Part shown: one piece after another, positions 1 through 64,000 of the stretch
How the letters are laid out: each line of letters opens with the position of its first letter
Position numbering within the stretch: the first letter of the stretch is position 1
Source of the DNA: Patescibacteria group bacterium
GTDB lineage: Bacteria > Patescibacteriota > Patescibacteriia > Magasanikbacterales > GWA2-37-8
Assembly (NCBI GenBank): GCA_004321885.1
Contig: SCQK01000007.1
Coordinates: forward strand, 128,001-192,000
Direction: 5' to 3'
DNA: 64,000 nt
Position numbers and translations under genes: made by a program
Notes under the pieces: model-generated
The model's input: the letters and a program-made list of their open reading frames with translations, nothing else
Databases searched by the model: none
Told to the model about the DNA's origin: nothing

Positions 1-2264
1 CGCGCTGGCCGGATGCCTTAAAGCTATTAAATCAGGAACTAAACCGGCTAGTTCGCGAGGTTAAGCGCGCCAAACCGATTATTGAACGGCTATTTAAGAA
101 GGAAGCTGATTTAACTGATGCTTATCGTGAATTTGACGCGGATGTCAACAAGATAAAACTAACCTTGGCAGAAGCAAATACCAAGATATCGGCCGGCGAT
201 TTAGAAGCCGCTTTTAGCATTATTGAAATTGATTTTTTTGATCAAATAGATAACGTGGAACAAAATTACCGCTCCATAATTATCATAAGCAATTTAGGCC
301 GCTTTGCTTCCTATCTTAAACAAAACATTACCACAAGCCAAAACGAAATTAAGTCGTTGAAGAAAAAAGGCATTGATGCGAGCGAACTTCAGGATTTGTT
401 AAGTCATATCAAGACCAACGGCAACGATGTTTTGGCATTGATAAAAGCCAAACCCATTGACGAGGATGCGATTCTTTCCGGAATTCAAGAGATGGACGAA
501 TTAAAACAGGATTTTTCCGACAAAGTAAGCGAAGTTACCGATGGAGAAGAGATGTCGTGGGGTAAAGATGGCAGTTTTTTTTCTAAAACAGAACTATCTT
601 CAAAGGCTGTAGAAGCAATAAGTTGGCTACAGAAACAAGTTAACTGGACCGCCTCTGTTCCTGTAACGAGCATGGATGTTCCATCAAGTGAAACAACATT
701 GACCGCGCCTCAGTCTGGTAATCAATCAACCTCAACACCTTCAAGCGCCACACCGGCAACACCAGCCACTCCAGCGGTCTCTTCTTCTGTCAGCGCCGCC
801 CCGGCTTCACCGGCGGTTCCAGCCACGCCCGCACAACCAGCATTAACCGCAGACACGACGGTTCCTTCCACGCCCACAAATCTAACCGCTAATTCTTCCA
901 GTTCTGTTCAAATTAATCTGGCTTGGACCGCTTCAACAGATAATGTTGGTGTGACTGGTTATCGCATCTATCGCGGAGGCGTCCAAATGGGCACTTCAAA
1001 TACCACTAATTATTCCGATACAGGACTTTCTTCGTTAACTACTTATTCTTATACTGTGGCGGCTTATGATGCGGCTGGTAATGTTTCTCCTCAATCAACT
1101 TCGGCAAGCGCCACAACACAGGCATTAGACACAACTCCGCCTGTCATCTCCTCGGTTTCAGTATCTCTTACCTCCGATTCTGCCACCATTACTTGGACAA
1201 CCAATGAATCTTCTGATTCACAAGCGAGTTATGGGTTGACATCCTCATATGGCAATACAACTCCATTGAACTCTTCTCCGGTTGTTTGGCATTCTGTTTC
1301 GCTTTCAAATTTAACTGGTGGCACAACTTTTCATTACAAAGTAATCTCCACAGATGGTTCAGGGAATAAAACCGAAAGCGGAGATGCAACTTTTACAACA
1401 ACATCTTCTGTCTTGCCAGCACCGAGTTTTCTTACGAAATGGGGTTCTCGGGGTTCTGATAATGGACAGTTTAATTCTCCTTTCGGTATCGCCGTAGATG
1501 CCAGTGGCAATGTTTATGTGGTGGACAGCCACAATCACCGTATTCAGAAATTCACCAGCAATGGCGTGTTTACCACCAAGTGGGGCTCTTCGGGTTCTGG
1601 CGACGGGCAGTTTTCTTACCCTTTCAGCATCGCCGTAAATGCCAGTGGTAATATTTATGTGACGGATGACAATAAGCATATTCAAAAATTTACCAACGAC
1701 GGCACCTTTATCCTCAAATGGGGCTCTTATGGTTCTGGTAATGAGCAGTTTTCTAGTCCTGAGGCTATCGCCGTAGATGCCGGTGGCAATGTTTATGTGG
1801 TGGACAGACCTAATAACCGCGTCCAAAAATTTACTGGGGATGGCACATTTATTACTAAGTGGGGCTCTTCGGGTTCTGGCGACGGGCAGTTTCAAGATCC
1901 TCGTGGTATCGCCATAGATGGTAGTGGCAATGTTTATGTGGTGGATTCCTCCAATAGCCGTGTCCAAAAATTTACTAGCGATGGCGCTTTTATCACTAAG
2001 TGGGGCTCTTCGGGTTCTGGCGATGGACAGTTTTTTACTCCTTTCAATATCGCCGTAGATGCCAGTGGCAATGTTTATGTGGCGGACGGCTACAATAATC
2101 GTGTTCAAAAATTTACCAGCAATGGCGTGTTTATCACCAAGTGGGGCTCTTCGGGTTCTGGCGATGGACAGTTTTCCCTTCCTCGTGGTATCGCCATAGA
2201 TGGTAGTGGCAATGCCTACGTGACGGAAGCCGACAACAGCCGCGTCCAAAAATTCGCTCCGTAA
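1..2264 (+). CDS. 5'-partial surface protein: Ser/Thr/Pro-rich linker, two fibronectin-III-like domains, six NHL (six-bladed beta-propeller) repeats
   Basis: The reading frame is open from the window edge; the track's 165 start is a TTG and there is no in-frame ATG. Six repeats of the form KWGSSGSGDGQF..P.GIAVD.SGNVYV.D..N.RVQKFT are typical NHL blades. Upstream are Fn3-like 'WTASTDNVGVTGYRIYR' and 'ITWTTNESSDSQASYG' segments and an STPA-rich linker. Confidence 0.75.
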   Translation, partial: RWPDALKLLNQELNRLVREVKRAKPIIERLFKKEADLTDAYREFDADVNKIKLTLAEANTKISAGDLEAAFSIIEIDFFDQIDNVEQNYRSIIIISNLGRFASYLKQNITTSQNEIKSLKKKGIDASELQDLLSHIKTNGNDVLALIKAKPIDEDAILSGIQEMDELKQDFSDKVSEVTDGEEMSWGKDGSFFSKTELSSKAVEAISWLQKQVNWTASVPVTSMDVPSSETTLTAPQSGNQSTSTPSSATPATPATPAVSSSVSAAPASPAVPATPAQPALTADTTVPSTPTNLTANSSSSVQINLAWTASTDNVGVTGYRIYRGGVQMGTSNTTNYSDTGLSSLTTYSYTVAAYDAAGNVSPQSTSASATTQALDTTPPVISSVSVSLTSDSATITWTTNESSDSQASYGLTSSYGNTTPLNSSPVVWHSVSLSNLTGGTTFHYKVISTDGSGNKTESGDATFTTTSSVLPAPSFLTKWGSRGSDNGQFNSPFGIAVDASGNVYVVDSHNHRIQKFTSNGVFTTKWGSSGSGDGQFSYPFSIAVNASGNIYVTDDNKHIQKFTNDGTFILKWGSYGSGNEQFSSPEAIAVDAGGNVYVVDRPNNRVQKFTGDGTFITKWGSSGSGDGQFQDPRGIAIDGSGNVYVVDSSNSRVQKFTSDGAFITKWGSSGSGDGQFFTPFNIAVDASGNVYVADGYNNRVQKFTSNGVFITKWGSSGSGDGQFSLPRGIAIDGSGNAYVTEADNSRVQKFAP
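1426..2264 (+). repeat. six tandem ~141-bp near-identical DNA repeats, each encoding one NHL blade
   Basis: 'aagtggggctcttcgggttctggcga(c/t)gg(g/a)cagttt' recurs with a period of 141 nt. Confidence 0.8.
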
Positions 2265-2320
2265 AACAATTAGACCGTTATTAACAAAAAAATTCCGCTT
2301 AAACGGGGCTTGTGGACTGT

Positions 2321-2353
2321 TTACTTCCAAATAGCCAATGTTTGTGGTATAAT
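2321..2353 (+). promoter_or_regulatory. sigma70-like promoter with extended -10 (TGgTATAAT at 2345-2353) for the HU gene
   Basis: TGnTATAAT lies 54 nt upstream of the HU ATG and is followed by a GC-rich short leader. Confidence 0.45.
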
Positions 2354-2406
2354 AAATCCAGTTAATTCTTAACTTGGGCTTGCGCCCTGCGCGGCCCGCA
2401 ATATAT

Positions 2407-2688
2407 ATGGCAGGTTTGACGAAGTCAGCCCTGTTGTCCGCCCTGGCGGAGACAACCGGTCTGGCCAAGAAAGACGTCGTCGGCCTCATGGACGCCATGA
2501 TGGAATTGGCGTACAAAGAGGTCAAGAAAAGCGGGGTATTCGTGGTGCCCGGCTTGGGCAAGCTGGTAAAGGTGCATCGCGCCGCGCGCGAAGGCCGCAA
2601 TCCGGCTACCGGAGCGAGCATCCATATTCCGGCAAAAACCGTGGTGAAATTCCGCGTGGCCAAGGCCGCCAAAGAAGCGGTACTGTAA
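2407..2688 (+). CDS. hup: HU/IHF-family histone-like DNA-binding protein
   Basis: MAGLTKSALL...GVFVVPGLGKLVKVHRAAREGRNPATGASIHIPAKTVVKFR is the canonical HU arm and fold. The likely start is the internal ATG at 2407 (the track ORF starts at 2374). Confidence 0.9.
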   Translation: MAGLTKSALLSALAETTGLAKKDVVGLMDAMMELAYKEVKKSGVFVVPGLGKLVKVHRAAREGRNPATGASIHIPAKTVVKFRVAKAAKEAVL

Positions 2689-2702
2689 AAATTACGTAAA
2701 TT

Positions 2703-2736
2703 AAAAAGACCTCGATTTAACCGGGGTCTTTTTAAT
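2703..2736. terminator. bidirectional rho-independent terminator between convergent genes
   Basis: aaaaGACC-tcgatttaaccgg-GGTCttttt: a stem flanked by an A-run and a T-run. Confidence 0.5.
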
Positions 2737-2742
2737 TTGTTG

Positions 2743-3138
2743 CTAAAATTTGAATTTCTCTCCGTATTGGCCGAGAAGCGGCAGTGGTTCTTGTTTCCCG
2801 CCCAAAGCGTTCATGATGCCCAAAATCAAGAGAATCAACAAACCAATGGAAGCCAACCAGCCCACCACCCAACCGATAAAAGGAATCATAGCGATAATCC
2901 AGGTAACGACCCAGCCAAGGAACAAAGTCAGCCCCTGCTTCACGTGATATTTCACGAACGGATCATTCTTCGCGTCCGTGAGCAGAGGCACGAAGAAAAT
3001 AAGATAAGCGACCACGGCCATGCCGGTATTTTTTTGCGCCTGATTGGGCTGCGGCGGCTGTGCCGGCGGTTGAGGCGGCGGCGTTGGCTGCGGCTGTGGC
3101 GCCGAGGTCGGCGTTTGTCCCATTTGGTTCTCGTCCAT
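2743..3138 (-). CDS. small membrane protein with a Pro/Gln-rich N-terminus and two TM helices (DUF4870/Yip1-like)
   Basis: PQPQPTPPPQPPAQPPQP low-complexity segment, then FVKYHVKQGLTLFLGWVV...IGWVVGWLASIGLLILLILG hydrophobic helices. Confidence 0.6.
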   Translation of the reverse strand: MDENQMGQTPTSAPQPQPTPPPQPPAQPPQPNQAQKNTGMAVVAYLIFFVPLLTDAKNDPFVKYHVKQGLTLFLGWVVTWIIAMIPFIGWVVGWLASIGLLILLILGIMNALGGKQEPLPLLGQYGEKFKF

Positions 3139-3216
3139 AGAGGAAAAAATTAATGACTAAGATAGAGATATGATACACCTTGAACAAAAAACGGGCAATA
3201 GCAAATACCGAGCGCG

Positions 3217-3246
3217 TTGACATCAGCCCTTTTTTTAGGGTATTAT
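3217..3246 (+). promoter_or_regulatory. promoter TTGACA-18-TATTAT directly upstream of the tRNA cluster and tsaD
   Basis: ttgaca at 3217-3222 and tattat at 3241-3246; the tRNA 5' end (3256) is about 10 nt downstream. Confidence 0.5.
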
Positions 3247-3286
3247 TAAGCCAATGTCAGGGTAGCTCAGTTGGTAAGAGCACAGG

Positions 3287-3404
3287 ATTCACCCTCCCAC
3301 CAAAATGGCTGGGTAGCTCAGTTGGTAAGAGCACGGGATTCATAACCCCGAGGTCGGCAGTTCGATTCTGCCCCCAGTCACGATTGTTTGGTGGGAGGGT
3401 GAAT
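3287..3404 (+). repeat. 18-bp perfect inverted repeats (ATTCACCCTCCCACCAAA / TTTGGTGGGAGGGTGAAT) bracketing the inner tRNA inside the anticodon loop of the outer tRNA
   Basis: 3287-3304 is the exact reverse complement of 3387-3404. Confidence 0.9.
3307..3380 (+). tRNA. complete tRNA(CAU), elongator Met or Ile2 type
   Basis: GGCTGGG-TA-GCTC-AGTTGGTAA-GAGC-A-CGGGA-TTCATAA-CCCCG-AGGTC-GGCAG-TTCGATT-CTGCC-CCCAGTC-A. The acceptor stem has one G-U pair. There is no 1-72 mismatch, so this is not an initiator. Confidence 0.8.
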
Positions 3405-3445
3405 AACCCTGAGGTCGAGGGTTCGACTCCCTCCCCTGACACTAT

Positions 3446-4529
3446 GCTTCTGTTAGGCATAGAGTCATCTTGCGACGATACTTCAGTGGCCCTGGTCGCC
3501 TGCGGCGAACGGGGCTGTTTTGTGGTTGCCGAAAAAACCGCTTCGCAAACCGCGCTCCATAAAAAATACGGGGGCGTGGTGCCGGAAATAGCCGGGCGGG
3601 CGCACGCGGAAAAAATCGTGCCCCTGATTGAGGCGGTTCTGCGAGGAAAAAAGCCGGATGTTATCGCCGTAACCGCCGGACCCGGATTGATTACCGGTTT
3701 GCTGGTTGGCGTGGAAGCGGCGCGCGTTTTGTCATACGCGTGGAATGTGCCGCTATTGGCGGTAAATCATATTGAAGGGCACATCTATTCCGTGGAATTG
3801 GAAAACGAAAAAATCAAGTTCCCCGCTCTCGCGCTTATTGCCAGCGGTGGTCATACCGAGCTGATTTTTATGAAAAACCACGGCCAGCACAAACTGCTTG
3901 GCGCCACGCGCGACGACGCGGCCGGCGAATGTTTTGACAAGGTCGCCAAACTGCTCGGTCTCCCCTACCCGGGCGGTCCGGAAATTTCTCGGCTGGCGAT
4001 TGGCGGCGACCCGGGCGCCATAAAATTTCCGCGGCCGATGATAGAAAGCGATAATTACGACTTCAGTTTTGCCGGATTAAAAACCGCGGCGCTGTATTGG
4101 TTAAGGGATAATGTCATTGCGAGGCCTGAAAGGCCGAAGCAATCCCCCACAATCAAGCAAGGGATTGCTTCGCTTCGTTCCACTTCGCTCGCAATGACAA
4201 TGAATGATTTCTGCGCCAGTTTTGAGCAAGCGATAGTAGACGTCTTGGTCGCGAAAACTCTGAAAGCGGCCAGACAATACAAACCGAAAACCGTTATTCT
4301 TGCTGGCGGGGTTTCGGCGAACAAGAAACTTCGCTCTGCGCTTGAAAAGGCAATAAAAACTCTCGCTCCAATTACCAATTTCCAATTACCAATTTCCAAT
4401 TATTGTATGGACAACGCGGCCATGCTCGCCGTGGCCGGATATTATCGCGCGAAGAAAAAAAATTTCACTGATTGGAAAAAAATCCAAGCTGACCCGAATT
4501 GGACGATTTCTGGATTCCCCCGTACTTAG
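3446..4529 (+). CDS. tsaD: tRNA N6-adenosine threonylcarbamoyltransferase TsaD (Kae1/TsaD family)
   Basis: MLLLGIESSCDDTSVALV...AVNHIEGHIY...GGVSAN. The start is at 3446, not the track's 3180, which would run through the tRNAs. It carries two in-frame repeat insertions (4112-4199 and 4368-4402), and its last codons and stop lie inside repeat 4512-4543. Confidence 0.9.
4112..4199. repeat. family C long palindromic element (TGTCATTGCGAGGCCTGAAAGGCCGAAGCAATCCC...GGGATTGCTTCG...GCAATGACA) inserted in-frame in tsaD
   Basis: A near-identical copy lies at 27761-27838, and a half copy at 59138-59165. Confidence 0.85.
4368..4402. repeat. family B heptamer array (CCAATT[A/T])5, the complement of (GGAAATT)n, in-frame in tsaD; encodes ITNFQLPISNY
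   Basis: Direct heptamer tandem array; the same unit is present at 26432, 28424, 28866 and 59164. Confidence 0.85.
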
Positions 4530-4543
4530 TCGGGGGAATGACA
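4512..4543. repeat. family C hairpin GGATTCCCCCGTACTTAGTCGGGGGAATGACA; supplies the last 5 codons and stop of tsaD and lies between tsaD and dnaE
   Basis: Identical copies at 26832-26863 and 33789-33819. Confidence 0.85.
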
Positions 4544-4551
4544 AACTTGCG

Positions 4552-7500
4552 TTAAATATTCACCCGCGGGCCCAGCACAGTGCCCCTGCCCAAAAGCGCT
4601 TCCAGTTCTTCCAGTAAATTTTCTTTGAGCTCCACCGAATACGAGGTCTTGATAATTTTATGACTAACGGACAAAAATACTTTTCTGTTCCCCGGATACT
4701 TTGCTAAAATCGCTTTGATGACGTTGGCTTTTTCTTTGAGCACACTTTTATCCACTGATATTTTCAAACCATCCAGCGCCTCTTCGCCAACGCGCGGCCG
4801 CACCTCGCTGGCAATCTCTTCCTCGGGCGCATAGCGGCGCACCGAGGGATAGGCGTGGTTTACTAATAGCTGTCCGGCCAAATCTTTGGCGTTTTCTTTG
4901 GTAAGCAAATAGGCCTTTTCCACGAACAGCTTGTCATCACCCTCTTCTTTGGAGGTCCGGCCCACCACGGCCACGGGCTTGCCTTCCTGCCACACCTCTT
5001 TGGTGCTTTCCAACGTGCGCGGGAAAACCAATAATTCCAGATTGCCGCTCGTGTCGCCGATGGTAACAAAAAGCATGGGCTGGCCCTGGCGCGTGATTTT
5101 TTTCTTCACACTTTCCACCATGCCGCCCACTGTTACCCAACTGTCGCGCGGCTGGCCGCCGAGCTCGCGAACCGGCGTCAGCGCCCTGGTCATCTCTTCG
5201 GCGAAATACGCGAACGGATGGGCGGTAACGTACAAACCGAGCAGTTCTTTTTCCCAGGATAATTTTTCTTCCTCGGTGGCTACCAGCGCCGGAGCCAGTG
5301 TTACTTTGGCGGCCAATTCAATGGCCGTGCCCATAAACAGCGAATTTTGGTTAGATACGCGCTTTTCCTGCGTTTGCTTGATGAAGCTCAATAAATTTTC
5401 AATGTTGGCCAAAAGTAATCCCCGGTCGTGGCCAAAGCAATCAAGCGCCCCGCATTTGAGCAAACTCTCCAATGATTTTTTGTTCAAATCCTTGTCTTGC
5501 ACGCGCGACAAAAAGTTTTCCAAATTTTCGTAGCGGCCGTTGTTCTTTCGTTCGCGATAAATCACCTCGGCGATATGCTCTCCCAAATTTTTGATGCCGT
5601 TGAGACCGAAACGGATATGGGCTTTTGTTTCGCCCTCAGACGCAATCATCGCGAAACTCTTAAAGCTCTCGTTTATATCCGGCGGCAAAACCTTGAGCCC
5701 CATGCGCTCGCACTCGGCGATGATTTCCGGCACCTTGTCTATGTCTCCGCTTTCGGCGATTAAAACTGCGGTCATGTACTGAATCGGAAAATTCGCTTTC
5801 ATGTAGGCGGTCTGGTACGCGACTATCGCGTAACTTGCGGCATGGCTTTTATTGAATCCGTAAGCCGCGAACGGCTCTATCAATTCCCACAAACGGTGAA
5901 TTTTTATCTCTTTGATTTTGCCGTGCTCCACACAGCCCTTAAAAAACTTATCCTTTTGCTTGGCCATTTCCGCCGGAATTTTTTTGCCCATGGCTTTTCT
6001 GAACTTATCGGCCTCTTCCCAATTATAGCCGGCTAAATTTATAGCTGTGAGCAAGACATCGTCCTGATAAACAATCAGGCCCAGCGATTGGTCCAAATAG
6101 TCCTTCATGCGCGGGTCAAGGTAATCTATCAGCTCGGGATGATTTTTGCGCCGGATATATTCGGGAATTGATTCCATTGGGCCCGGACGGAAAAGCGCCA
6201 CCATGGCCATGATGTCAAAAATTGATTCGGGCTTTAGCTCTTTCAAATAGCGCGTCATGCCCGAGCCGGAAAGCTGGAACACGCCCACGGTTTCCCCGCG
6301 CGCCAGCATTTCGTAAGTTTTCTTATCGTTCCAGGGATACAAATTTTCCAGGTTGATTTTTTGCCCGGTGGTTTTTTCCACGATTTCCACGGCATGCCCC
6401 AAAATGGAAAGATTGCGGATGCCCAAAAAGTCCATTTTAAGCAGGCCGGCCGCTTCCACAGAATGCATTTCATACTGAGTGGTCACGCGCTCGCCGCCGG
6501 TCTCTCTTTGCACCGGCGTAAAGTCGGTCAGCGGGGTCGGAGCGATGACTACGCCGGCCGCGTGGATGGAAGTATGCCGGCCGCACCCCTCTATTTTTTG
6601 CGCCAAATCCAACAGCCGTTTGGCCTCGGCATTTTTGTCATACAATTCTTTCAACGCCGGTTCCAGCTCTATGGCGCGCGCGATAGTCATGTGAAACCCC
6701 TGGGCGCCAAAGGGAATAAGCTTAGCCACCTGGTCGCAAAAAGAATAGGAGTAGCCCAGGGCCCGGCCCACGTCGCGCACAGCCCCGCGCGCGAGCATGG
6801 TGCCGAAGGTGATAATCTGCGCCACCTTGTCGGCCCCGTATTTTTGCGTGACATAGGCAATCATTTCGTCGCGGCGATCGTCGGCAAAATCCGCGTCAAT
6901 ATCGGGCGGGCTGGGACGGAATGGATTTAAGAAACGTTCAAAAGGCAGTTTGAAAAAAAGCGGATTGGCATTGACAATACCCATGGCATAGGACACGATG
7001 GAGCCGGCGGCCGAGCCCCTGGTGGTTTCAATTATCCCGTGCTCGTGCGCGTAATTCACATAATCGGCCACAGCCAAAAAATACGGCGAATAACCTTTTT
7101 TGCAAATCACATCTAACTCATATTCCACGCGCGTTTTTACTTCAGCCGTAATTTCTAAGAGCTTGGGCAGGCGCTCGTACACCTGTTCGCGCAAATACTG
7201 GTCGGCTGTTTTACCCTCCGGGATGACAATGGGCGGAAAATGCCATTTATTCAGCTGTAATTTCAGGTCCACCCGCTCAGCGATTTTGACGGTATTGGCC
7301 AGGGCCTCGGGCGCGTGGCGAAAGCGGCTCGCGATTTCTTCGGCCGGGCACAGCGACAAATCCATTCCCGCCATGGTGCGGCGGTTCGGTTCGTCCAGGG
7401 TTTTACCGTCGCGGATGCAGGTCACAATATCCTGGGCCTCGGCGTCCGCGGGGTTAAGGTAGTGCGCGTCGCGCGTTACGATAAGCCCTACGCCGGTGTC

Positions 7501-8085
7501 GGCCGACAGTTGAACAAGTTTTGTGTTCAAGTCCATCTGCCCTTCCAAAGCCGGCAAATCCATCAGCTCCAGATAAAAATTCTCTTTGCCAAAAATAGCT
7601 TCGTATTCCAGCGCGGTCTTTTTCGCCTTTTCGTAATTGTTTTCTTTGAGCAAATTATGCGCCACCTCGCCGTGCATGCAAGCCGAAGCCGCCAGCAGGC
7701 CATCGTGATACTGGCGCAGGAGTTCTTTGTCCAGCCGCGGTTTGTAATAAAAGCCCTCCAAATGTCCCAGCGAGGACAGCTTCATTAAATTTTTGTAGCC
7801 GGCGTAATTTAACGCCAGAAGCAGAAGGTGAAAATATTTTTGGTCATTGGGATTTTTTTCAAAACGGCTGTTGGGCGCCAAATACGCTTCCATGCCAATG
7901 ATGGGCTTGATGCCCTCTTTGCGGCAGGCCTCGTAGAATTCAATGGCCCCGTACATGTTGCCGTGGTCCGTCAGAGCGAGTGCCGAAAAACCGCGCGCCT
8001 TGGCGGTTTTCACCAGCTCATCTATTTTCGGCAGACCATCCAACAGCGAATAATGGGAGTGGACGTGGAGGTGGACAAAAGACAT
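4552..8085 (-). CDS. dnaE: DNA polymerase III alpha subunit
   Basis: PHP domain MSFVHLHVHSHYSLLDG; 1177 aa; full-length similarity pattern. Confidence 0.95.
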   Translation of the reverse strand: MSFVHLHVHSHYSLLDGLPKIDELVKTAKARGFSALALTDHGNMYGAIEFYEACRKEGIKPIIGMEAYLAPNSRFEKNPNDQKYFHLLLLALNYAGYKNLMKLSSLGHLEGFYYKPRLDKELLRQYHDGLLAASACMHGEVAHNLLKENNYEKAKKTALEYEAIFGKENFYLELMDLPALEGQMDLNTKLVQLSADTGVGLIVTRDAHYLNPADAEAQDIVTCIRDGKTLDEPNRRTMAGMDLSLCPAEEIASRFRHAPEALANTVKIAERVDLKLQLNKWHFPPIVIPEGKTADQYLREQVYERLPKLLEITAEVKTRVEYELDVICKKGYSPYFLAVADYVNYAHEHGIIETTRGSAAGSIVSYAMGIVNANPLFFKLPFERFLNPFRPSPPDIDADFADDRRDEMIAYVTQKYGADKVAQIITFGTMLARGAVRDVGRALGYSYSFCDQVAKLIPFGAQGFHMTIARAIELEPALKELYDKNAEAKRLLDLAQKIEGCGRHTSIHAAGVVIAPTPLTDFTPVQRETGGERVTTQYEMHSVEAAGLLKMDFLGIRNLSILGHAVEIVEKTTGQKINLENLYPWNDKKTYEMLARGETVGVFQLSGSGMTRYLKELKPESIFDIMAMVALFRPGPMESIPEYIRRKNHPELIDYLDPRMKDYLDQSLGLIVYQDDVLLTAINLAGYNWEEADKFRKAMGKKIPAEMAKQKDKFFKGCVEHGKIKEIKIHRLWELIEPFAAYGFNKSHAASYAIVAYQTAYMKANFPIQYMTAVLIAESGDIDKVPEIIAECERMGLKVLPPDINESFKSFAMIASEGETKAHIRFGLNGIKNLGEHIAEVIYRERKNNGRYENLENFLSRVQDKDLNKKSLESLLKCGALDCFGHDRGLLLANIENLLSFIKQTQEKRVSNQNSLFMGTAIELAAKVTLAPALVATEEEKLSWEKELLGLYVTAHPFAYFAEEMTRALTPVRELGGQPRDSWVTVGGMVESVKKKITRQGQPMLFVTIGDTSGNLELLVFPRTLESTKEVWQEGKPVAVVGRTSKEEGDDKLFVEKAYLLTKENAKDLAGQLLVNHAYPSVRRYAPEEEIASEVRPRVGEEALDGLKISVDKSVLKEKANVIKAILAKYPGNRKVFLSVSHKIIKTSYSVELKENLLEELEALLGRGTVLGPRVNI

Positions 8086-8099
8086 ATTTGTGTAAAAGT

Positions 8100-8145
8100 C
8101 CCCTCCCTAATAGGGGAGGGATAAAGGGTGGGGTTAAATCGCCAC
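8100..8145. repeat. family A hairpin repeat (CCCCTCCC-TAATA-GGGGAGGG...GGGTGGGGTTAAATCGCCAC)
   Basis: Inverted repeat with an AT loop; a consensus shared with about 20 loci. Confidence 0.8.
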
Positions 8146-8180
8146 TATGTTACCTCAACTATTCTTTTTTATCAAACAAA

Positions 8181-8222
8181 AATCCCTCCCTTTTAGGGGA
8201 GGGACAGGAGCGGGCTAAATCA
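8181..8222. repeat. family A hairpin repeat
   Basis: aatccctcccttttaggggagggacaggagcgggctaaatcac. Confidence 0.8.
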
Positions 8223-8606
8223 CTTCCTGAACGCGTCGGCGGCTTTATGCATGCCCTTGGCCGTGGCTTCCACTGCTTTGTCCACCGCTTCTTTGGCCGC
8301 GTGGTCAAAATTTTTGGCCCCCTGATGCGCCCAGTGCCGGGCCTTATTTTTGACAAAATTCTTCACATACCCGGCCGCGCCGTGGCCGGCCATGGAAAGC
8401 AGGCCGGAAATCTGCTCCACCTTGCGGCGGATATACGTGACCGTGTCGGTGAGCCCCTGCAAGCGGGTGCGGAACTCTTCCACGATTTGGCTGGTATTGC
8501 GCAACAAACGCGCCAGATAATAAAACATCCAGCACATAAAGCCAGTTACCCACAGCACGCAAAATGCCAGCACCAGATACAAAATATCTTTGGAGTTTTC
8601 AAACAT
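8220..8606 (-). CDS. small membrane-anchored protein (YtxH/DUF948-like)
   Basis: An N-terminal TM (ILYLVLAFCVLWVTGFMCWMFYYL) followed by a helical Ala/Lys-rich tail. Confidence 0.55.
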   Translation of the reverse strand: MFENSKDILYLVLAFCVLWVTGFMCWMFYYLARLLRNTSQIVEEFRTRLQGLTDTVTYIRRKVEQISGLLSMAGHGAAGYVKNFVKNKARHWAHQGAKNFDHAAKEAVDKAVEATAKGMHKAADAFRK

Positions 8607-8656
8607 ACTATGTTAATGAAAAATAACGACGGATATAGTATACCACAATTTTCTCA

Positions 8657-11137
8657 CTAACGCATCTTGGCGCCAAACTTTTCTTCCAAAATTTTCCTCG
8701 CTTTCTCGCACGCCGCGTCCACCTCGGCCGAGGTCAGGGTTTTTTCCGCGTCCCCGTAGGTCAAGTGGTAGGCCATACTTTTGGAATCCGCGGCCAACTC
8801 ATTGCCCTCGTAAACATCAAACAACTCAACTTTTTTTAGCAAGACATCGGCGCCTTTGAGAGCGTCCAAAATTTCACCGTGAGCCGTTTCTTTCTTCACC
8901 GTGAAAGCAATATCACGCTCCGATTCCGGATAAACCGGCACCGGCGCGTAGGCGGATTTTGAACGAAAAATTTTTTCCGACAGTTTGGTCAAATTTATCC
9001 GCAAGACACCCACCCGTTTGTCCAAGCCGTAATTTGCCCCGACCGACGGATTTAATTCGCAAACAACTCCGACCATTGCGCCGCCATGGGAAAACAAAGA
9101 TAGCCGCGTCGGATGCTCCCAAGGCAAAACCTTATCTATTTTCGCCAGTTCAAATTGCCTGCCCAAAGACGCAAACACAACCTCCAGCGCGCGCCGCGCT
9201 TCCCAATAACCAGCATTGGTTTTTTTGTCAACGCAAACCGCGGTCAACCAAGTATCCTGATGCGGCAAGAGCTGACTGCTGTTTTTAGCCGCGCGCGGAC
9301 CGGATTCTTCGGACATAAACACCTGCCCGGTTTCAAAAATTTTCACCGAGGAATAACGCTCCAGATTGGCGGCCAGATTATCCAATAAATTCGGCAATAA
9401 ATTGCGGCGCAAATACGGTTTTTCTTTGGACAACGGATTATCCAGTTCAATATATTTGGCCATATCATCGCCCAAATTTTTTATCTGCGCTTCGCTGACA
9501 AATGAATAATTGTAGACCTCGCTGTAGCCCAACTCTCTCACGAGTGTTTCGCCGGCTTTCCTTTCCAAAACACGCAAACGATTGGCTTCAGACGGCGCCA
9601 CTGAAAAAGCAGGCAGAGACGGCGGAATATTGTTGAAACCGTAAAAGCGCGCCACTTCTTCCACCAAATCCTCGGCCGAAGAGATGTCTTTGGTCGCGCG
9701 CCAGGTGGGCGCCAATACCGACAAAACATCTTTTTTCGTTTTAACCACAAAACCCAACCGTTCCAAAATTTTGATGGTTTCTTTTTTGTTCAATTCCACG
9801 CCCAGCCGCTTGGCCGCGAAGGCTAAAGGCAATTCAATAGGCCCGCGCTTGGATTTGAAGTCCGCCGCGTCAGCGATATTGCTCGCCACGCGGCTGGCCG
9901 GACACAATTCCAACGTCAGCTGAACCGCGCGGCGCAGAGCCAGTTCGGCTAGATTCGGGTCCAACGACTTTTCAAAACGCGCCGATGACTCGGTGCGCAG
10001 ACCCAATTTGCCGGCGGTTTTGCGAATCGAGCCGGCGTCAAAATTGGCTGATTCAAAAATAATGGTTGAGGTGCTGTCGGTAACGCCGCTGTTTAACCCG
10101 CCCATCACCCCGGCAATCGCCACCGGTTCTTTTTCGTCGGCGATCACAAGCATGCTTGAATACAATTTGTGTTCAGTGCCGTCAAGGGTCGTGAACTTTT
10201 CTCCTTCTTTGGCCGGCCGCACCACAATCTTTTTTTCCTTGAAACGCGCCGCGTCAAACGCGTGCATGGGCTGTCCCAAATCCAGCATCACGTAATTGGT
10301 AATATCAACGACGTTGTTTATGGGCCGCACGCCGGCCGCGAGCAATCGCTTTTTCAGCCAGCCCGGCGATGATTTGATGTCCACTCCTTCTATGGCCGCG
10401 GCCATGTAGCGCGGACACAGCTTTTTGCCTGTCCTCACACCAAAATCTTTGGTGTGGGGGTCTTTCACTTCCACGCGCAAACTGATTTTTTTGCCTCCGC
10501 CTCGGGCGGATATTTTGGGCGGGGTATAACCACCAAATTCTTTACGATAAAGCGCCGCTACTTCGCGGGCGATGCCGTAGTGGCCCCACAAGTCAGGCCG
10601 ATGCGACAAAGATTTGTTGTCCACTTCCAGCACCGCGTCGTCCAAACCCAAAGCGACGGAGAGCGGCCTGCCGACCTGCGCCTTGACGCCGGTCAAATCA
10701 ATTATTTCTTTTTCTTCGCGCAAGGGAAACATTTCTTCCAAACCGATTTCCGTGGCCGAACAAATCATGCCCTGCGAATCCACGCCGCGAATGGCGGCCG
10801 GTTGTAATTCCACCGGCTCCCCGGCTCCGTGCCAGCGCACCCTGGCGCCCGCTTTGGCCAGGGCCACCAGCATTTTTTCGCGCACGTTACTACCGCCGCA
10901 AACGATTTTTAATTTCTTTTCGCCCACGTCAACCACGCAAACTTTTAATTTGTCAGCGTTGGGGTGTTTCTCCACTTTCAGCACTTTGCCCACCACAATA
11001 TTTTCCAAACTTTTTTCCTGCCGCTCCACTTTCTCCACTTCCACCACGCTCATTTTCAGTTTCTCAGCCACATCTTCTGGCGTCACCGAATCGGGCAAAC
11101 GCACGTAATCTTTTAACCACTTATATGAAATCAACAT
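8657..11137 (-). CDS. pheT: phenylalanine--tRNA ligase beta subunit
   Basis: MLISYKWLKDY start; B3/4 and B5 region motifs; 826 aa. Confidence 0.92.
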   Translation of the reverse strand: MLISYKWLKDYVRLPDSVTPEDVAEKLKMSVVEVEKVERQEKSLENIVVGKVLKVEKHPNADKLKVCVVDVGEKKLKIVCGGSNVREKMLVALAKAGARVRWHGAGEPVELQPAAIRGVDSQGMICSATEIGLEEMFPLREEKEIIDLTGVKAQVGRPLSVALGLDDAVLEVDNKSLSHRPDLWGHYGIAREVAALYRKEFGGYTPPKISARGGGKKISLRVEVKDPHTKDFGVRTGKKLCPRYMAAAIEGVDIKSSPGWLKKRLLAAGVRPINNVVDITNYVMLDLGQPMHAFDAARFKEKKIVVRPAKEGEKFTTLDGTEHKLYSSMLVIADEKEPVAIAGVMGGLNSGVTDSTSTIIFESANFDAGSIRKTAGKLGLRTESSARFEKSLDPNLAELALRRAVQLTLELCPASRVASNIADAADFKSKRGPIELPLAFAAKRLGVELNKKETIKILERLGFVVKTKKDVLSVLAPTWRATKDISSAEDLVEEVARFYGFNNIPPSLPAFSVAPSEANRLRVLERKAGETLVRELGYSEVYNYSFVSEAQIKNLGDDMAKYIELDNPLSKEKPYLRRNLLPNLLDNLAANLERYSSVKIFETGQVFMSEESGPRAAKNSSQLLPHQDTWLTAVCVDKKTNAGYWEARRALEVVFASLGRQFELAKIDKVLPWEHPTRLSLFSHGGAMVGVVCELNPSVGANYGLDKRVGVLRINLTKLSEKIFRSKSAYAPVPVYPESERDIAFTVKKETAHGEILDALKGADVLLKKVELFDVYEGNELAADSKSMAYHLTYGDAEKTLTSAEVDAACEKARKILEEKFGAKMR

Positions 11138-11143
11138 AAACGG

Positions 11144-11170
11144 GGATCCTGAAACAAGTTCAGGATGACA
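11144..11170. repeat. family D hairpin GGATCCTGAAACAAGTTCAGGATGACA between pheT and pheS
   Basis: Reverse-orientation copy of the TCATCCTGAACTTGTTTCAGGATC unit found at 51263, 59817 and 29553. Confidence 0.8.
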
Positions 11171-11172
11171 AT

Positions 11173-12204
11173 TTAAAACTGTTTTATGAATCGCAAATCT
11201 CCGCTCTCCAAATGGCGAACGTCTTCAATGCCGTATTTAAGCATGACCAAACGGGTAAGGCCGAAACCAAACGCGAACCCGGAATAAATTTTTGGGTCAA
11301 CACCGCCTTCTCTGAGCACATTAGGGTGAATCATTCCTCCAGGCATCACTTCAAGCCATCCGGTATTTTTGCACACTCGACATCCTTTTCCGTGACACAA
11401 AAAACAAGTCAATTCTCCGCGCACGCCCGGTTCTACGAATGGATAAAATTTCGGCATTAAGCGCAGCTCGGTACCGACGCCAAATAAATGATCCGCGACT
11501 GCCTGCATCACGCCTTTCATGTGAGCAAAGCTGATATTTTTATCTATTACTATTCCTTCAAGTTGATAAAATGTATGCTCATGCCTTGGGTCAGTAGCTT
11601 CATTCCGATAACATTTGCCCGGAACAATCGCCCGCAGGGGCACCCCGTATTTTTGCATGGCCCGCACCTGCACCGAAGAAGTATGCGTGCGCAAAACCCA
11701 ATCCGAATGCCCTTTGATGTAAAAAGTGTCCTGCATGTCGCGCGCCGGATGCTCGGGTGGAATATTAACGGCCGTAAAATTGTAATAATCGCTTTCAAGT
11801 TCCGGCCCGTCCAAAACCATAAAACCCATGGAGGTAAACAAATCTTCCAAGTCCTTTTGCACCAAAGTATTGGGATGAAAATGCCCGCGTTCCTCCACAG
11901 GCAAAGCCGGCTGGGTGACATCCACCCGCTCTTTTTCCAAACTGTTCTTCCACTCCCCTGTCATCAGTTCGGATTTTTTCGCCGCCAGCGCCTTTTCTAT
12001 CGCCCCCTTCACCTCGTTCGCCAATTGTCCGGCGCTTTTTTTCTCTTCATCGCTCAAATTTTTCAACCCCTTCAAAAGCAAAGTCAGCTCGCCGCTCTTG
12101 CGGCCCAGCAATTTTATTTCTAACTGTTCCAATTCGCCCGCGCTTTTGGTCGCCCCGATCTCGCGCAAGGCCGATTCCTTTAATTGAACAAGTTTGTCTA
12201 TCAT
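11173..12204 (-). CDS. pheS: phenylalanine--tRNA ligase alpha subunit
   Basis: Class II aaRS motifs with a ...GGMIHPNVL...RLVMLKYGIEDVR...FIKQF C-terminus. The start is at MIDKLVQLK (12204) rather than the track's 12261. Confidence 0.9.
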   Translation of the reverse strand: MIDKLVQLKESALREIGATKSAGELEQLEIKLLGRKSGELTLLLKGLKNLSDEEKKSAGQLANEVKGAIEKALAAKKSELMTGEWKNSLEKERVDVTQPALPVEERGHFHPNTLVQKDLEDLFTSMGFMVLDGPELESDYYNFTAVNIPPEHPARDMQDTFYIKGHSDWVLRTHTSSVQVRAMQKYGVPLRAIVPGKCYRNEATDPRHEHTFYQLEGIVIDKNISFAHMKGVMQAVADHLFGVGTELRLMPKFYPFVEPGVRGELTCFLCHGKGCRVCKNTGWLEVMPGGMIHPNVLREGGVDPKIYSGFAFGFGLTRLVMLKYGIEDVRHLESGDLRFIKQF

Positions 12205-12227
12205 ACTGAAATAAAAAAATTTATAAT

Positions 12228-12752
12228 TTATTTCCACCACCGCGGCAAATGTTCCGAACATGCCTTAAAAAGCTCTTCTGATACAAGGTTGCGGTGATTA
12301 CGCATAATAAATGGCAAATTTCTGACATGCGCGCCCGGATAAATGCCAACTATCTTGGCGTCTTTATCGGCGATCGTGATGACGGATTTTTTCATGTCCG
12401 CTCCAGCGTCGCGAAGACCATAATCAAATTCTTCTGTTACTATATTATATGCCGAAATCCAGCCACCGAGACAATCAATAAATTTACCGCCTAAGCCGCA
12501 ACCGTCTTCAATGCACATTGGTAAATCGTTTATCACATACACATAAAAATACGATGGGGTCACGATATCAAAAGGCGGGTGCCGGACAGTATGAGTCCCG
12601 GCTCCTTCCGCCGCCTTCATGCCAAGAGCTATGGTCTCGTACTGTTTGACACCAAAAGGATACTTTTGCCAGACAAAAATGCCGACACCGACAAAAATAG
12701 TCGCGAGAAGCGCCAAAATTATTTTTTTTCTATGGCGCAATACAAAACTCAT
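12228..12752 (-). CDS. hypothetical membrane-anchored/secreted protein
   Basis: N-terminal TM KIILALLATIFVGVGIFVW; no family recognised. Confidence 0.5.
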   Translation of the reverse strand: MSFVLRHRKKIILALLATIFVGVGIFVWQKYPFGVKQYETIALGMKAAEGAGTHTVRHPPFDIVTPSYFYVYVINDLPMCIEDGCGLGGKFIDCLGGWISAYNIVTEEFDYGLRDAGADMKKSVITIADKDAKIVGIYPGAHVRNLPFIMRNHRNLVSEELFKACSEHLPRWWK

Positions 12753-12754
12753 AC

Positions 12755-13732
12755 TTAATCCACTATTTCCAGCACGCCGACGCTCATAAAATCGCCCTTG
12801 CGCGCTTTGATTAATGAATCATAAATTTCCATCCAGCGTTTAACTTCAATAATAGTCATGCAGCCGCGCGAATGCCCACCTGCGTGGAGATATCTTTCGC
12901 CGCTATGACCAATCTTAAACCAAGTCATGGCCCGTTTTGATTCATCCATATAACTCTCACCGCCCTTATGTGCGTAATCCGGAATTTCAATATCATATAA
13001 CCCTTTTTCCCAAGGCATATCCGGATAATCAGTTGCTTGATATTTTTTATCTTTCAAGAAGAAAACTTTTTGGGAGATGGAATACTTGGCGCGAATCATC
13101 GGCTTGTGATTAACGCCGGAAATAAACCAGGAGGAACCGTTGTCGCGCAATTTGATGGATGCCATTTTACCGCGATACGGACCTTCTAAGATAATAAAAT
13201 ACTCTCTTTCGTTAGATACTCGTTCCGGTTTTAGTTTTAAAAAAGCGGGCACTGGTCTTACTAACTTACTATCTTCAATCCTCACAATTAAAAACCCTTG
13301 CGAACCGTCTATATCAGGCACATAACGCACCGCATCAGAGACAACTGCTTCCAAGATTATTTCAAAAAGCGCGGTTTTTGAACCCCATGATTTGCCCCAA
13401 ATTGAACGGGTTTCTTTTATTTGAACCTCAAAAGGAAACTTTTGGGGTTTATTGTCGGAGGTATCAATTTTTATAGTGCTTTGCGCCCTGCCGACGTCGT
13501 TAAATAAAATATCTTTTTCAATAACGGTAACCGTAACCTCGGTTTTAAATTGCTGTTGATCGGTTTCAATTTTCCTCATTTCGCTGTCTATTTTCTCTGT
13601 CGTGCCGGCTTTAATTCTTTTATCCACGCGCAAAAACTTTCCCAGTATTTCAATTTCTATACGGATATCGTCGCCGATAGAATCGCCGCTGTATTTTATT
13701 TTTGTCAGTTTTAGCTGAACGGATTTAAGCAT
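12755..13732 (-). CDS. protein with a C-terminal L,D-transpeptidase (YkuD)-like catalytic domain
   Basis: FKIGHSGERYLHAGGHSRGCMTI matches the His...Ser-x-Gly-Cys spacing of YkuD catalytic sites. There is no signal peptide, and it forms an operon with 12228-12752. Confidence 0.45.
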   Translation of the reverse strand: MLKSVQLKLTKIKYSGDSIGDDIRIEIEILGKFLRVDKRIKAGTTEKIDSEMRKIETDQQQFKTEVTVTVIEKDILFNDVGRAQSTIKIDTSDNKPQKFPFEVQIKETRSIWGKSWGSKTALFEIILEAVVSDAVRYVPDIDGSQGFLIVRIEDSKLVRPVPAFLKLKPERVSNEREYFIILEGPYRGKMASIKLRDNGSSWFISGVNHKPMIRAKYSISQKVFFLKDKKYQATDYPDMPWEKGLYDIEIPDYAHKGGESYMDESKRAMTWFKIGHSGERYLHAGGHSRGCMTIIEVKRWMEIYDSLIKARKGDFMSVGVLEIVD

Positions 13733-13747
13733 AAATTTTTTGGCCTT

Positions 13748-14851
13748 TTAAAAAATCTTTTGGAAAAACGCGCCGATGGCGCCGCTAAAACGGCCGATAT
13801 CTTTTACGGTCACCAGCACCACCAGCAACATCAGCAAAACAAATCCAACTGTATGCGCGACTTGCTCGTAGCGCGGCGTAATCGGCCGCCGCAAAATTTT
13901 GCTGAGCCCCAAAAACAGCAAACGCCCGCCATCCAAAGCCGGAATCGGCAAGATGTTGATAATCGCGAGATTCAAAGAAAGCAAAGCGACGAAGTTTATC
14001 ATATAGGCCCAACCCATACGCGCCACCTGCCCGGTCATCACCGCGATACCCACCGGGCCGGATACTGCTTCACCAACAGGCTCGCCCGCGAACAGACCGC
14101 GAATTAACAAATAAAACGCGAGCACAATTTCTTTTAAATAATATCCGGTGGCCAGTATGCCTTCCGAAATGGCCTTATACCACGGATATTTAACAGTGCC
14201 GATTTCGGCCAACCCCACGCCAATGCCGGCGCGGCCCGATTCATAAACAAACGGCTTGATTTTTTTGGTGATTGTTTCCGTGCCGCGCTTCACCGTGACC
14301 GAGATTTCTTTATCCTTGTTGGCGGCCACGTATTCCTGCATCTGTTTTAACCGCGGCTGTTCTATGGCGTCAAGACGCGTGATGGAATCACCGGGTTTGA
14401 GTCCGGCGGCCTCGGCCGGTTTGCCCGAAATTACCTGGGCTATCTGCAACTGTCTGTCTTTTACACCTTCCACGGACGCGAACGAATCCACGGCCTGCGG
14501 CATGCCGACAGCGAAACCGATGGAAAGCAGGACCGCGGCCAAAACCACATTCATTCCAACTCCGGCAAACAAGGTAATCGCGCGCTTCCACATTTTTTGC
14601 GCGCCAAAACTATCCGGACCGGTTTCATCCGCGTCTTCACCTTTAATCTTCACAAACCCGCCGAGTGGAATCAAATTAAAGGAATACATTACGCCGGATT
14701 TTTTGCTTGTATATTTGAAAAGCCGCGGCGGAAAACCGAAACCGAATTCATACACCTTCATGCCGCTTTTGCGCGCAACAATAAAATGCCCGAATTCGTG
14801 GGAGAGGACCAAAATTGCCAAAACAGCGAGGAAGATTAACAAAGTTAACAT
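13748..14851 (-). CDS. rseP: RIP metalloprotease RseP (site-2 protease)
   Basis: HEFGHFIVAR zinc motif, a PDZ region and an LDGG motif. Confidence 0.9.
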   Translation of the reverse strand: MLTLLIFLAVLAILVLSHEFGHFIVARKSGMKVYEFGFGFPPRLFKYTSKKSGVMYSFNLIPLGGFVKIKGEDADETGPDSFGAQKMWKRAITLFAGVGMNVVLAAVLLSIGFAVGMPQAVDSFASVEGVKDRQLQIAQVISGKPAEAAGLKPGDSITRLDAIEQPRLKQMQEYVAANKDKEISVTVKRGTETITKKIKPFVYESGRAGIGVGLAEIGTVKYPWYKAISEGILATGYYLKEIVLAFYLLIRGLFAGEPVGEAVSGPVGIAVMTGQVARMGWAYMINFVALLSLNLAIINILPIPALDGGRLLFLGLSKILRRPITPRYEQVAHTVGFVLLMLLVVLVTVKDIGRFSGAIGAFFQKIF

Positions 14852-14929
14852 ACCTTTATTAGCTATTGCTCAAATTCCGCTTATTATATACAATATATAA
14901 TGTAATTTATTCTTAAACCAACGCGAAGT

Positions 14930-15496
14930 ATGATGATACTTTACATCATTTTGCCGGTAGTGGCAATAGTGGCGGTGTGGCTGATTGCCACGTATAACGG
15001 GCTTATCCGCTCCAAAAACCGCGTGGATGAGGCATTCTCTGACATAGACGTGCAACTTAAACGCCGCTATGATTTGATTCCGAATCTGGTGGAAACCGTG
15101 AAGGGCTACATGACGCACGAGCAGAATACGCTGGTGAAATTGACCGAAGCGCGCGCCGCGGCCATGTCCGCGCATGATAATAAAAACGCTTCGCTGGCCG
15201 ACAAGGAAAAAGCCGAGAACATGTTAAGCGAAACATTAAAAAGTTTGTTCGCGGTGACGGAAAATTATCCGGACCTCAAGGCCAGCCAGAACTTCTTGCA
15301 GTTGCAGGATGAATTGAGCGATACGGAAAACAAAATTCAGGCCTCACGCCGCTTTTACAACGGCAACGTGCGCGACTTCAACACCAAGATTCAGGTGTTC
15401 CCCACCAATATGGTGGCCGGTTGGTTGAAATTCGTGAAATACGAATTTTTCCAAGCCGCCGAGGGTGAAAGACAAAACGTACAGGTGAAATTTTAA
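14930..15496 (+). CDS. lemA: LemA family protein
   Basis: N-terminal TM then GLIRSKNRVDEAFSDIDVQLKRRYDLIPNLV, the LemA signature. Confidence 0.85.
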   Translation: MMILYIILPVVAIVAVWLIATYNGLIRSKNRVDEAFSDIDVQLKRRYDLIPNLVETVKGYMTHEQNTLVKLTEARAAAMSAHDNKNASLADKEKAENMLSETLKSLFAVTENYPDLKASQNFLQLQDELSDTENKIQASRRFYNGNVRDFNTKIQVFPTNMVAGWLKFVKYEFFQAAEGERQNVQVKF

Positions 15497-15502
15497 TGGC
15501 GT

Positions 15503-16393
15503 ATGTACTCCCAAATAGATTCCAACAAGCGCAAAAGCGTCTTCTTGATGATGATATTTATCGCCTTCATCATTGTTTTGGGTTATGTCTTTGATAAGGT
15601 ATGGGGCGCGCCGGGCGCGTATAGCGGTGTGTTTTTCGCTATCTTTATTTCGCTCCTCATGACCATGATTTCATATTTTAGCGGCGACAAAATCGCGCTC
15701 CTCACCACCGGCGCCAAACCGATAATAAAAGAAGAAAACCGCTACCTGTACAACATGGTGGAAAATCTCTGCATCACATCGGGTATGCCCGTGCCGAAAA
15801 TATATATCATTGAAGACGAGGCAATAAACGCTTTCGCCACCGGGCGCAAACCGGAGTTGTCTTCCATCGCTGTAACTACCGGGGCAATAAAAAAATTGGC
15901 CAACGAGGAGCTGGAAGGGGTGCTGGCGCACGAATTGTCGCATATAAAAAATTACGACATCCGCTTCATGATGCTGGTGGCGGTGATGGTGGGCTCCATA
16001 GCTATTCTCTCGGATATTTTTATGCGCGCGCGCTGGTTTGGCGGCGGACGGCGTTCTGATTCAGACCGCGGAGGACAAGCCGGCTCTATTTTGCTTATTG
16101 CCGGCGTGATTCTGGCCATTCTCTCGCCCTTAATCGCCGAACTGATCAAGCTGTCTATTTCACGCAAACGCGAATATCTGGCCGACGCCTCGGGTTCTCT
16201 GCTCACCCGCTACCCCGAAGGTCTAGCGCGGGCTCTGGAAAAAATAGCGTCCGAAAACCGGCCCATGGCGCACGCCTCCAAGGCCACGGCTCACCTTTTT
16301 ATCGCCAATCCTTTCAGCGGCCGCAAAGTGGCCGCCTTGTTCTCCACCCATCCGCCGATTGAGGAAAGAATAAAAATCCTGCGGGGAATGTAA
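15503..16393 (+). CDS. M48 family zinc metalloprotease (HtpX-like)
   Basis: HELSHIKNYD HExxH motif, 4 TM segments and a C-terminal EERIKIL. Confidence 0.85.
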   Translation: MYSQIDSNKRKSVFLMMIFIAFIIVLGYVFDKVWGAPGAYSGVFFAIFISLLMTMISYFSGDKIALLTTGAKPIIKEENRYLYNMVENLCITSGMPVPKIYIIEDEAINAFATGRKPELSSIAVTTGAIKKLANEELEGVLAHELSHIKNYDIRFMMLVAVMVGSIAILSDIFMRARWFGGGRRSDSDRGGQAGSILLIAGVILAILSPLIAELIKLSISRKREYLADASGSLLTRYPEGLARALEKIASENRPMAHASKATAHLFIANPFSGRKVAALFSTHPPIEERIKILRGM

Positions 16394-16433
16394 TTTCCCT
16401 CCCCTTTATAAGGGGAGGGATAGGGAGGGGTAA
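16394..16433. repeat. family A hairpin repeat
   Basis: tttccctcccctttataaggggagggatagggaggggtaaa. Confidence 0.85.
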
Positions 16434-16436
16434 ATT

Positions 16437-16943
16437 ATGCTTTCCATCAAACTCCATCGCCAAAAACCCGGACTGTGCGGACCGGCTTGCCTGAAAATGG
16501 CGCTGGAATTTTTTTCGGCCAAAGGCCGACCCGCCTTTGGCGGGGGCAAAAGCGAAGCCGAATTGACGCGACTGGCCAAAGGCACAAAAAACAAAGGCAC
16601 AAACGCGGCTGATTTACTGGGCGTGGCGCGCTCACTCGGGTTTGATGGATTTATTAAGGACTCCGCGGAAATAAAAGACATAAAAAAATTTGTTGTAAAC
16701 AACAAAATCCCCGTTATAGTGGATTGGTTTTCTCGCGACGACGGCCATTACAGCGTGGTCGTTGACGTTGATAACAAAAATATTTTTCTGGCCGACCCGG
16801 AAACGGCGAAAATAAAAAAGATTGATTTAAAAACTTTCAAACGCGTCTGGTTTGATTTCCCGGGCGATTTTCTAAAAACCAAAAACGAAATTATTATCCG
16901 AAGGATGATTGTCATTTGGCCGACCAATTTCCTCTCCCCTTGA
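16437..16943 (+). CDS. stand-alone peptidase C39-like (papain-like cysteine peptidase) domain protein
   Basis: QKPGLCGPACLKMAL (catalytic Cys) and DGHYSVVVDVD (His). The C-terminal 10 residues are encoded by a family A repeat. Confidence 0.7.
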   Translation: MLSIKLHRQKPGLCGPACLKMALEFFSAKGRPAFGGGKSEAELTRLAKGTKNKGTNAADLLGVARSLGFDGFIKDSAEIKDIKKFVVNNKIPVIVDWFSRDDGHYSVVVDVDNKNIFLADPETAKIKKIDLKTFKRVWFDFPGDFLKTKNEIIIRRMIVIWPTNFLSP

Positions 16944-17070
16944 TAAGAGGAGAGCGAGAGAGGGGTATCGCGGTTTCCCCTCCCCTTTTTAAGGGGAGGG
17001 TGAGGGATGAGTAATCGTCAATTCCCCCGCCCCTTTATAAGGGGCGGGCGGGGGTGGGGTAAACAATCGC
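16931..17070. repeat. cluster of three family A hairpin repeats (16931-16966, 16973-17015, 17021-17070)
   Basis: cctctccccttgataagaggagag..., tttcccctcccctttttaaggggagggtgagggatgagtaatcg and attcccccgcccctttataaggggcgggcgggggtggggtaaacaatcgcc. Confidence 0.85.
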
Positions 17071-17074
17071 CAGT

Positions 17075-17509
17075 ATGCCAACAAAATTTTACAACAAACC
17101 GATTCTTAAAAAAATCAGGAGCAAACTTCGTAATGAGATGACAAGGGGAGAAAAAATTTTGTGGTCAAAATTGCGAAGAAAAAATTTAGAATTCAAATTC
17201 CGCAGACAATACGGAATAGGAAATTACGTTCTTGATTTTTACTGTGTAGAATTGAAACTGGCGATTGAAATTGACGGGCTTTCGCACCACAGCGAGAAAG
17301 CGTTTGAAGAGGATTGCAAACGACAAAAATATTTGGAATCGTTGGGAATAACTGTAATGAGATACAACAGCGAAGATGTTTTTAAAAAATTGGAGCAGGT
17401 GGCCGAGCAAATTTATCAGACGTGTCAGAACTTAAACGCGAAATTGCCTACCCCCACCTCGCCTCCCCCTTATAAAGGGGGAGAAAGTCGGCGATTTCTC
17501 TCCCCTTGA
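17075..17509 (+). CDS. DUF559-type endonuclease-domain protein (Vsr/restriction-endonuclease-like fold)
   Basis: GEKILWSKLRRKNLEFKFRRQYGIGNYVLDFYCVELKLAIEIDG is the hallmark of DUF559. The C-terminus reads through family A repeats. Confidence 0.7.
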   Translation: MPTKFYNKPILKKIRSKLRNEMTRGEKILWSKLRRKNLEFKFRRQYGIGNYVLDFYCVELKLAIEIDGLSHHSEKAFEEDCKRQKYLESLGITVMRYNSEDVFKKLEQVAEQIYQTCQNLNAKLPTPTSPPPYKGGESRRFLSP

Positions 17510-17540
17510 TAAGGGGAGAGCGAGAGAGGGGTAAACACTC
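17449..17540. repeat. two family A hairpin repeats (17449-17490, 17494-17540)
   Basis: tacccccacctcgcctcccccttataaagggggag... and tttctctccccttgataaggggagagcgagagaggggtaaac. Confidence 0.85.
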
Positions 17541-17554
17541 TTACTCACACTAAA

Positions 17555-17833
17555 TTATTTTTTCTTCCACGGGTCTTCTACATCCGATAAAGACGGAATT
17601 TTTTTATGTTTTTTAGCAATTGCAGCAGCTGCTCGCTTCAAATCTTCTGTAGCGTCAGGCATTTCGTTTACAGAAGGGACCTGGACCCTAAGAAGTTGAA
17701 TGTCTTTATATAACGTTCCGTCACTGGTTCTAACTGCGTAGTAAGTAAAAGCATTCGGATCTGGATATTTTTTTGGTTGTATAACCCTGACCTCTACGAT
17801 TGTCCCTAAACTTTGGCCGTTTACGACGATCAT
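17555..17833 (-). CDS. hypothetical small protein
   Basis: 92-aa ORF with no recognisable family. Confidence 0.4.
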   Translation of the reverse strand: MIVVNGQSLGTIVEVRVIQPKKYPDPNAFTYYAVRTSDGTLYKDIQLLRVQVPSVNEMPDATEDLKRAAAAIAKKHKKIPSLSDVEDPWKKK

Positions 17834-18022
17834 TTCTTTTCCGATCTCGGGAACATCTTTTACATAGATTGTCCCTTCTACGTATTCGCGCGGTGGTTGA
17901 TGTTCTGGTATATTAGTATTGAATTAATTTTATATAAAGTTGACCCTCATAACTAACCGCGTAGACTGATATTATACAGGCCTCATGTTTTACGGTCAAT
18001 TGGAGTTCTGCAAGACAATCTT

Positions 18023-18146
18023 ACTCCACCCCACCTCGCCTCCCCCTTGGAGAGGAAACAACGATTACCCCTCCCCAACCCTCCCCTTATAAATGACGAT
18101 TACCCCTCTCTAACTCTCCCCTTATAAAGGGGAGAGAAACGACGAC
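18023..18146. repeat. three family A repeats and half-repeats (18023-18060, 18066-18100, 18101-18146); the last supplies the C-terminus and stop of the phosphomannomutase gene
   Basis: tacccctctctaactctccccttataaaggggagagaaacgacgac. Confidence 0.8.
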
Positions 18147-19516
18147 ACTTCTTTTGTCTTATCGGTCATCAGCGACTCTGAACGCGCTTCCAAGTTGAGG
18201 CGCATTTTGTTTTCGGTGTTTGACGCGCGCACGTTAAACCACCAGTCCGGCCATTCAAAAGACAGCCCGTCAAAGTCATATTTCAAATTCGCGCCATACT
18301 TTTCCCGCAAAGCAACGAACACCGCCTGCTTGTCTTCCACCGCGAAATTGATTTCACCCGAATGAAAATACTTATACAAAGGCGCGCAATACTCGCTTAT
18401 CGTCTTCCCGCTCTCGGACAGCTCCTGCAAAATCTTCAAGAGCATTATCTCCGGCGCCTCAAAAGTGCCGTGCGGCATTTTCAAGAAAAAATGCCCGGAT
18501 GATTCGCCGGCGAACACAGCTCCGGTCTCGGCCATCTTTTCTTTTATCAGCGAATGCCCCACTTTGGTCACCATTGGTTTGCCGCCGGCCTCCACGATCA
18601 TGTCCTCGGTGATTTTGCCAGGCCGAACATCGTAGCAAATTGTCGCGCCCGGATACTCGCGCAAAAATATCTGCGCCAAAATGCCACGCACTATGGCCGG
18701 CTCTATTGTCTTGCCTTTTTCGTCAACAAAAAATACTCGGTCCGCGTCGCCATCAAGAGCCACGCCCAAATCAGCGCCGGTTTCAACAACTTTTTCTTGA
18801 AGCGCGCGGTTGTTTACATCTTTCAAAGGATCGGCCTCGTGATTTGGAAAATTACCGTCCAGTTCAAAATACAAAGGCACTAACTCGCACGGTAAATGTT
18901 TGAATAATTCTTCCATCAAAGGTCCGCCCATACCGTTGGCCGAATCAACCACCACTTTGAGTGGATTAATTTTCTTCACGTCCGCCTGGGTGAGAGCGAA
19001 GGCGATGTGATCCGCGATGACGTTTTCTTTTTTTGACAATACCCCCTTCTCACCTCCCCCTTGTAAAGGGGGAGGGATTGCGCCACCCGCGATCATATCG
19101 CGGATTTCCATTATTCCGGTATCTCCACTTATCGGACCGGCCGCGGCGCGCACCATCTTAAACCCGTTATACTTCGCCGGATTGTGTGAGGCCGATACTT
19201 GCAAGCCGCCGTCATAGCCGTAATGGGCCACGGAAAAATAAAAAGTCGGCGTGGAAACCAAACCAACGTCAATCACGTTCACGCCTTGCTCCAAAATTCC
19301 TTTGATAACCGCGTTTGCCAAAACCGGAGAAGAAGCGCGCATGTCGCGGCCCACAACGACTGTTACCCCTCCCTCACCCTCCCCTTGTAAAGGGGAGGGA
19401 GTGCGCCTGATAAACTCCGCGAACGCCCGCCCCACCTTAAAAGCCAAACCCTCGTTTAATTCATCCGGATACACCCCCCTGATGTCATAGGCCTTAAAAA
19501 TTTGTGCTGGAAACAT
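18122..19516 (-). CDS. phosphomannomutase/phosphoglucomutase family protein (alpha-D-phosphohexomutase)
   Basis: SASHNPAKYNGFK active-site loop and GVALDGDADR metal loop. It carries two in-frame family A insertions (19040-19083 and 19363-19405). Confidence 0.88.
   Translation of the reverse strand: MFPAQIFKAYDIRGVYPDELNEGLAFKVGRAFAEFIRRTPSPLQGEGEGGVTVVVGRDMRASSPVLANAVIKGILEQGVNVIDVGLVSTPTFYFSVAHYGYDGGLQVSASHNPAKYNGFKMVRAAAGPISGDTGIMEIRDMIAGGAIPPPLQGGGEKGVLSKKENVIADHIAFALTQADVKKINPLKVVVDSANGMGGPLMEELFKHLPCELVPLYFELDGNFPNHEADPLKDVNNRALQEKVVETGADLGVALDGDADRVFFVDEKGKTIEPAIVRGILAQIFLREYPGATICYDVRPGKITEDMIVEAGGKPMVTKVGHSLIKEKMAETGAVFAGESSGHFFLKMPHGTFEAPEIMLLKILQELSESGKTISEYCAPLYKYFHSGEINFAVEDKQAVFVALREKYGANLKYDFDGLSFEWPDWWFNVRASNTENKMRLNLEARSESLMTDKTKEVSSFLSPL
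19040..19083. repeat. family A hairpin inserted in-frame in the phosphomannomutase gene (encodes GGAIPPPLQGGGEKG)
   Basis: tacccccttctcacctcccccttgtaaagggggagggattgcg. Confidence 0.85.
19363..19405. repeat. family A hairpin inserted in-frame in the phosphomannomutase gene (encodes TPSPLQGEGEGGV)
   Basis: ttacccctccctcaccctccccttgtaaaggggagggagtgcg. Confidence 0.85.
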
Positions 19517-19637
19517 AATTTTGCTTGAAATATTAATGCAAGTACTATATAATAATAATGTAAATTGGGCAAGGTTTATTTCTGGATTCCCGCTCCCTGT
19601 TCAGAGCCAGGGACAAGTTTCGTGGGAATAACAAACT

Positions 19638-22022
19638 ATGAACATCATGGACCGTTTTTCCACTCATCTGCGCGAGGCGCTGGTGCGCGGCATCCGCCTG
19701 GCCACCGAGCTGGGCAACGAACAGGTAGAGCCCGCGCATTTGTTGTTCGCGCTCTTTACCCAAAAAGGGTCCGTGGCCGCCGAAATGCTGGTCAAATTCA
19801 AGATTGATTCCAAAACTATTGAACGCGCCATCATGGACCTGCCCTCCAGAAAAAGCGAACGTCAGGAAGGATTCAACGCGCAAATCATCATCACCCCCCT
19901 CTCGGCCGGCGCCAAAGCAGCTATGGAAAAGGCCATCTTATCCGCCCAGGAAAACAGCCACAACTACATCGGCACCGAGCATTTGCTTTACGCGCTTATA
20001 AAAATCAAAGACAATATTTTGGAAAATATTTTCTCCGCCAGCAACACCGACGAGCGCGAACTGTTGGCGCAAGTGGAATCCTTGCTCGCCAACTCCACCA
20101 AATTTCCGGCCATCAGCGAAATGGCCGACATCTTTGAAAAAATCCAAGAAAATTTGGAAGAAAATTTTCTGCCGCCGTCCGCTCCGCGGCCAAACGACAA
20201 AAATAAAAATAAGAAAAAAAACGGGGCCCTGGAATATTTTGCCGCCAATCTCACCAGCCCCGACATCCAAAAATACATTGACCCGGTCATCGGCCGCCAA
20301 GCCGAAATAGAACGTCTGGAGCATATCCTTTGCCGCCGCACCAAAAACAACCCCATCTTGCTCGGCGACCCTGGTGTGGGCAAGACCGCCATTGTGGAAG
20401 GCATGGCCAAAAAAATCCTGGCCAACGACGTGCCTGACATACTGCTGAACAAAAAAATCTATTCGCTGGATATGGGCCTCCTCATCGCCGGCACCATTTA
20501 TCGCGGCGAGTTTGAGGCGCGCATCAAGCAAATCATAGACGAGGTAGCGGCCAATCCCGACATCATTCTTTTCATAGATGAAATCCACAACATCGTGGGC
20601 ACCGGCTCCAATCAGGGCACCATGGACGCGGCCAATATCCTAAAACCGGCCCTGGCCCGCGGGCAAATCCGCTGTATCGGCGCCACCACCCCGGGCGAAT
20701 ACAAAAAATACATTGAAAGCGACCCGGCCCTGGAGCGCCGCTTCCAGCCCATCTACATCAAACAGCCGAGCGTGGAAGAAACTATCAAAATTTTAAGCGG
20801 GGTGCGCAAAAATTACGAACAGTACCACAATCTTAAAATCACCAACTCGGCCATAGAAGCGGCCGTAAAACTCTCCGACCGTTTTATCGCCAATAAACTT
20901 TTGCCGGACAAGGCCATAGATTTACTGGATGAAACCGGCGCGGCCAAGCGTCTGAAAACGCGCTTGCCGCTGGCGGAAAAAATTCATCGCTTCGGCATTA
21001 TTACGGCCGACGACGTAGCCAGACAGCTGGCCAAAATCATCCAAACGCCGGTTGATTCATTGTTGTTAAACGAAAAAGAAAGGCTGGTCTCGCTGGAAGA
21101 CGAGCTGAAAAAATATATCGTGGGCCAAGACGAAACCATCGGCGGGGTGAGCAAGTTTATCCGGCAGGCGCAACTGCAGTTGTCTAATCCCAACCGGCCC
21201 ATGGCTTCGTTTCTGTTTGTCGGCGAAAGCGGGGTGGGCAAAACCGAGCTGGCCAAAGTGATGGCGCAGGCGCTTTATCCCGGCCGCGAGGCGCTCATTA
21301 AGCTGGACATGAGCGAATTCAGCGAAAGCCACAGCGTTTCCAAACTCTTGGGCTCGCCGGCCGGCTATGTGGGCTATCGCGAAAGCAACCAATTGATAGA
21401 CGCGCTAAAAATAAACCCGTACAGCGTGATTTTGTTTGATGAAATAGACAAAGCGCACAAAGACGTTTCCAAATTGCTTTTGCAAATGCTGGAAAACGGC
21501 GAGGCCACTGATTCTTCGGGCAAAAAAGTTTCACTAAAACATTCTGTCATAGTGCTCACCACTTCCTGGGGAGCGCAGGATATCAAAAAATCCGCTTTCG
21601 GATTCAGTGGTAGTAAAACGGACAACAACTGTCATTCCCGCGAAAGCGGGAATCCAGTCGCCAAGGAAACCGAATCCCGCCTCAAAGAAAAACTGAAAGA
21701 ATTTTTCTCGGCCGAACTCATCAATCGGCTGGACAAAATCTTCTTGTTTAATAATTTATCGGCCGAAGATCTCGGTAAAATCGGCCAAATGGAAATTGAA
21801 CGGCTGAACGAACGCCTGAAAAGATACAAAACCGCGGTGGCGGCCGAGCCGGAATTTTTGGACTGGCTTACGCGGGTATCGGCCAAAAACAGCAACGCGC
21901 GCGATGTGCGTCAGGAGGTGCGCGGGGCCATAGAAAACCTGATGGCTGAAATTATTCTCGCCGAAAACATCAAAGACGGCTACTCGCTTTTTGTGGAAGA
22001 AGACCGAATAAGAATACGGTAA
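19638..22022 (+). CDS. clpC: ATP-dependent Clp protease ATP-binding subunit ClpC-like (double Clp-N, two AAA+ modules)
   Basis: Clp N repeats; GDPGVGKT and GESGVGKT Walker A motifs. It carries an in-frame repeat insertion at 21630-21655. Confidence 0.9.
21630..21655. repeat. family C hairpin TGTCATTCCCGCGAAAGCGGGAATCC in-frame in clpC (encodes CHSRESGNP)
   Basis: Perfect hairpin with the TGTCAT terminus. Confidence 0.75.
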
Positions 22023-22031
22023 ACCGCGCGA

Positions 22032-22106
22032 ACCCCCTCCCCTATTAGGGGAGGGGGAACCCAATTACTCCTCCCCCTTTTAGGGGGAGGATAAAGGAGG
22101 GGGTAT
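22032..22106. repeat. two family A hairpin repeats
   Basis: accccctcccctattaggggagggggaaccc and aattactcctcccccttttagggggaggataaaggagggggtatt. Confidence 0.85.
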
Positions 22107-22108
22107 TT

Positions 22109-22705
22109 ATGCCACAACAAAACTATGCACAACCATTAGTACAAGAACAGCCCGACCCAATGGCGCCTGATGTCTATGGCGAAGGACCCGCGCGCGCAAC
22201 TGAATCGGAAGAATCCGACGAGCAAAAAGCCGCGCGCGAAGCCGAAGAGGAAGAACGGGAAAACGACCTCGCGCAAAAACGGCAAAAAGACCGCGTGGGC
22301 ACTGGCGTTCGCGGAGCCGTCAATCAAAGCAAGTTCGCCCAAAAAGCTATGGAAATAAAAAATTTTCGCAAAATTAAAAATATAAAAAAAGAAATTCAAG
22401 AAAATGAAAAGGAGAAAACCAAGAAAGAAAAAGAAATAAAAAAAATCAGAAGAAAAATTTTCTGGGGCTGGGTCAGAACCATTGGACTGGTGATAATTAC
22501 GGGCGGCGTAGGCACTTTCATGCTTTTGAAAAAAATGTGGGATTCAAAATCTGAACAGGATAAAATTAAAAAATTAAAAAAGGAAATAAAAGATTTGGAG
22601 AAAAAAATGAAAGAAAAAGAAGAGCAGGTTCAGGATTTAATGATAATTTGGAAGAAAAAACAGCGCGAACAGCCGCAGGAATTTGATAACGCTCCGGCGT
22701 ATTAA
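22109..22705 (+). CDS. hypothetical Lys/Glu-rich coiled-coil protein with one TM helix
   Basis: Low-complexity KEKE repeats flank a GWVRTIGLVIITGGVGTFMLL helix. Confidence 0.5.
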   Translation: MPQQNYAQPLVQEQPDPMAPDVYGEGPARATESEESDEQKAAREAEEEERENDLAQKRQKDRVGTGVRGAVNQSKFAQKAMEIKNFRKIKNIKKEIQENEKEKTKKEKEIKKIRRKIFWGWVRTIGLVIITGGVGTFMLLKKMWDSKSEQDKIKKLKKEIKDLEKKMKEKEEQVQDLMIIWKKKQREQPQEFDNAPAY

Positions 22706-22731
22706 ATAAAATTTTATTGTATTCATAAAGC

Positions 22732-23961
22732 TTGTCAATGAATATGTCCGTCAAAAAAATTTTCCTCATCGTCCTCCTGCTTCTGGTGGCGGTTCTTATC
22801 GGTATCGGGCTTTATAAAATGTTTATTGGCGCCAAGCCGGCCGCCAAAATCCCCTATCAACCGCCCGCACCCATTACCCCGGGCGTACTGCCGCCCTCGG
22901 GCGCGCGCACTACGACCGGCGCGGGCGTTCCCGCGGGCGCCATTTTGCCTTCGGCCGGTTTTATGGTGCAAACCTCCACCCCGGCCGGATTCTACAAAGC
23001 CGAGCCAGTCACCCAAATCAGCGCCGACTACGCGGTTTATCCTTCACTGAACCAAACCGGCGGCTTCCGTTATTACAACGCGGCCGACGGCAAATTTTAC
23101 GACATCCGAAACGGCAAAATTACTCCCCTTTCGGACCAGGTCTTTTACAACGCTTCAAACGTCACCTGGGCCAAAAACCGTGACATTGTCGTGATAGAAT
23201 ATCCGGACCAGTCAAAAATCATCTACAATTTTGAAACCGAAAAGCAGGTAACTTTGCCCAAACACTGGAGCGAATTTTCTTTTTCTCCCGAAGGCAAAGA
23301 GATCGCGGCCAAAAGCATTGGCCTGGCCCCGGAAAATCGCTGGTTGGTTACCACGCGAGACGACGGCACCGGCACCAAAACCATAGAACCCATGGGAAAC
23401 AACGCCGACCGCGTGCTGGTGGACTGGTCTCCCAGCCGGCAAGCCGTGGCTTTTTCGCGCACCGGCGAGCCCCTTGGCGCCGAACGCCAGGAAATTTTGC
23501 TCGTTGGCCTGAACGGCGAAAATTTCAAATCCTTGGTGGTTGAGGGCGAAAACTTTTTGCCCAAATGGTCTACCACCGGCAAAAAATTATTATACAGCGT
23601 GGACAGTTCGCGCACGGATTTTAATCCCGAACTCTGGATAAGCGACGCCTATGGCGACCGCATCGGCGATAACAGACAAACCTTAAAATTAAACACCTGG
23701 GCCGACAAGTGCGCTTTCGCGAGCGACGATGCTTTGTACTGCGCCGTGCCCAAAGAATTGCCCCAGGGCGCGGGCATGGCGCGCGACATTGCCAACGGCC
23801 TGGCCGACGAATTGTACAAAATTGACCTGCGCACCGGTCTCAAAACAGTCGTGCCCCTGGGCGGCGATTACAATATCACCAATATTTCTTTTGATGCCGC
23901 CAAATCCGCGTTGTATTTCACGGATTTAAATAAGAGCGGGGTGTTTGAAAGCAAATTATGA
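22732..23961 (+). CDS. membrane-anchored TolB-like (PD40/WD40-like beta-propeller) protein
   Basis: N-terminal TM, then repeated FSFSPEGKEIA, VDWSPSRQAVAFS and PKWSTTGKKLLYS blades. Confidence 0.65.
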   Translation: MSMNMSVKKIFLIVLLLLVAVLIGIGLYKMFIGAKPAAKIPYQPPAPITPGVLPPSGARTTTGAGVPAGAILPSAGFMVQTSTPAGFYKAEPVTQISADYAVYPSLNQTGGFRYYNAADGKFYDIRNGKITPLSDQVFYNASNVTWAKNRDIVVIEYPDQSKIIYNFETEKQVTLPKHWSEFSFSPEGKEIAAKSIGLAPENRWLVTTRDDGTGTKTIEPMGNNADRVLVDWSPSRQAVAFSRTGEPLGAERQEILLVGLNGENFKSLVVEGENFLPKWSTTGKKLLYSVDSSRTDFNPELWISDAYGDRIGDNRQTLKLNTWADKCAFASDDALYCAVPKELPQGAGMARDIANGLADELYKIDLRTGLKTVVPLGGDYNITNISFDAAKSALYFTDLNKSGVFESKL

Positions 23962-24611
23962 CCAAAAAATTTTTCTTGGTGCTCGGCTTAATTCTTATTG
24001 CGACCGGTCTTTTATTCTACAAGCAAATCCGCCGCGCCCTCGGCATTACTGTCACGCCCAATGCCCTGCCGCTTATTGAATTTACCAGCGTCAATATTCC
24101 AGAAGGCGGTTTCACTCCTGTTTTGGGCAACCCGGGCGCGGACATCACCGTAGTGGAATTCGCGGACTTTGCCTGCGGCGAGTGTAAAAAAATTCATTAC
24201 GGTTTAAGCGATTACATCGCAAAAAACCCGCAAAAGGCGCGCCTGATTTGGCGAGGCGTGCCGGCCGGAAAATGGTACGCGGCCGGAAACACACTATCTC
24301 ACCAGGCCTCTTATTGCGCCGACAAGCAGGGCAAATTTTGGCAATTCGCGGCCATGGCCATGTCTGATAAAAATAATCTAACCGAAGCCGGACTGAAAAA
24401 AATGGCTGAGGGTTTGAATCTAAATTTGGTTGCCTGGGGGCGCTGTGCCAACTCCGAAGAAGCCAAACAGGCGGTAACAGCGAACTCCGACATTGCCGCC
24501 GGTCTCGGCATCCGCGCGCTGCCGGGCATTTTTATTAACAACCGCCGCATCAATCTGGACGCCCAGGCCGACATCGTGGAAATTCTCAAAAAATTCGTGG
24601 AAAAAGAATAA
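23958..24611 (+). CDS. DsbA-like thioredoxin-fold thiol-disulfide oxidoreductase
   Basis: N-terminal TM; VVEFADFACGECKK CxxC motif in a DsbA-like context. Confidence 0.7.
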   Translation: MTKKFFLVLGLILIATGLLFYKQIRRALGITVTPNALPLIEFTSVNIPEGGFTPVLGNPGADITVVEFADFACGECKKIHYGLSDYIAKNPQKARLIWRGVPAGKWYAAGNTLSHQASYCADKQGKFWQFAAMAMSDKNNLTEAGLKKMAEGLNLNLVAWGRCANSEEAKQAVTANSDIAAGLGIRALPGIFINNRRINLDAQADIVEILKKFVEKE

Positions 24612-24616
24612 AATTG

Positions 24617-24724
24617 CTGGGGCTCCATAGTCCGAAGTCTCGCCGCTGGCTCCATACTGTGTGTGGAGCCACAATGCACCCTGGCTCCATAGTCCCCGAC
24701 TCAATCGGGGCTGTGGAGCCAGCC
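24617..24724. repeat. family E nested hairpin repeats (GGCTCCATAG ... CTGTGGAGCC)
   Basis: ctggctccatactgtgtgtggagcc and ctggctccatagtccccgactcaatcggggctgtggagccagcc; a related copy sits inside folC (40468-40555). Confidence 0.8.
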
Positions 24725-24731
24725 ATCAATT

Positions 24732-26231
24732 ATGTCCCGTAAAATTTTTCTCACAATCTTTCTCGCCGCGCTTTTGTTTTCTTTTGCCAGCGCTGATTTC
24801 ACGCTGGCGGCGGATTATTGCCGCGTAAAATTAGATGTGACTGCTGTCAGTAAAACCACTCTTGCTTGCTACGACATTAGCGCTTTATCAAATTATCCAA
24901 AGTTCAAAGGAAAAGAGGCGGGAGATATCTGCAATGAATTTTACGGCGACTTGGAAAACCAGGAACCGACCGTTAAAAACTATACAGCCCATGAATGTGT
25001 TTCGGCAGAGTCTTTGGAAGAGTGCAAAAAAGGAAATGAAGCGCCGGCCTGCCCCAAAACAAAACTGGAAGTAATCACAAAATTAACAGCTGAACTAAGA
25101 CCGCCGGCCACGGCTATCCGCATTCCCGGGCTTTCTTTCAGCGAGATAAACAAAAATATTACCGAAGACGCGGCGGGAAATAAATATCTCAACATCCCCT
25201 GGATAGGTGAAATGCTTACAGCCGTGTACAAATTCGCCATCACCATTGTCAGCATCGTGGCCGTGATAATGATTATCATTCAGGGCGCGCGGGTGGTGAC
25301 ATCCGGCGGAGGCGAAGCCAAAATGGACGCGTACAAAAAAATCATTCAGGCCATCATCGGCCTGGCCATCGCCTGGGGTTCTTACGCGATTTTATATAAC
25401 ATCAATCCGGATTTGGTGACCTTCAAGGCGTTGAAGGTGAGATATATCCAACCCATACCAATGCCAGAATTCGCGGATGATTTACAAACCACAAAAAATG
25501 ATACAACCAGTGATTCAAGCGGGTATTCTTCTGTGTTTGCAAATTGTCCAATAACTCTATCAGCTCCATTTTCGCCAAGTGGAAACCCCGCAAACGAAGC
25601 GCGAACAAAAGAATTTTATGACAAAATAAATTCGGTTATTAAGGGTACTACTTTAAGCGACAAAATATTACAAATCGCCGAAGCCGCTTCAAAATGTCAG
25701 ATTCATTTTGGCTCATGCGGAAGAACAATAGGAACTGTTTATACACTGGCTGGTATTACTACAAAAAGTTACGGCAGTGATTGCTTAACAAAACCAAAAG
25801 GATGCTGGACGCATGAACAGTCAAAACAACTTAACACCATATCAAGTAGCTTGATAAAATCATTTCCAAACTACCGTTGCGGACGAGATTGTAAAGGAAA
25901 CAAAGACAGCCCGAGCGGCTGTGCTAATTCGGACAAGGAAGCGAGAAAAAAAATGTTGAGCACTCTGCTATCTGACTCCAACTTGACCAGTAAAGGGTGG
26001 CCGGATACTTGGGCTAATGATTTAAAACCTGGAGATACATTCTGGGTTTACAATGGGAATACGAGTTGTTCCGGATTGCATACCGCGTTATTTTTAGGGT
26101 GGGCGTCAGATGGCGTCGCAAAAGTTATCCAAGGAGCAGCTGGCAAAGCGGTTGGTATGGGGTCCATTTGCATCAAAAAAAGTTGTGGGGAAAGAATGAA
26201 TCCTTTAATAAAAACTTTTCGGCCACAATGA
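24732..26231 (+). CDS. secreted Cys-rich protein with a pilin-like (TrbC/VirB2-like) double-TM hairpin and a C-terminal CHAP/NlpC-P60-like Cys-His hydrolase domain
   Basis: Signal peptide; TM hairpin VYKFAITIVSIVAVIMIII...IIQAIIGLAIAWGSYAIL; C-terminal ...FGSCGRTIG... (Cys) and GDTFWVYNG...GLHTALFLGW (His), which matches CHAP-type motif order. Confidence 0.45.
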   Translation: MSRKIFLTIFLAALLFSFASADFTLAADYCRVKLDVTAVSKTTLACYDISALSNYPKFKGKEAGDICNEFYGDLENQEPTVKNYTAHECVSAESLEECKKGNEAPACPKTKLEVITKLTAELRPPATAIRIPGLSFSEINKNITEDAAGNKYLNIPWIGEMLTAVYKFAITIVSIVAVIMIIIQGARVVTSGGGEAKMDAYKKIIQAIIGLAIAWGSYAILYNINPDLVTFKALKVRYIQPIPMPEFADDLQTTKNDTTSDSSGYSSVFANCPITLSAPFSPSGNPANEARTKEFYDKINSVIKGTTLSDKILQIAEAASKCQIHFGSCGRTIGTVYTLAGITTKSYGSDCLTKPKGCWTHEQSKQLNTISSSLIKSFPNYRCGRDCKGNKDSPSGCANSDKEARKKMLSTLLSDSNLTSKGWPDTWANDLKPGDTFWVYNGNTSCSGLHTALFLGWASDGVAKVIQGAAGKAVGMGSICIKKSCGERMNPLIKTFRPQ

Positions 26232-26326
26232 AAAATCCAACTTCAACATTTTTTTGTTCCAACTGCGGCGCCCAGTTCATGAAGTGGACCGGACGGCCCA
26301 CCCACTTGAACTCGCAATATTTATGA
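26228..26326 (+). pseudogene. duplicated 5' fragment of radA (zinc-ribbon N-terminus), 32-codon remnant
   Basis: MKNPTSTFFCSNCGAQFMKWTGRP parallels the radA N-terminus FICSNCDAQFTKWVGKC, with high nucleotide similarity to 26335-26395. Confidence 0.55.
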
Positions 26327-27759
26327 AAGATGGCTTTAAAACAATTTTTATCTGCTCAAATTGCGACGCGCAATTTACCAAGTGGGTGGGTAAATGTTTG
26401 GAATGCGGGAAGTGGGGAACAATTGAAAAATCCCAATTTCCAATTTCCAATTTCCAATCAAATTCCAAACTCCAAAATCCAAACACCCAAAATTATCCAC
26501 CAGTAACGACGAAAAGACTTTCAGAGATAGACAGCGCGGAAGCCAAAAGGATAAAAACAAACATTGATGAATTAGACAGAGTGCTTGGAGGGGGGCTCGT
26601 GCCGGGCTCCCTTGTTTTATTGGGCGGCGAGCCGGGCATCGGCAAATCCACTTTGGCAGCGCAATTGGCGGCCGCGATTCCCAACACCTTATATATTTCC
26701 GGCGAAGAATCCGCCGAACAGATTAAATTGCGCTTTGAGCGATTGGGGATTCCGGGTCAAGCCCGGAATGACAATAATGAGACCTTGCGCTTCGCGAACG
26801 CGACGAGCGTGGAGAGTGTGATAGCGGCCATGGATTCCCCCGTACTTAGTCGGGGGAATGACAGTAAAAACGAGACGGTCGGAATGACAAAACCACAACT
26901 CGTTATTGTTGACTCAATTCAGACAACGAGATCAGACGAAGTAGAGGGCGAGGCCGGAAGTATAAACCAAGTGCGGGCCTGCGCGGTTAAACTCATGGAA
27001 GCGGCAAAATCCACGGGCGTACCGATTGTTTTAATCGGCCAAGTGACCAAAGACGGCGCCGTGGCCGGCCCCAAAACCCTGGAACATCTGGTGGACACTG
27101 TGCTCTATCTGGAAGGCGACCGCTTTCACCAATTCAGAATCTTGCGCGCCGCCAAAAATCGCTTTGGCTCAACCGATGAAGTCGGAATTTTTTCCATGGA
27201 AGAAAACGGCCTGCGAGAAGTGAAAAATCCATCGGCCGCGTTTTTGTCCGGACGCGAAGAAAATGTGCCCGGCTCTTGCGTTACCTGCCTGATGGAAGGC
27301 ACCCGTCCCCTGCTGATTGAAGTGCAGGCGCTCGTAACAAAAACTAACTTCGGCTATCCCCAGCGCCGGGCCTCGGGCTTTGACCTAAACCGCTTGCAAG
27401 TGCTTATCGGCGTGCTGACCAAACGCGCCGGACTGCCGCTGGACACTTATGATGTATTTTTGAATGTCGTGGGCGGGATAAGCGCCGAGGAACCGGCCGT
27501 GGACTTGGCCGTGGTGCTCTCCATCGCTTCGGCCACGAAAAACAAACAACTGCCCAAGGGGCTGGCCGCTTTTGGCGAAGTGGGTTTGGGCGGCGAAGTG
27601 CGCGCCGTCAGCCAAGCCAAAAAACGTCTGGATGAAATCAAAAAAATGGGATTTGAATTCGCCGTGGTGCCGGCTTCTTCCGAAGAATACAAAGCGGGCG
27701 GCATCAAAATCGCGCCGGTAAAAAATGTGAAAGAATTAGTAGAAAGGATTGTCTTGTGA
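26323..27759 (+). CDS. radA: DNA repair protein RadA/Sms
   Basis: C4 zinc ribbon; RecA-like GGEPGIGKST Walker A; KNRFG motif; Lon-like C-terminus. It carries in-frame repeat insertions at 26432-26493, 26748-26773 and 26832-26863. Confidence 0.92.
   Translation: MKDGFKTIFICSNCDAQFTKWVGKCLECGKWGTIEKSQFPISNFQSNSKLQNPNTQNYPPVTTKRLSEIDSAEAKRIKTNIDELDRVLGGGLVPGSLVLLGGEPGIGKSTLAAQLAAAIPNTLYISGEESAEQIKLRFERLGIPGQARNDNNETLRFANATSVESVIAAMDSPVLSRGNDSKNETVGMTKPQLVIVDSIQTTRSDEVEGEAGSINQVRACAVKLMEAAKSTGVPIVLIGQVTKDGAVAGPKTLEHLVDTVLYLEGDRFHQFRILRAAKNRFGSTDEVGIFSMEENGLREVKNPSAAFLSGREENVPGSCVTCLMEGTRPLLIEVQALVTKTNFGYPQRRASGFDLNRLQVLIGVLTKRAGLPLDTYDVFLNVVGGISAEEPAVDLAVVLSIASATKNKQLPKGLAAFGEVGLGGEVRAVSQAKKRLDEIKKMGFEFAVVPASSEEYKAGGIKIAPVKNVKELVERIVL
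26432..26493. repeat. family B heptamer array (CCAATTT)n plus degenerate units, in-frame in radA (encodes FPISNFQSNSKLQNP...)
   Basis: cccaatttccaatttccaatttccaatcaaattccaaactccaaaatccaaacac. Confidence 0.85.
26748..26773. repeat. family C hairpin GGATTCCGGGTCAAGCCCGGAATGACA in-frame in radA
   Basis: Same subfamily as 34358-34383. Confidence 0.8.
26832..26863. repeat. family C hairpin GGATTCCCCCGTACTTAGTCGGGGGAATGACA in-frame in radA (encodes DSPVLSRGNDS)
   Basis: Identical to 4512-4543 and 33789-33819. Confidence 0.85.
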
Positions 27760-27760
27760 C

Positions 27761-27838
27761 TGTCATTGCGAGGCCTGAAAGGCCGAAGCAATCCCTTGCA
27801 ATGTGGGATGGGATTGCTTCGCTTCGCTTGCAATGACA
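27761..27838. repeat. family C long palindromic element exactly filling the gap between convergent radA and recG
   Basis: tgtcattgcgaggcctgaaaggccgaagcaatccc...gggattgcttcgcttcgcttgcaatgaca. Confidence 0.85.
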
Positions 27839-30013
27839 TTACTCCAAATGCACTGCATTCTCCCACTCTTTAATCTTCGCCGTTAAGGTCGGAAATTTCC
27901 CCAATCTCGGCGCCACTTGCCGCGCCGCCTCGCGCGCTTTTTTTATTATCTCTTTATCCGTCAGCTTGGCCAAACGCAAATTCATAAACCCGCTCTGGGC
28001 CGTGCCATAGACCTCGCCGGGCCCGCGCATTTCCAAATCCTTTTCCGCCAGCTTGAACCCGTCGTTATTTTTTTCAAAAAATCGCAGGCGCTCCAGGGCG
28101 CGCGGCGACTCCTGCTCCACGAACAAAAAACAATATGACTGATGAACCGAACGCCCCACCCGGCCGCGAAATTGGTGTAACTGGGCCAATCCAAACCTCT
28201 CGGCCCCCTCTATCATCATCACGCTGGTGTTTGGAATATCCACACCCACCTCCACCACAGACGTGGAAACCAAAATATCCAACTCGCGCTTCCTGAATTT
28301 TTCCATTGTCCCGTCTTTTTCTTTTGGTTTGAGGCGTCCATGCAAATATCCCACCCGCAAATCCGGAAATATATTTTTTGAAAGTTTTTCAAATTCTGAA
28401 AGCACCGATTTCTTGTCGTCTTTTGGAAATTGGAAATTGGAAATTGGAAATTCTTCGTTGTTTGCCCCAATTAAAGGGCAAACAACGAAGCACTGCCTGC
28501 CTTTTTTTACTTGTTCGCGGATAAAAGTGTACGCCTTGACGCGATTTACCGGCTCCACCAGCCGCGTCAAAATTTTCTTGCGGCCCGGCGGCAATTCGTT
28601 GATAATGGAAACATCCAGGTCGCCGTAAACCATGAGGGCCAGAGAGCGCGGTATCGGCGTGGCGGTCATGCTCAAAAAATGCGCGCCGCCTCCCTTTTCT
28701 TTTATCGTCTTTCTCTGCCCCACCCCGAAACGATGCTGTTCATCCACAATCACCAAACCCAATCTTTCAAACTCCACTCCTTCTGTCAGTAAAGCATGTG
28801 TGCCAATAATAATTTGAATATTATTACTCTTGATCTTTTCCAAAAAATCTTTTTTATTAAATTTTGAAAATTGGTCATTGGTCATTGATTGGAAATTGGA
28901 AATTGGAAATTGGGATTTTGAACCAGTCAATAAGCCCACTTTAACTTTATGCCCAAGAAGATTAACGATTGAATTATAATGTTGCACCGCAAGTATCTCG
29001 GTGGGCGCCATCAGCACGGCTTGGTAGCCATTCAAAGCCGCGTTGTACATGGCCATAGCCGCCACCACGGTCTTGCCCGAACCGACATCGCCCGACAGCA
29101 GGCGATTCATCGGCGTGGTTTTTTGCAAGTCCTGTAAAATTTCCCAGGCCGAAATTTTTTGCGTTTTGGTTAGTGTAAAAGGCAAACTCGCCACAAATTC
29201 CTTGATGGCGTTTTCGTTAAAAGCGAGGGACGGGGCTTTGGCGTCGGCTTTTTCCAGCCGCGACAGTTCGGCTTTAAGCTGAATCAAAAATAACTCATCA
29301 AATTTCAGACGCTCGGTGCTTTTGGCCAAATCAATTTCATCTTTGGGAAAGTGAATACCCTGCAAAGCCGATGATAAAGGCGCTAAATCATACTTGTCTA
29401 AAATTTCATCAGGCAGCCATTCTTGCATTGCGGCCGATAATACAATCACCTGGCTAACCAAAAAACGAATCTGTTTTTGGGTCAGCCCGGCCGTAAGCGG
29501 ATACATCGGCACCAGTCGCGCCGTGTGGGTCGTATACAAACCCTCCCCTTTCAGAGCCTGCCCTGAACTTGTTTCAGGGGGAGGGACAGAGGGTGGGGTA
29601 TTCACTCGCTCATACACCGGCCCAATCATCTGCGCCCCCAACATATCGGTCCGCGCCTTGCCCGACAAAAAAACCTCGTCCCCGGGCCTAAGCGTCTTGC
29701 CAATAAACGGCTGATTAAACCAGACCACGCGCAAACTACCGCTCGCGTCCGAAACCAGCGCTTCGGTGATGTTTTTTCTCTGACGCGGACTGCGCTTGTT
29801 GGCGATGAGCTCAACTTTGGCGCGCACTGTCACCGCCTCCCCGTGTTTCAGGTCGGCGATTTTTACCACGCTCCGAAAATCCTCGTAACGGAAAGGAAAA
29901 TAAAAAAGAAGGTCGGCCGCCGTGGCCACACCCAAACGCTCCAGCCGCTTGGCCGTGGTCTTGCCCACTCGGGAAAGTTGTGAGATTGGGGTGTTTAAGT
30001 TCATAATCAGCAT
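27839..30013 (-). CDS. recG: ATP-dependent DNA helicase RecG
   Basis: Wedge domain; DVGSGKT Walker A; DEQHRFG; helicase C motifs. It carries in-frame insertions of family B (28424-28454, 28866-28916) and a nested A/D repeat (29537-29607). Confidence 0.92.
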   Translation of the reverse strand: MLIMNLNTPISQLSRVGKTTAKRLERLGVATAADLLFYFPFRYEDFRSVVKIADLKHGEAVTVRAKVELIANKRSPRQRKNITEALVSDASGSLRVVWFNQPFIGKTLRPGDEVFLSGKARTDMLGAQMIGPVYERVNTPPSVPPPETSSGQALKGEGLYTTHTARLVPMYPLTAGLTQKQIRFLVSQVIVLSAAMQEWLPDEILDKYDLAPLSSALQGIHFPKDEIDLAKSTERLKFDELFLIQLKAELSRLEKADAKAPSLAFNENAIKEFVASLPFTLTKTQKISAWEILQDLQKTTPMNRLLSGDVGSGKTVVAAMAMYNAALNGYQAVLMAPTEILAVQHYNSIVNLLGHKVKVGLLTGSKSQFPISNFQSMTNDQFSKFNKKDFLEKIKSNNIQIIIGTHALLTEGVEFERLGLVIVDEQHRFGVGQRKTIKEKGGGAHFLSMTATPIPRSLALMVYGDLDVSIINELPPGRKKILTRLVEPVNRVKAYTFIREQVKKGRQCFVVCPLIGANNEEFPISNFQFPKDDKKSVLSEFEKLSKNIFPDLRVGYLHGRLKPKEKDGTMEKFRKRELDILVSTSVVEVGVDIPNTSVMMIEGAERFGLAQLHQFRGRVGRSVHQSYCFLFVEQESPRALERLRFFEKNNDGFKLAEKDLEMRGPGEVYGTAQSGFMNLRLAKLTDKEIIKKAREAARQVAPRLGKFPTLTAKIKEWENAVHLE
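28424..28454. repeat. family B (GGAAATT)4 array in-frame in recG (encodes EFPISNFQFP)
   Basis: ttggaaattggaaattggaaattggaaattc. Confidence 0.85.
28866..28916. repeat. family B heptamer array with TTGGTCA variants, in-frame in recG (encodes SQFPISNFQSMTNDQFS)
   Basis: gaaaattggtcattggtcattgattggaaattggaaattggaaattggga. Confidence 0.85.
29537..29607. repeat. family A hairpin carrying a nested family D hairpin (29553-29580) in its loop, all in-frame within recG
   Basis: caaaccctcccctttcaGAGCCTGCCCTGAACTTGTTTCAGGgggagggacagagggtggggtattc. Confidence 0.75.
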
Positions 30014-30057
30014 TATACCAAAACCGGCCGCCTTTGGCGACCGGTCTTCATTGATTA

Positions 30058-31461
30058 TTATTCATTGTCCTCTGCTATTCCTTTTCTTGCTCTCTCTCGT
30101 TCTTCTCTGGCGGCTTTTGACGAAAATGGTTTATGTGTAACTATATCTATCCCTCCTGCTCCTTTTGCAACATGACTTTCAATTTTTTTGTATGGCTTGG
30201 GTGTTTTTGGTTTATCAATCACAGGCGCCGCATATTGCTCCATCACAAACGGTTTCTTTTCCGGCGGTATAAATACTTGCGCCCGCGGACGCTTATTCCT
30301 GAATATTGTTTTTGTTTTGTCTACTACTACATCTGTTTCATCTACTACTACATCCTTTTCACTTATCGCTTCTTCTTCGCCCGCCTGAAATTCGGCTATC
30401 TCGTGCGCCGCACGCTTTTTCGCCTGATAATTCGCCGCTTCCTGCGCCCCGACAGCGCTCATCGCCAATCCGGCCGCGGCCACGCCAGTAGCCAGCTTGC
30501 CTATTTTTCTTCCAACTTTTTTACCCAGGTCCGGTACTGTCTTATCCGGCGCCACCTCCCGAGCTCGCTCCGTCTGTGGAATATCCTCTATCCTCTTCTC
30601 TGTCTTTTGTGCAGACAATAACTCTTCTTGTATCTGTAGTTCCAGATTAACTATGTCAGCCTTAAGTTGGGCTTTTTGTGCGCGCTTTTCTTTGCTGAAT
30701 ATGGAAAACACGCCAAACCTCGCCAGCTCCGCTTTCTTGGCCGCGATTTGCGCCGACAATTTATCCATCACGTCGCCCTGTTTAAACCATTTCTTGTCCT
30801 CATACGAAAAATCATCTTCCAACAAATTTTCATCAATACTCGTCGGCGCGCCATTAGCCTCTTGGTGGACAGCCGCCCACTCCTCCATATCTTTCGCTTT
30901 CACGAATGTTTCTTTCGGCTTTTTGTATATCGCCTTGCCAACTGTTTTCAGCTCTTTTGTTCCTGCCCTATATTCCGCTATTTTATCCTTAAATTCATCC
31001 AATTTTTTCCCTAATTCATCCACTTCCTTCTTGGTTGCTACAACATCAAAAAATTTTTCCAAAATTTTAACATCTAAATCAAACTCTTTCTTTTCTTCTT
31101 TTGACAAACCGCTTTTTGCTTCAACAAATTCATTTCTTGCTCTATCTAATTCTCGCTTTCTATGTGTTTCTTCCAAGACACCTCTTCCAATCAGTTCCTC
31201 AACTTCTTCATCTTCGCTAACAATATCTGTGTCCTTTATTCCTTTTTCCCTGGCCCATGGGACGCGTTGTTCTTGAGTAGACGGCGGTAACTCTCTACTT
31301 TCTTGAACTTCAAACATATCCCCTTCGTCTAATTCAATGTCGTTATCTTCGGTTGGAACGGGTGGCATTTTCGCTCGTTTTTTATCCGCTATCAAACGCC
31401 CTAATTCTTCGGAGCTTAATCTGCGGGCTAAGCCGCCTTCGCCTCTTCTTGGCATATACAA
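30058..31461 (-). CDS. hypothetical charged/coiled-coil protein with a central TM segment
   Basis: Glu/Lys-rich; LATGVAAAGLAMSAVGA helix; no family recognised. Confidence 0.45.
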   Translation of the reverse strand: MYMPRRGEGGLARRLSSEELGRLIADKKRAKMPPVPTEDNDIELDEGDMFEVQESRELPPSTQEQRVPWAREKGIKDTDIVSEDEEVEELIGRGVLEETHRKRELDRARNEFVEAKSGLSKEEKKEFDLDVKILEKFFDVVATKKEVDELGKKLDEFKDKIAEYRAGTKELKTVGKAIYKKPKETFVKAKDMEEWAAVHQEANGAPTSIDENLLEDDFSYEDKKWFKQGDVMDKLSAQIAAKKAELARFGVFSIFSKEKRAQKAQLKADIVNLELQIQEELLSAQKTEKRIEDIPQTERAREVAPDKTVPDLGKKVGRKIGKLATGVAAAGLAMSAVGAQEAANYQAKKRAAHEIAEFQAGEEEAISEKDVVVDETDVVVDKTKTIFRNKRPRAQVFIPPEKKPFVMEQYAAPVIDKPKTPKPYKKIESHVAKGAGGIDIVTHKPFSSKAAREERERARKGIAEDNE

Positions 31462-31524
31462 AATGGTTAATTGTTTTTAATGTCTGCTCTCTTTTTAATA
31501 TTATACACCAAATCCAAACGTCAA

Positions 31525-33708
31525 TCAATCCTTCTTTATCTCCAGCACAAGCGGCTCGGACAGGTTGCGATAGCCGCCGCTGTTGTATAGCTGCAAATCC
31601 GGAAATTTTATTTTAGCGCCATTTTCGCTCAACTCGTAGAGCACGCCCTTGGCGGCGGTTTCCAGAGCGACCGCGCCCGCGGACACGTTCGCGGTCTTGC
31701 CGGAAAGCAAATTCTTGGCGCTCCAGCCGGCCGTGCTGAATTGACCCGCTGTCATCTTCACCGCGAAAGTCCCGTCTTTCAAAACACCGGCCCCGCCCAA
31801 ATCAAACTCCAATTCGTGGTCGTAATTAAAATCCATGGCGCTGACAGCCGCCTGCCCGGCAATATATTGGGGCGGAAATTTTTCCCGGTACTTCACTTTT
31901 ACTTTCCACTTGCCCAGATACGGATACTTGGCGCCCTTGGCGGCGGGCCCGGTCATTTCCCCATCAGCGGCAAAATCAAGCGCGCCTTTGTAATTGGCCG
32001 ACAGGGAAAAAAGCGGGGTGATGACGAGCGTCTTGTTGGCGCTGATGCCGAAACAGCTCGGCCGGTTGTCCACCACCAGCCGGGTTATGCTGGTTTTCTT
32101 GCTTTGCTCGCCGTTGCTGAAAATCAAAACCACTCTTTCAAAATTTTCTTTGGCAATTTCCAGGCAAAAAGCCCGGCTCTCTTTATTTGTCCAATCCTCT
32201 ATATACGGCGGCTCGGATTTGGCTTTGGGAAAAATCACCGCCTTAACGCCGGCCTTGTCCAACTGGCCAGAAAATTTTTTCAAGTCGCCAAAAATGACTT
32301 TTTTAATTTTCTTGCCTTCGTCCGCCACCGAGACCTCGGCCACCTGCGCGGTCAGGGCGGCCACCGGGTCCTGCCATAAAATAAAAGCGCCCAATTCGGA
32401 ATAAAGATGCATTTTCGCGTTCGCGCCTTCATCAGACGAGCGCTTGGGAAAAACCCCGCTTTGGTCTTTATAAAAATTCACCGGCGCGCGGTTGTAATTC
32501 CACAACGTAAATTCTTTCCAGTTCGCTTTCAGGCCGCCGGCGATGGTTTTGTCGGCCGCTTCCAGCGCCGAGGCGCTTCTGGCCGCGTCAAAAATTTTCT
32601 TGATAATGCCTACGCCGTATTTTTGCGACAGATAAAACGGAAAAACATAAGCGCCGTATTCGTGATTCTGGCCGTCTTTGTACAAAGCGACTTCAGGTTT
32701 GGGAATAAAAGTGCCGCTGTATTCCTGTTCAGTATTTAATTTTGGGTAAATAAAATCCTCGGCCCAGACAGCCGTGCCCTCTATCCACCACCAATTTTTA
32801 GCCGAAAACGCCGAACCAAAAGCGTGCTGGAAAGTATGAAACAACTCATGGACTGTCGTGCCTTTGAGCATGGCGTCGCTTAAATTGTCGCGCACGATGA
32901 CAAAACTGCTTTTGTTGTTCGGGTCCGGCACGTTCACGCCATAGGTGGAGCCGCTTTTGGATTTTACCCACTTGCTCGTGCCGGCCACCACATAGATGTC
33001 GGTCTTATTGTCTCCGCCCAAAGCGCCGTCGGGCGGCGGCTCCACGCCGAGCAAATCCTTGAAGCGGGTGTAGGCCTTGTCGGCGTTCAGGTTGGCGGCA
33101 ATTTTTTTAGCCGTGTTGTCAAAGAGCGCTTGCTTCACCTGTTTGCCGTCTTCCATTACGGTAATTTCCGGATGCCAAATTTTAATTTTGCCGTCGGCGG
33201 TAACCAGAGCGCCCTTAAAACTTAGCGGCCGGTCATAGGCCAGGGCGGCTTCCGCGAAACGGAAAAACTCCGGCTGGCGAGCGCGCTCCATGGCCAGTTT
33301 TTGCTCTTGACGGTTGATAAAACTATCCGGGTCATCCGGGCGTTTGAAATACGGCGCCAAAATGGCTTTCGTTTTGTCCGATAGCTGGCCGTAGTTTTCC
33401 ATGAGCCGAACAAACACCCCCGCGTCTTCAAACACCAGCTGGCCGCTCCAATATTTTTCCGGCAGTTTCTCGTCATCTCCGAAAAGAAATTGTACTTTAT
33501 ATATTAAAGCCGTCTCAAAATCAATTTTTCTATCCGTCAAGTCCTGTTCTATCATGTCCAGGCCGGTCGGGCCGGTGGCCAGCCGCGACTCTTTGGACGC
33601 CGGTACTAATTTGAGCCGCCAAAAAGCGGACAACAAAAAAGCCGCCAGGGCAATCAAAACACCGGCGGCTTGCAAAATAGTTTTCTTTTGTGGAAACGCG
33701 ATGGTCAT
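31525..33708 (-). CDS. membrane-anchored zincin-like metalloprotease (HExxH)
   Basis: N-terminal TM; TTVHELFHTFQHAFG motif. Start taken at the third codon to avoid the adjacent tRNA. Confidence 0.55.
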   Translation of the reverse strand: MTIAFPQKKTILQAAGVLIALAAFLLSAFWRLKLVPASKESRLATGPTGLDMIEQDLTDRKIDFETALIYKVQFLFGDDEKLPEKYWSGQLVFEDAGVFVRLMENYGQLSDKTKAILAPYFKRPDDPDSFINRQEQKLAMERARQPEFFRFAEAALAYDRPLSFKGALVTADGKIKIWHPEITVMEDGKQVKQALFDNTAKKIAANLNADKAYTRFKDLLGVEPPPDGALGGDNKTDIYVVAGTSKWVKSKSGSTYGVNVPDPNNKSSFVIVRDNLSDAMLKGTTVHELFHTFQHAFGSAFSAKNWWWIEGTAVWAEDFIYPKLNTEQEYSGTFIPKPEVALYKDGQNHEYGAYVFPFYLSQKYGVGIIKKIFDAARSASALEAADKTIAGGLKANWKEFTLWNYNRAPVNFYKDQSGVFPKRSSDEGANAKMHLYSELGAFILWQDPVAALTAQVAEVSVADEGKKIKKVIFGDLKKFSGQLDKAGVKAVIFPKAKSEPPYIEDWTNKESRAFCLEIAKENFERVVLIFSNGEQSKKTSITRLVVDNRPSCFGISANKTLVITPLFSLSANYKGALDFAADGEMTGPAAKGAKYPYLGKWKVKVKYREKFPPQYIAGQAAVSAMDFNYDHELEFDLGGAGVLKDGTFAVKMTAGQFSTAGWSAKNLLSGKTANVSAGAVALETAAKGVLYELSENGAKIKFPDLQLYNSGGYRNLSEPLVLEIKKD

Positions 33709-33709
33709 G

Positions 33710-33781
33710 TGCACCCGCCAGGAGTCGAACCTGGATTTCCGGCTTCGCAGGCCAGTGTCCTATCCATTGAACGACGGGTGC
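33710..33781 (-). tRNA. tRNA-Arg, anticodon read as GCG
   Basis: Reverse complement GCACCCG-TC-GTTC-AATGGATAG-GACA-CTGGC-CTGCGAA-GCCGG-AAAT-CCAGG-TTCGACT-CCTGG-CGGGTGC-A. Confidence 0.8.
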
Positions 33782-33788
33782 ATGACTA

Positions 33789-33819
33789 GATTCCCCCGTA
33801 CTTAGTCGGGGGAATGACA
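33789..33819. repeat. family C hairpin (AGATTCCCCCGTACTTAGTCGGGGGAATGACA) downstream of the tRNA
   Basis: Identical core to 4512 and 26832. Confidence 0.85.
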
Positions 33820-33837
33820 ATTTTTTGGGTGCGTTTT

Positions 33838-34344
33838 TTAGTGTAGCTTGAACACTCTTCCCAATTTGTCGCTAAGCGGCTCTTCTTCCTGTTCTAAATC
33901 TTCCTGCAAAAACTGGTTCAAAAAATCGCGAATCGGCCTGGGGTCGTTATCCAACAGCGGCACTTGCAGGCGATGCCTAATCAAACTGCTTAACGAAAAA
34001 TATAAATTCTTCACCTCGGGCGGATTGTAAATAATCCAAAAACTCTTCAACTCGCTGTAGCGATAAAACTTGCACCCCAGCACAATGCCCACTTCGGTAA
34101 TCGCAAAATTCACCTGCAAAGGGGTCTGCAAACTCTGCATGTATAAAATGATGCCAAAAAGAGCGATGATGAGCGTAAAAATATAATTGGCGGTCCACAA
34201 GGAATAAACTAAAAGTAGCGCGGCCACTGCGCCCATCAGCCAATACCAGCGCTTGTCTCTTTCGTGCTCTTCGTATTCTTTTACCGACCATTGATAAACC
34301 ACGCGGCCGATGTTCACGTCTTCTTTTAGCAAATTGTTGGGCAT
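33838..34344 (-). CDS. hypothetical membrane protein (2 TM)
   Basis: Start set at MPNNLLKEDV to avoid overlapping the repeat and tRNA-Val. Confidence 0.5.
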   Translation of the reverse strand: MPNNLLKEDVNIGRVVYQWSVKEYEEHERDKRWYWLMGAVAALLLVYSLWTANYIFTLIIALFGIILYMQSLQTPLQVNFAITEVGIVLGCKFYRYSELKSFWIIYNPPEVKNLYFSLSSLIRHRLQVPLLDNDPRPIRDFLNQFLQEDLEQEEEPLSDKLGRVFKLH

Positions 34345-34357
34345 AATTTTTATTTTA

Positions 34358-34383
34358 GATTCCGGATCAAGTCCGGAATGACA
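34358..34383. repeat. family C hairpin AGATTCCGGATCAAGTCCGGAATGACA
   Basis: Perfect hairpin with an ATGACA terminus. Confidence 0.8.
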
Positions 34384-34386
34384 GCG

Positions 34387-34460
34387 TGCACGCATCTGGA
34401 CTCGGACCAGAGACCTCTGTCGTGTGAGGACAGCGCTCTAACCAACTGAGCTATGCGTGC
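34387..34460 (-). tRNA. tRNA-Val (anticodon CAC)
   Basis: Reverse complement GCACGCA-TA-GCTC-AGTTGGTTA-GAGC-G-CTGTC-CTCACAC-GACAG-AGGTC-TCTGG-TCCGAGT-CCAGA-TGCGTGC-A. Confidence 0.85.
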
Positions 34461-34543
34461 CAGTTTAACCAATCTTATCACAAATTCCAATAGAAATCAA
34501 GCCTGCCTGCCGCAAGACAGGCATTGAAAAGCAAATAAAATAG

Positions 34544-34552
34544 TGATACAAT
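34544..34552 (+). promoter_or_regulatory. extended -10 element TGATACAAT upstream of the LCP gene
   Basis: TGnTACAAT is 21 nt upstream of the ATG at 34573. Confidence 0.35.
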
Positions 34553-34572
34553 GCGTATTACTTATCCCTCCC

Positions 34573-36093
34573 ATGATTAAAGATACTCAAGACGAAAACG
34601 CGGATGAGAACTACGTTGGCCCTGAATTCAAACCCAACCTGCTCTCGCCCCAGGACTTAAAACCAATCGCGGCCGCGGCCCGACCCAAGCCCTGGCTCTT
34701 TTATATTATAGCCATTTTGCTTCTGGCATTTATCGTCAATTACAGCGTCAAATTTTATACCCTAATAAAATGGTCGCGCGGCCAAACCAACGTGGACCCG
34801 GTCACATTAAAGCCCCGCAAAACCGGTTTGTTTGAAACCATCAGAAATTTTTTTGACAGCACGCCCGACATGACCGGCGGAACGGAAAGAATCAATATAC
34901 TCCTTTTGGGCATCGGCGGCCCGGGCCACGACGGCGCCTATCTTAGCGACACCAACATTATTTTAAGCGTCAAGCCGGCTGAAAAAAAAGCCGCGCTTAT
35001 TTCCATTCCCCGCGACCTGACGGTAAAAATGGACGGCTATGGCTACAGAAAAATAAACGAGGCCAACGCCTACGGCGAAATAAAACAAACCGGCGCCGGC
35101 GGCGAATACGCGCGCCAAATTTTTGAACAGACTTTCGGCATGACCATTCCCTACTACGCGCGCGTGGATTTTCAAGCCTTTGTGGATTTGGTGGACGCGG
35201 TGGGAGGCGTGGATGTAAACGTTCCCCGCGCTTTCACGGATTATTCATACCCGGGGCCGAATTATTCCTACCAAACCATCTCTTTCGCGGACGGCTGGCA
35301 GCACCTGGACGGCGCCCGCGCTCTTGTTTACGCGCGCTCGCGCCACGGCAGTAATGGCGAGGGTTCGGATTTCGCGCGCGCTCGCCGACAGCAAACGGCA
35401 ATTTCCGCCCTGAAAGAAAAATTCTTGTCCGCCGGCACCCTGCTCAACCCGGTTCGCCTGCAAAAAATTATTGACTCGCTCACGACCCACATCTCCACCA
35501 ATTTAAGCTTCGCGCAAATCAAATACCTGGCCGACTTGTCCAAAGAAATCGGCGACGACAGCGTGAAGACCCTGGTCCTGGACGACAGCCCGGGCGGATT
35601 TTTGGGCACCACCATTTCCGAGGAAGGCGCCTTTCTGCTGGTGCCCCGGACTGGAAATTTTACCGCCATCAACAGCGCCATTTGGAATGTCTTTGAAAGC
35701 ACGAGCACGGCCAGACTGGCCAGCGAGACGCGCGCTGCTTCGGCCGCGGCCAAGCCCTTATTTCTCATGGTCAAGGTGGAAATCCAAAACGGCACCTGGC
35801 GCGCAGGCTATGCCGCCAAAATTAAGCAGGAGCTCGCGGACAAGGGTTATAACATTTCCGGAATCGGCAACAGCGTCAAAAGACCGGTGGCGACCTCTAC
35901 TATATATATATTAAACAAAAAGGCCGACAAAAAAACCATCAGCGACCTGGCTAATACTATGAATTTGCCAGTCACGGTAATTTTGCCCGAATGGCTGGCC
36001 TACTCTTATGACGACCCAGCCACCTCTGCTAGTGAAGCGGGCGCCAAGTACCGCGCGGACACGGATATATTGATAGTGCTGGGAGAACAATAA
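34573..36093 (+). CDS. LytR-CpsA-Psr (LCP) family cell-envelope protein
   Basis: N-terminal TM; LISIPRDLTV...GYRKINEANAYG LCP core. The track ORF begins at a GTG at 34543; the ATG at 34573 is preferred. Confidence 0.85.
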   Translation: MIKDTQDENADENYVGPEFKPNLLSPQDLKPIAAAARPKPWLFYIIAILLLAFIVNYSVKFYTLIKWSRGQTNVDPVTLKPRKTGLFETIRNFFDSTPDMTGGTERINILLLGIGGPGHDGAYLSDTNIILSVKPAEKKAALISIPRDLTVKMDGYGYRKINEANAYGEIKQTGAGGEYARQIFEQTFGMTIPYYARVDFQAFVDLVDAVGGVDVNVPRAFTDYSYPGPNYSYQTISFADGWQHLDGARALVYARSRHGSNGEGSDFARARRQQTAISALKEKFLSAGTLLNPVRLQKIIDSLTTHISTNLSFAQIKYLADLSKEIGDDSVKTLVLDDSPGGFLGTTISEEGAFLLVPRTGNFTAINSAIWNVFESTSTARLASETRAASAAAKPLFLMVKVEIQNGTWRAGYAAKIKQELADKGYNISGIGNSVKRPVATSTIYILNKKADKKTISDLANTMNLPVTVILPEWLAYSYDDPATSASEAGAKYRADTDILIVLGEQ

Positions 36094-36094
36094 T

Positions 36095-37459
36095 ATGGCC
36101 ACGCCCGCGAAAATTATAGAAGAAAACTTGCCGACCGTGGCCTTGGTAGGCCGCGTTAACGTGGGCAAATCCACCCTGTTCAACAAGCTCATCGGCCAAA
36201 ACCGCGCCCTGGTTTCCAAAATTCCGGGCACCACGCGCACGCCCAATACGGGTAAAGTTTTTTGGCGCGGCCAAAATTTCCGACTGATAGACACGGGCGG
36301 GCTCACCTTTTCCGATGATGTGCCGTTGGAAAAAGAAATTATCGCCCAAACCGAAATGGCGCTCGCCAAAGCCGATGCCGTGATTTTTTTGACTGATATT
36401 CAAACCGGCCTTTTGCCCCAAGAACGCGAGCTGGCGCGCCGCCTGATAAAAAACAAGGAACGGGTGCTGTTTACGGCCAACAAGGCCGACAACGAACGCC
36501 TGCGCTTATTGGCTCATGAAAAAGACTGGCTGAAACTCGGTTTGGGAGCGCCCTTGCCCATTTCCGCGGCCAGCGGGGCCAATGTGGGCGAACTGCTGGA
36601 GCGCGTCTTTGCCAAATTGGGCAAACTGAAAAAGCGGCCGAAAAAAATAAAAGAAATTGCGGCGATAAAAGTGGCGATTGTGGGCCGGCCCAATGTGGGC
36701 AAGTCGTCTTTGTTTAATAATTTAATCGGCGCCCAATCCGCCATTGTCAGCGACATGCCCCACACCACGCGCGAACCGCTGGATACTTTGGTCAATTTTG
36801 AAAGCCATCCCATTGTTTTTGTGGACACGGCCGGCATCAGGCGCAAGGCCAAAGTGGCCGGGGAATTGGAACGCGAGGGCATTGCCAAAAGCATACAAAT
36901 GATACAAAAATCCGATATTGTGCTTTTGGTGCTGGACACGGGCGAGCCCCTTTCCTCGCAAGACCAGCAGCTGGGCGGACTCTTGCGCGAAAACACCAAG
37001 AGCGTGATTATTGTTTTAAACAAATGGGACCTGGCCGAAAGCAACGAGGACTCGTTTAGAAACGAGGTGAAAAAAAGAATTTACGGCGCGTTCCCACATT
37101 TGGATTTCGCGCCGATTGTTTTTACCAGCGCCAAAACCCAGTACCGCGTGCACCAAATTTTTCCTCTTATCTTGCGCGCCTGGGACGAAAGGCATACAAT
37201 TATTCCCGAAGAGAAATTGGACGAATTCTGGAAAAAAGTGAGCCGCGAGCACCGGCCGGCGCGAGGCAAGGGCACCAGGCATCCCAAAATTTTGGGCTTC
37301 TGCCAGTTGCGCGCCAGCCCGCCTATGTTTGAAATGCAAATCAAGGCCAAGACGTCTTTGCATTTTTCTTATGTGCGCTATATTGAAAACCGCTTGCGCG
37401 AACATTTTGGTTTTTTCGCCACGCCGATTGTGATAAAACTAACAAAGGTGAAGAGATAG
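36095..37459 (+). CDS. der: ribosome-biogenesis GTPase Der (EngA)
   Basis: Two GTPase domains (GRVNVGKST and GRPNVGKSS) and a KH-like C-terminus. Confidence 0.92.
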   Translation: MATPAKIIEENLPTVALVGRVNVGKSTLFNKLIGQNRALVSKIPGTTRTPNTGKVFWRGQNFRLIDTGGLTFSDDVPLEKEIIAQTEMALAKADAVIFLTDIQTGLLPQERELARRLIKNKERVLFTANKADNERLRLLAHEKDWLKLGLGAPLPISAASGANVGELLERVFAKLGKLKKRPKKIKEIAAIKVAIVGRPNVGKSSLFNNLIGAQSAIVSDMPHTTREPLDTLVNFESHPIVFVDTAGIRRKAKVAGELEREGIAKSIQMIQKSDIVLLVLDTGEPLSSQDQQLGGLLRENTKSVIIVLNKWDLAESNEDSFRNEVKKRIYGAFPHLDFAPIVFTSAKTQYRVHQIFPLILRAWDERHTIIPEEKLDEFWKKVSREHRPARGKGTRHPKILGFCQLRASPPMFEMQIKAKTSLHFSYVRYIENRLREHFGFFATPIVIKLTKVKR

Positions 37460-37460
37460 C

Positions 37461-37931
37461 ATGAAATTAATTGTCGGTCTGGGAAATCCGGGAAAAGAAT
37501 ACGAAGGCACGCGGCATAACGTGGGATTTTTTTGCGTTGATAAATTAAAGGAGGCGCTGGCCGGCGCGAAAATAATTTTTGCCAAGCCGGATAAATTTAT
37601 GAACAACTCGGGCCCGGCCGTGGCCAAAATTTTGCGCTACCATAAAATAAAACCGAGCGACCTGCTGGTGATTCACGACGACAAAGACATTCCACTCGGC
37701 GAATACAAAATCCAGACCGGACGCGGCTCGGCCGGGCACAAGGGCGCGCAGTCTATCATTGACGCTTTGGACACGAAAGATTTCACGCGCCTGCGCGTCG
37801 GAATCGCGCCCACGGATAAAGAAATAAAAAACACGAGCGATTTTGTGCTGAAAAAATTTAGCAAAAAAGAAAAAGAAATAATCAATCAAGTTAGTAATGA
37901 AATAGTTGAACGGATAAAATCTCAAATATGA
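37461..37931 (+). CDS. pth: peptidyl-tRNA hydrolase
   Basis: MKLIVGLGNPGKEYEGTRHNVGF signature. Confidence 0.92.
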   Translation: MKLIVGLGNPGKEYEGTRHNVGFFCVDKLKEALAGAKIIFAKPDKFMNNSGPAVAKILRYHKIKPSDLLVIHDDKDIPLGEYKIQTGRGSAGHKGAQSIIDALDTKDFTRLRVGIAPTDKEIKNTSDFVLKKFSKKEKEIINQVSNEIVERIKSQI

Positions 37932-39010
37932 ACTATCGCGCGGCGCTGGCCCATTTCCCGAAAATTACGTACGGAAGGTACAAAAAAATTCTGGACCTTT
38001 TTTCGGATTTGAAAAATTTGTGGCAGGCGGAAATGGAAGAACTGACGCAAGCCGGCCTGGAAGAAAACATCGCGCACGAATTTTTGCTCTGGCGCGAATC
38101 CAACCCGGCCGGCTCCATTTTGGAACGGATGAAAAAAGAAAAAATTAAAACCGTGTCTTTGGGCGACCCGGCTTACCCGGCTTTGCTCGCCGAAATAAAC
38201 GACCCGCCCATGACTTTGTTTTATCGCGGAGTTTTGGAAGCGGACAACGGCCCGGCCGTGGCCGTGGTGGGCACGCGCAATTGCACCATGTACGGCCAGC
38301 AGGTCTGCGTGGAAATCAGCGGCGCCTTGGCGCGGCAAGGCATTACAGTGGTCAGCGGACTGGCGCTGGGGCTGGACGGCGCGGCCCACCAGGCGGCCTT
38401 GGAAAACAAAGGCAGGACCATTGCCGTGCTCGGCTCGGGCATTGACGACGCGCATATTTATCCTTCGGCTCATCGCCCATTGGCGCAAAAAATCATCGCC
38501 GAGGGCGGGGCCGTTGTTTCCGAATATCCGCCGGGCTTTTTGGCCGCGCCCTATTCTTTTCCGGCGCGCAACCGCATCATCGCCGGGCTGTCGCTGGGCA
38601 CGTTGGTGGTGGAAGCCCCCGAGGAATCCGGCGCGCTCATTACCGCGCGCTGCGCCCTTGATTACAACCGCGAAGTTTTTGCCGTGCCGCACAATATTAC
38701 TTCCGCAAACGGCGTAGGGTGCAACAACCAATTAAAACTCGGGGCCAAACTCGTTACCTCGGCCGACGATATATTGGAGGCTTTAAATCTAAAAAGTCTG
38801 GCCCAAACCGTGCTTTTGAAAAAAGAACCGGCCGCGTCAAACCCGACCGAAGAAGCGGTGCTGGCACAGCTGTCGCGCGAACCCAAACACATAGACGCCG
38901 TGGCCAAGGAAACAGGCATTGACAGCCGGCTAATAAGTAGTACACTAACGCTGTTGGAAATAAAAGGAGTGGTAAAAAATCTGGGGGGAATGAATTATGT
39001 TGTAAGTTAA
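37928..39010 (+). CDS. dprA: DNA-processing protein DprA (Smf)
   Basis: Rossmann-like VVSGLALGLDGAAHQAAL...VVEAPEESGALITA motifs. Confidence 0.88.
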   Translation: MNYRAALAHFPKITYGRYKKILDLFSDLKNLWQAEMEELTQAGLEENIAHEFLLWRESNPAGSILERMKKEKIKTVSLGDPAYPALLAEINDPPMTLFYRGVLEADNGPAVAVVGTRNCTMYGQQVCVEISGALARQGITVVSGLALGLDGAAHQAALENKGRTIAVLGSGIDDAHIYPSAHRPLAQKIIAEGGAVVSEYPPGFLAAPYSFPARNRIIAGLSLGTLVVEAPEESGALITARCALDYNREVFAVPHNITSANGVGCNNQLKLGAKLVTSADDILEALNLKSLAQTVLLKKEPAASNPTEEAVLAQLSREPKHIDAVAKETGIDSRLISSTLTLLEIKGVVKNLGGMNYVVS

Positions 39011-39067
39011 GTGTCAAAAACATAAGTACTAAATAAAAAGCCCGCAAAGAGTCAATAATTTTTATCT

Positions 39068-39739
39068 ATGACAAAATCAACCATACAAAAAATTGTATTC
39101 ACAATCATATTTGTAGCCATCGGCTTCGGCCTGATGCAAGTGCCATTTACCCAGCTGATAGGCTCAAAATTAAAATTCACTTTGTTTGATTTTTACGGCC
39201 CAATCGCCGGCGGATTTCTGGGTTCGGTTTGGGGTATGATTACGGTTTTGGCAATGCAAATCGCCAACTGGGCTTGGCACGGATTTAACACCGAAACAGC
39301 CACCCTTATTCGCTTTTTCCCCATGCTGTTCGCGGTTTTGTACTTTGCCAGAAAATCACGCGCCATTTTGGCAGTGCCGGTCATCGCCATGCTCGTGTTT
39401 TGGGCGCATCCCGAGGGCAGGCAGGCTTGGCACTTCGCTCTGTATTGGCTGATTCCTTTGGCAGCGCACTTTTTCCGAAATAAAATTTTGTTCGCGCGCG
39501 CTTTGGGCACGACCTTTACGGCCCACGCGGTGGGCGGCGCATTGTGGATTTGGTTTGTGCCCGGCATGAAGGCCGCGGCCTGGATAGGCCTCATTCCGGT
39601 GGTTTGGAAAGAACGCGGGCTGATGGCAATCGGCATTACCTTGTCTTTCGTCGTCTTCAATTTCCTCTTCAGCCTGGCCGCTAAAAAAATCCGGGGCCTG
39701 GACTTTCTGAAACTTCACCCAAAGTATTCGGTCAAATGA
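39068..39739 (+). CDS. polytopic membrane protein, possibly an ECF-transporter S-component-like protein (next to folC)
   Basis: Six to seven TM helices, about 220 aa, translationally coupled to folC. The family assignment is tentative. Confidence 0.35.
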   Translation: MTKSTIQKIVFTIIFVAIGFGLMQVPFTQLIGSKLKFTLFDFYGPIAGGFLGSVWGMITVLAMQIANWAWHGFNTETATLIRFFPMLFAVLYFARKSRAILAVPVIAMLVFWAHPEGRQAWHFALYWLIPLAAHFFRNKILFARALGTTFTAHAVGGALWIWFVPGMKAAAWIGLIPVVWKERGLMAIGITLSFVVFNFLFSLAAKKIRGLDFLKLHPKYSVK

Positions 39740-41115
39740 ACTTCCAAGAGGCCTACAATTACATAATCTCCCTGGCCAATATTCCGCGCAAAGAATACAT
39801 GGCCGACCCCAAACATTGCCCCTGGTACTTAAAACGGTTGAAGTTTTTTTTGCGTATTTTGGGAAATCCGGAGAAAAAAATACCCCACATCATACACGTT
39901 ACCGGCACCAGCGGCAAGGGTTCGGTCTGCCTGATGTTGGACTCCATTCTGCGTGAAGCGGCCCGCCACCGCGCCAAAAATTTTGGTGTGGTGGGCACGC
40001 TCACATCGCCTCACGCCTCGGCCATTATGGAGCGCTGGGAAGTAAACGGCCGGCCAATGCCTAAAAAAGAATTCGCGGCGCTGGTAGAAAAAATCAAGCC
40101 CAAACTGGACCAGTATATGCGCAAAACGCCGTATGACATGCTCGCCTACGGCGAACTGGCCACGGCTATGGCGCTTTACTATTTCGCCAAAAAAAAAATA
40201 GAATGGGCCGTGCTGGAAGTGGGCTGCGGCGGACGCTATGATTCCACCAATGTAATCCCGCGCAAAGATGTGGCCGTGATAACTAATATCGGCCTTGATC
40301 ATACGCAAACACTCGGCAATACCAAAGAAAAAATCGCCTATGAAAAAGCCGGCATTATCAAACGCGGATGCCAGGTGTTCACGATGGAAACAAACAAAAA
40401 AATTCTGCGCGTGATAGAAAAAGAATGCCAAAAAAATCACGCCCCGCTTAAAATTGTCTACCCCTTAGGCTGGCTCCATAGTTCCGCCAAAGGCGGACTG
40501 TGGAGCCAACGAATGCACTCTGGCTCCACAGCCCTTTGGGACTATGGAGCCAGCCGCCTCCCGGTTCTCGGCGCCCATCAACAAAAAAACGCGGCCCTCG
40601 CGGCCGCGGTGGCGCGTTCAATCGGCATCTCCGAAAAAGCAATCACGCGCGGCCTGGCCAAAGTAAAATTGCCAATCAGAATGGAAGTCGTTTCGCGCAA
40701 GCCCATAGTCATCTTAGACGGCGCGCACAACAAGGACAAAATGCAAACAACAGTGGAAGCAATCTCCTCCCCCTTTATAAGGGGGAGGCGTGGTGGGGGT
40801 AGGGGTAACATCCACCTCATCCTCGGCTTTGCCGACAATAAGGACTACCCGGCCATGCTCAAACAGCTCGCGGCGCTAAAACCAACCACCGTCGCCTGCA
40901 CCCGCTTCAGCCACAATTTCTTCCGCAAGGCCGCGGACCCCAAAATCCTGGCGGCCAAAATAAAAAAACTGCTTCCCCGCGCCAAAACCGAAATTTTTTT
41001 GGATGTTTTAGACGGCTTCAGCTGGAGCAAAAAACAAGCCGCGCCCAGCGACATTATCCTCTGCACCGGCTCCATATTCCTAAGCGGCGAATTGCGTCTC
41101 AAAATTATCAGGTGA
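39736..41115 (+). CDS. folC: folylpolyglutamate synthase/dihydrofolate synthase (Mur ligase family)
   Basis: HVTGTSGKGS P-loop; NIGLDH. It carries in-frame repeat insertions at 40468-40555 (family E) and 40762-40809 (family A). Confidence 0.85.
   Translation: MNFQEAYNYIISLANIPRKEYMADPKHCPWYLKRLKFFLRILGNPEKKIPHIIHVTGTSGKGSVCLMLDSILREAARHRAKNFGVVGTLTSPHASAIMERWEVNGRPMPKKEFAALVEKIKPKLDQYMRKTPYDMLAYGELATAMALYYFAKKKIEWAVLEVGCGGRYDSTNVIPRKDVAVITNIGLDHTQTLGNTKEKIAYEKAGIIKRGCQVFTMETNKKILRVIEKECQKNHAPLKIVYPLGWLHSSAKGGLWSQRMHSGSTALWDYGASRLPVLGAHQQKNAALAAAVARSIGISEKAITRGLAKVKLPIRMEVVSRKPIVILDGAHNKDKMQTTVEAISSPFIRGRRGGGRGNIHLILGFADNKDYPAMLKQLAALKPTTVACTRFSHNFFRKAADPKILAAKIKKLLPRAKTEIFLDVLDGFSWSKKQAAPSDIILCTGSIFLSGELRLKIIR
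40468..40555. repeat. family E double hairpin in-frame in folC (encodes GWLHSSAKGGLWSQRMHSGSTALWDYGASR)
   Basis: ggctggctccatagttccgccaaaggcggactgtggagcc...ctggctccacagccctttgggactatggagccagcc. Confidence 0.8.
40762..40809. repeat. family A hairpin in-frame in folC (encodes SPFIRGRRGGGRGN)
   Basis: tcctccccctttataagggggaggcgtggtgggggtaggggtaac. Confidence 0.8.
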
Positions 41116-41169
41116 TAACCGCATATTGATAACCGCATATTTGACTAAACGCGATTTTTGCTTTATTCT
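41113..41169 (+). promoter_or_regulatory. tandem direct repeat (TGATAACCGCATAT x2) abutting a TTGACT-17-TATTCT promoter-like element upstream of topA
   Basis: gtgataaccgcatattgataaccgcatatTTGACTaaacgcgatttttgcttTATTCT. Confidence 0.35.
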
Positions 41170-41179
41170 TTATTAAATG

Positions 41180-41228
41180 ACCATTACCCCCTCCTCGCCT
41201 CCCCCTTCAAAAGGGGAAGAGAAATAAT
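41180..41228. repeat. family A hairpin in the topA leader
   Basis: ccattaccccctcctcgcctcccccttcaaaaggggaagagaaataat. Confidence 0.8.
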
Positions 41229-41229
41229 T

Positions 41230-43449
41230 ATGTCCACTCTCGTCATCGTGGAATCGCCCACCAAGGCAAAAACCATTTCCAAATTTCTCGGCAAAGACTA
41301 CACAGTGAAGTCGTCTTTCGGGCATCTGCGCGATTTGCCCAAAAGCAAACTGGGCGTGGATACGGAACACAACTTTGAACCGCACTACATCGTGAGCCGC
41401 GCCAAGACCAAAATCGCCAAGGAACTGAAATCAGCGGCCAAAAAATGCGATGAAGTGCTATTCGCCACTGATGAAGACCGCGAGGGCGAGGCCATTTCCT
41501 GGCACCTGGCCTTTATTTTAGACATAGACCCGGAAGACGCCAAGCGCATTGTTTTTCATGAGATAACCAAAACAGCCATCACCCACGCCCTGCAAAATCC
41601 CCGCCCCCTGGACATGAAGATGGTGCACGCCCAGCAGGCCCGCCGCGTGCTGGACCGCCTGGTCGGCTACGAACTCTCGCCTTTCCTGTGGCGCAAAGTG
41701 GCGCGCGGGCTGTCGGCCGGACGGGTGCAATCCGTGGCCGTGCGCCTGATCTGCGAACGCGAACGCGAAATCCAGGCCTTCAAATCCGAAGAATACTGGA
41801 CCCTGGAAGGAACTTTTATAGCGCCCGAAAAAGCCGGGGAACCAAAAGAATTTTCCGCCAAACTTTTTTCCATGCCGGGCAAAAAGCTGGAAAAACTTGA
41901 CCTCAAAAACAAAGAACAAATTGACAAAATTTTATCCGACTTAAAAGACGCGCGCTACGCCGTCGCCGGCGTGGAAGAAAAAAAAATAAAGCGCGTTCCC
42001 CCGCCCCCGTTCACCACTTCCGCGCTCCAGCAGGAAGCGCATCACCGGCTGGGATTTTCGGCCAAGCAGACAATGATGCTGGCCCAGCAATTATACGAGG
42101 GCGTGGAACTGACCGGCGAGGGCGCGGCCGGTCTTATCACCTACATGAGAACCGACTCGGTAAACCTGTCGGAAAAATTTTTGGACGACGCCAAAAATTA
42201 TGTGCAAAAAACTTTTGGCAGCCAATATGCCCTAACGGCTCCGCGAGTCTTTCGCAACAAAAGCAAAAACGCGCAGGAAGCGCACGAATCAATCCGCCCC
42301 ACCGAAGCCGGCCGCGCGCCCGACCAGCTGAAAGACCATTTGGAAAAAAATCAATTCAGGCTTTACGATTTAATCTGGCGCCGCGCCCTGGCCACGCAAA
42401 TGGCCGCGGCCGAGCTCAAAGCCACGGCCATAGACATTGCCTGTGACAAAAATTATGATTTCAAAGCCAACGGCCAGCAAATTATTTTTGACGGCTTTTT
42501 GCAATTGTATCCGGACAAATCAAAAGAAAACTATTTGCCGCGCCTGAAAAAAGACGACGAAGTAAGTTGCAAAGAATTAAAACCCGAACAGCACTTCACC
42601 GAGCCGCCGGCGCGCTACAACGACGCCACGCTCGTGAAAACCCTGGAAGATTACGGCATCGGCCGGCCTTCCACCTACGCCCCCACCATCGCCACCATAG
42701 AAGACCGCGGCTACATTGAACGCGACGACAAAAAACGGCTGGCGCCCAAAGAAATCGCTTTTTTGGTAAACGATTTGCTGGTCAAACATTTCCCTCATGT
42801 CGTTGATTTCAAATTCACGGCCGAAATAGAAGACAGCCTGGACCAAATCGCGCGCGGCCAAAAACAGTGGCAGCCGGTGGTGGCGGATTTCTACGGGCCC
42901 TTTGAAAAAAATCTGCGCCAAAAAGACCAGGAACTGAAAAAAAGCGACATCGCGCAGGAAAAAACAGACGAGGTATGCGAAAAATGCGGGTCGCCCATGC
43001 TCATCAAAATGGGGCGCTTCGGCAAATTTATGGCCTGCTCCAATTTCCCGGAATGCAAAAACACCAAAAATCTAAACGGCGGCAAAAGCGCCGAGCCAGA
43101 GCCCACCGACGAGATATGCGAAAAATGCGGGTCGCCCATGCTAAAACGTCAGGGCCGCTATGGCCCCTTCCTGGGCTGTTCCAAATATCCGGCCTGCAAA
43201 AATATCAAAAATATTGACGTAAAAATAAACCTTAAATGCCCAAAGTGCGGCGCGGGCGACGTGGTGGCCAAGCGCAGCAAGCGCGGCAAAACTTTTTACG
43301 GCTGTAACCGCTACCCGGACTGCGATTTCGCCCTGTGGGATAAACCGACGGGCGAATTGTGCCCTGACTGCGGCAAGCCCCTGGTGTTCGGCAAAGAAAA
43401 AACCAGATGCTCAAACAAAGAATGCTCATACGAAAAAAATCCCGCTTAA
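41230..43449 (+). CDS. topA: DNA topoisomerase I
   Basis: Toprim MSTLVIVESPTKAKTI; active-site region; C-terminal C4 zinc ribbons (CEKCGSPM, repeated). The start is at 41230, not the track's 41158. Confidence 0.93.
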   Translation: MSTLVIVESPTKAKTISKFLGKDYTVKSSFGHLRDLPKSKLGVDTEHNFEPHYIVSRAKTKIAKELKSAAKKCDEVLFATDEDREGEAISWHLAFILDIDPEDAKRIVFHEITKTAITHALQNPRPLDMKMVHAQQARRVLDRLVGYELSPFLWRKVARGLSAGRVQSVAVRLICEREREIQAFKSEEYWTLEGTFIAPEKAGEPKEFSAKLFSMPGKKLEKLDLKNKEQIDKILSDLKDARYAVAGVEEKKIKRVPPPPFTTSALQQEAHHRLGFSAKQTMMLAQQLYEGVELTGEGAAGLITYMRTDSVNLSEKFLDDAKNYVQKTFGSQYALTAPRVFRNKSKNAQEAHESIRPTEAGRAPDQLKDHLEKNQFRLYDLIWRRALATQMAAAELKATAIDIACDKNYDFKANGQQIIFDGFLQLYPDKSKENYLPRLKKDDEVSCKELKPEQHFTEPPARYNDATLVKTLEDYGIGRPSTYAPTIATIEDRGYIERDDKKRLAPKEIAFLVNDLLVKHFPHVVDFKFTAEIEDSLDQIARGQKQWQPVVADFYGPFEKNLRQKDQELKKSDIAQEKTDEVCEKCGSPMLIKMGRFGKFMACSNFPECKNTKNLNGGKSAEPEPTDEICEKCGSPMLKRQGRYGPFLGCSKYPACKNIKNIDVKINLKCPKCGAGDVVAKRSKRGKTFYGCNRYPDCDFALWDKPTGELCPDCGKPLVFGKEKTRCSNKECSYEKNPA

Positions 43450-43459
43450 AACGGGATTT

Positions 43460-45016
43460 TTGTTTCCGCCCGCCGCAGTTGAAAAAAGAAGCGAAGCCTG
43501 TATAATGGAAGTTATGCGCGAAATCATTCTCAAAAACGACCCGGAACTCAAGGACCTCCTGGATGAACTAAAAAATTATTGCCGCAAAGACGACCTGATA
43601 ATGGCTCGCCTGGTTTATGATTTCGCGGACAAGGCGCATGAGGGGCAGATGCGCAAATCAGGCGTGCCGTACATAAAGCATTGTCTGGCCACGGCCTACA
43701 TTTTGGCCAAAATGAAGATTGACATCGGCATTATTATCGCCGCTCTGCTTCACGACGTGCCCGAGGACACCCATGTCACGCTGGAAGAAGTGGAGAAAAA
43801 TTTCGGCCATGACGTGGCCTCGCTGGTAAAAGGCGTCACCAAATTGGGCAAGCTGAAATATCGCGGCGTGGAAAGATACATTGAGAACCTGCGCAAAATG
43901 TTCGTGGCCATGGCCGAAGACATCCGCGTAATGATTATAAAATTCGCGGACCGCATCAACAACCTGGCCACGCTCGACGCCCTGCCGCCCAAAAAACGCC
44001 ACCGCATCGCTCTGGAAAGCCTGGAAATTTACGCCCCCATTGCCAACCGCCTGGGTATGGGCGAATTCAAAAGTCTACTGGAGGATTTGTCTTTTCCGCA
44101 TATCTATCCCAAAGAATATGAAAAAGTTTTTCAAGTCAGACAAGATTACCTGGCCGGACAGCAGGCCTATTTGGACCGGGTGATGCAAATCGCGAGGGAA
44201 GAAATGACCGCCGCCGGCATCAATTGGAGCGACGTGCACGGCCGCGAAAAAACCTTGTACAGTTTGTATAAAAAAATACTGAGCAAGGGCTGGGACAACG
44301 TGGACAAAGTGTACGACATCGTGGCCATCAGAATCATCGTGGGCGACGTAGGCGACTGCTACGCGGCCCTGGGCATTATCCACAAACTGTGGCGCCCGCT
44401 CAAAGGCAGAATAAAAGATTATATATCCCAGCCCAAGCCCAACGGCTACAAATCATTGCACACCACGGTTTTTTGCGCCGAGGGCAGAATCGTGGAATTT
44501 CAGATTCGCGACGCGGAAATGCACGGCGAGGCCGAGCACGGCATCGCCGCCCACTGGCATTACGACGAACAGGGCGCTAAAATTCCGGCGCGCGACATCA
44601 ACTGGGCCGTGGAGCTGGCTTCCATCCAAAAAAATATTTTGGAAAAAATTTCCGACCTCAACGAGCTGAAAGTGGACTTTTTCCGCAACCGCATTTTTGT
44701 TTTCACCCCCCAGGGCGACGTGATGGACCTGCCCGAAGACGCCACGCCCATTGATTTCGCCTACAACATTCACACCGACGTGGGCAACCATTGCAACGGC
44801 GCCAAGGTCAATGACCAGATGGTCTCTCTGGATGCGCCCTTAAAAAGCGGGGACGTGGTGGAGATTATTATGGACAAAAACCGCAAAGGCCCCAGCCCGG
44901 ACTGGCTGAAAACCGTAAAAACCCACTCAGCCAAATCGCGCATCAAATCCAATCTCAAACATAGCCGCTCGTCTTTGTGGCTGCAAATGATTTTGCCGAA
45001 GCCGAAGAAGAAGTGA
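43460..45016 (+). CDS. bifunctional (p)ppGpp synthetase/hydrolase, RelA/SpoT family (short form)
   Basis: HD hydrolase LLHDVPEDT; synthetase DYISQPKPNGYKSLHTTV; TGS-like C-terminus. The start may be the internal ATG at 43475. Confidence 0.88.
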   Translation: MFPPAAVEKRSEACIMEVMREIILKNDPELKDLLDELKNYCRKDDLIMARLVYDFADKAHEGQMRKSGVPYIKHCLATAYILAKMKIDIGIIIAALLHDVPEDTHVTLEEVEKNFGHDVASLVKGVTKLGKLKYRGVERYIENLRKMFVAMAEDIRVMIIKFADRINNLATLDALPPKKRHRIALESLEIYAPIANRLGMGEFKSLLEDLSFPHIYPKEYEKVFQVRQDYLAGQQAYLDRVMQIAREEMTAAGINWSDVHGREKTLYSLYKKILSKGWDNVDKVYDIVAIRIIVGDVGDCYAALGIIHKLWRPLKGRIKDYISQPKPNGYKSLHTTVFCAEGRIVEFQIRDAEMHGEAEHGIAAHWHYDEQGAKIPARDINWAVELASIQKNILEKISDLNELKVDFFRNRIFVFTPQGDVMDLPEDATPIDFAYNIHTDVGNHCNGAKVNDQMVSLDAPLKSGDVVEIIMDKNRKGPSPDWLKTVKTHSAKSRIKSNLKHSRSSLWLQMILPKPKKK

Positions 45017-45018
45017 AT

Positions 45019-45867
45019 TTACGGCCCCTTGGTGATGCGCTTGATGAGGCGCGCTAATTCCTCCCGGGAATAAAAATCAATGTGAATAGCGCCGCGCTCT
45101 CCCCTTTTGGTGATGTTTACTCGCGTGCTTAAAATGCCGCGCAATTCGTCTTCCAAAAAAGATAAATTCGGGTCGCGCTTTTTTTTATTTAAGGTAACTT
45201 TGCTCGCTTCTCTTTCTGTTTCGGCAGAAGACATTTTCCCGGCCAGCATGGTGGCCAATGCCGCCATTTGTTTTTTGACATCGGGAAAAGCCAATAGGGC
45301 GCGCGCCTGAGCATAGCCTATCTGTTCTTTTATCAGGGCTTCTTTGGCTGGCTCGGGCAAATCCAGCAAACGGATGGTATTGGAAATCACGGGCCGGCTT
45401 TTGCCCACGCGCTTGCCAATGTCTTCGTGCGAAATGCCAAACTCTTTGTGCAGACGGCTATACGCGAAAGCCTTTTCTATGGGATTCAGGTCTTCGCGCT
45501 GGATGTTTTCTATCAAAGCCACTTCCAACTTTTGCTTGTCCGGCAATTCTTTAATAATAGCCGGCACCGTGGCCAGACGCAAAAGCTGGGCCGCGCGCAA
45601 GCGGCGCTCGCCGGCCACCAGCTCATAGCCGCCGTCGGCCTTTTCCGTAACCAACAGGGGCTGTAAAATGCCATGCTCTTTGATGGAATCAGCCAGCTCG
45701 CCCAGCTCTGGCTCGCTGAAATTTTTGCGCGGCTGATGCGGATTGGGCGCAATGGCATGAGCCGGAATCTGCCAAATTTTGCTTTGGTTTTCATTGCCGG
45801 CGCTTGGCTTGTTTTTTTTGGATGAAGTGGGCGTGATAAGCGCGCCCAAACCGCGACCTAATGACAT
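45019..45867 (-). CDS. parB: chromosome partitioning protein ParB
   Basis: GILQPLLVTEK...YELVAGERRLRAA ParB box and HTH. Confidence 0.9.
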   Translation of the reverse strand: MSLGRGLGALITPTSSKKNKPSAGNENQSKIWQIPAHAIAPNPHQPRKNFSEPELGELADSIKEHGILQPLLVTEKADGGYELVAGERRLRAAQLLRLATVPAIIKELPDKQKLEVALIENIQREDLNPIEKAFAYSRLHKEFGISHEDIGKRVGKSRPVISNTIRLLDLPEPAKEALIKEQIGYAQARALLAFPDVKKQMAALATMLAGKMSSAETEREASKVTLNKKKRDPNLSFLEDELRGILSTRVNITKRGERGAIHIDFYSREELARLIKRITKGP

Positions 45868-45872
45868 AAAAT

Positions 45873-45915
45873 GTACCCCCTACCTAACCTCCCCCTTATT
45901 AAGGGGGAGGACATT
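45873..45915. repeat. family A hairpin between parA and parB
   Basis: gtaccccctacctaacctcccccttattaagggggaggacatt. Confidence 0.8.
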
Positions 45916-46678
45916 ATTCAAACGCTCCCAATAATTCCCTGGCCAGCCGCTCGTAGGCCTTGGCCGCTTTGCCGCCGTTGTCGTAATGAAAAATACTCTG
46001 CCCGAAACTGGGGGCCTCGGCCAAACGCACGGTGCGCGGAATCACGGACCGGAAAATATTATTGGGAAAAAATTTGTAAAGCTCGTTCATCACTTCGCCC
46101 GACAGGCTGTTGCGCGGGTCATACATGGTGAGCACGGCGCCGAGCACTTTCAGGTCCGGCTTCAAACTCTCGCGCACCAGGTCTATAGTTTTCAAGAGCT
46201 GGCCCAAACCTTCCAGGGCGTAATACTCGGCTTGCACCGGAATAAGCACGTGGGTGGCGGCAATGAGCCCGTTTAGGGTTAAAAGGCCAAGCGACGGCGG
46301 GCAGTCTATAATAATATAGTCGTAAGCGTGCGCCACTTCCGAGAGAGCATCAGCCAGTTTGTTCTCGCGCCCTTCCATATTTACCAGCTCCACGCTGGCG
46401 CCGGCTAAATCCGGCGTGGCCGGGGCCACGCGCAAACCGGCATGGCCAGTGTTGAGCACAATATCGTGCAGGCGGGCCTGGCCGGAAATGGTGTGATAAA
46501 GGCCTTTTTCAAGCTCTTGATGTTTTATGCCCAGTCCCGAAGTGGCATTGCCCTGCGGGTCCAAATCAACCAGAAGCACAAACTTGCCTTCTTCGGCCAA
46601 AGCCGCGGCCAGATTGATGGCCGTGGTGGTTTTCCCCACTCCCCCTTTTTGATTCACGATGGAAATAATCTGCGGCAT
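45914..46678 (-). CDS. parA: chromosome partitioning ATPase ParA/Soj
   Basis: IVNQKGGVGKTTTAINLA deviant Walker A. The start is at MPQIISI (46678) rather than the track's 46726. Confidence 0.9.
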   Translation of the reverse strand: MPQIISIVNQKGGVGKTTTAINLAAALAEEGKFVLLVDLDPQGNATSGLGIKHQELEKGLYHTISGQARLHDIVLNTGHAGLRVAPATPDLAGASVELVNMEGRENKLADALSEVAHAYDYIIIDCPPSLGLLTLNGLIAATHVLIPVQAEYYALEGLGQLLKTIDLVRESLKPDLKVLGAVLTMYDPRNSLSGEVMNELYKFFPNNIFRSVIPRTVRLAEAPSFGQSIFHYDNGGKAAKAYERLARELLGAFE

Positions 46679-46791
46679 ACCAAAATTATCATTCCAGCCC
46701 ACGAGCTGGAATCCATTTGTCAACAATAGTATATCATAAAAGCAAACGCGGATAAAGGGCTTCTACGTTTGTTTTTAATTTTACGTCAGGG

Positions 46792-47379
46792 CTACGCCCT
46801 TTTCTCAAACCGTTTTTGCGCGACGGACCAATCCAAAACCCTAAAAAAAGCGGCGATATAATCGGCTCGTTTCGCGCCATAGTCAATCAGATAGGCGTGC
46901 TCAAAAACATCCAGGGGCAAGATGGGCAAAGCGCCGGCCAAATGCCCGATGTGGTGCTCGTTTATCCAGGCATTTGTTAATCGGTTTTCCACGGCGTCAT
47001 AATAAAGAATGGTCCAGCCAATGCCGCGCATGGCCGCGGTGGCGCGAAAATCCGTTTCCCAGTTTTCATAAGAGCCAAAATCCTCAACCATTTTTTCGTG
47101 CAAAGGCGACATGGTGTCAAGCGGCGTGGAATTTTTTGAGAGTTGACCAAAATAATATTCATGCAAGCGCATGCCGTTAAACTCCCAGCCAAAGCGGCGC
47201 TTTAATTCGGCAAACCCGGGCGTATCTGTTTTACCCTCGCCCCTCATTTTTTCCAAAATATCCATGAGTTTGTTGGCATTGGCGACATACCCTTGATAAA
47301 GTGAGAAATGTGTTTGCAGGGCCCGGTCGCTAAAACCCTCCAAACCCAACAGGGCCTCGTAATTTTTCGCTTCGTACAT
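46792..47379 (-). CDS. Fe/Mn superoxide dismutase
   Basis: HH...FNGMRLHEYYF...DVFEHAYLIDY metal ligands and family signature. Confidence 0.9.
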   Translation of the reverse strand: MYEAKNYEALLGLEGFSDRALQTHFSLYQGYVANANKLMDILEKMRGEGKTDTPGFAELKRRFGWEFNGMRLHEYYFGQLSKNSTPLDTMSPLHEKMVEDFGSYENWETDFRATAAMRGIGWTILYYDAVENRLTNAWINEHHIGHLAGALPILPLDVFEHAYLIDYGAKRADYIAAFFRVLDWSVAQKRFEKRA

Positions 47380-47442
47380 ACGTTATAATTAAAAACTAAG
47401 AGCTAACAGGTATGATATACTACCCGGCGCGTGGATGTCAAA

Positions 47443-47471
47443 TTGACAAAAGACCAAAAATCAAATATACT
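47443..47471 (+). promoter_or_regulatory. promoter TTGACA-17-TATACT upstream of tRNA-Leu
   Basis: ttgaca at 47443-47448 and tatact at 47466-47471; the tRNA starts 21 nt downstream. Confidence 0.5.
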
Positions 47472-47491
47472 GTCCATAGTTTTTTGTGTTA

Positions 47492-47576
47492 GCCGAAGTG
47501 GCGGAATTGGCAGACGCGCACGACTCAAAATCGTGTTCCTTCGGGAGTGAGGGTTCGATTCCCTCCTTCGGCACCA
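47492..47576 (+). tRNA. tRNA-Leu (anticodon CAA), CCA encoded
   Basis: GCCGAAG-TG-GCGG-AATTGGCAGA-CGCG-CACGA-CTCAAAA-TCGTG-long variable arm-GAGGG-TTCGATT-CCCTC-CTTCGGC-ACCA. Confidence 0.88.
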
Positions 47577-47613
47577 AAAAAATCCCCCCGGCTTATTCGG
47601 GGGGATTTTTTTA
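47577..47613. terminator. bidirectional rho-independent terminator (tRNA-Leu / rpsA)
   Basis: aaaaaaTCCCCCCG-gcttattc-GGGGGGAttttttt. Confidence 0.7.
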
Positions 47614-48834
47614 TTCTTTCTTTTCCGCCGCATCTGCTGTTTCTTGCGATTGGCCTTCAGGCTGAATTTCTTCGGCCGGCTTCGCTTCTTCGGCCTTGGC
47701 CGCCGTGGCTTCAGCCGAGGCAGGCTTTTCTTCCTTCTTCTCTTCAGCTTTTCGCGCGCTTTTGCCTTTCACTCCGGCCGCGCGCAGGCCCAGGCGGTGC
47801 TCCATCGGCTCCAGCGACACAATCTCAAATTCTTTGGTTTCGCCCACCTTAAATTTGTCGTTTATATTCGCGATGGACTCGTCGGCCAGCTCGGAGATAT
47901 GGGCCAGGCCGTGAATTTCCTTGTCCAGCGCCACCATCAGACCAAACGGCTCCACTTTCAAGATTTTGCCGCTTACCTTATCGCCCATTTTGTATTTTTC
48001 TTTCACGCTCTTCCATGGGTCATCCACCAGGCGCTTGATGGACAAATAAATTTTGGAACGGTCCAGCTGGATAATTTGCGCTTTGATTTTGTCGCCCACT
48101 TTCAAAATATCCTTGGGGTGGTCTATTCTCTGCCAGGCGATTTCGGAAATGTGCACCAGACCTTCCAGGTCATTGCCAAACCTGACAAAAGCCCCGAAAG
48201 AAGTGAGGGCGCTCACCTCGCCTTCCACCAGGTCGCCGATTTTATACGATTCCAGCACGGCTTTTTGCGCGTCTTCCCAAACCGCTTTTTCCGACACAAT
48301 CAATTTTTCTTCTTTCTCGTCTGCGTCAATCACTTTTATCTCCAGCTCTTTGTTTATCAGTTCGCGCAATTTTTCCAAAATACGGCCCTTGTCGCCGCCG
48401 GCTACGCGCGGATAATGTTCGGGGCTAAGCTGGGAAACAGGCATAAAACCGGCCAGGGCTCCCACCTGCATCATCAGACCGCCCTTGTTGGCCGACAGCG
48501 CTTTGCCTTTCACGGCCAGGCCCTCGTTCATCCATTTCTTCACGTTGTCCCAGGCGCGCTGATAGCCGGCCACGCGGAAAGACAATTCCATTTCGCCGTT
48601 TTCGTTTTCCAGTTCCATTACCGTGGCTTCCACTTCATCGCCCACTTTCAAATTGCCGTACTCGCGCGATTCGGCAAACAGCTCGCGGCCGCGCACCACG
48701 CCCACGGTGAGGCCCTGCACGTCCAGCTGAATCTGGCCTTTTTCCACCGAGATGATTTTGCCTTTAATGACATCGCCCGCTTTGGGGATGTTGGCCGTGT
48801 GCGCCATTACTAAATTCTTAAAGTCATCGGACAT
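47611..48834 (-). CDS. rpsA: 30S ribosomal protein S1
   Basis: Four S1 domains (GDVIKGKI..., GDLVEGEVS..., etc.) and a Glu/Lys/Ala-rich C-terminal tail. Confidence 0.88.
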   Translation of the reverse strand: MSDDFKNLVMAHTANIPKAGDVIKGKIISVEKGQIQLDVQGLTVGVVRGRELFAESREYGNLKVGDEVEATVMELENENGEMELSFRVAGYQRAWDNVKKWMNEGLAVKGKALSANKGGLMMQVGALAGFMPVSQLSPEHYPRVAGGDKGRILEKLRELINKELEIKVIDADEKEEKLIVSEKAVWEDAQKAVLESYKIGDLVEGEVSALTSFGAFVRFGNDLEGLVHISEIAWQRIDHPKDILKVGDKIKAQIIQLDRSKIYLSIKRLVDDPWKSVKEKYKMGDKVSGKILKVEPFGLMVALDKEIHGLAHISELADESIANINDKFKVGETKEFEIVSLEPMEHRLGLRAAGVKGKSARKAEEKKEEKPASAEATAAKAEEAKPAEEIQPEGQSQETADAAEKKE

Positions 48835-48965
48835 ATCTCAAACAAAAAAACCTCTCTTAACCCTTTCCGCTTGGCGGATGCGGGTGCCTGCCTCTAAATC
48901 GGGCCGGCTTATTTGTTTATATTGTATCCAAAGCTTACAACAACCGGAAAAAAGTGTCAAGGCAT

Positions 48966-49017
48966 AAAAAATCAATAGACGGTGGGCGCTATAACGCTCC
49001 ACCGTCCGGCGTTTTTG
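48966..49017. terminator. hairpin flanked by an A-run and a T-run (bidirectional terminator-like) upstream of rpsA and downstream of 49045-49311
   Basis: aaaaaatcaataGACGGTGGGCGctataaCGCTCCACCGTCcggcgttttt. Confidence 0.45.
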
Positions 49018-49044
49018 TCTGGGAGCCTCCTATTCGCCTCATCT

Positions 49045-49311
49045 CTACTCACCTCCTTCCATTCGGACGAGGGCCCGAATGATGTCTGTAAACTCTCTGA
49101 TCGCTTTGAGAGTCTCCGGTTCTCTGGCTGACTCTGCACCAAAACGATGGTGGCCGTTCTGAATGGCCGCTTTCTGCGCTTCTTGCGCCACCACCACTTC
49201 CAACCGAAGCAAAGCTACGCCAAGCGGGCCGTTCACCAACATATCCAGCAGTTCTTTTTCTGCCGGAAACAACTTTGCGGCTGTTGCCAGCAATGACGAC
49301 GAGATTTGCAT
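49045..49311 (-). CDS. hypothetical small protein
   Basis: 88-aa ORF with no family recognised. Confidence 0.35.
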   Translation of the reverse strand: MQISSSLLATAAKLFPAEKELLDMLVNGPLGVALLRLEVVVAQEAQKAAIQNGHHRFGAESAREPETLKAIREFTDIIRALVRMEGGE

Positions 49312-49397
49312 TTCCTCCTCCTTTGTTTCCTCGTGCCGTTTCTCCCCAAAACGCCTATATTCTTATTACCACAATCAAAGAAAAATAACAAATCCGG

Positions 49398-50324
49398 CTA
49401 CGGATTTAACTGCCACTGAAGAAGCACCGGGTCAAATGTGGTTGAAGTTATGTTAATCATTCCCGGCTGGAGCGTCTGCTGACCAGACGGCGGGGCCACT
49501 TGCGGCGGCGCGTTCGGATTTTTGTATTTCAGCGGGACAGATACAGTGTCAGACACCAGCTTCTTTGTCTGGTCGTAATAGAAAACGTATAAAATAAGCG
49601 TCTGGCCGTCGGTGAGACTGCCGGCTAAATTAATTTTTTTGCTGAAATCACCCCACAGGCCAGGCTCCAGCGCCCCCGGGCCGTTGGGAGAGTAAGCCGT
49701 GGCAACCTCGCTGAAATAGGCAACGCCGCCTGACTGCACGCTGACCATAATTTCATCGCCGGCGCTGGCCAGCGAACTGCCGTATATTTTTGAATGGCCA
49801 ATGACGTCAAAAGTGTTTCCCACTTCGGAATTTGAGGCGGGATGAGAAATAGTGATATTCGGCGGGGCCGGCGGACGCTCTTGTTCCGGAGCCGGCGGTT
49901 GTTGGCCGGGATTTTGAGCGGGCGGATTTTGACCCGGAGGCGGAGCCGGATTTTGCCCGGTACTGCCGCCAGACCCGGCGCCGCCGCTGCCGGCCCCCGC
50001 GACACCGGTGCCGGTCGACGAATTATTAGATGTATTGCCTGTCGGCTGATTCTGTTTTTGCCCGCCGGCTACCGACGTAGTGCCGCCTGTTGCCGCCGTG
50101 CCTCCCTGGGCGCTGCCTGCTGTAGCCGTAGCCGCGCCCTGCGCCCGGTCTCTGGCAACCTGCTCGCCAGACGGCCCCGCATTGTTTGCGTTCTTGTTTT
50201 TGCTAAAATAGCGCCCGGCCCCCAGACCCAGGGCCAAAGCCAAAATTATCGCTAACGCGACAATGAGGGCGCCTTTTTTACCTTTCTTTTTAATTTGCTC
50301 AGCCGATATTTGTTGTTCTGTCAT
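49398..50324 (-). CDS. hypothetical membrane-anchored protein with a Gly/Pro/Thr-rich linker and a C-terminal globular domain
   Basis: N-terminal TM; GAGSGGAGSGGSTGQNPAPPPGQNPPAQNPGQQPPAP low-complexity segment. Confidence 0.55.
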   Translation of the reverse strand: MTEQQISAEQIKKKGKKGALIVALAIILALALGLGAGRYFSKNKNANNAGPSGEQVARDRAQGAATATAGSAQGGTAATGGTTSVAGGQKQNQPTGNTSNNSSTGTGVAGAGSGGAGSGGSTGQNPAPPPGQNPPAQNPGQQPPAPEQERPPAPPNITISHPASNSEVGNTFDVIGHSKIYGSSLASAGDEIMVSVQSGGVAYFSEVATAYSPNGPGALEPGLWGDFSKKINLAGSLTDGQTLILYVFYYDQTKKLVSDTVSVPLKYKNPNAPPQVAPPSGQQTLQPGMINITSTTFDPVLLQWQLNP

Positions 50325-50357
50325 ATGTAAATATTTACATTGTTATACTACATTAAT

Positions 50358-51914
50358 TTAAAAATTTGTCAAAATATCTTTTATTAAAGGCACGATGATA
50401 TTTTTTTGATAGAAGTACGCGTTGGTTGGTTTTTTGGTAATAGGGAAGATTAAAGACGGCACCAACAATTCCTGACTCGCGTTGTCTTTATAAGTCCAAA
50501 TCTTTACCAGCTCCACGCTCGGGGTGCCCAGTTCAATTTTGACTACGCGGGCATTCGGGCCCTGCTCGGCGGCGTAAAACTCCTGACGCCAGCCCCCGGC
50601 CTCGGCCAGTTTTTGCAAACGGCTCGCGTCTTTTTCCGCGGCATAGCCCGAACTTTCATATTGCTGGCTGGTCAAGTTGTACACATTTTGCACCGTCAGG
50701 CCGTGCGCGTTCACGGCCACACTTAAACCACTTTTGTAACCAGACTCTTCATATATATTCTTGCCTTCCACTTTGAGCGGATAAATTACAGTGAGGGAAT
50801 CGGGCGCGTAATATTCGGCCGTACCAGAATCTTTTACAGCCGCCACTCCGTAACCGATCAGCCAGTCCTTTTGTATTTCGGGCGGGCCGTAGCTGTCGGT
50901 CGGTATGCCGTAGTCCCGCAAAAATTTATCGGCCGCCGCGATTATTTTATCGTCGCCCGGCAGATCCGAAACCCGCAAGGGTTTGTAGTACTCCGGAGAA
51001 ACCACCATATCGCTGGACCTTGTCCAATTGCTCCAATTCTGATTTATGGAAACCGAACTCTCATTCAAGTCAACATAGACCGAGTAGCCGCGGTCGCGAT
51101 TCTCGCTAAAACTGATGTTTTGCACCTTGATGCCGGAAAATTTGTTCCAATCAATGCCCAGCCGTGCGCCCGAAAGCAAGGAAGAAAGCTGGCCAAACGA
51201 AGCATCGCCGCCTTTGATTCTTTTCAGCACCTGCATCGTCCCGCTGTCATCCTGTCCACCATTGTCATCCTGAACTTGTTTCAGGATCTCCATTATCGGT
51301 TCGCCTTTATATGCATATTTATACACGTCATAAACCGGATAGTCGGGCGCTATCGTCTTGCCGGGTTCGGCAATGCCTGTGGCAACACCGGCGCTGCCCC
51401 GGCCATACGCGGCCACGGGGGCCGAAGGGGCTGGCGAGCCCAGGGCAATCTCCCTCTTCTCCTGTTTTTGCGCAGGCGCGGGTGCGGCCGCGTCCGGGCC
51501 GGCCGTTGCACCAGCCGCGGCTTTTTCTTCTAACAGCAGATTGCCAAACGCGTTGTCGGCCAGTTTGGTCACGCTCGTTTGCGCGTTCTTTAAATCGAAC
51601 AATCCGGGCCTGATATTATTTTTCACAAAAGAAAAAACCAGCAAAACCGAAGCCGCTGCCCCGGCGCCGATAAAAAGCCAGGAGAGCGGCTGAAAGCGCC
51701 GGGCCGGACGCGCCCGGGCCAAACGCGCGCCAGCTTCCAGCTCGTTGGCTCGCGTCAGTAAACGCTCGCGTAAAGCCAAACGAAATTTTTCATCAAACTT
51801 CGTGTCCGGCCGAGACGCCAGCAGTTCGTTGATAATTTTTATCACTTCCTGTTCGCGCGAACGCAACTCCGGCTCCATCGCATACAAATCGTTTAATATT
51901 TTTTGAATATCCAT
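50358..51914 (-). CDS. putative anti-sigma factor (N-terminal cytoplasmic helix, one TM, large extracytoplasmic domain)
   Basis: Overlaps the upstream ECF sigma gene; TM LSWLFIGAGAAASVLLVFSFV. It contains an in-frame family D repeat (51263-51293). Confidence 0.55.
   Translation of the reverse strand: MDIQKILNDLYAMEPELRSREQEVIKIINELLASRPDTKFDEKFRLALRERLLTRANELEAGARLARARPARRFQPLSWLFIGAGAAASVLLVFSFVKNNIRPGLFDLKNAQTSVTKLADNAFGNLLLEEKAAAGATAGPDAAAPAPAQKQEKREIALGSPAPSAPVAAYGRGSAGVATGIAEPGKTIAPDYPVYDVYKYAYKGEPIMEILKQVQDDNGGQDDSGTMQVLKRIKGGDASFGQLSSLLSGARLGIDWNKFSGIKVQNISFSENRDRGYSVYVDLNESSVSINQNWSNWTRSSDMVVSPEYYKPLRVSDLPGDDKIIAAADKFLRDYGIPTDSYGPPEIQKDWLIGYGVAAVKDSGTAEYYAPDSLTVIYPLKVEGKNIYEESGYKSGLSVAVNAHGLTVQNVYNLTSQQYESSGYAAEKDASRLQKLAEAGGWRQEFYAAEQGPNARVVKIELGTPSVELVKIWTYKDNASQELLVPSLIFPITKKPTNAYFYQKNIIVPLIKDILTNF
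51263..51293. repeat. family D hairpin TGTCATCCTGAACTTGTTTCAGGATCTCCAT in-frame in the anti-sigma gene (encodes EILKQVQDD)
   Basis: Identical to 59817-59848; there is also a TGTCATCCTG half-copy at 51245. Confidence 0.8.
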
Positions 51915-52483
51915 AGTGCGAACAAAATTATTAATTCAAGAAGCGGCATTTCGGCGCGCAATTTCGCCATCACCCGCGAAAAGCTCATCCGGCAGCTCTC
52001 GGCGCTTTTGCCCAGCGCTTCGGCAATCTCTTCATAAGGCATTTCCTGCCACACCCGCATGATAACGATTTCTCTTTGCGTCGGCTCCAGTTTGCCCAGA
52101 TATTTTTTTACTTTTTCCAGCGTGTCTCGCGCGTCTATGGCGCTATCCAAATCAACGTGTTCCCCTGCCTTGCCGGCAGGCAGGCCTAAATCCCAAACAT
52201 CCTCTATATTCACGTCTGCTTTTTTCACGCGGTAATAATCAATCACCGTGTTGCGCGCGATGGCATAAAGCCAGGCCGAAAAAGTGCCTTTGTCCGGGTC
52301 AAATTTTTTTACGCTTTCCAGCCCTTTCATAAAAACCTGGCTGACAATATCCTCGGCCGTTTCTTTGTGCCAGGTTTTGAAATACACGAAGTCATAAATC
52401 TTCTTCGCATATTTATCATAAAGAAGTCCAAACTGCTTTAATTCCCCTTTTTGACATTGGCCTATTATCTCCCTGTCTTCCAT
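51893..52483 (-). CDS. ECF-type RNA polymerase sigma factor (sigma-70 regions 2 and 4)
   Basis: YAKKIYDFVYFKT...SAWLYAIARNTVIDYYR (region 2) and EIAEALGKSAESCRMSFSRVMAKLR (region 4). Confidence 0.85.
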   Translation of the reverse strand: MEDREIIGQCQKGELKQFGLLYDKYAKKIYDFVYFKTWHKETAEDIVSQVFMKGLESVKKFDPDKGTFSAWLYAIARNTVIDYYRVKKADVNIEDVWDLGLPAGKAGEHVDLDSAIDARDTLEKVKKYLGKLEPTQREIVIMRVWQEMPYEEIAEALGKSAESCRMSFSRVMAKLRAEMPLLELIILFALWIFKKY

Positions 52484-52516
52484 AATAAAACGAAAAAAAC
52501 AAAATGATGTAACCGC

Positions 52517-53521
52517 CTATTTGCGGTTGCGATAAAGGAAATCAATAAACTTGGCGGCCAGCATGTCGGCTCCGGCCGTATTCACGTGCCCGCCGTCATT
52601 TTCCGCCCAGGACTGGTTCAGGCACAAGTGATTCACCCCGTCGTCGGCCTTATTGACGCACAGCTCGCCGTTGTTGTTCATGCTTTCCAACGTGGCTATG
52701 TCAAAAACCTGTTCGGCCGGATAAGCCTTCCTCAATTTGTCATTCCAGGCTTCGCGCAAATCATTGTGGCTGGCCGCGTCGCCGGCCTCTCCCAGCGGCG
52801 CTGTCATGTGCAAAAATTTCACGCCGGGAAATTCCTTTTGCAATGCCGCAATGGTGGATTGATAGGTCTCAAAACTTAGATTGCCGGGAAAATCCACGAA
52901 GCATAATTTCATCAGGACCAGGTCAACATTGGCGCCAATGCCGCCGCGCAATTTTTGCGCGAACGCGTCAAGCTTTGATTGCGGGTCTTCGTTTTCGCCG
53001 ATATTATTATTGCCGATTATACCGGGCCTTAAATCCGCGGCCCTGGCGATTTCCACCACGCTCACGCCGCTGTTTGGATTTTTCTCCAAAACCCTGTTCA
53101 CCCCGTCCAAAATTTGCGCACCTACCGACTGGTGGCCAAACCAAATTCTGTCTTTGGCAAGCGAGCTCAACTTTTGCGCCAGAGTTGGCGTTGCTCCCGG
53201 CGGCAATACCGGCGCTGGCGCTGGTTTGGACGCAATTTTTTTCGCGGTCATCGCGCGAACTTTATCAAACGGCACCCGGGCGAGCGTTTTCGCGCCCACT
53301 TTTTTCACCGCGCTCCACGATTTGAAATACGTAAAGAAAATTTTCGGGGCAGGAAATATTTTCTTCGTGCATTTGCTTGTCACATAGTACACGGCTTTAC
53401 TCGCGCTTGTCTTGTAGGCCTTGTTTACCGGCAAAGCGCAGGCGGCGCTGGCGCTGTTTGTCGCGATAAAAATACCGGCCGCGATGGTTAACCCCGCCAA
53501 AATTGATGGTGTTTTTCCCAT
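52517..53521 (-). CDS. secreted hypothetical hydrolase-like protein (possibly SGNH-like)
   Basis: Signal peptide and an Ala/Pro linker. The family assignment is weak. Confidence 0.4.
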   Translation of the reverse strand: MGKTPSILAGLTIAAGIFIATNSASAACALPVNKAYKTSASKAVYYVTSKCTKKIFPAPKIFFTYFKSWSAVKKVGAKTLARVPFDKVRAMTAKKIASKPAPAPVLPPGATPTLAQKLSSLAKDRIWFGHQSVGAQILDGVNRVLEKNPNSGVSVVEIARAADLRPGIIGNNNIGENEDPQSKLDAFAQKLRGGIGANVDLVLMKLCFVDFPGNLSFETYQSTIAALQKEFPGVKFLHMTAPLGEAGDAASHNDLREAWNDKLRKAYPAEQVFDIATLESMNNNGELCVNKADDGVNHLCLNQSWAENDGGHVNTAGADMLAAKFIDFLYRNRK

Positions 53522-53540
53522 ATTCGAAATGAGTGAGGGA

Positions 53541-53571
53541 AATAATCAAATGCATTTGATTATTTCCGAAC
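53541..53571. promoter_or_regulatory. perfect 14-bp inverted repeat GGAAATAATCAAAT-gca-ATTTGATTATTTCC in the divergent promoter region upstream of the ECF sigma operon
   Basis: Exact palindrome with no T-run, so more likely an operator than a terminator. Confidence 0.4.
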
Positions 53572-53726
53572 GAATGAGAATATATGTGGCGTAGCCCCTA
53601 TATAATTTTATTAAAAAAATATTAAATAAACGACTGGTAAAACCCGCCTTTTAACCCATTTCGACGCTTGCCTTATCTCCCAATTTATGATAAACTATTT
53701 CTATAATTTTTACCATAGCTTCGCGT

Positions 53727-54341
53727 ATGCACATCTCCTGGCTGGGACAAACCTGCGTCAAATTGCAAACCAAAAATCTGGATGAAGACGTCGTTATTTT
53801 GATAGACGCTTACAAACCGAAGCGCGGTGAATTTCCGCGCAATTTCGGACCGGCCATTGCCATGTTTTCAAGCGGCGCCGAAAACGCGGCCACTGTTTCA
53901 CAAAACGCTTTTACTGTAGACACCCTCGGCGAATTTGAAATCAAAGATTGTATGCTCTATTCCATGCCCGGCGGCGCGGATAATTTTGTTTTCAAAATCG
54001 GCGCCGAGGGTTTGTCCGTGGTCCACTTGGGACGGCTCAAAAAACCGCTGGAAAACGGCGAGCTGGAAAAAATCCTTAGCCCGGATATTCTCTTCGTGTC
54101 GGTTGGCGGCGGTCCGGATTATCTGGAGCCGAAAGATGCGGCCGCCATGATAACGGCGCTGGAGCCGCGCGTCATCATACCGACAGGGTTTAAATGCGAT
54201 ACCGACCCTGATGCCAAACCGCTTTCCGCCTTCATTTCCGCCATCGGGCTCAAACCAGAATCGGCGGAAAAAAAGGTGATTATAAAAAAGAAGGACTTGC
54301 CGCAGGAAGAAACCAAACTGTGCGTTTTGGAGAAAGAATAG
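53727..54341 (+). CDS. MBL-fold metallo-hydrolase-like protein
   Basis: About 200 aa; beta-lactamase-fold-like pattern, ...VVHLGRL...ILFVSVGGG...; weak. Confidence 0.45.
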   Translation: MHISWLGQTCVKLQTKNLDEDVVILIDAYKPKRGEFPRNFGPAIAMFSSGAENAATVSQNAFTVDTLGEFEIKDCMLYSMPGGADNFVFKIGAEGLSVVHLGRLKKPLENGELEKILSPDILFVSVGGGPDYLEPKDAAAMITALEPRVIIPTGFKCDTDPDAKPLSAFISAIGLKPESAEKKVIIKKKDLPQEETKLCVLEKE

Positions 54342-54342
54342 T

Positions 54343-54678
54343 ATGCCACGCAAAAAATCAACTCCCAAAAAATCAGAACCCGTCAGCCAAATGATCTATG
54401 TTTCCAACGAACCGGCCCGCAAATGGATGTGGCTGTTGGTGGCTATTTTCGTCATACTCATCGCGGCGCTGTGGGGTTGGTCATTCAAAGTCAGGCTCGC
54501 ATCTTTTAGCTGGCAAAACACTCCTGAAAACAAGCTCGTGGAAAAAAGCCAGAACGACTGGGACGAACTATTTCGCGAAGCGGAAGCGAATCAAAATAAA
54601 ACCATTTTGGAAGAACAAGTAAAAAATTTAATCAAACAAATATCCGTCACCTCAACGATAAATAGCGCCACACCTTAA
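54343..54678 (+). CDS. hypothetical small membrane protein
   Basis: TM WMWLLVAIFVILIAALWGW. Confidence 0.4.
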   Translation: MPRKKSTPKKSEPVSQMIYVSNEPARKWMWLLVAIFVILIAALWGWSFKVRLASFSWQNTPENKLVEKSQNDWDELFREAEANQNKTILEEQVKNLIKQISVTSTINSATP

Positions 54679-54680
54679 TT

Positions 54681-57600
54681 ATGCAAGCAAAAATTGAACT
54701 GCCCAAGGCGCCAATCGGCGCTATCACTCCCGCGCCCATCGTGGACGAGATGCGCAAATCATATCTGGAATACGCCATGAGCGTGATTGTTTCCCGCGCC
54801 CTGCCTGACGTGCGCGACGGCCTCAAACCGGTGCACCGCCGCATTTTGTACGCTATGTGGAACATGGGCCTGCGCCACAACGCCAAGTTCCGCAAATCGG
54901 CGCACGTGGTCGGCGAGGTGATGGCGAAATACCATCCGCATGGCGACTCGGCAATCTATGATTCCATGGTGCGCATGGCGCAGGATTTTTCCATGGGCCA
55001 CACGCTGGTGCACGGCCAAGGAAACTTTGGCTGTTTCACAAAAGATACCAAAGTCAAATTAACTGATGGCCGTGGTTTGAATTTTGAAGATTTAATCAAA
55101 GAATACGAATCGGGAAAGAAAAATTTTACTTACTCCATAAACAATTCCGGTCTAATTTCCATTGCCGAAATAAAACATCCCAGATTAACCAAAAAATCCG
55201 CTGAAATAATGAAGGTGGTATTGGATAACGGCGAAGAAATCAGATGTACCTTGAATCACCTGTTCATGTTAAGAAATGGAAGCTACAAGGAAGCAAAAGA
55301 TTTACAAGCCGGTGAATCGCTGATGCCCTTGTATCAAAAAATTTCCGAAAAAACCGACAAGTTAAACCGCGAAGGATACATCTTAATCCACCAAAACAAA
55401 ACCGGCGAATGGGTGCCGGCCCACCACTTGGCGGATAATTTTAATCTGAATGAAAAAAAATATGCTATAACGCGCGGCAGAGTTCGTCACCATGTTGATT
55501 ATAATAAATTAAATAATAACCCGGACAATATCATTCGCATGCGCTGGGGCGAACACTGGAAAATTCACTACTCGCACGCGAAAGAAATGCATCAAAATAA
55601 TGAGTACGTAAAAAAACTTGCCGATGGCAGAAAAAAATTCTGGGCCGATAATAAAAATAGGAAAAAATACGCGGAAAGAATTTCTGTCCGCAATATTAAG
55701 AATTGGAAAAATTCGGAATACCGCGAAAAAACGCGTCAATTCCTTAGCGAAACAAACAAGGAGTATTTAAAGAACCATCCGGAAAAAATAGCTGAAATTA
55801 AAAAGACGGCTTCGGCCACTTTTAAAAAATTATGGTCAATACCTTATTATAAAAACTTATTCCACGATAAGATCGTCGCCGCGAACAAAAAAAGAATATC
55901 CAACAATACTGGCAAGAAAAAATTCTTGACTATCTGCAAAGAGGCGTTAAATCGCTTTAAGACAATTAATGAACAATCATACGAGCATGCCCGAAAAAAA
56001 GTTTACCCATATGGACGCGCTACGATGTGGCAGACCGGCTTCAAAAAATACTTTGCTGAAAATTTGGATACACTGACGCAAGAAGCGGTAAAAAACCACA
56101 AGGTGACCAAAATTGAATTTTTGAATGAAAAAGAAGATGTGTTTGATATTACGATTGATAAGTGGCACAATTTCGCTTTGGCCTCCGGAATTTTTGTACA
56201 TAACTCAATGGACGGAGACAACGCCGCCGCCTACCGCTACACCGAAGCCAAATTGGAATCATTGGCCGAAGAAATACTCGCCGACATTGACAAGGAAACG
56301 GTAAACTTCGTCCCCAACTACGATGGCTCGCACAACGAACCGACCGTCCTGCCGGCCAAGGTCCCCAACCTCTTGCTGAACGGCACAGTAGGTATTGCCG
56401 TGGGCATGGCCACTTCCATTCCCCCGCACAATCTGGGCGAACTCTGCGACGGCCTGATAAAACTGATTGACGACCCGGAAACCACGGTGGAAGAACTCTC
56501 GGAAATAATCAAGGGGCCGGACTTCCCCACCGGCGGCATCATTTACAATAAAAAAGATATTTTGGCCGCCTATTCCACGGGTCGCGGCGGCATTGTCATA
56601 CGCGCCAAAGCGGAAATACAGGAAAGCAAATCAGGCCAGTTCCAAATCATAGTGAGCGAAGTGCCTTACCAAATAAACAAAGCGGCGCTGATAGAAAAAA
56701 TCGCCGAGCTGGTGCAGGAAAAAAAGATAGACGGCATCAAGGACCTGCGCGATGAAACCAACAAAGACGGCGTGCGCATCGTTATTGAACTAAAAAAAGA
56801 TTCATATCCGAAAAAAGTTTTAAACCGCCTGTTCCAGCTCACCGAACTGCAGACCACTTTCCACACGAACATGCTCGCTCTGGTGGACGGCATCCAGCCG
56901 CGCGTTTTGAATCTCAAAAACGTCTTGGAAGAATTCATCAAACACCGCCAGGAAATAATCCGCCGGCGCACCGAGTTTGACTTAAACAAGGCCAAGGAGC
57001 GCGCCCATATTTTGGAAGGCCTGAAAATGGCGCTGGACAAAATTGACGCCGTGATAAAAACCATCCGCGCTTCCAAAGACAAGGACGAGGCTAAAAAGAA
57101 CTTGATGTCCAAATTCAAATTCACCGACCGGCAGGCCGTGGCCATTTTGGAAATGAAACTGCAGCAGCTGGCCAATTTGGAAAGACAAAAAATTGAGGAT
57201 GAATTGAAAGAGAAAAAACTGCTGATAAAAGAGCTGGAATCAATACTGGCTTCCAAAACTAAAATTCTGCAAATAATCAAAAAAGACACGGCCGAGTTGA
57301 AGGCCAAATACGGCCGCGAACGCGGAACGCAAATAGTAAGCCACGGCGTGAAGGAATTCACCGTGGAGGACTTGGTGCCGAACGAACCCACGATTATAAT
57401 GATTACCACCGACGGCTATATCAAGCGCCTGCCGCCGGACACCTTCCGTCAGCAATCGCGCGGCGGTAAAGGCGTAATCGGCGTTACCACCAAAGAAGAA
57501 GACAGTGTGGAACACTTACAGGCAACCAACACGCACGACAATATCTTGTTCTTCACCAACCGCGGACGCGTATTCCAGTTGATGGCCTATGATATACCGC

Positions 57601-58319
57601 AAGCCAGCCGCACGGCCAAGGGGCAGGCTCTAGTTAATTTTCTGCAACTGGCGCCCAATGAAAAAGTGACGGCCTTGCTGGGCATGAGCGAGCTGGAAAA
57701 AATTAAATTCCTGGTCATGGTGACGCGCCAAGGGCTGATTAAAAAAACCGCGCTGGAAGATTTTGCTAATGTGCGCAAGAGCGGTCTTATCGCCATCAAA
57801 CTGAAACCGAACGACAATCTGGAATGGGTCAAGCCATCCACCGGCGCGGATGAAATATCCATCGTCACTAAAAAGGGTCAGGCTATCCGATTTAAGGAAA
57901 AAGACGTGCGGCCAATGGGGCGCGGGGCCAGCGGCGTGCGCGGCGTGCGCTTGCACACGGACGACGAAGTGATTTGTATGGATATCGTTGACCCGAAAAA
58001 CGTCTCGCTGGAGTTGTTTATTGTGGGCGAAAACGGTCTGGGCAAACGCACTCCCCTGGCGCAATACAAAGTGCAAGGACGCGGGGGCAGTGGCATCAAG
58101 ACCGCGGCCATCACGGATAAAACCGGATTCCTTATCCACGCCAAGGTCATAGACAAAGTGGAATCGGCCGAGCACGATTTGATACTGATGTCGGCCAAGG
58201 GCCAGGTTATCCGCTTGCCATACAAATCTGTTTCGGTCTCGGGTCGCGCCACCCAGGGCGTGCGCCTGATGCGCTTCAAAGAGGGCGGCGACAAAGTGGG
58301 AAGCGTGACGTTGTTGTAA
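54681..58319 (+). CDS. gyrA: DNA gyrase subunit A interrupted by an in-frame intein (aa 118-508)
   Basis: N-extein ...HGQGNFG, then the intein, then C-extein [17 protein letters not shown] (catalytic Tyr region), GyrA box and a C-terminal beta-pinwheel. Confidence 0.93.
55032..56204 (+). mobile_element. GyrA intein (391 aa) with an HNH-type homing-endonuclease domain
   Basis: Begins with Cys (CFTKDTKV), ends ...GIFVHN, followed by a +1 Ser. An internal HNH motif [28 protein letters not shown] is present. Exactly 1173 nt, in-frame. Confidence 0.85.
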
Positions 58320-58328
58320 ATTTCGTAT

Positions 58329-58364
58329 AAAAAAATCCCTCCGGAAATGCGGAGGGATTTTTTT
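58329..58364. terminator. rho-independent terminator after gyrA, bidirectional with tRNA-Arg
   Basis: aaaaaaaTCCCTCCG-gaaat-GCGGAGGGAttttttt. Confidence 0.75.
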
Positions 58365-58366
58365 GT

Positions 58367-58437
58367 GCCCTCGGCGCGAATCGAACGCGCATCACCAGCT
58401 TCGGAGGCTAGTGTCCTATCCATTGAACGACGAGGAC
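58367..58437 (-). tRNA. tRNA-Arg (anticodon CCG)
   Basis: Reverse complement GTCCTCG-TC-GTTC-AATGGATAG-GACA-CTAGC-CTCCGAA-GCTGG-TGAT-GCGCG-TTCGATT-CGCGC-CGAGGGC-A. Confidence 0.85.
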
Positions 58438-59432
58438 TAAAATATCCGGCGCAATTTTCTTAACCAGCCGTATACCTTACACTTTTTTTTATTAATAATC
58501 AAGTCAAAAGTGCCCGGGGCTTCTTTGTAGGCGCCGCCAAAACCGAGTTTGAAACGAGTGACACCGGCGTATTGGTGGCGCGGTTCACCTTGCGGCGCGA
58601 TACCGAAAAAATCATAAAACTTGTAGCCCAGCTTTTTTCCCAACTTAATTCCTTCCCATTGCAATAGATACGGGGCCATCAAATGGCGGCACGCGTAATC
58701 GGACGCGCCGTACAGATAAGTAAAGGTGCCACCAAACCCGACAAACACCGCCGAAGCTACGGGCGCGTTTTCGTGATAAGCCGTGAGCTGATAGACAAAA
58801 TCTGAACTGATGACTTTTTTGTAATGCTCCTCCGGGTGGGTCTTGAAATTATCCCGCTTGGCCGTCTCTTTTTCCAATTTGATAAAAACATCCGCGTTCT
58901 TTTCGTTGGCGATTCGCAAATTTTTTCGCGCCGCCAAATTTATATTGTAGCGCGTTTTTTGACCCATGCCGGCAAGCAGTTCATCCTCGGACTTGATTAA
59001 GTCCAAAATCAACGTGGCGCGAGGGGTGATGTCTATTGTCTTGTTCGCCCCCTCCGGAACCTGTTCCGGTTCAACGCGGAAAAACACGCACTTTTTGGAT
59101 TTCAGATAATCAATCAAAGTCTTATATGTTTCGTCAAGGGATTCTTCGCTTCGCTCAGAATGACAATTGGAAATTGGAAATGCTTCACTTCGTTCAGAAA
59201 AAGGGAAATTGGAAATTCCAACAGGTCCTTTGGGGCAAAAGGCGTATTTCCAGCCAAACGGCAAATCAACGTACACAATCTGGGCCCAAGCCAAAACAGC
59301 GCCGTTTTCCTCTATTTCCAAACGCTCAACTTTTTTGCCCTCGGCAATCAAAATATCACCCCATTCCCATGATTGGGAAAAAGGCAGATTTTGAGGCCAA
59401 TTCGCGCTATTTTCCACGACTCTCATCTGCAT
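58437..59432 (-). CDS. FemAB-family peptidoglycan interpeptide-bridge aminoacyltransferase
   Basis: FemAB-like fold signature ...YKFYDFFGI...FKLGFGG at the C-terminus. It contains in-frame family B/C insertions (59138-59220). Confidence 0.7.
   Translation of the reverse strand: MQMRVVENSANWPQNLPFSQSWEWGDILIAEGKKVERLEIEENGAVLAWAQIVYVDLPFGWKYAFCPKGPVGISNFPFSERSEAFPISNCHSERSEESLDETYKTLIDYLKSKKCVFFRVEPEQVPEGANKTIDITPRATLILDLIKSEDELLAGMGQKTRYNINLAARKNLRIANEKNADVFIKLEKETAKRDNFKTHPEEHYKKVISSDFVYQLTAYHENAPVASAVFVGFGGTFTYLYGASDYACRHLMAPYLLQWEGIKLGKKLGYKFYDFFGIAPQGEPRHQYAGVTRFKLGFGGAYKEAPGTFDLIINKKKCKVYGWLRKLRRIF
59138..59220. repeat. composite insertion in the femAB-like gene: a family C half element (59138-59165) plus family B heptamer arrays (59164-59220); encodes ...NFPFSERSEAFPISNCHSERSEE
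   Basis: gggattcttcgcttcgctcagaatgacaattggaaattggaaatg...gggaaattggaaattcc. Confidence 0.8.
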
Positions 59433-59524
59433 ATTAGCCCCATTTTACCCCAACTCTCGCCAAAAAGCAATTTGAGCTCAACTACTTGCAAAAATTGAGA
59501 ATTTAATATATGATTACAAGCGTT

Positions 59525-59579
59525 TAATACCCCTCCCATGCCCCTCCCCTAAAAGGGGAGGGATGAAAAGTGGGGTTGC
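59525..59579. repeat. family A extended hairpin upstream of rpmF
   Basis: taatacccctcccatgcccctcccctaaaaggggagggatgaaaagtggggttgc. Confidence 0.85.
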
Positions 59580-59591
59580 TAATTTTATTCT

Positions 59592-59810
59592 ATGGGTCTT
59601 CCCGGACATCGCCGAACCTCTTCGGACAAACGGCGCCGCTCGGCTCATTTTGCTTTGACCGAGGTCAACGCGCAAAAATGCCCCAAATGCGGCACGGCCA
59701 TTTTGCCCCATCGTGTTTGCGCTTTTTGCGGCACATACAAAGGCCGCCAAGTGATTGACGTGAGCAAGCGCGACGTCAGAGGCAAAAGACGGGCAAAGAA
59801 AAACAAATGA
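59592..59810 (+). CDS. rpmF: 50S ribosomal protein L32 (zinc-ribbon type)
   Basis: [17 protein letters not shown]...[25 protein letters not shown]; C4 ribbon. Confidence 0.85.
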
Positions 59811-59816
59811 CACAAA

Positions 59817-59848
59817 GCGTCATCCTGAACTTGTTTCAGGATCTCCAT
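59817..59848. repeat. family D hairpin GCGTCATCCTGAACTTGTTTCAGGATCTCCAT between rpmF and nusB
   Basis: Identical to 51263-51293. Confidence 0.85.
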
Positions 59849-59856
59849 TTTATTCT

Positions 59857-60282
59857 ATGTCAAACCGCCATTTAGCCAGAAGCATAGCCATGCAAGCTCT
59901 GTTTGAATGGGATTTCCGCGGGCAACCGCCGGAATTTTTGGAACAGACAATAGCGCGCGACCTGGAAGAATTCGGTCCGGGCCTTGATGAACAAAAATTC
60001 GCGGAAAAAATCACCGAGGAGGTGCAAAAACACATTGGCGAAATAGACGCCCTGATAACAAAATACGCGCCCCAGTGGCCGATTGAGCAAATCACCGTGA
60101 TTGACAGAAACGTTCTGCGCATCGGCATCTATGAATTAAAATTCGGCGAAGGCGTGCCCCCGAAAGTGGCCATCAACGAAGCGATTGAACTGGCGAAAAG
60201 TTTCGGCGGCCCGTCTTCGGGCAAATTTGTCAACGGCGTGCTGGGCGCGATTTACAACGACATGGAGAAGCCGAAAGAATAA
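59857..60282 (+). CDS. nusB: transcription antitermination factor NusB
   Basis: [14 protein letters not shown]...NGVLGAI pattern. Confidence 0.85.
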
Positions 60283-60290
60283 TTATATAT

Positions 60291-61061
60291 ATGACAAAAG
60301 CAATGACACTGCCTGAAGTGAAGGAAAAAGATTTTCCAGCTTTGGAAGAAAAACTGGGCATCAAATTCAAACACCGCGATTATTTGGCGCAGGCGTTCGT
60401 GCACCGCTCTTATTTGAACGAGCACCATGATTTTCCCCTGCATCACAACGAACGGCTGGAATTTTTAGGCGACGCGGTGCTGGAACTGGTGGTGACGGAA
60501 TTTTTGTTCAAGGAATATTCCAACCCCGAGGGCGAGCTGACCAACTGGCGCGCGGCCCTGGTCAACGCCAAAATGCTGGCCAGCATCGCCTATGAAATCG
60601 GCATGGAATCATATTTGTTTTTAAGTCACGGCGAAGCCAAAGACGCCGGCACCAAGGCGCGTGATTTTATCATGGCCAACACTATAGAAGCGCTTATTGG
60701 CGCGATTTACCTGGATAGGGGCTATGACGTAACCAGGCAATTCGTGGCGCGCTGGGTACTCGTCAAATTGCCGCATGTTTTGGAAAACGGATTATACATG
60801 GACGCCAAGAGCCGCTTCCAGGAATCGGCCCAGGAGCTGGTGGGCGTTACTCCGTCTTATCGCGTTTTGAAAGAAGAAGGGCCGGACCACAATAAATTTT
60901 TCAAGGTGGGCATTTACTTAAACGGCGAACTCGTGGCCGCGGGCGAAGGCACCAGCAAGCAGGAAGCCCAAACCGAAGCCGCCGAAGCCGCGCTCAAAAT
61001 CAAGGGCTGGAAGGGGCCGAAAATAAACGTGATGAAAAAAGAAGAAGGAGACGCGATTTGA
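60291..61061 (+). CDS. rnc: ribonuclease III
   Basis: ERLEFLGDAVLELVVTEFLF RNase III signature and a dsRBD C-terminus. Confidence 0.93.
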   Translation: MTKAMTLPEVKEKDFPALEEKLGIKFKHRDYLAQAFVHRSYLNEHHDFPLHHNERLEFLGDAVLELVVTEFLFKEYSNPEGELTNWRAALVNAKMLASIAYEIGMESYLFLSHGEAKDAGTKARDFIMANTIEALIGAIYLDRGYDVTRQFVARWVLVKLPHVLENGLYMDAKSRFQESAQELVGVTPSYRVLKEEGPDHNKFFKVGIYLNGELVAAGEGTSKQEAQTEAAEAALKIKGWKGPKINVMKKEEGDAI

Positions 61062-61078
61062 ATTTTCTTTACAAATCC

Positions 61079-61151
61079 GCGCCGCTAGCTCAGCTGGTAG
61101 AGCAGAGGACTCTTAATCCTAAGGTCCAGGGTTCGATCCCCTGGCGGCGCA
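61079..61151 (+). tRNA. tRNA-Lys (anticodon CTT)
   Basis: GCGCCGC-TA-GCTC-AGCTGGTA-GAGC-A-GAGGA-CTCTTAA-TCCTA-AGGTC-CAGGG-TTCGATC-CCCTG-GCGGCGC-A. Confidence 0.85.
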
Positions 61152-61157
61152 CAATTC

Positions 61158-61229
61158 GCCCTCGTCGTTCAATGGATAGGACACCAGGCTTCGAACCTGG
61201 TAATGTGGGTTCGATTCCTGCCGAGGGCA
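61158..61229 (+). tRNA. tRNA-Arg (anticodon TCG)
   Basis: GCCCTCG-TC-GTTC-AATGGATAG-GACA-CCAGG-CTTCGAA-CCTGG-TAAT-GTGGG-TTCGATT-CCTGC-CGAGGGC-A. Confidence 0.85.
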
Positions 61230-62003
61230 CTAAACCGTCACACTCTCTACTTTTATTCTTCCTTCCAAATAATTTTTATCATCTTTGAACGCGGCCGTTG
61301 CTTCATCCGCCAATTCGCCACTGCCCAACACAATTATTACAAACGGATTTTCTGTTGTAAATAATTCTCCAAATCCGTGATGGCCGAAAGCGATATTTAC
61401 CGCCACTTTTAATTCTTCGGTCGCGTATTCAGCCGGCAAATACGCGCGGCTGATAACAAAACCCATGGGCAAACCATCGGCAGACGGATTAAATTTTCCC
61501 GTGCCGTCAAAATACACCACACGCGCGCTGTGAAATTCGGCCGGCCGCGCCATTTCTGTCAAAGCCACATGGCGGTAGCGCGCCCCGAGTTTGTCGGCTA
61601 ATTTTTTCGCCCAATCAATCGCCAAATTATCCATTTGCTCGGATGTCGGTTCGGTTCCTTGGTTGTCGCGCTTGTAAGCGAGCCCGGCCGCGCCGCAACC
61701 TCCGTGGCTTGTGATTTCGCTCACGCCCAAATTTTTCATCAGCCCGGCTGTTTTTTTCAGCCGCTCGGCTTCGGAGCTCGCCGGAAACAAAATGCCAGAA
61801 CCGGCCATGGGGAATTTTGTCAGGCCGCCCATTTTTTTGTGCGCCACGCCTTCATCCATGCAGACAACGCACTCGTGCGTGTTCACAAAACATTTGCCCC
61901 ACTCCGGCAAATTTTTTAAATATTTTTCCGTTCCCTGTTCGTAAATTTTTCGCATTACTTCTTGTCCATTGCTCCATTCAGCTTCCAGATTCTCATTATG
62001 CAT
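61230..62003 (-). CDS. hypothetical protein with a Cys/His-rich putative metal site
   Basis: HECVVCMDEG ... SHGGCGAAG about 60 aa apart, with spacing reminiscent of beta-carbonic-anhydrase-type zinc ligands but not diagnostic. Confidence 0.4.
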   Translation of the reverse strand: MHNENLEAEWSNGQEVMRKIYEQGTEKYLKNLPEWGKCFVNTHECVVCMDEGVAHKKMGGLTKFPMAGSGILFPASSEAERLKKTAGLMKNLGVSEITSHGGCGAAGLAYKRDNQGTEPTSEQMDNLAIDWAKKLADKLGARYRHVALTEMARPAEFHSARVVYFDGTGKFNPSADGLPMGFVISRAYLPAEYATEELKVAVNIAFGHHGFGELFTTENPFVIIVLGSGELADEATAAFKDDKNYLEGRIKVESVTV

Positions 62004-62098
62004 AAAGTTGTCATTCCAATTTAATATCGCATTACGCGAAATTTAGAGATAAGCACCAACCCGCCGCGCCTATCTCCTTGGAACTTGGCAGGCAAGTG

Positions 62099-62746
62099 CT
62101 AAGCGGCGTCAGACGACTCCAACAGCCCGGGATCCGGCTCTTTTCCTTGAGGCCAGACCTCAATCTCCGGGTGCGTCTTCCTCCACTGCACCCATCCCTT
62201 GGCCCGAAGCCTCAAGAAACTATGATACCCCGAGTCATGATCGTAGAGGCCGAAGATGAGAAGCACCTTCGTCTTTCCGATGGCCAGGCGCTTCTTGATA
62301 TTCAGCTTGCCCTTGACCATCAGGTCAAGACACTGTATCAGCTTCAGCTTGTACTTTTCACAACCGCGGCAGGTGGCGTGATGACCTACAATGGTGAGGT
62401 AGTTATTTCCCTCGGTGTTCATGAACGTCCGCAGGGTTACTTCTATTACAGTATAGTACGGCCGATCGTCGTTCAGCGGGGAGAAGGGGAAAACCGCCAG
62501 GTGCGCCCCCACGAAACTGACGTTCGCCATGCCGTTCAGCGGGTCTCTTCTTCCCCGGCCAGCCAGCGAAAGGACGCGCTCATCGGCCTCTTGGTTGAAG
62601 CGGCCGCATCCGCAAGTGATGTACGCCTTGCCTGGCTCAAAGCCGTGGCCGTCCAGCCGATTAAGTACCCCGGCCGCCAACAACTGACTAATGACCTTTC
62701 GCTCCTCATCGTTGTAGCCGAATAAACTTGACTCCCTCTGTGTCAT
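62099..62746 (-). CDS. hypothetical protein, higher-GC gene (first of a 2-gene cassette); 4-Cys CGC...CRGC motif
   Basis: GC clearly above the window average; GC-rich codons; no family recognised. Confidence 0.5.
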   Translation of the reverse strand: MTQRESSLFGYNDEERKVISQLLAAGVLNRLDGHGFEPGKAYITCGCGRFNQEADERVLSLAGRGRRDPLNGMANVSFVGAHLAVFPFSPLNDDRPYYTVIEVTLRTFMNTEGNNYLTIVGHHATCRGCEKYKLKLIQCLDLMVKGKLNIKKRLAIGKTKVLLIFGLYDHDSGYHSFLRLRAKGWVQWRKTHPEIEVWPQGKEPDPGLLESSDAA

Positions 62747-62897
62747 CTGTGTAACCTCCTTGGTTAGGAAGGTGCGTTTGTTGATTGATAATATGATATT
62801 GTATTGATTTTAACTAAAAAAGTCAAAAAAAGAAGGCCCGACCGCAAAAGCTGAAAAACTTGCGGCGGACCTTGAAAGGACAAATAAAGCAGACAGC

Positions 62898-63464
62898 CTA
62901 CTGTGGACGGACGAGCTGCATGCGGCGGAACTCGCGCCACTTCTTACCGGAGAGGAAATACGTTCTCTTATCCTCTTCCGCTCCAGTCCAGTCCACATGA
63001 AGCTTGCACCTCACGCGGAGGCCGTGGTTGATCTCATCCTTGATCTCATCCTTGACGCCGACTATCCAGTCGACGATGGTGATGACGTCCAGCCCCCAGG
63101 CATCAGCTTTCCCACAGGGGACATGAGCAATGAGGACCACGGTGTCAATCTCCTTGAGCTCCCGCGACTCGCGAATCTCCTCGAACAACATGTTGCCCTT
63201 CTCGCGACCGGCGGGATCCGGGCACTTGCGGTTCATCAGCAGAGGACCGCCGTTGATGGCGTGTAGGTGCGGCCGGGGCCGGCAGACACGCTCAATATAC
63301 TTCATCTGATCGAGCGCCTGATCGCCATCGCCGCAGAGCACCACGATCGCCCCGCCGCTGACATCCAACAATTTCGGCTCGACGTCCAGGAAAAAACCCT
63401 CTTCGCGCAGAACTGCCAGATCGTGCAACTCCTTCTCGGTAAGCTTACGGGCGTGTTTTCCCAC
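62898..63464 (-). CDS. hypothetical protein, higher-GC gene (second of the cassette)
   Basis: IVVLCGDGDQ ... VVLIAHVPCG motifs; no family recognised. A 420-nt AT-rich leader lies upstream. Confidence 0.5.
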   Translation of the reverse strand: MGKHARKLTEKELHDLAVLREEGFFLDVEPKLLDVSGGAIVVLCGDGDQALDQMKYIERVCRPRPHLHAINGGPLLMNRKCPDPAGREKGNMLFEEIRESRELKEIDTVVLIAHVPCGKADAWGLDVITIVDWIVGVKDEIKDEINHGLRVRCKLHVDWTGAEEDKRTYFLSGKKWREFRRMQLVRPQ

Positions 63465-63838
63465 TTGCGTCTCCTTTTGGCGTAGGTAGTTGAGGGAAAG
63501 AGCGCTTCAAATTTTGAAACACTCGGTTTCATAATTTGCGAACATCATTTTACTCCGCTTCTCAAAAAAAATCAAGGGTCGTTCTTTTTTGAAAAACAAT
63601 TTTTTACAGACTGCTTGCGGGGTCGCATGACCCTGTGCATAACTTTTCCTAAAACTATTTTCATTCCGAAAAAAAAGTTTTATAATATATGCAGGTCGAG
63701 AAGAAAAATTTTACGTTGATGCTTGTCATGTAAAATTTCTTCAAAAATTTTTGCCGCGCTCATCAGATGGGAACTTACCCTAGGGGGCTCTCACGAGGAT
63801 GAACGCCCAAAAATTATCTTACTCTCTATTCCAGACCT

Positions 63839-63864
63839 GTATCCCGACTAAGTCGGGATGACAG
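63839..63864. repeat. family C hairpin GTATCCCGACTAAGTCGGGATGACAG
   Basis: ATGACA terminus and a perfect hairpin. Confidence 0.75.
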
Positions 63865-63893
63865 TGCGCTGGGACAGAAAGGGGGTGTCTATT

Positions 63894-63941
63894 ATGGCCA
63901 AGAAGAAAGCCAAGAAGAAGGGCGGTAAGAAGCGAAAATAG
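63894..63941 (+). CDS. candidate 15-aa Lys-rich small protein MAKKKAKKKGGKKRK
   Basis: SD-like AAAGGGGGTG 7 nt upstream of the ATG and an intrinsic terminator 10 nt after the stop. Confidence 0.35.
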   Translation: MAKKKAKKKGGKKRK

Positions 63942-63951
63942 TTTGGTAACT

Positions 63952-63987
63952 AAAACCTCCCGGCTTAGCCGGGAGGTTTTGTTTTTT
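63952..63987 (+). terminator. rho-independent terminator
   Basis: aaaaCCTCCCGGC-ttag-CCGGGAGGttttgtttttt. Confidence 0.75.
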
Positions 63988-64000
63988 AGAATAATCGCGA

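Follow-up and report, generated by a model that had tools for sequence, protein, structure and literature searches.

A predicted membrane-tethered peptidoglycan hydrolase with a pilin-like module and an exchangeable catalytic head, encoded in a conserved clpC-radA cassette of Patescibacteria

Introduction

Much of bacterial diversity belongs to the Patescibacteria (candidate phyla radiation), most of which are uncultured; their growth, division and engagement with hosts are largely obscure. VirB2-like pilins (PF18895), which consist of a signal peptide and a two-helix hairpin with a short loop, are widespread in the phylum; they are small and often arrayed near virB4 (PMC12102498, PMC10633639). 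The wall-opening partner VirB1 is absent from most VirB2-containing genomes, and T4SS loci of the ABY1 class commonly lie near recG and radA (PMC12102498). One cultured Saccharibacterium cannot grow epibiotically without its VirB2-like pilins (PMC10633639). Fusions of hydrolases to such pilins are unmentioned in Quinonero-Coronel et al. 2025 and Wang et al. 2023 (PMC12102498, PMC10633639).

The VirB1-type wall hydrolases of monoderm conjugation (PrgK of pCF10, TraG of pIP501 and the Tn916 Orf14/CD419-like NlpC/P60 proteins) are anchored by a single N-terminal transmembrane (TM) helix and are encoded inside the T4SS operons of mobile elements. To our knowledge, cartridge-type exchange of the catalytic head at a fixed chromosomal locus is undescribed for them. 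NlpC/P60 (PF00877) and CHAP (PF05257) enzymes such as CwlO, LytE, MepS and LysGH15/LysK have a papain-like fold, with a Cys at a helix N-terminus and a 'PGD' strand followed by a His; we take the CHAP catalytic spacing to be that of LysK/LysGH15 (C54/H117/E134). Polymorphic toxin and effector systems (CdiA-CT, Rhs, LXG and the X-Tfe T4SS effectors of Xanthomonas) combine a constant delivery or anchoring part with unrelated C-terminal enzymatic domains, which are swapped between close relatives at a sharp conserved junction motif. Membrane-anchored oxidoreductases of monoderms, of the BdbD (Bacillus) and MdbA (Actinobacteria) type, act in the folding of pilins and of further secreted proteins of the envelope.

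Here we describe a gene, gene 4, and compare it with these systems. It comes from the same phylum as the VirB2-like pilins of Patescibacteria, has full-length homologues most of which match the same Pfam family, and has their signal peptide and hairpin, but it adds large N- and C-terminal domains and lies in the clpC-radA interval of a 64-kb stretch that holds no T4SS gene. Its anchor is a pilin-like hairpin rather than the single helix of VirB1-type hydrolases, and it is not part of a T4SS operon on a mobile element. Like the polymorphic effectors it has a constant part, a junction motif (..NPxLVxFKALKV..) and swapped C-terminal domains; unlike them it has no linked immunity gene, its predicted heads are all wall hydrolases, its constant part is a membrane hairpin and its locus is an apparent core chromosomal operon.

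Results

The window, a 64,000-nucleotide stretch of a Patescibacteria metagenome-assembled genome, contains the following block (NCBI locus tags EPN28_02155 and EPN28_02165 fall within it).

22109-22705, + strand: gene 1, 198-aa coiled-coil membrane protein, assigned by position and architecture
22732-23961, + strand: gene 2, 409-aa membrane-anchored seven-bladed PD40-type beta-propeller
23958-24611, + strand: gene 3, 217-aa membrane-anchored DsbA-like thiol-disulfide oxidoreductase, assigned by Pfam profiles and CGEC
24612-24731, + strand: intergenic spacer of palindromic GGCTCCATAGTCC-type repeats, able to form two strong hairpins
24732-26231, + strand: gene 4, 499 aa, identical to NCBI EPN28_02165

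A reading made from the sequence alone had proposed that genes 2 to 4 are co-directional and overlapping or adjacent, and we judge all three to be real: the reading frames are uninterrupted, gene 3 overlaps gene 2 by 4 bp, and a 120-bp gap precedes gene 4. Their conservation as a unit was borne out as well, and extends to the fourth gene upstream. In each of the 32 representative genomes that were informative, clpC and radA flank the cassette (coiled-coil membrane protein, propeller, DsbA, pilin-hydrolase), which spans the Magasanik-, Uhr- and Komeilibacteria of the ABY1-class Patescibacteria. Its neighbours, clpC, radA, recG and pgm, are housekeeping genes. No similarity to the cassette was found in phage records, plasmid records or IMG/VR viral contigs, so the cassette, in its core chromosomal position, is not obviously borne by a mobile element. 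Spacing and synteny point to an operon; a promoter and terminator scan gave no signal above shuffled background and no terminator between the cassette genes. The GGCTCCATAGTCC-type repeat of the spacer occurs in 8 copies in the window (0.9 expected), and the predicted RNA fold of the spacer reaches -60.7 kcal/mol (z = -5.9).

The gene 1 product has an acidic disordered N-terminus and a single TM helix (residues 122-140) with Lys-rich coiled-coil flanks. Genes of this architecture, coding for 244-834 aa, occupy the same position after clpC in a series of related loci (L002-L013), and because phmmer finds no sequence similarity between the 198-aa product and same-position genes elsewhere, gene 1 is conserved in position and architecture only.

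Gene 2 encodes a TM helix (residues 5-33), a disordered Pro-rich linker (34-88) and a propeller (93-408; 23008-23955) in which Cys327 and Cys337 are invariant. Homologues fall into at least 1757 clusters, the best 120 of which are 55-75% identical; NCBI places the start four codons later, at 22744. The protein had been called a TolB-like, membrane-anchored PD40 propeller. The anchor, the PD40 repeats and the propeller fold, here seven-bladed, hold, but the TolB label does not, given a score of 15 bits against a cut-off of 343 for the TIGR02800 equivalog profile and an architecture other than TolB's six-bladed propeller with an N-terminal alpha/beta domain.

Gene 3 is a CxxC thioredoxin-fold, DsbA-like protein, as had been suggested. 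It exceeds the Pfam cut-offs for Thioredoxin_4 (2.1e-14, 54.5 bits, cut-off 23.2) and DSBA (7.5e-9, 36.1 bits, cut-off 25.6), with a CGEC active site at residues 73-76 (24174-24185) and a TM helix at residues 6-24. In every informative locus it lies directly upstream of the pilin fusion. The N-terminal TM anchor, thioredoxin fold and CxxC are common to gene 3, BdbD and MdbA; unlike those enzymes, gene 3 adjoins the gene of one obvious Cys-rich client. No re-oxidising partner of the DsbB/VKOR type was seen among the window reading frames scanned.

The 499-aa product of gene 4 contains 17 Cys and divides as follows.

24732-24794, + strand: Sec-type signal peptide, residues 1-21 (..SFASA/D), recognised by a hydrophobic segment (5-23) and an AXA motif
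24795-25094, + strand: variable Cys-rich N-terminal ectodomain, residues 22-121, six Cys
25095-25451, + strand: conserved module of ~118 aa, residues 122-240, with a VirB2/T4SS_pilin-like hairpin (PF18895 over residues 157-215)
25542-26228, + strand: C-terminal catalytic head, residues 271-499, predicted divergent NlpC/P60-CHAP-fold cysteine hydrolase

Signal peptidase would probably cleave at SFASA/D. Twenty-two relatives carry the same C-terminal domain, and 21 of these are full-length (35-57% identity). Across homologues the N-terminal ectodomain is unalignable, ranges from 0 to 370 aa and usually has an even number of Cys. The module consists of a lead-in (IPGLxFS...IPWIGE), two TM helices (165-183, 25224-25280; 204-222, 25341-25397) with a short loop TSGGGEAKMDAYKK, and a tail (NINPxLVxFKALKV). 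This agrees with the earlier impression of a double TM hairpin resembling T4SS pilins, and the order of signal peptide and two hydrophobic helices around a short polar or basic loop is the T4SS_pilin layout. The window protein itself scores 21.9 bits against PF18895, below the cut-off of 26.6 (E 1.9e-4; profile positions 4-62 of 71); 17 of the 21 full-length homologues match at E <= 0.01, the best at 7.3e-8, and many family members carry a precomputed match. The module is 50-68% identical to proteins otherwise unrelated to gene 4. Its hairpin is also 47% identical to a free-standing 189-aa pilin of a distant lineage, encoded directly upstream of a propeller homologue (locus L048), which argues for a specific pilin-propeller partnership.

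Whereas VirB2 pilins are small stand-alone subunits (~70-150 aa), gene 4 is predicted to expose an N-terminal domain of about 100 aa and a C-terminal one of about 260 aa. The protein had been described as secreted and Cys-rich; the signal peptide and Cys content fit, but the hairpin is predicted to hold it in the membrane and to leave both of its large domains exposed on the cell exterior, so that it is not freely secreted. The window holds no further pilin-module paralogue, and Pfam scans of 30 further reading frames, including all other large ones, returned housekeeping families and no T4SS gene. No Walker-A ATPase candidate was found among the six reading frames checked that have no informative Pfam assignment, and virB3, virB4 and virB6 were seen neither in these scans of the window nor in the flanks of more than 40 related loci.

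The head, of about 230-238 aa with 11 Cys, has a papain-like alpha+beta fold in the predicted model. The predicted nucleophile is Cys329 (25716-25718), which starts helix 68-78 of the head domain and is paired with His450 (26079-26081), which opens strand 188-198, and with Gln467 (26130-26132) as third polar residue. The Cys position is invariant in 121 of 121 family members and the His position in 123 of 123; position 467 is occupied by Q68/N13/E13/S10/M6/D4. The proposed Cys...His order and GD...H motif are present, as KPGD (432-435, with G434-D435) followed by H450, and the third polar residue lies 17 positions after the His, which is the CHAP spacing.

The assignment to CHAP or NlpC/P60 stands for the fold and the order of the Cys, His and polar residues, but not for sequence profiles, as neither PF00877, PF05257 nor a related profile matches. 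Pfam searches with 20 head sequences (E <= 10) gave no recurring wall-hydrolase family, one isolated Amidase_6 match (E 0.038) and nothing for the window head. A profile of the 20 heads against all PDB sequences returned chance matches only, and Foldseek against PDB nothing at E <= 1e-3. With hhalign, comparison with NlpC/P60 and CHAP-like heads of the family gave a match of 27 columns only, at the LKPGD...H motif (E 0.014 with an NlpC/P60 domain, low probability), and we take it as consistency evidence only. The head is about twice the size of the NlpC/P60-CHAP core (238 versus ~110 aa); its N-terminal part is helical, and several disulfides are predicted. It occurs only in fusions with the pilin module (132 of 159 matches, the remainder mostly fragments). 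We suggest that it constitutes a further family of the NlpC/P60-CHAP superfamily, one invisible to current sequence profiles.

Forty-eight genes at this one orthologous locus carry 16 types of C-terminal head, including SLT, Amidase_2, C39-like, VanY, M15 and M23. The proteins of loci L036 and L043 are 93% identical through residue 171 and unrelated beyond it, with flanking DNA ~90% identical on both sides. Two genomes with ~90% identical DNA differ only in a head segment of ~650-695 bp that begins 4 residues past the module, and the propellers of genomes separated by the swap are 96% identical. In eight of nine comparisons between differently headed proteins, similarity ends 4-67 aa (mostly 4-34) after the module; in the ninth the module match was incomplete. 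The catalytic head is an exchangeable cartridge, and the end of the module is the recombination junction at which it is replaced. The unrelated stretch runs up to the stop codon of the gene and radA comes directly after it, so no cognate immunity gene is exchanged with the head at this locus.

Discussion

Most assignments of the sequence-only reading hold, and its view of the fusion as a wall-acting protein partnered with a disulfide catalyst is supported. We consider it probable that gene 4 is a membrane-tethered, disulfide-stabilised peptidoglycan hydrolase whose exchangeable head works from a propeller platform encoded in the same clpC-radA cassette. In this scenario, Sec export and signal-peptide cleavage would put the Cys-rich N-domain outside the cell, and the VirB2-pilin-like hairpin would hold the protein in the membrane. 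Since the hairpin would run out-in-out, the C-terminal domain should also lie outside, on a linker of ~45 residues. The adjacent DsbA-like enzyme may form the disulfides, three pairs in the N-domain and five in the head, leaving Cys329 free, and the head (Cys329/His450 with Gln467) could cut stem-peptide or amide bonds of peptidoglycan. The hairpin module may have its fixed platform or partner in the anchored, highly conserved seven-bladed propeller and probably in the coiled-coil membrane protein as well. Of this scheme, the analysis establishes domain architecture, fold, conservation of residues, synteny and head swapping, whereas topology, disulfide pattern, catalysis, substrate and interactions between partners are inferred. 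As to the target, we lean tentatively towards local opening of the producer's own wall, in which a VirB1-like or autolysin function and a VirB2-like subunit would be joined in one protein; a host wall as the target seems to us the more doubtful option.

Under the host-directed alternative, the module would be pulled out of the membrane and incorporated into a T4SS-type filament whose genes lie elsewhere in the genome, probably as a minor or tip subunit. Such an 'armed pilin' would bring the hydrolase head, together with the Cys-rich N-domain as a binding module, to a host's or competitor's wall, and heads would be exchanged to fit host wall chemistry or to evade inhibitors. The 16 head types at one locus, the clean swap despite 96%-identical propellers and ~90%-identical flanks, as is typical for polymorphic effectors and endolysins, and the variable, Cys-rich N-domains all speak for it, as do the importance of VirB2-like pilins for epibiotic growth (PMC10633639) and the location of ABY1 T4SS loci near recG and radA (PMC12102498). 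The window, however, has no T4SS gene, the locus is a housekeeping one that is missing from viral, phage and plasmid collections, and a swapped segment that ends at the stop codon leaves no room for an immunity gene. Judging from F- and T-pilus structures, a load of ~130 aa plus ~275 aa on each subunit is also sterically implausible in a homopolymeric VirB2 pilus. We regard the host-directed filament as a doubtful explanation. Its fuller form, in which the propeller aids extraction and assembly into a T4SS-type structure that drills the wall of the cell carrying the ultrasmall bacterium, and swaps among endopeptidase, amidase, lytic transglycosylase, carboxypeptidase and M23 heads track host chemistry, is more doubtful still. 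If true, it would represent a polymorphic effector system without an immunity gene and would supply the 'missing VirB1' of Patescibacteria T4SSs.

It is unlikely that gene 4 is an ordinary growth or division autolysin whose hairpin is an anchor only, resembling T4SS pilins by convergence or composition, with the propeller and DsbA as general envelope housekeeping genes that merely share its operon. The clpC, radA, recG and pgm neighbourhood would suit such a role, and the window protein stays below the PF18895 threshold, with a matched region of mostly hydrophobic helices. Yet the module is conserved across unrelated heads far above the needs of a mere anchor and holds about 40 conserved non-membrane residues, PF18895 is matched by 17 of 21 homologues, down to 7e-8, and the free-standing pilin of L048 adjoins a propeller homologue. 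Least probable in our view is that the head acts on something other than peptidoglycan, as a papain-like protease, transglutaminase or deamidase on proteins (for example in the maturation of surface proteins or pilins), or that it is a dead binding domain.

The locus shows that, in Patescibacteria, a subfamily of pilin-like modules is covalently joined to predicted wall hydrolases, one head family of which was previously unclassified. This fusion is always found with the DsbA and the highly conserved propeller at a core position in the chromosome. Even genomes that are nearly identical can differ in its head, which is swapped like a cartridge at a defined junction. The pilin question in these bacteria gains testable handles from this: a possible interaction of pilin and propeller, a motif at the junction, and an enzyme that can be assayed.

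Locus and gene neighbourhood

Three co-directional open reading frames, proposed from the sequence-only reading to encode a TolB-like propeller, a DsbA-like oxidoreductase and a secreted pilin-hairpin protein with a CHAP-like domain, are present at 22732-26231 and are real genes, with homologues and an NCBI-identical product. The NCBI entry identical to the last product is 'hypothetical protein EPN28_02165 [Patescibacteria group bacterium]', from a contig of 214 kb; the product has 21 full-length homologues (35-57% identity).

Genes of the cassette and its flanks (window coordinates)
19638-22022: clpC, upstream flank
22109-22705, plus strand: gene 1, 198-aa membrane protein, after clpC
22732-23961, plus strand: propeller gene, 409 aa (NCBI EPN28_02155, start there at 22744)
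23958-24611, plus strand: DsbA-like gene, 217 aa, sharing 4 bp with the propeller gene
24732-26231, plus strand: pilin-hydrolase gene, 499 aa, preceded by a 120-bp spacer
26254-27759: radA, downstream flank
27839-30013, minus strand: recG, beyond radA

The remaining window genes are housekeeping (dnaE, pheST, pgm, lytR-cpsA-psr, der, dprA, Mur ligase, topA, relA, parAB, an ECF sigma factor, femAB and gyrA), and no type IV secretion genes were found within the 64-kb window. An intein lies in the 1212-aa product of gyrA (54681-58319), where Pfam Intein_splicing covers residues 134-508 and interrupts the DNA_topoisoIV domain. A 699-aa protein (165-2264) with fibronectin-III and purple-acid-phosphatase-N-like domains and a six-bladed NHL propeller (NHL E 2.4e-47) is the window's second large surface-type propeller protein, and has no relation to the cassette.

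A dispersed palindromic repeat (GGCTCCATAGTCC / GGACTGTGGAGCC) lies in the spacer (24612-24731) and, as the other cluster, at 40472-40551 and 41068-41080, within or beside the Mur-ligase ORF (39736-41115). It occurs in 8 copies in the window (0.9 expected), and for those between the DsbA and pilin-hydrolase genes a pair of strong hairpins is predicted (-60.7 kcal/mol, z = -5.9); it looks like a REP/MITE-like element. Tandem heptanucleotides, (CCAATTT)3-4, are inserted in frame on the coding strand in radA (26433-26460) and recG (minus strand, 28424-28450 and 28890-28916), each block encoding the peptide FPISNFQ in linker regions of RadA and RecG. Short GC-rich palindromes of the TGTCATTCCCGCGAAAGCGGGAATCC and GTCAAGCCCGGAATGACAA types, in frame in clpC (21630-21656; 10 residues) and radA (~26755-26790; GQARNDNNE), look like small palindromic elements tolerated inside coding sequence.

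Pilin-like module and predicted topology

Architecture of the 499-aa protein
Residues 1-21: Sec-type signal peptide (..SFASA|D)
Residues 22-121: variable ectodomain, 6 Cys
Residues 122-240: conserved module, with IPGLxFS...IPWIGE lead-in, helix 165-183, short loop TSGGGEAKMDAYKK, helix 204-222 and NINPxLVxFKALKV tail
Residues 241-270: linker rich in Ser/Thr/Asp
Residues 271-499: Cys-rich head, 11 Cys

The proposed VirB2-type hairpin gained family-level support from PF18895 (T4SS_pilin), which matched 17 of the 21 full-length homologues (best E 7.3e-8). In the window protein it is the sole Pfam match (residues 157-215, profile positions 4-62 of 71; E 1.9e-4), at 21.9 bits below the cut-off of 26.6, and the NCBIfam family of Mbov_0395 pilin-like conjugal transfer proteins matched it weakly. 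Judged from the homologues, the predicted T4SS_pilin relationship is solid at the family level. VirB2-like PF18895 pilins are reported to be widespread in Patescibacteria, often near virB4 and sometimes in arrays (PMC12102498; PMC10633639; PMC12857230); few VirB1 homologues were found in one survey, whose authors inferred that pili may be built without VirB1 (PMC12102498).

With the signal peptide removed, as predicted, the hairpin would run out-in-out with both large domains facing outward, a predicted topology that fits the Cys content of these domains and the presence of a DsbA gene next door.

A sequence-orphan head with an NlpC/P60-CHAP fold

No family or sequence matched the head in Pfam and PDB sequence searches, including one with a 20-sequence profile, so the earlier assignment to CHAP/NlpC-P60 enzymes failed at the level of sequence profiles but held for modelled structure and residue conservation. 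Structural matches (score in brackets) were 6bim NlpC1 (8.3), 7cfl Acd24020 (8.2), 5d74 Ly7917 (8.2), 8wt3 CwlO (7.9), 6b8c SagA (7.5), 8i2f LytE (7.3), 4olk LysGH15 CHAP (7.2) and 4hpe Tn916-like Orf17 (7.2), and Foldseek showed only slight enrichment of these families, with a best E of 0.03. The head is a new sequence-orphan branch of this fold.

Exhaustive phmmer (1.84 billion representatives) recovered 188 relatives, nearly all with the head C-terminal in proteins of 350-700 aa. In a set of 214 proteins, combining 78 from the 499-aa protein's homology search with the best 150 of the 188 phmmer representatives, 159 matched the head profile, and 132 of these also have the pilin module. Among 123 representatives clustered at <=50% identity, Cys329 (121/121), His450 (123/123), Gly434 (123/123), Asp435 (122/123) and Asn443 (114/123) are conserved. 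Cys329 is residue 1 of a helix and His450 starts the strand after the invariant G434-D435; the two, the Cys and His of the sequence-only reading, behave as expected of the putative catalytic dyad. Residue 467 (Q68, N13, E13, S10, M6, D4) lies at His+17, which corresponds to the CHAP spacing. Of 111 complete proteins, 103 have an odd number of Cys beyond the module, as a disulfide set plus one free nucleophile would predict.

A class-wide cassette

The DsbA-like protein exceeds the Thioredoxin_4 and DSBA thresholds, as had been supposed, and has a CGEC motif and an N-terminal TM helix. The propeller is not TolB, which is the one correction to the reading; the interpretation was otherwise largely supported. 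At least 1757 clusters are homologous to the propeller, and the top 120 are 55-75% identical and of near-constant length (399-427 aa). Gene 1 combines a disordered acidic N-terminus, a single TM helix and Lys-rich coiled coils; its counterparts in related loci, recognized by position and architecture, are 244-834 aa long and have no detectable sequence similarity to it.

Nine contigs reached via homologues share the order pgm (minus), clpC, gene 1, propeller, DsbA, 0-1 extra gene, pilin fusion (1-2 copies), radA, recG (minus). Scanning one genome per GTDB species gave 36 loci, mostly in Magasanikbacteria and also in Uhrbacteria and Komeilibacteria. In 32 of 32 loci with sufficient upstream DNA, the pilin fusion is immediately preceded by the propeller and DsbA genes, clpC lies upstream of the group and radA downstream, so that the three genes are kept together as the co-occurrence check asked. 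This is a class-wide four-gene envelope cassette. recG and radA are reported to be common in T4SS loci of ABY1, the class that includes these groups (PMC12102498). Many cassette-bearing GTDB MAG records are titled 'uncultured Gammaproteobacteria bacterium' (L014, L017-L019, L021, L024, L027, L028 and others) and one 'Candidatus Udaeobacter'; the labels are evidently wrong, the cassette being Patescibacteria-specific.

In L048, from a distant 'Saccharibacteria'-labelled genome (CAYHZE010000032.1, 310-3224), three genes stand in a row near yidC, rnpA, dnaA and dnaN. They encode a secreted protein of 341 aa, a free-standing VirB2-like pilin of 189 aa (47% identity to the module over the hairpin) and, directly after it, a propeller homologue of 435 aa with a TM anchor (23% identity full length, E 4e-19). 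This suggests that the pilin-propeller pairing exists outside the clpC-radA cassette too and, as one data point, that the partnership predates the ABY1 cassette.

Exchange of the head

The head type found in the window is carried by just 8 of the 36 loci from the GTDB scan. When 48 pilin-fusion genes at the locus are compared, their C-terminal regions fall into 16 unrelated clusters (SLT, C39_2, VanY, Amidase_2, M15_4 and M23 being Pfam-confirmed).

Head clusters among the 48 genes
New NlpC/CHAP-like head: 10 genes
SLT: 6 genes
Peptidase_C39_2: 6 genes
VanY: 5 genes
Amidase_2: 4 genes
Unassigned cluster 5, CHAP-like by eye: 4 genes
Unassigned cluster 6, SLT-like by eye: 3 genes
Unassigned cluster 7: 2 genes
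M15_4, M23 (two separate) and five others: 1 gene each

Propeller tree and head type disagree. L036 (C39_2) and L043 (VanY) have propellers 96% identical, and their DNA is ~90% identical for 7.8 kb on the upstream and 6.2 kb on the downstream side. The sole non-homologous stretch is 8339-9033 in L036 and 8339-8988 in L043; the two proteins share 93% identity as far as residue 171, 4 residues past the module, and are unrelated from there on. In eight of nine comparisons of differently headed proteins, similarity ends 4-67 residues beyond the module, mostly at 4-34, the module match in the ninth being incomplete. The conserved module tail and radA can therefore provide the homology arms through which a head is replaced. 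An exchanged head brings no immunity-like gene with it. Wall-hydrolase heads are thus exchanged as a cartridge on the pilin-like module.

Tandem pilin-module genes occur in L010 (10001-13963), L012 (7001-9615), L014 (7494-10512), L016 (7625-10105), L021 (2911-6194) and L041 (5003-9119), two per locus and perhaps three in L016, each with a different hydrolase head (e.g., SLT + M23, new head + VanY). The first two module ORFs of L016, overlapping in different frames, may be one frameshifted gene.

Proposed role

The full-text literature searched held no description of pilin-hydrolase fusions, the clpC-radA cassette, propeller or DsbA partners, or head swapping, which is not proof of absence. From computation, we consider it fairly probable that the protein is a membrane-tethered peptidoglycan hydrolase, which the neighbouring DsbA would fold and the VirB2-like hairpin, working with the conserved propeller platform, would hold in the membrane, and whose head would be interchangeable. 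A plain autolysin with an anchor that is pilin-like by coincidence seems unlikely: in 55 additional proteins with nothing else in common with the 499-aa query, the module keeps 50-68% identity, and such conservation goes far beyond the demands of a passive anchor. A papain-like enzyme with a non-peptidoglycan substrate is less likely still.

For a tethered hydrolase, the target could be the wall of a host or competitor. Head replacement is very recent and repeated and the N-domains are variable and Cys-rich, as in polymorphic effectors and endolysins, and VirB2-like pilins are reported to be essential for epibiosis in Southlakia epibionticum (PMC10633639); we nevertheless hold this target to be rather unlikely. 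In favour of the producer's own wall are the tether with its short linker, the position among housekeeping genes and the lack of an immunity gene, together with the fact that VirB1-type 'gap makers' are known to be indifferent to bond type. We therefore lean, tentatively, towards a hydrolase that may act on the producer's own wall.

What the first reader, a model, noticed from the sequence alone, without database searches (positions are those of the whole stretch)
29537..29607. A repeat nested inside a repeat inside recG
A family A hairpin within the recG ORF carries, inside its own loop, a family D element (GCCTGCCCTGAACTTGTTTCAGG, 29553-29580), and recG still reads through in frame. This documents successive insertions and shows that family D can target family A hairpins, which hints at a hairpin-targeted insertion mechanism.
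Basis: seen in the sequence. Interest (0 to 1): 0.5.

Follow-up and report, generated by a model that had tools for sequence, protein, structure and literature searches.

The report
Hairpin nested in triplex repeat, recG
A 60-base copy of a known G/C-rich "triplex motif" repeat (BoxC/PIT/TM type) sits in frame in a floppy surface loop of the RecG helicase of a Patescibacteria genome. It carries in its own loop the 17-base core of a second hairpin repeat, which is a real but modest curiosity and does not prove hairpin-targeted insertion.

Summary
Arms CCCTCCCC (29541-29548) and GGGGAGGG (29578-29585) enclose a 29-nt loop. That loop holds CCTGAACTTGTTTCAGG (29562-29578), which matches three other window copies exactly. 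recG (27839-30013, minus strand, 724 aa) stays open with all helicase motifs.

"Family A" is not just a hairpin. It is a three-block Y-R-R' motif of the BoxC/PIT/TM class (Holder 2015), with 12 copies in the window and none in shuffles.

The composite adds 19 codons to a loop that is 4-5 residues long in most of 120 relatives and is disordered in an AlphaFold model.

The outer-only state exists at the same loop in at least four scattered RecG lineages. Each carries its own genome's sub-variant, and two reading frames are used, so these were independent hits.

The inner piece shares only the core of family D: none of the 8 flanking bases of the canonical 25-mer match. It adds 22-23 nt to a usual loop, which would shift the frame.

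A near-twin composite lies between genes in a Dadabacteria genome. Sphingomonads carry the D hairpin in the other TM loop.

Nesting is therefore real. In-situ succession and active hairpin targeting remain unproven, because survivorship alone gives p of about 0.1. I rate it a new variant of a known kind, of moderate interest.

The parts
27839..30013 (-). recG coding sequence, 724 aa, intact
   Evidence: ORF list and translation. 100% identical to an NCBI RecG of a Patescibacteria group bacterium. E = 1.7e-151 to T. maritima RecG 1GM5. The AF2 model matches 1GM5 with TM 0.67.
29541..29600 (+). Whole composite repeat: a three-block triplex-type motif (family A = BoxC/PIT/TM class) with an expanded first loop. 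On the coding (minus) strand it reads TACCCCACCC-TCTGT-CCCTCCCC-[29 nt]-GGGGAGGG.
   Evidence: Y-R-R' scan (l1 = 29, l2 = 5, 8/8 mirror triplets). Comparison with 11 other window copies. Pattern as in Holder et al. 2015, PMC4666352.
29541..29548 (+). Y block CCCTCCCC (pyrimidine arm of the Watson-Crick hairpin)
29549..29577 (+). Loop 1, 29 nt: TTTCAG + AGCCTGCCCTGAACTTG + TTTCAG. All other copies have 3-9 nt here.
29549..29554 (+). First copy of the 6-nt direct repeat TTTCAG at the loop start
   Evidence: Read from the sequence
29572..29577 (+). Second copy of TTTCAG. It is also part of the right arm of the family D core.
   Evidence: Read from the sequence
29555..29561 (+). AGCCTGC: 7 nt explained by neither the canonical family A nor the canonical family D. 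GCCTG[C/T] is shared with the Dadabacteria composite.
29562..29578 (+). 17-nt palindromic core of family D (CCTGAA-CTTGT-TTCAGG). Its last G overlaps the first G of block R1.
   Evidence: 4 exact copies in the window, 0.14 expected
29561..29579 (+). Inner hairpin as it would fold: 7-bp stem CCCTGAA / TTCAGGG with loop CTTGT
   Evidence: DNA and RNA folds. The fold energy of the 83-nt stretch is not exceptional against shuffles (z = -1.3 and -1.1).
29578..29585 (+). R1 block GGGGAGGG (purine arm)
29586..29590 (+). Loop 2, ACAGA
29591..29600 (+). R2 block GGGTGGGG(TA), a mirror repeat of R1 and the potential third strand. It is the 5' box TACCCCACCC on the coding strand.
29534..29590 (-). The 19 codons (S142-Y160) that are gapped in more than 50% of 120 RecG homologues. 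This is the net insertion as placed by the alignment.
   Evidence: AF2 pLDDT is below 50 for residues 139-165.
11145..11169 (-). Canonical family D 25-mer GTCATCCTGAACTTGTTTCAGGATC, between the pheT and pheS genes
51264..51288 (+). Canonical family D 25-mer, in frame inside ORF 50358-51914 (minus strand), reading ...[10 protein letters not shown]...
59819..59843 (+). Canonical family D 25-mer, intergenic, upstream of nusB

Best explanation
What it is (shown). Positions 29541-29600 are one copy of this genome's own G/C-rich three-block repeat. It has a pyrimidine block (CCCTCCCC), its complement (GGGGAGGG) and a mirror copy of the latter (GGGTGGGG). This is the architecture described as BoxC / PIT / 'TM' intrastrand triplex motifs. 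The copy lies in frame in recG. It encodes part of a disordered loop at the C-terminal edge of the wedge domain, a loop that is 4-5 residues long in most relatives. The first loop of the motif is enlarged from the usual 3-9 nt to 29 nt. The extra sequence holds the 17-nt palindromic core of the 25-nt GTCAT...ATC hairpin repeat (family D) plus 7 unexplained bases. The composite adds 19 sense codons, and RecG keeps every conserved motif.

How it got there (inferred). Such structure-forming repeats are copied into many places in these genomes, and no transposase was found in the window's ORFs. Copies persist in genes only where the protein tolerates them. This one short RecG loop has therefore been hit independently in at least four lineages by TM repeats and in others by different repeats.

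The inner piece was most likely not delivered by transposition of an intact D element. It lacks both conserved D termini and is bracketed by a 6-nt direct repeat (TTTCAG), one copy of which is D's own arm. This fits a short templated insertion: replication stalls at the hairpin or triplex, the nascent end re-pairs by microhomology with a D hairpin elsewhere, copies about 20 nt, and returns.

A 22-23-nt addition would break the frame, and similar composites exist outside genes and as multi-copy units in other phyla. The nesting therefore probably arose in a non-coding copy, and the finished composite was then copied into recG in one in-frame step. This last point is the least certain.
For: Identity of the outer element:
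- There are 12 Y-R-R' motifs in the window and 0 in 20 shuffles. The recG copy has 8/8 mirror triplets.
- The recG copy shows the same 5' box, spacer and stem as the other window copies.
- It matches the published TM_ECO pattern CCCTCNCCC-N3-6-GGGNGAGGG-N3-GGGNGAGGG (PMC4666352).

Inner core:
- The 17-nt core occurs as four exact copies, with 0.14 expected.
- None of the 8 flanking positions of the canonical 25-mer match.

Tolerated loop:
- The alignment of 120 RecG sequences shows the insertion site.
- AF2 pLDDT is below 50 for residues 139-165, between strands 133-136 and 165-169.
- The model matches 1GM5.

Independent hits:
- Insert-bearing RecGs are scattered on an NJ tree.
- Each insert matches its own genome's sub-variant, and two different frames are used.
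- GTCATTGCGAG...CTCGCAATGAC doublets sit at the same loop without TM.

Composites elsewhere:
- Dadabacteria L007 is intergenic and has D in loop 1 with the same GCCTGY flank.
- Sphingomonad loci L009-L011 have D in loop 2.

Other points:
- No transposase or HUH domain was found in about 50 window ORFs.
- TM motifs are linked to local genomic instability, have no associated mobility genes, and block polymerase in vitro (PMC4666352).
Against: - No closely related recG allele could be found. The nearest homologue is 68% identical, and a domain-only query failed. The order of events was therefore not observed.
- Template switching is inferred from junction anatomy in a single case.
- The donor of the 7 unexplained bases (AGCCTGC) is unknown.
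- A 5-nt ancestral loop, as in the window copy at 59541, would allow an in-frame +24 step in situ.
- Only 64 kb of a contig of about 214 kb was examined, so a transposase or other composite copies may lie elsewhere in the genome.
- The fold energy of the region is not exceptional against shuffles.
- Triplex formation was not tested.
Confidence: 0.55

Rival explanations
1. Family A inserted into recG first. A family D element later transposed specifically into the single-stranded loop of that hairpin, through a structure-targeted insertion mechanism.
For: - The outer-only state exists at the same RecG loop in other lineages.
- A second loop-1 nest occurs in a non-coding region of a Dadabacteria genome, and loop-2 nests occur in sphingomonads. 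All have D in the same orientation relative to the TM.
- Small hairpins nested in the loops of larger GTCAT-type units are also seen in the P0079 recG.
- IS elements that target REP hairpins are a known precedent (PMC1525189).
Against: - The inner piece has neither D terminus: none of the 8 flank positions match.
- The junctions differ between the window, L007 and L009-L011.
- The added length over the common 7-nt loop is 22 nt, a frameshift.
- Only one further loop-1 nest was found in 185,579 species genomes with the pattern used, and none in the metagenome scan.
- D-type elements enter the same RecG loop without family A.
- A survivorship null gives p of about 0.11.
- No candidate enzyme was found in the window.
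Confidence: 0.2
2. Two unrelated, untargeted insertion events whose nesting is a survivorship effect. Inside an essential gene, a second insertion can persist only where the protein is already indifferent, and the first insert enlarges exactly that region.
For: - The loop is a repeated landing site for several repeat families in 120 homologues.
- It is disordered in the model.
- The two other low-confidence loops of RecG are also insertion-rich.
- If D persists only in 4.7 kb of tolerated sequence, the chance that 1 of 4 cores lies in a TM loop is about 0.11, and in any part of a TM about 0.30.
Against: - It does not explain nests in non-coding DNA (L007) or multi-copy composites in sphingomonads.
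- It does not explain the missing D termini or the shared GCCTGY flank.
- It has the same frame problem as any in-situ two-step model.
Confidence: 0.25
3. Chance resemblance or local evolution. The loop merely happens to contain a palindrome that resembles family D.
For: Only the palindromic core is shared. Short palindromes can arise by local inverted duplication.
Against: - There is 17/17 identity to three other copies, with 0.14 matches expected even at 3 mismatches or fewer.
- The same core sits in the same place in the Dadabacteria composite.
- The same 25-mer is found in several phyla.
Confidence: 0.02
4. Assembly artefact: a chimeric join at a short repeat in a metagenome-assembled genome.
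For: The source is a MAG, and repeats are classic misassembly points.
Against: - The shared repeat is only 17 nt.
- Both flanks are continuous recG in one frame, and they align with homologues on both sides.
- The insert has the complete architecture of a TM copy.
Confidence: 0.02

Closest known systems
BoxC / PIT / 'TM_ECO' G/C-rich class II intrastrand triplex motifs (Bachellier 1990s; Hoyne & Maher 2000; Holder et al. 2015, PMC4666352)
   Same: Same three-block design: a C-rich block, a complementary purine block and a mirror G-rich block, each 8-9 nt with short loops. Near-identical sequence: the P0053 recG copy reads CCCTCTCCC-GAC-GGGAGAGGG-ACGGA-GGGTGAGG. These motifs are multi-copy, found in many phyla, have no linked transposase, and are associated with local genomic instability.
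   Different: In E. coli K-12 the motif is reported as always intergenic, with loop 1 of 3-6 nt. Here at least 4 of 12 window copies are in frame inside housekeeping genes. The recG copy has a 29-nt loop 1 that holds another repeat's hairpin. The stems are the CCCTCCCC sub-variant and loop 2 is 5 nt.
Rickettsia palindromic elements (RPE; Ogata et al. 2000, recalled from own knowledge; RPEs are mentioned in PMC1779305)
   Same: Palindromic repeats inserted in frame into conserved protein genes. They add a peptide at a surface position without destroying the protein.
   Different: RPEs are 100-150 bp and restricted to Rickettsia. They are unrelated in sequence and are not three-block motifs. I know of no RPE carrying a second repeat in its loop.
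REP / BIME / REPIN elements with RAYT (Y1 HUH) transposases (PMC3116915, PMC3333891, PMC3479197)
   Same: Short hairpin repeats with a conserved flanking box. They combine into mosaics and are thought to move as single-stranded hairpins.
   Different: There is no GTAG box and no RAYT or other HUH gene in the window. REPs are lineage-specific and extragenic, whereas these repeats are shared across phyla and enter genes.
IS elements that insert into REP hairpins (IS110/IS1111 family; Tobes & Pareja 2006, PMC1525189; bridge-RNA work, PMC11208160)
   Same: A precedent for one mobile sequence using another repeat's palindrome as its target.
   Different: Those are full insertion sequences with a recombinase gene and defined ends. 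Here the inner piece is 17-24 nt with no conserved ends and no enzyme.

Membership tests
BoxC/PIT/TM intrastrand triplex motif | Three consecutive blocks: a pyrimidine block, a complementary purine block, and a third block that mirrors the purine block (G opposite G, A or T opposite A) | tested here: met
   In the recG copy, CCCTCCCC and GGGGAGGG are 8/8 complementary, and GGGTGGGG forms 8/8 mirror triplets. The window holds 12 such motifs against 0 in 20 shuffles.
BoxC/PIT/TM intrastrand triplex motif | G/C-rich blocks of the form CCCTCNCCC / GGGNGAGGG (9 nt) | tested here: inconclusive
   The window sub-variant is CCCTCCCC(TT)/(AA)GGGGAGGG, close to the published pattern but not identical. 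Copies in the related genome L001 fit it exactly.
BoxC/PIT/TM intrastrand triplex motif | Short loops (loop 1 of 3-6 nt, loop 2 of 3 nt) | tested here: not met
   The recG copy has a loop 1 of 29 nt and a loop 2 of 5 nt. The other window copies have loop 1 of 3-9 nt. The long loop is the anomaly under study, so this reflects the inner addition and is not evidence against membership of the outer blocks.
BoxC/PIT/TM intrastrand triplex motif | Intergenic location (always so in E. coli K-12) | tested here: not met
   The copies in recG, in the PGM/PMM gene (2 copies) and in the FolC-like gene are in frame inside ORFs.
BoxC/PIT/TM intrastrand triplex motif | [quoted passage not shown] | not testable with these tools
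   This needs CD, NMR or footprinting, as in PMC4666352.
Family D (25-nt GTCAT-hairpin-ATC repeat of this genome) | Palindromic core CCTGAA-CTTGT-TTCAGG | tested here: met
   17/17 identity
Family D (25-nt GTCAT-hairpin-ATC repeat of this genome) | Conserved termini GTCAT and ATC, which extend the stem to 8 bp | tested here: not met
   The recG copy has CCTGC and GGG in those positions, so 0 of 8 match. The Dadabacteria composite keeps one terminus, ATCT.
MITE / transposon-derived element | Terminal inverted repeats plus target-site duplication, and a cognate transposase somewhere | tested here: inconclusive
   A 6-nt direct repeat TTTCAG brackets the inner 17 nt, but one copy belongs to the D core itself. 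No transposase domain was found in the window ORFs. The rest of the genome was not seen.
REP/RAYT system | A GTAG-type box next to the hairpin, and a RAYT gene flanked by REPs | tested here: not met
   There is no such box in either family and no Y1/HUH hit in the window. The window covers only part of the genome.
Rfam RNA families | A match to a curated covariance model | tested here: not met
   Only tRNAs pass the gathering threshold. Nothing near threshold was found around 29450-29700 or 59480-59900.

The most novel reading that the evidence does not exclude
The 25-nt GTCAT-hairpin-ATC repeats and the BoxC/TM triplex motifs would form a modular, transposase-free system of structure-forming DNA shared across phyla. 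Hairpin modules would be copied preferentially into the single-stranded loops of triplex motifs, always in one orientation, when replication stalls there. The resulting composites would then spread as units, even into permissive loops of essential genes such as recG in Patescibacteria.
Probability: 0.15. Interest if true: 0.7.

Novelty: new variant of a known kind. Interest (0 to 1): 0.42.

Why it matters
BoxC/PIT/TM motifs have been known for about 30 years. Their origin, their mode of spread and their function are all unknown, and in E. coli they are reported only between genes.

Here they sit in frame in housekeeping genes of a small Patescibacteria genome. They have hit one short RecG loop independently in several lineages. 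One copy carries a second, equally widespread hairpin repeat in its loop.

If the loop of a triplex or hairpin motif is a preferred acceptor for other hairpin modules, this would give a concrete, testable handle on how these transposase-less repeats are generated and spread.

If it is not, the case remains a clean example of how permissive protein loops filter and accumulate selfish or structure-prone DNA.

Tried and rejected
Searches that led nowhere:
- Close recG alleles. The full-length search gave a nearest relative at only 68% identity. A wedge-domain-only query returned one hit at 49%. No intermediate alleles are available.
- A three-frame peptide query of the composite. The word index found no candidates.
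- A metagenome scan for arm-core-arm. It gave two hits, and both are canonical D-like hairpins flanked by chance C and G runs, not nests.
- Extending the contig beyond the window. One end is not on record. The other end gave only a 2.8-kb Logan contig.
- A literature search for the family D sequence or its peptides returned nothing. A search for in-frame palindromic elements in the Candidate Phyla Radiation returned nothing specific.

Explanations considered and rejected:
- An Rfam family. Only tRNAs were found, and nothing near threshold at the element.
- A nearby transposase or RAYT. There is no such Pfam domain in about 50 ORFs.
- An exceptional fold energy. The z-scores of -1.3 (DNA) and -1.1 (RNA) are not significant for this G/C-run-rich composition.
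- A shared ancestral insertion in all insert-bearing RecGs. This is rejected because the bearers are scattered on the tree, use different frames, and carry genome-specific sub-variants.
- A simple target-site-duplication model in situ. A 6-nt loop plus 23 nt would frameshift.
Full report
**1. What is in the sequence**

recG occupies 27839-30013 on the minus strand as a single 724-codon frame. On the plus strand, 29541-29548 (CCCTCCCC) and 29578-29585 (GGGGAGGG) form a perfect 8-bp inverted repeat separated by 29 nt.

Inside that loop, 29562-29578 is CCTGAACTTGTTTCAGG. This 17-mer occurs exactly four times in the window: 11148 (minus strand), 29562, 51269 and 59824. There are no additional matches at 1-3 mismatches, and 0.14 are expected by chance.

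The observation therefore stands.

One qualification applies. The three other copies share a 25-mer, GTCATCCTGAACTTGTTTCAGGATC. The recG copy matches it only over the central 17 nt, and all eight flanking positions differ.

**2. What "family A" really is**

I extracted every C-rich/G-rich hairpin in the window. The family has a third, conserved part. On the strand that reads TACCCCnCCC-(3-5 nt)-CCTCCCC(C)TT-NNN-AAGGGG(G)AGG, a C-rich box precedes the hairpin.

Read on the other strand, this is a pyrimidine block, its purine complement, and a second G-rich block that mirrors the first. A scan for this Y-R-R' design finds 12 copies in the window and none in 20 shuffles.

The recG copy scores 8/8 mirror triplets. 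It is the only copy with a long first loop: 29 nt, against 3-9 nt in the others.

A literature search by sequence led to Holder et al. 2015 (PMC4666352). This is the G/C-rich class II "intrastrand triplex motif", first noticed as BoxC, then described as PIT elements and later as TM_ECO. According to that paper:
- The pattern is CCCTCNCCC-N3-6-GGGNGAGGG-N3-GGGNGAGGG.
- There are 3610 copies in 262 proteobacterial genomes, and related motifs are abundant in cyanobacteria.
- The motif is always intergenic in E. coli K-12.
- It is never linked to transposases.
- It is associated with local genomic instability.
- Its origin is unknown.

Copies in a related Patescibacteria contig fit that pattern almost to the letter. 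An example is CCCTCTCCC-GAC-GGGAGAGGG-ACGGA-GGGTGAGG in the P0053 recG. The outer element is therefore a known kind of repeat. Its presence in frame inside genes is the departure from what is published.

**3. Where it sits in RecG**

The organism is a Patescibacteria (Magasanikbacteria-like) MAG, and the nearest RecG in 5.8 billion proteins is only 68% identical.

In an alignment of 120 homologues, most read YEKx-xKxx-TTHTARLVP. The window protein has 19 extra residues there, S142-Y160, within ...VNTPPSVPPPETSSGQALKGEGLYTT....

An AlphaFold model built on 62 sequences has a mean pLDDT of 81. It places residues 139-165 as a coil with pLDDT below 50, between the last wedge-domain strand (133-136) and strand 165-169. 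The model superposes on T. maritima RecG 1GM5 with E = 2e-46 and TM 0.67. In that structure the equivalent stretch is the short segment AEVTPKEGEY.

All invariant helicase residues of the family are present. The insert is thus in a permissive surface loop. Two further low-confidence loops (372-378 and 517-530) are also insertion-rich across the family.

**4. The "outer only" state exists, but through independent hits**

At the same loop, P0053 reads TSPSVPLPSGEG, P0063 and P0084 read RP[YH]P[DN]PLLQGEGT, and P0107 reads HPAIPLKGEE. P0067 carries three hairpins. Their DNA shows complete TM motifs with short loops (aligned by eye).

These proteins are scattered on a neighbour-joining tree among insert-free sisters. 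The elements are read in two different frames: ACC|CCA|CCC in the window and P0053, and A|CCT|CAC|CCT in P0063, P0084 and P0107. Each insert also matches the sub-variant found elsewhere in its own genome. The window has TACCCC...CCCTCCCC, and L001 has GACCTCACCC...CCCTCTCCC.

The loop has therefore been colonised at least four times independently by TM motifs. It has also been colonised by GTCATTGCGAG...CTCGCAATGAC doublets in P0043, P0048 and P0079, with no TM present. The P0079 version has extra small hairpins inside the loops of its units, so loop expansion by nested hairpins is not unique to the window.

**5. Is the inner piece an inserted family D element?**

It is D-derived, given the 17/17 identity, but it is not an intact D. 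Both conserved termini are missing.

Loop 1 reads TTTCAG + AGCCTGCCCTGAACTTG + TTTCAG, which is a 6-nt direct repeat around 17 nt. One repeat copy is D's own right arm. Seven bases (AGCCTGC) belong to neither family and are unique in the window.

Relative to the usual 7-nt loop the addition is 22 nt, and relative to a TTTCAG loop it is 23 nt. Either would frameshift recG. Only a 5-nt ancestral loop, as in the copy at 59541, gives an in-frame +24.

A scan of one genome per species (185,579 species) for arm...D core...arm gave five hits:
- One is a near-twin of the recG composite in an intergenic mosaic of a Dadabacteria MAG (L007, around 3997-4072). It reads CACCCCACCC-TTGA-CCCTCCCC-CTTTAGAT-CCTGAAACAAGTTCAGG-ACAGGC-GG-GGGGAGGGG. 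It keeps one canonical D terminus and shares the odd GCCTG[C/T] flank.
- Three are a sphingomonad repeat with the D hairpin in the other TM loop, between the third block and the hairpin (L009-L011, from two genomes).
- One is a chance flank.

The metagenome scan added nothing real. In all three configurations, D has the same orientation relative to the TM.

The association between D hairpins and TM loops therefore recurs and can propagate as a unit. However, it is rare, and its junctions are not constant.

**6. Is targeting demonstrated?**

It is not. If D landed uniformly, the chance that at least 1 of 4 window copies lies in a TM loop is about 0.008. If D can persist only in non-coding plus already-inserted sequence (4.7 kb of the window), that chance is about 0.11, and about 0.30 for any part of a TM.

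The non-coding Dadabacteria nest and the constant orientation keep the targeting idea alive, but only as a hypothesis.

**7. Mechanism I consider most likely**

The shown steps are the identity of both parts, the in-frame location in a disordered loop, the recurrent independent colonisation of that loop, and the existence of composites elsewhere.

The inferred steps are as follows. The inner piece arose by a short templated insertion. Replication stalled at the hairpin or triplex, and the nascent end re-paired through the TTTCAG/CTGAAA microhomology with a D hairpin. This explains the missing termini and the direct repeat. It also fits the published link between TM motifs, polymerase blockage in vitro and local instability (PMC4666352).

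Frame arithmetic and the multi-copy sphingomonad composites make it somewhat more likely that the nest formed in a non-coding copy and then entered recG as one 57-nt in-frame unit. This seems more likely than recG passing through an outer-only stage. I put about 0.85 on the descriptive part, about 0.35 on template switching, and about 0.45 on one-step arrival.

**8. Context and other checks**

No Rfam family matches either repeat. No transposase, HUH or integrase domain occurs in about 50 window ORFs, all of which are ordinary housekeeping genes.

Family D's exact 25-mer is also present in plasmids of cultured Sphingobium, Novosphingobium and Sphingomonas. Near-identical copies occur in Sulfurovum and Treponema, and in Sulfurovum the copy is in frame in a CDS. 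D is therefore a real, cross-phylum repeat and not a MAG artefact. I found no paper that describes it.

The predicted nested fold exists, but its energy is not exceptional for this composition.

**9. Verdict**

The outer repeat belongs to a known class (BoxC/PIT/TM) in an unreported setting: in frame in genes, with an expanded loop. The claims of successive insertion in situ and of hairpin targeting are not established.

This is a new variant of a known kind, of moderate interest. The more notable by-products are two. One is the repeated independent colonisation of a single RecG loop. The other is the cross-phylum modular association of two transposase-less structured repeats.

Noticed in passing
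window 18122-19516 (minus strand), elements at 19364-19397 and 19040-19073: A phosphoglucomutase/phosphomannomutase gene carries two complete TM (family A) motifs in frame. They encode TPSPLQGEGEGG at aa 39-50 and PPPLQGGGEKGV at aa 148-159.
   Followed up: partly
window 39736-41115 (plus strand), element at 40766-40799: A FolC/Mur-ligase-like gene carries a TM motif in frame between its middle and C-terminal domains, encoding SSPFIRGRRGGGRG.
   Followed up: partly
window 50358-51914 (minus strand), element at 51264-51288: A canonical family D 25-mer lies in frame in a 518-aa ORF downstream of an ECF sigma factor gene, reading ...[19 protein letters not shown].... It is followed by a 9-nt direct repeat, CAGGATGAC, 9 nt further on.
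   Followed up: no
window 54681-58319 (plus strand): The GyrA gene (1212 aa) contains an intein. Pfam Intein_splicing matches aa 134-508.
   Followed up: no
window 27839-30013, RecG aa 370-380 and 517-530: Two further variable linkers of RecG contain FPISNFQ-type low-complexity stretches. They are highly length-variable in homologues and have low pLDDT in the model.
   Followed up: partly
L001 10001-12463 (P0053 recG, 820 aa); also L001 4843 and 14038: This related recG carries three TM motifs, at 10419 and at 11405/11434 (the latter two as an inverted pair). Neighbouring genes carry TM motifs as well, so in-frame TM insertion is widespread in this clade.
   Followed up: partly
L014 (P0079 recG) and L015 (P0048 recG), same loop as the window insert: GTCATTGCGAG...GCAATCCC / GGGATTGC...CTCGCAATGAC inverted doublets are inserted in frame. 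The L014 version has extra small hairpins (TCGCC-TAA-GGCGA and GGTCGCC-TCA-GGCGACC) nested in the loops of its units.
   Followed up: partly
L007 3990-4260 (Dadabacteria CADEFK010000135.1): An intergenic mosaic of several different GTCAT-hairpin-ATC elements lies directly next to the nested TM/D composite. The arrangement is reminiscent of BIME-like mosaics.
   Followed up: no
plasmid records NZ_CP017077.1, NZ_CP018821.1, NZ_CP060123.1 and others; L017 (Sulfurovum NZ_CP087125.1, 388407-388434): The exact 25-nt family D sequence of this Patescibacteria MAG occurs in plasmids of cultured sphingomonads. In Sulfurovum a 96% copy lies in frame in a 4Fe-4S protein gene, beside a second GTCAT-type hairpin. 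The cross-phylum identity is unexplained.
   Followed up: partly
window 4515-4538, 26835-26858, 33791-33814: Three identical copies of another hairpin, TTCCCCCGTACTTAGTCGGGGGAA, lie at gene ends. This may be a terminator-like or separate repeat family.
   Followed up: no

Follow-up and report, generated by a model that had tools for sequence, protein, structure and literature searches.

A probable class-1 intein with a predicted HNH homing endonuclease in gyrA of a Patescibacteria group bacterium

Analysis of a 64,000-nt stretch of contig SCQK01000007.1 (the whole stretch is hereafter called the window) showed that the gyrA gene of this Patescibacteria group bacterium is interrupted by an in-frame insert located 12 codons before the catalytic tyrosine, between Gly117 and Ser118 of the mature protein. 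Very probably, the insert is a 391-aa class-1 intein at GNFG/SMDGD that carries an HNH homing endonuclease resembling I-HmuI. The gene itself is a normal, essential gyrA, the 1212-aa product of which would have to be spliced. The intein is real but ordinary: although rather divergent and to all appearances intact, it belongs to a GyrA allele that already exists in the databases but is little described, within a large HNH-intein family.

The gyrA insert and its splicing residues

The original prediction of a 1212-aa gyrA product containing a 391-aa in-frame element proved accurate in coordinates, frame and length: the insert comprises 1173 nt, i.e., 391 codons, and occupies residues 118–508 of the precursor (Table 1). 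The N-terminal junction reads ...HGQGNFG/CFTKDT, with the Cys codon TGT at positions 55032–55034, and the C-terminal junction reads ...GIFVHN/SMDGD, with the Asn codon AAC at 56202–56204 directly followed by the Ser codon. The predicted Cys start, His-Asn end and subsequent Ser can thus be read directly from the junction codons. The catalytic Tyr, located in the segment AAAYRYTEA, is residue +12 of the C-extein (56238..56240) and aligns with Tyr123 of Bacillus subtilis GyrA in the alignment to 4ddq. This agrees with the claim that the insertion lies just N-terminal of the catalytic Tyr segment.

Removal of the insert leaves a GyrA protein of 821 aa, the first 495 residues of which were searched against the PDB. 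Residues 20 to 495 gave a gap-free match to B. subtilis GyrA (4ddq; E 1e-179), and Staphylococcus aureus GyrA likewise aligned without a gap across the junction. Both alignments cross GNFGS(V/M)DGD...AAMRYTEA unbroken. Thus, a check that had been proposed along with the original prediction, namely whether the flanks join into contiguous GyrA, came out in its favor: the alignment to 4ddq continues without a gap through GNFG-S(V/M)DGD. Against the NCBIfam gyrA equivalog, the exteins reach 1122 bits.

The insert scores far beyond chance against intein profiles and, judging from its sequence, represents a class-1 intein with intact splicing residues that would be expected to splice. It exceeds the curated cut-offs of Pfam Intein_splicing (PF14890; 84.3 bits vs. 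a cut-off of 35.8, E 1e-23), NCBIfam intein_Nterm (TIGR01445; 37.6 vs. 24.5, over residues 1–79) and NCBIfam intein_Cterm (TIGR01443; 23.7 vs. 15.6, over residues 369–391), and an NCBIfam model of an RtcB family with inteins also recognizes it (E 5e-43). In an alignment of the insert with 39 homologues (40 sequences), T73 and H76 of block B, D372 and H379 of block F, and H390-N391 of block G are invariant. Cys1 of block A is conserved except in one aligned fragment with Ser, and the +1 Ser is at least 90% conserved. Consequently, the residues expected of intein blocks A/B and F/G, the second check that had been suggested, are all there (C1, T73-x-x-H76, D372/H379, H390-N391 and the +1 Ser), and the description of the junction residues as canonical is borne out. 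The insert also has the characteristics of a HINT fold. Its C-terminal lobe matches DnaE inteins in a sequence search of the PDB, where intein matches were weak overall.

Table 1. Features of the intein-bearing gyrA gene, with positions in the window.
Feature	Position	Strand	Basis
gyrA ORF, 1212 aa	54681..58319	+	ORF list and translation
gyrA N-extein, 117 aa, ends ...HGQGNFG	54681..55031	+	ORF and translation; GyrA structure alignment; NCBIfam gyrA equivalogs above cut-offs
Whole intein, 391 aa, Cys1 to His390-Asn391	55032..56204	+	
N-terminal splicing lobe, ~residues 1-105, block A Cys1, block B T73-L-N-H76	55032..55346	+	TIGR01445; invariant T73/H76; beta-rich model
Predicted HNH nuclease core, ~residues 107-187	55350..55592	+	
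HNH motif, residues 153-179 (H153 H154 ... N162 ... N166 ... H175 ... H179)	55488..55568	+	
About five predicted helical repeats of ~20 aa, residues 188-290, motif x-[ND]-[SP]-E-Y-[RK]-x-K ... W	55593..55901	+	Model helices; motif read from sequence
Predicted C-terminal four-helix subdomain of endonuclease, residues 294-353	55911..56090	+	Model
C-terminal splicing lobe, residues 355-391, block F D372/H379, block G H390-N391	56094..56204	+	TIGR01443; invariant residues
gyrA C-extein, 704 aa + stop, first residue +1 Ser nucleophile (56205-56207)	56205..58319	+	Pfam DNA_topoisoIV; six DNA_gyraseA_C stretches

In the splicing pathway that we propose, the 1212-aa precursor would be translated as a whole, and Cys1, aided by T73-x-x-H76 of block B, would form a thioester through an N-S acyl shift. 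The +1 Ser would then attack this thioester in a trans-esterification. Cyclization of Asn391, aided by His390 as well as by D372 and H379 of block F, would free the intein, and an O-N shift would join the exteins into an 821-aa GyrA with the catalytic Tyr 11 residues past the ligated Ser.

The window is an unremarkable piece of chromosome and encodes DnaE, PheT, a ClpB-like ATPase, RecG, TopA, RelA/SpoT, a FemAB-family protein and seven tRNAs. A search with the family HMM detected no second intein copy in the window, Pfam searches of DnaE, RecG, the ClpB-like protein, TopA and others revealed no other intein, and Rfam found no family in the window except tRNA. ARAGORN predicted seven tRNAs compared to six by Rfam; tRNA-Val(CAC) at 34386..34460 (-) was called by ARAGORN and is absent from Rfam at the gathering threshold. 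A tRNA-Arg(CCG) at 58365..58437 (-) is encoded on the strand opposite to gyrA, 46 nt past the gyrA stop codon, and abuts the end of the FemAB-family ORF (58437..59432). In addition, the TopA frame (41149..43446) and the RelA/SpoT frame (43229..45013) overlap by ~218 nt (43229..43446) in different reading frames. A frameshift at this location was rejected because the two ORFs correspond to TopA and RelA/SpoT, and the overlap probably reflects a later true start of the RelA/SpoT gene.

Predicted HNH nuclease and helical repeats

The HNH motif and endonuclease that had been proposed for the insert are backed by several sequence and model comparisons. H154, N162 and N166 are invariant and H153, H175 and H179 at least 90% conserved in the 40-sequence alignment. 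In the predicted model, the HNH residues are carried by two strands (151–154 and 167–170) and a helix (172–187), and the motif and the model together point to a beta-beta-alpha-metal motif. Pfam HNH gave no match for the whole intein (E<=1) or for its middle 247 aa (E<=10). The PHROGs family phrog_7545 (“HNH endonuclease”) matches residues 107–193 (E 7.5e-6), and two relatives of the intein, P0130 and P0146, pass the threshold of Pfam HNH_3 (PF13392; 39.3 and 44.7 bits, respectively, vs. 24.8). The HNH_3 match of P0130 falls on the stretch that is aligned with residues 129–175 of the present intein. In its predicted structure, the insert resembles a characterised HNH homing endonuclease, I-HmuI, with a match that is only moderate. 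Overall, indirect but consistent evidence assigns the inserted nuclease to the HNH type.

The nuclease core is followed by the predicted helical repeat array, with model helices at residues 190–205, 207–226, 228–248, 250–268 and 271–283. Among the alleles at the GyrA site, the corresponding ~20-aa W/E-Y-R-K helical repeat motif was counted 0–7 times. The array is presumed to be a DNA-binding module, and such a role for both the repeats and the C-terminal helical subdomain, which is possibly helix-turn-helix-like, is suggested by analogy with I-HmuI.

The freed intein would serve as a homing endonuclease directed at gyrA alleles that lack it. Positioned on its target by the repeat array together with the C-terminal helical subdomain, the nuclease would use its beta-beta-alpha-metal site (H154, N162/N166, H175/H179) to nick or cut the DNA near the conserved GGnCAnGGnAAyTTyGGn/TCnATGGAyGGnGAy. 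Repair from the intein-bearing copy would then insert the element into the intein-less allele.

Target site, relatives and origin of the insert

The first 495 aa of the spliced extein served as the query for a scan of GTDB species representatives, and 80 GyrA loci were retrieved. The nearest of these, with 74–81% identity, are from Candidatus Magasanikbacteria MAGs and contain no intein, followed by other Patescibacteria. None of the 80 retrieved loci gave a tblastn hit to the present intein and all of them match the query contiguously, but the ranking favors unbroken matches, so that intein-bearing near relatives could be ranked out. An uninterrupted GNFG/S motif was read in 79 loci, and the remaining one is a contiguous match. 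Conservation of the target DNA is high (GGnCAnGGnAAcTTnGGn/tcnaTnGAnGGnGAn; the intein-less site of locus L001 reads CATGGCCAAGGAAACTTTGGTTCCATGGACGGAGACAGC), and the flanks in the window agree with it at 26/26 of the positions that are at least 90% conserved.

The G/C content changes from 58% to 37% to 52% along the gene, abruptly at both junctions, and GC3 is 0.43 in the intein compared to 0.67 in the exteins (0.74 in the N-extein). Codon choice differs as well, with Asp GAT:GAC ratios of 14:2 in the intein vs. 13:35 in the exteins and Leu TTA:CTG ratios of 12:4 vs. 3:40, and host-like codon usage extends to both junction codons. This contrast in codon usage, together with the lack of an intein in the nearest GyrA relatives retrieved, suggests horizontal acquisition of the intein from a donor of lower G/C content. 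Composition by itself does not settle the matter, since five other ORFs in the window (3..2261, 12758..13747, 22049..22702, 24693..26228 and 30061..31476) share a low GC3 of 0.40–0.44, compared to a window mean of 0.57. These five ORFs may have been acquired horizontally or may represent fast-evolving surface proteins; the first one, which is cut off by the start of the window, encodes an NHL-repeat/fibronectin-III protein.

A search with the intein alone against 5.8 billion clustered proteins yielded 380 hits. The best matches are GyrA fragments with identical junctions and 45–60% identity over the full length, and the closest intein relative among the 380 hits is 60% identical. A scan of JGI metagenomes revealed no intein with more than 60% identity; thus, there is no direct sign of very recent mobility. 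The proteins that were fetched include 39 complete inteins at the GNFG/S site with lengths of 148–523 aa (mode 391–393 aa). Depositors label them as Patescibacteria, Nanoarchaeota/Woesearchaeota, Omnitrophica and Euryarchaeota, and some relatives at this site have already been named “intein-containing DNA gyrase subunit A” by NCBI. They share the GN(F/W)G site, a CFT(K/A)DT start and a G(I/V)FVHN end followed by S-x-D-G-D, as well as the order HINT, HNH, helical repeats, HINT. In contrast to the 391-aa intein described here, some alleles are devoid of an endonuclease (148–263 aa) or carry expanded repeats (441–523 aa). Moreover, the host extein of the present intein is Magasanikbacteria-like, and the relatives of the intein at the GNFG/S site are at most 60% identical to it. 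The range from 148-aa mini-inteins through full-length forms of 391–393 aa to expanded forms of 523 aa is the pattern expected if homing proceeds in cycles, with invasion followed by endonuclease decay and loss.

This range of forms also bears on the alternative that survives best, in which the insert is a true splicing intein with an endonuclease that is inactive or without naive targets, and in which the element is a fixed, vertically inherited passenger of this lineage rather than currently mobile. The truncated and mini-intein forms show that endonuclease decay is common at the GNFG/S site, and a nearest relative at 60% identity with no closer copy found, as well as the lack of a direct Pfam HNH match, would be in line with such a passenger. 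However, all of the conserved HNH residues (H153, H154, N162, N166, H175 and H179) are intact, the 391 aa correspond to the modal full length, codon usage has not been ameliorated towards that of the host gene, and the closest sampled GyrA relatives are without the intein. We consider a passenger unlikely, while giving it serious weight.

The abrupt drop in G/C content at both junctions could also be expected of a metagenome assembly chimera, in which the gyrA intein of a lower-GC organism was stitched in via conserved flanks; these flanks are among the most conserved gyrA DNA, and the nearest relatives lack an intein. Yet homing yields exactly such a compositional pattern, and three further observations led us to reject a chimera as highly improbable: the host-like codon usage continues right up to the junction codons, the DNA shared at the site is ~14–20 nt long with degenerate third positions, which we judge to be shorter than typical assembly k-mers, and two in-frame joins would be needed. 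An in-frame insertion domain that does not splice, or a gyrA that has become a pseudogene, for which we found no specific support, was rejected as scarcely credible, since the conserved GNFGS motif would be interrupted by the insert at a distance of 11 residues from the catalytic Tyr, the splicing residues are without exception intact and invariant, the ORF is open over 1212 codons with exteins that score so strongly as gyrA, and the window contains no second gyrA.

Significance and comparison with known inteins

An intein with an HNH homing endonuclease, the reading we favor, enlarges a GyrA allele other than the well-studied mycobacterial one by a divergent member that is full-length and seems intact, and leaves current understanding unchanged. 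When GyrA sequences are filtered by length or alignment, such an intein-bearing gene will be lost or misaligned. In one study, intein-containing GyrA sequences were removed from the dataset (PMC9348778). The allele is common to Patescibacteria- and DPANN-labelled sequences and has relatives on viral contigs, which makes it a useful marker of gene flow in ultrasmall organisms. Its mini-intein forms (148–190 aa, +1 Ser) are candidates for use as splicing tools.

Whether the insertion represents a new site or allele had been left as a question. The site is indeed distinct from the mycobacterial one, but it is not new to the databases, from which 39 complete inteins at GNFG/S were retrieved. Mycobacterial GyrA inteins (Mxe and Mle; PDB 1am2) are inserted directly after the catalytic Tyr and are followed by a +1 Thr, whereas the present intein lies 12 residues upstream of the mycobacterial site and is followed by a +1 Ser. 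With neither the insertion point nor the +1 residue of the mycobacterial allele being found here, and with a distance of 12 residues between the two sites, the GNFG/S intein belongs to a different allele. In line with this, the gene scores 886 bits to NCBIfam GyrA_w_intein (NF038098), below the cut-off of 1850, which indicates that the exteins match this model and the intein does not. Full-length mycobacterial GyrA inteins carry a LAGLIDADG nuclease rather than an HNH nuclease. For M. leprae, intein-deletion primers place the gyrA intein between PAAMRY and TEARLT (PMC6658535).

One GyrA from outside the window (P0021; labelled Nanoarchaeota by NCBI) contains two inteins, 12 residues apart: a 449-aa intein of the HNH type at the GNFG/S site and a second one, which starts at AAMRY/CVTGDT, at the mycobacterial site. 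In the open-access literature searched, we found no description of a GNFG/S GyrA intein allele, and nothing specific on a second named GyrA site, on HNH GyrA inteins or on inteins of Patescibacteria/DPANN. Novikova 2016 gives GyrA inteins by phylum only.

More distant relatives are inserted in GyrB at GDSAGG/SAKQGR and show 30–36% identity over the whole 391 aa. GyrA- and GyrB-site inteins are homologous over their full length. Both insertions follow a Gly within one of the conserved catalytic motifs of the gyrase subunits, and the GyrB-site inteins share with the present one the HNH motif, W/Y-R-K helical repeats, a VFVHN/S end and the +1 Ser. In contrast, they differ in the host subunit, in the target DNA and in their modal length of 434–435 aa with more repeats; accordingly, the GDSAGG/S insertion point of the GyrB allele is not that of the present intein, the host of which is GyrA. 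We presume that the GDSAGG/SAKQGR inteins are of the type of the Synechocystis sp. PCC6803 GyrB intein. The Synechocystis intein was reportedly the first HNH intein to be reported, in 1997.

An exhaustive HMMER search for the family retrieved 4755 cluster representatives (50% clustering) at E<=1e-3, 786 of them at E<=1e-30. Many of the matches are proteins of 1000–3000 aa with several matching stretches, and a protein of 3009 aa (P0127) has 10 stretches that match the HNH-intein family. Dozens of distinct insertion sites were seen in the junction flanks of family members, and relatives with 25–43% identity are found on at least 232 IMG/VR viral loci. A far-reaching and, in our view, rather doubtful reading would unite the GyrA- and GyrB-site inteins in one HNH-intein superfamily, in which the repeats serve as a modular DNA-reading array that, as repeats are gained, lost or substituted, enables retargeting to new conserved sites and thereby movement across CPR, DPANN and phage genomes. 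What speaks for it here is the variation in repeat number. If the repeats were to follow a decipherable recognition code, they would amount to a DNA-binding scaffold of a new, programmable kind that is joined to a nickase.

The characterised nuclease with which we compared the insert, I-HmuI of Bacillus phage SPO1 (PDB 1u3e), nicks one strand. Its identity to the present nuclease is 16%. I-HmuI is a free-standing, intron-encoded HNH homing endonuclease, whereas the predicted gyrA nuclease sits in a HINT domain.
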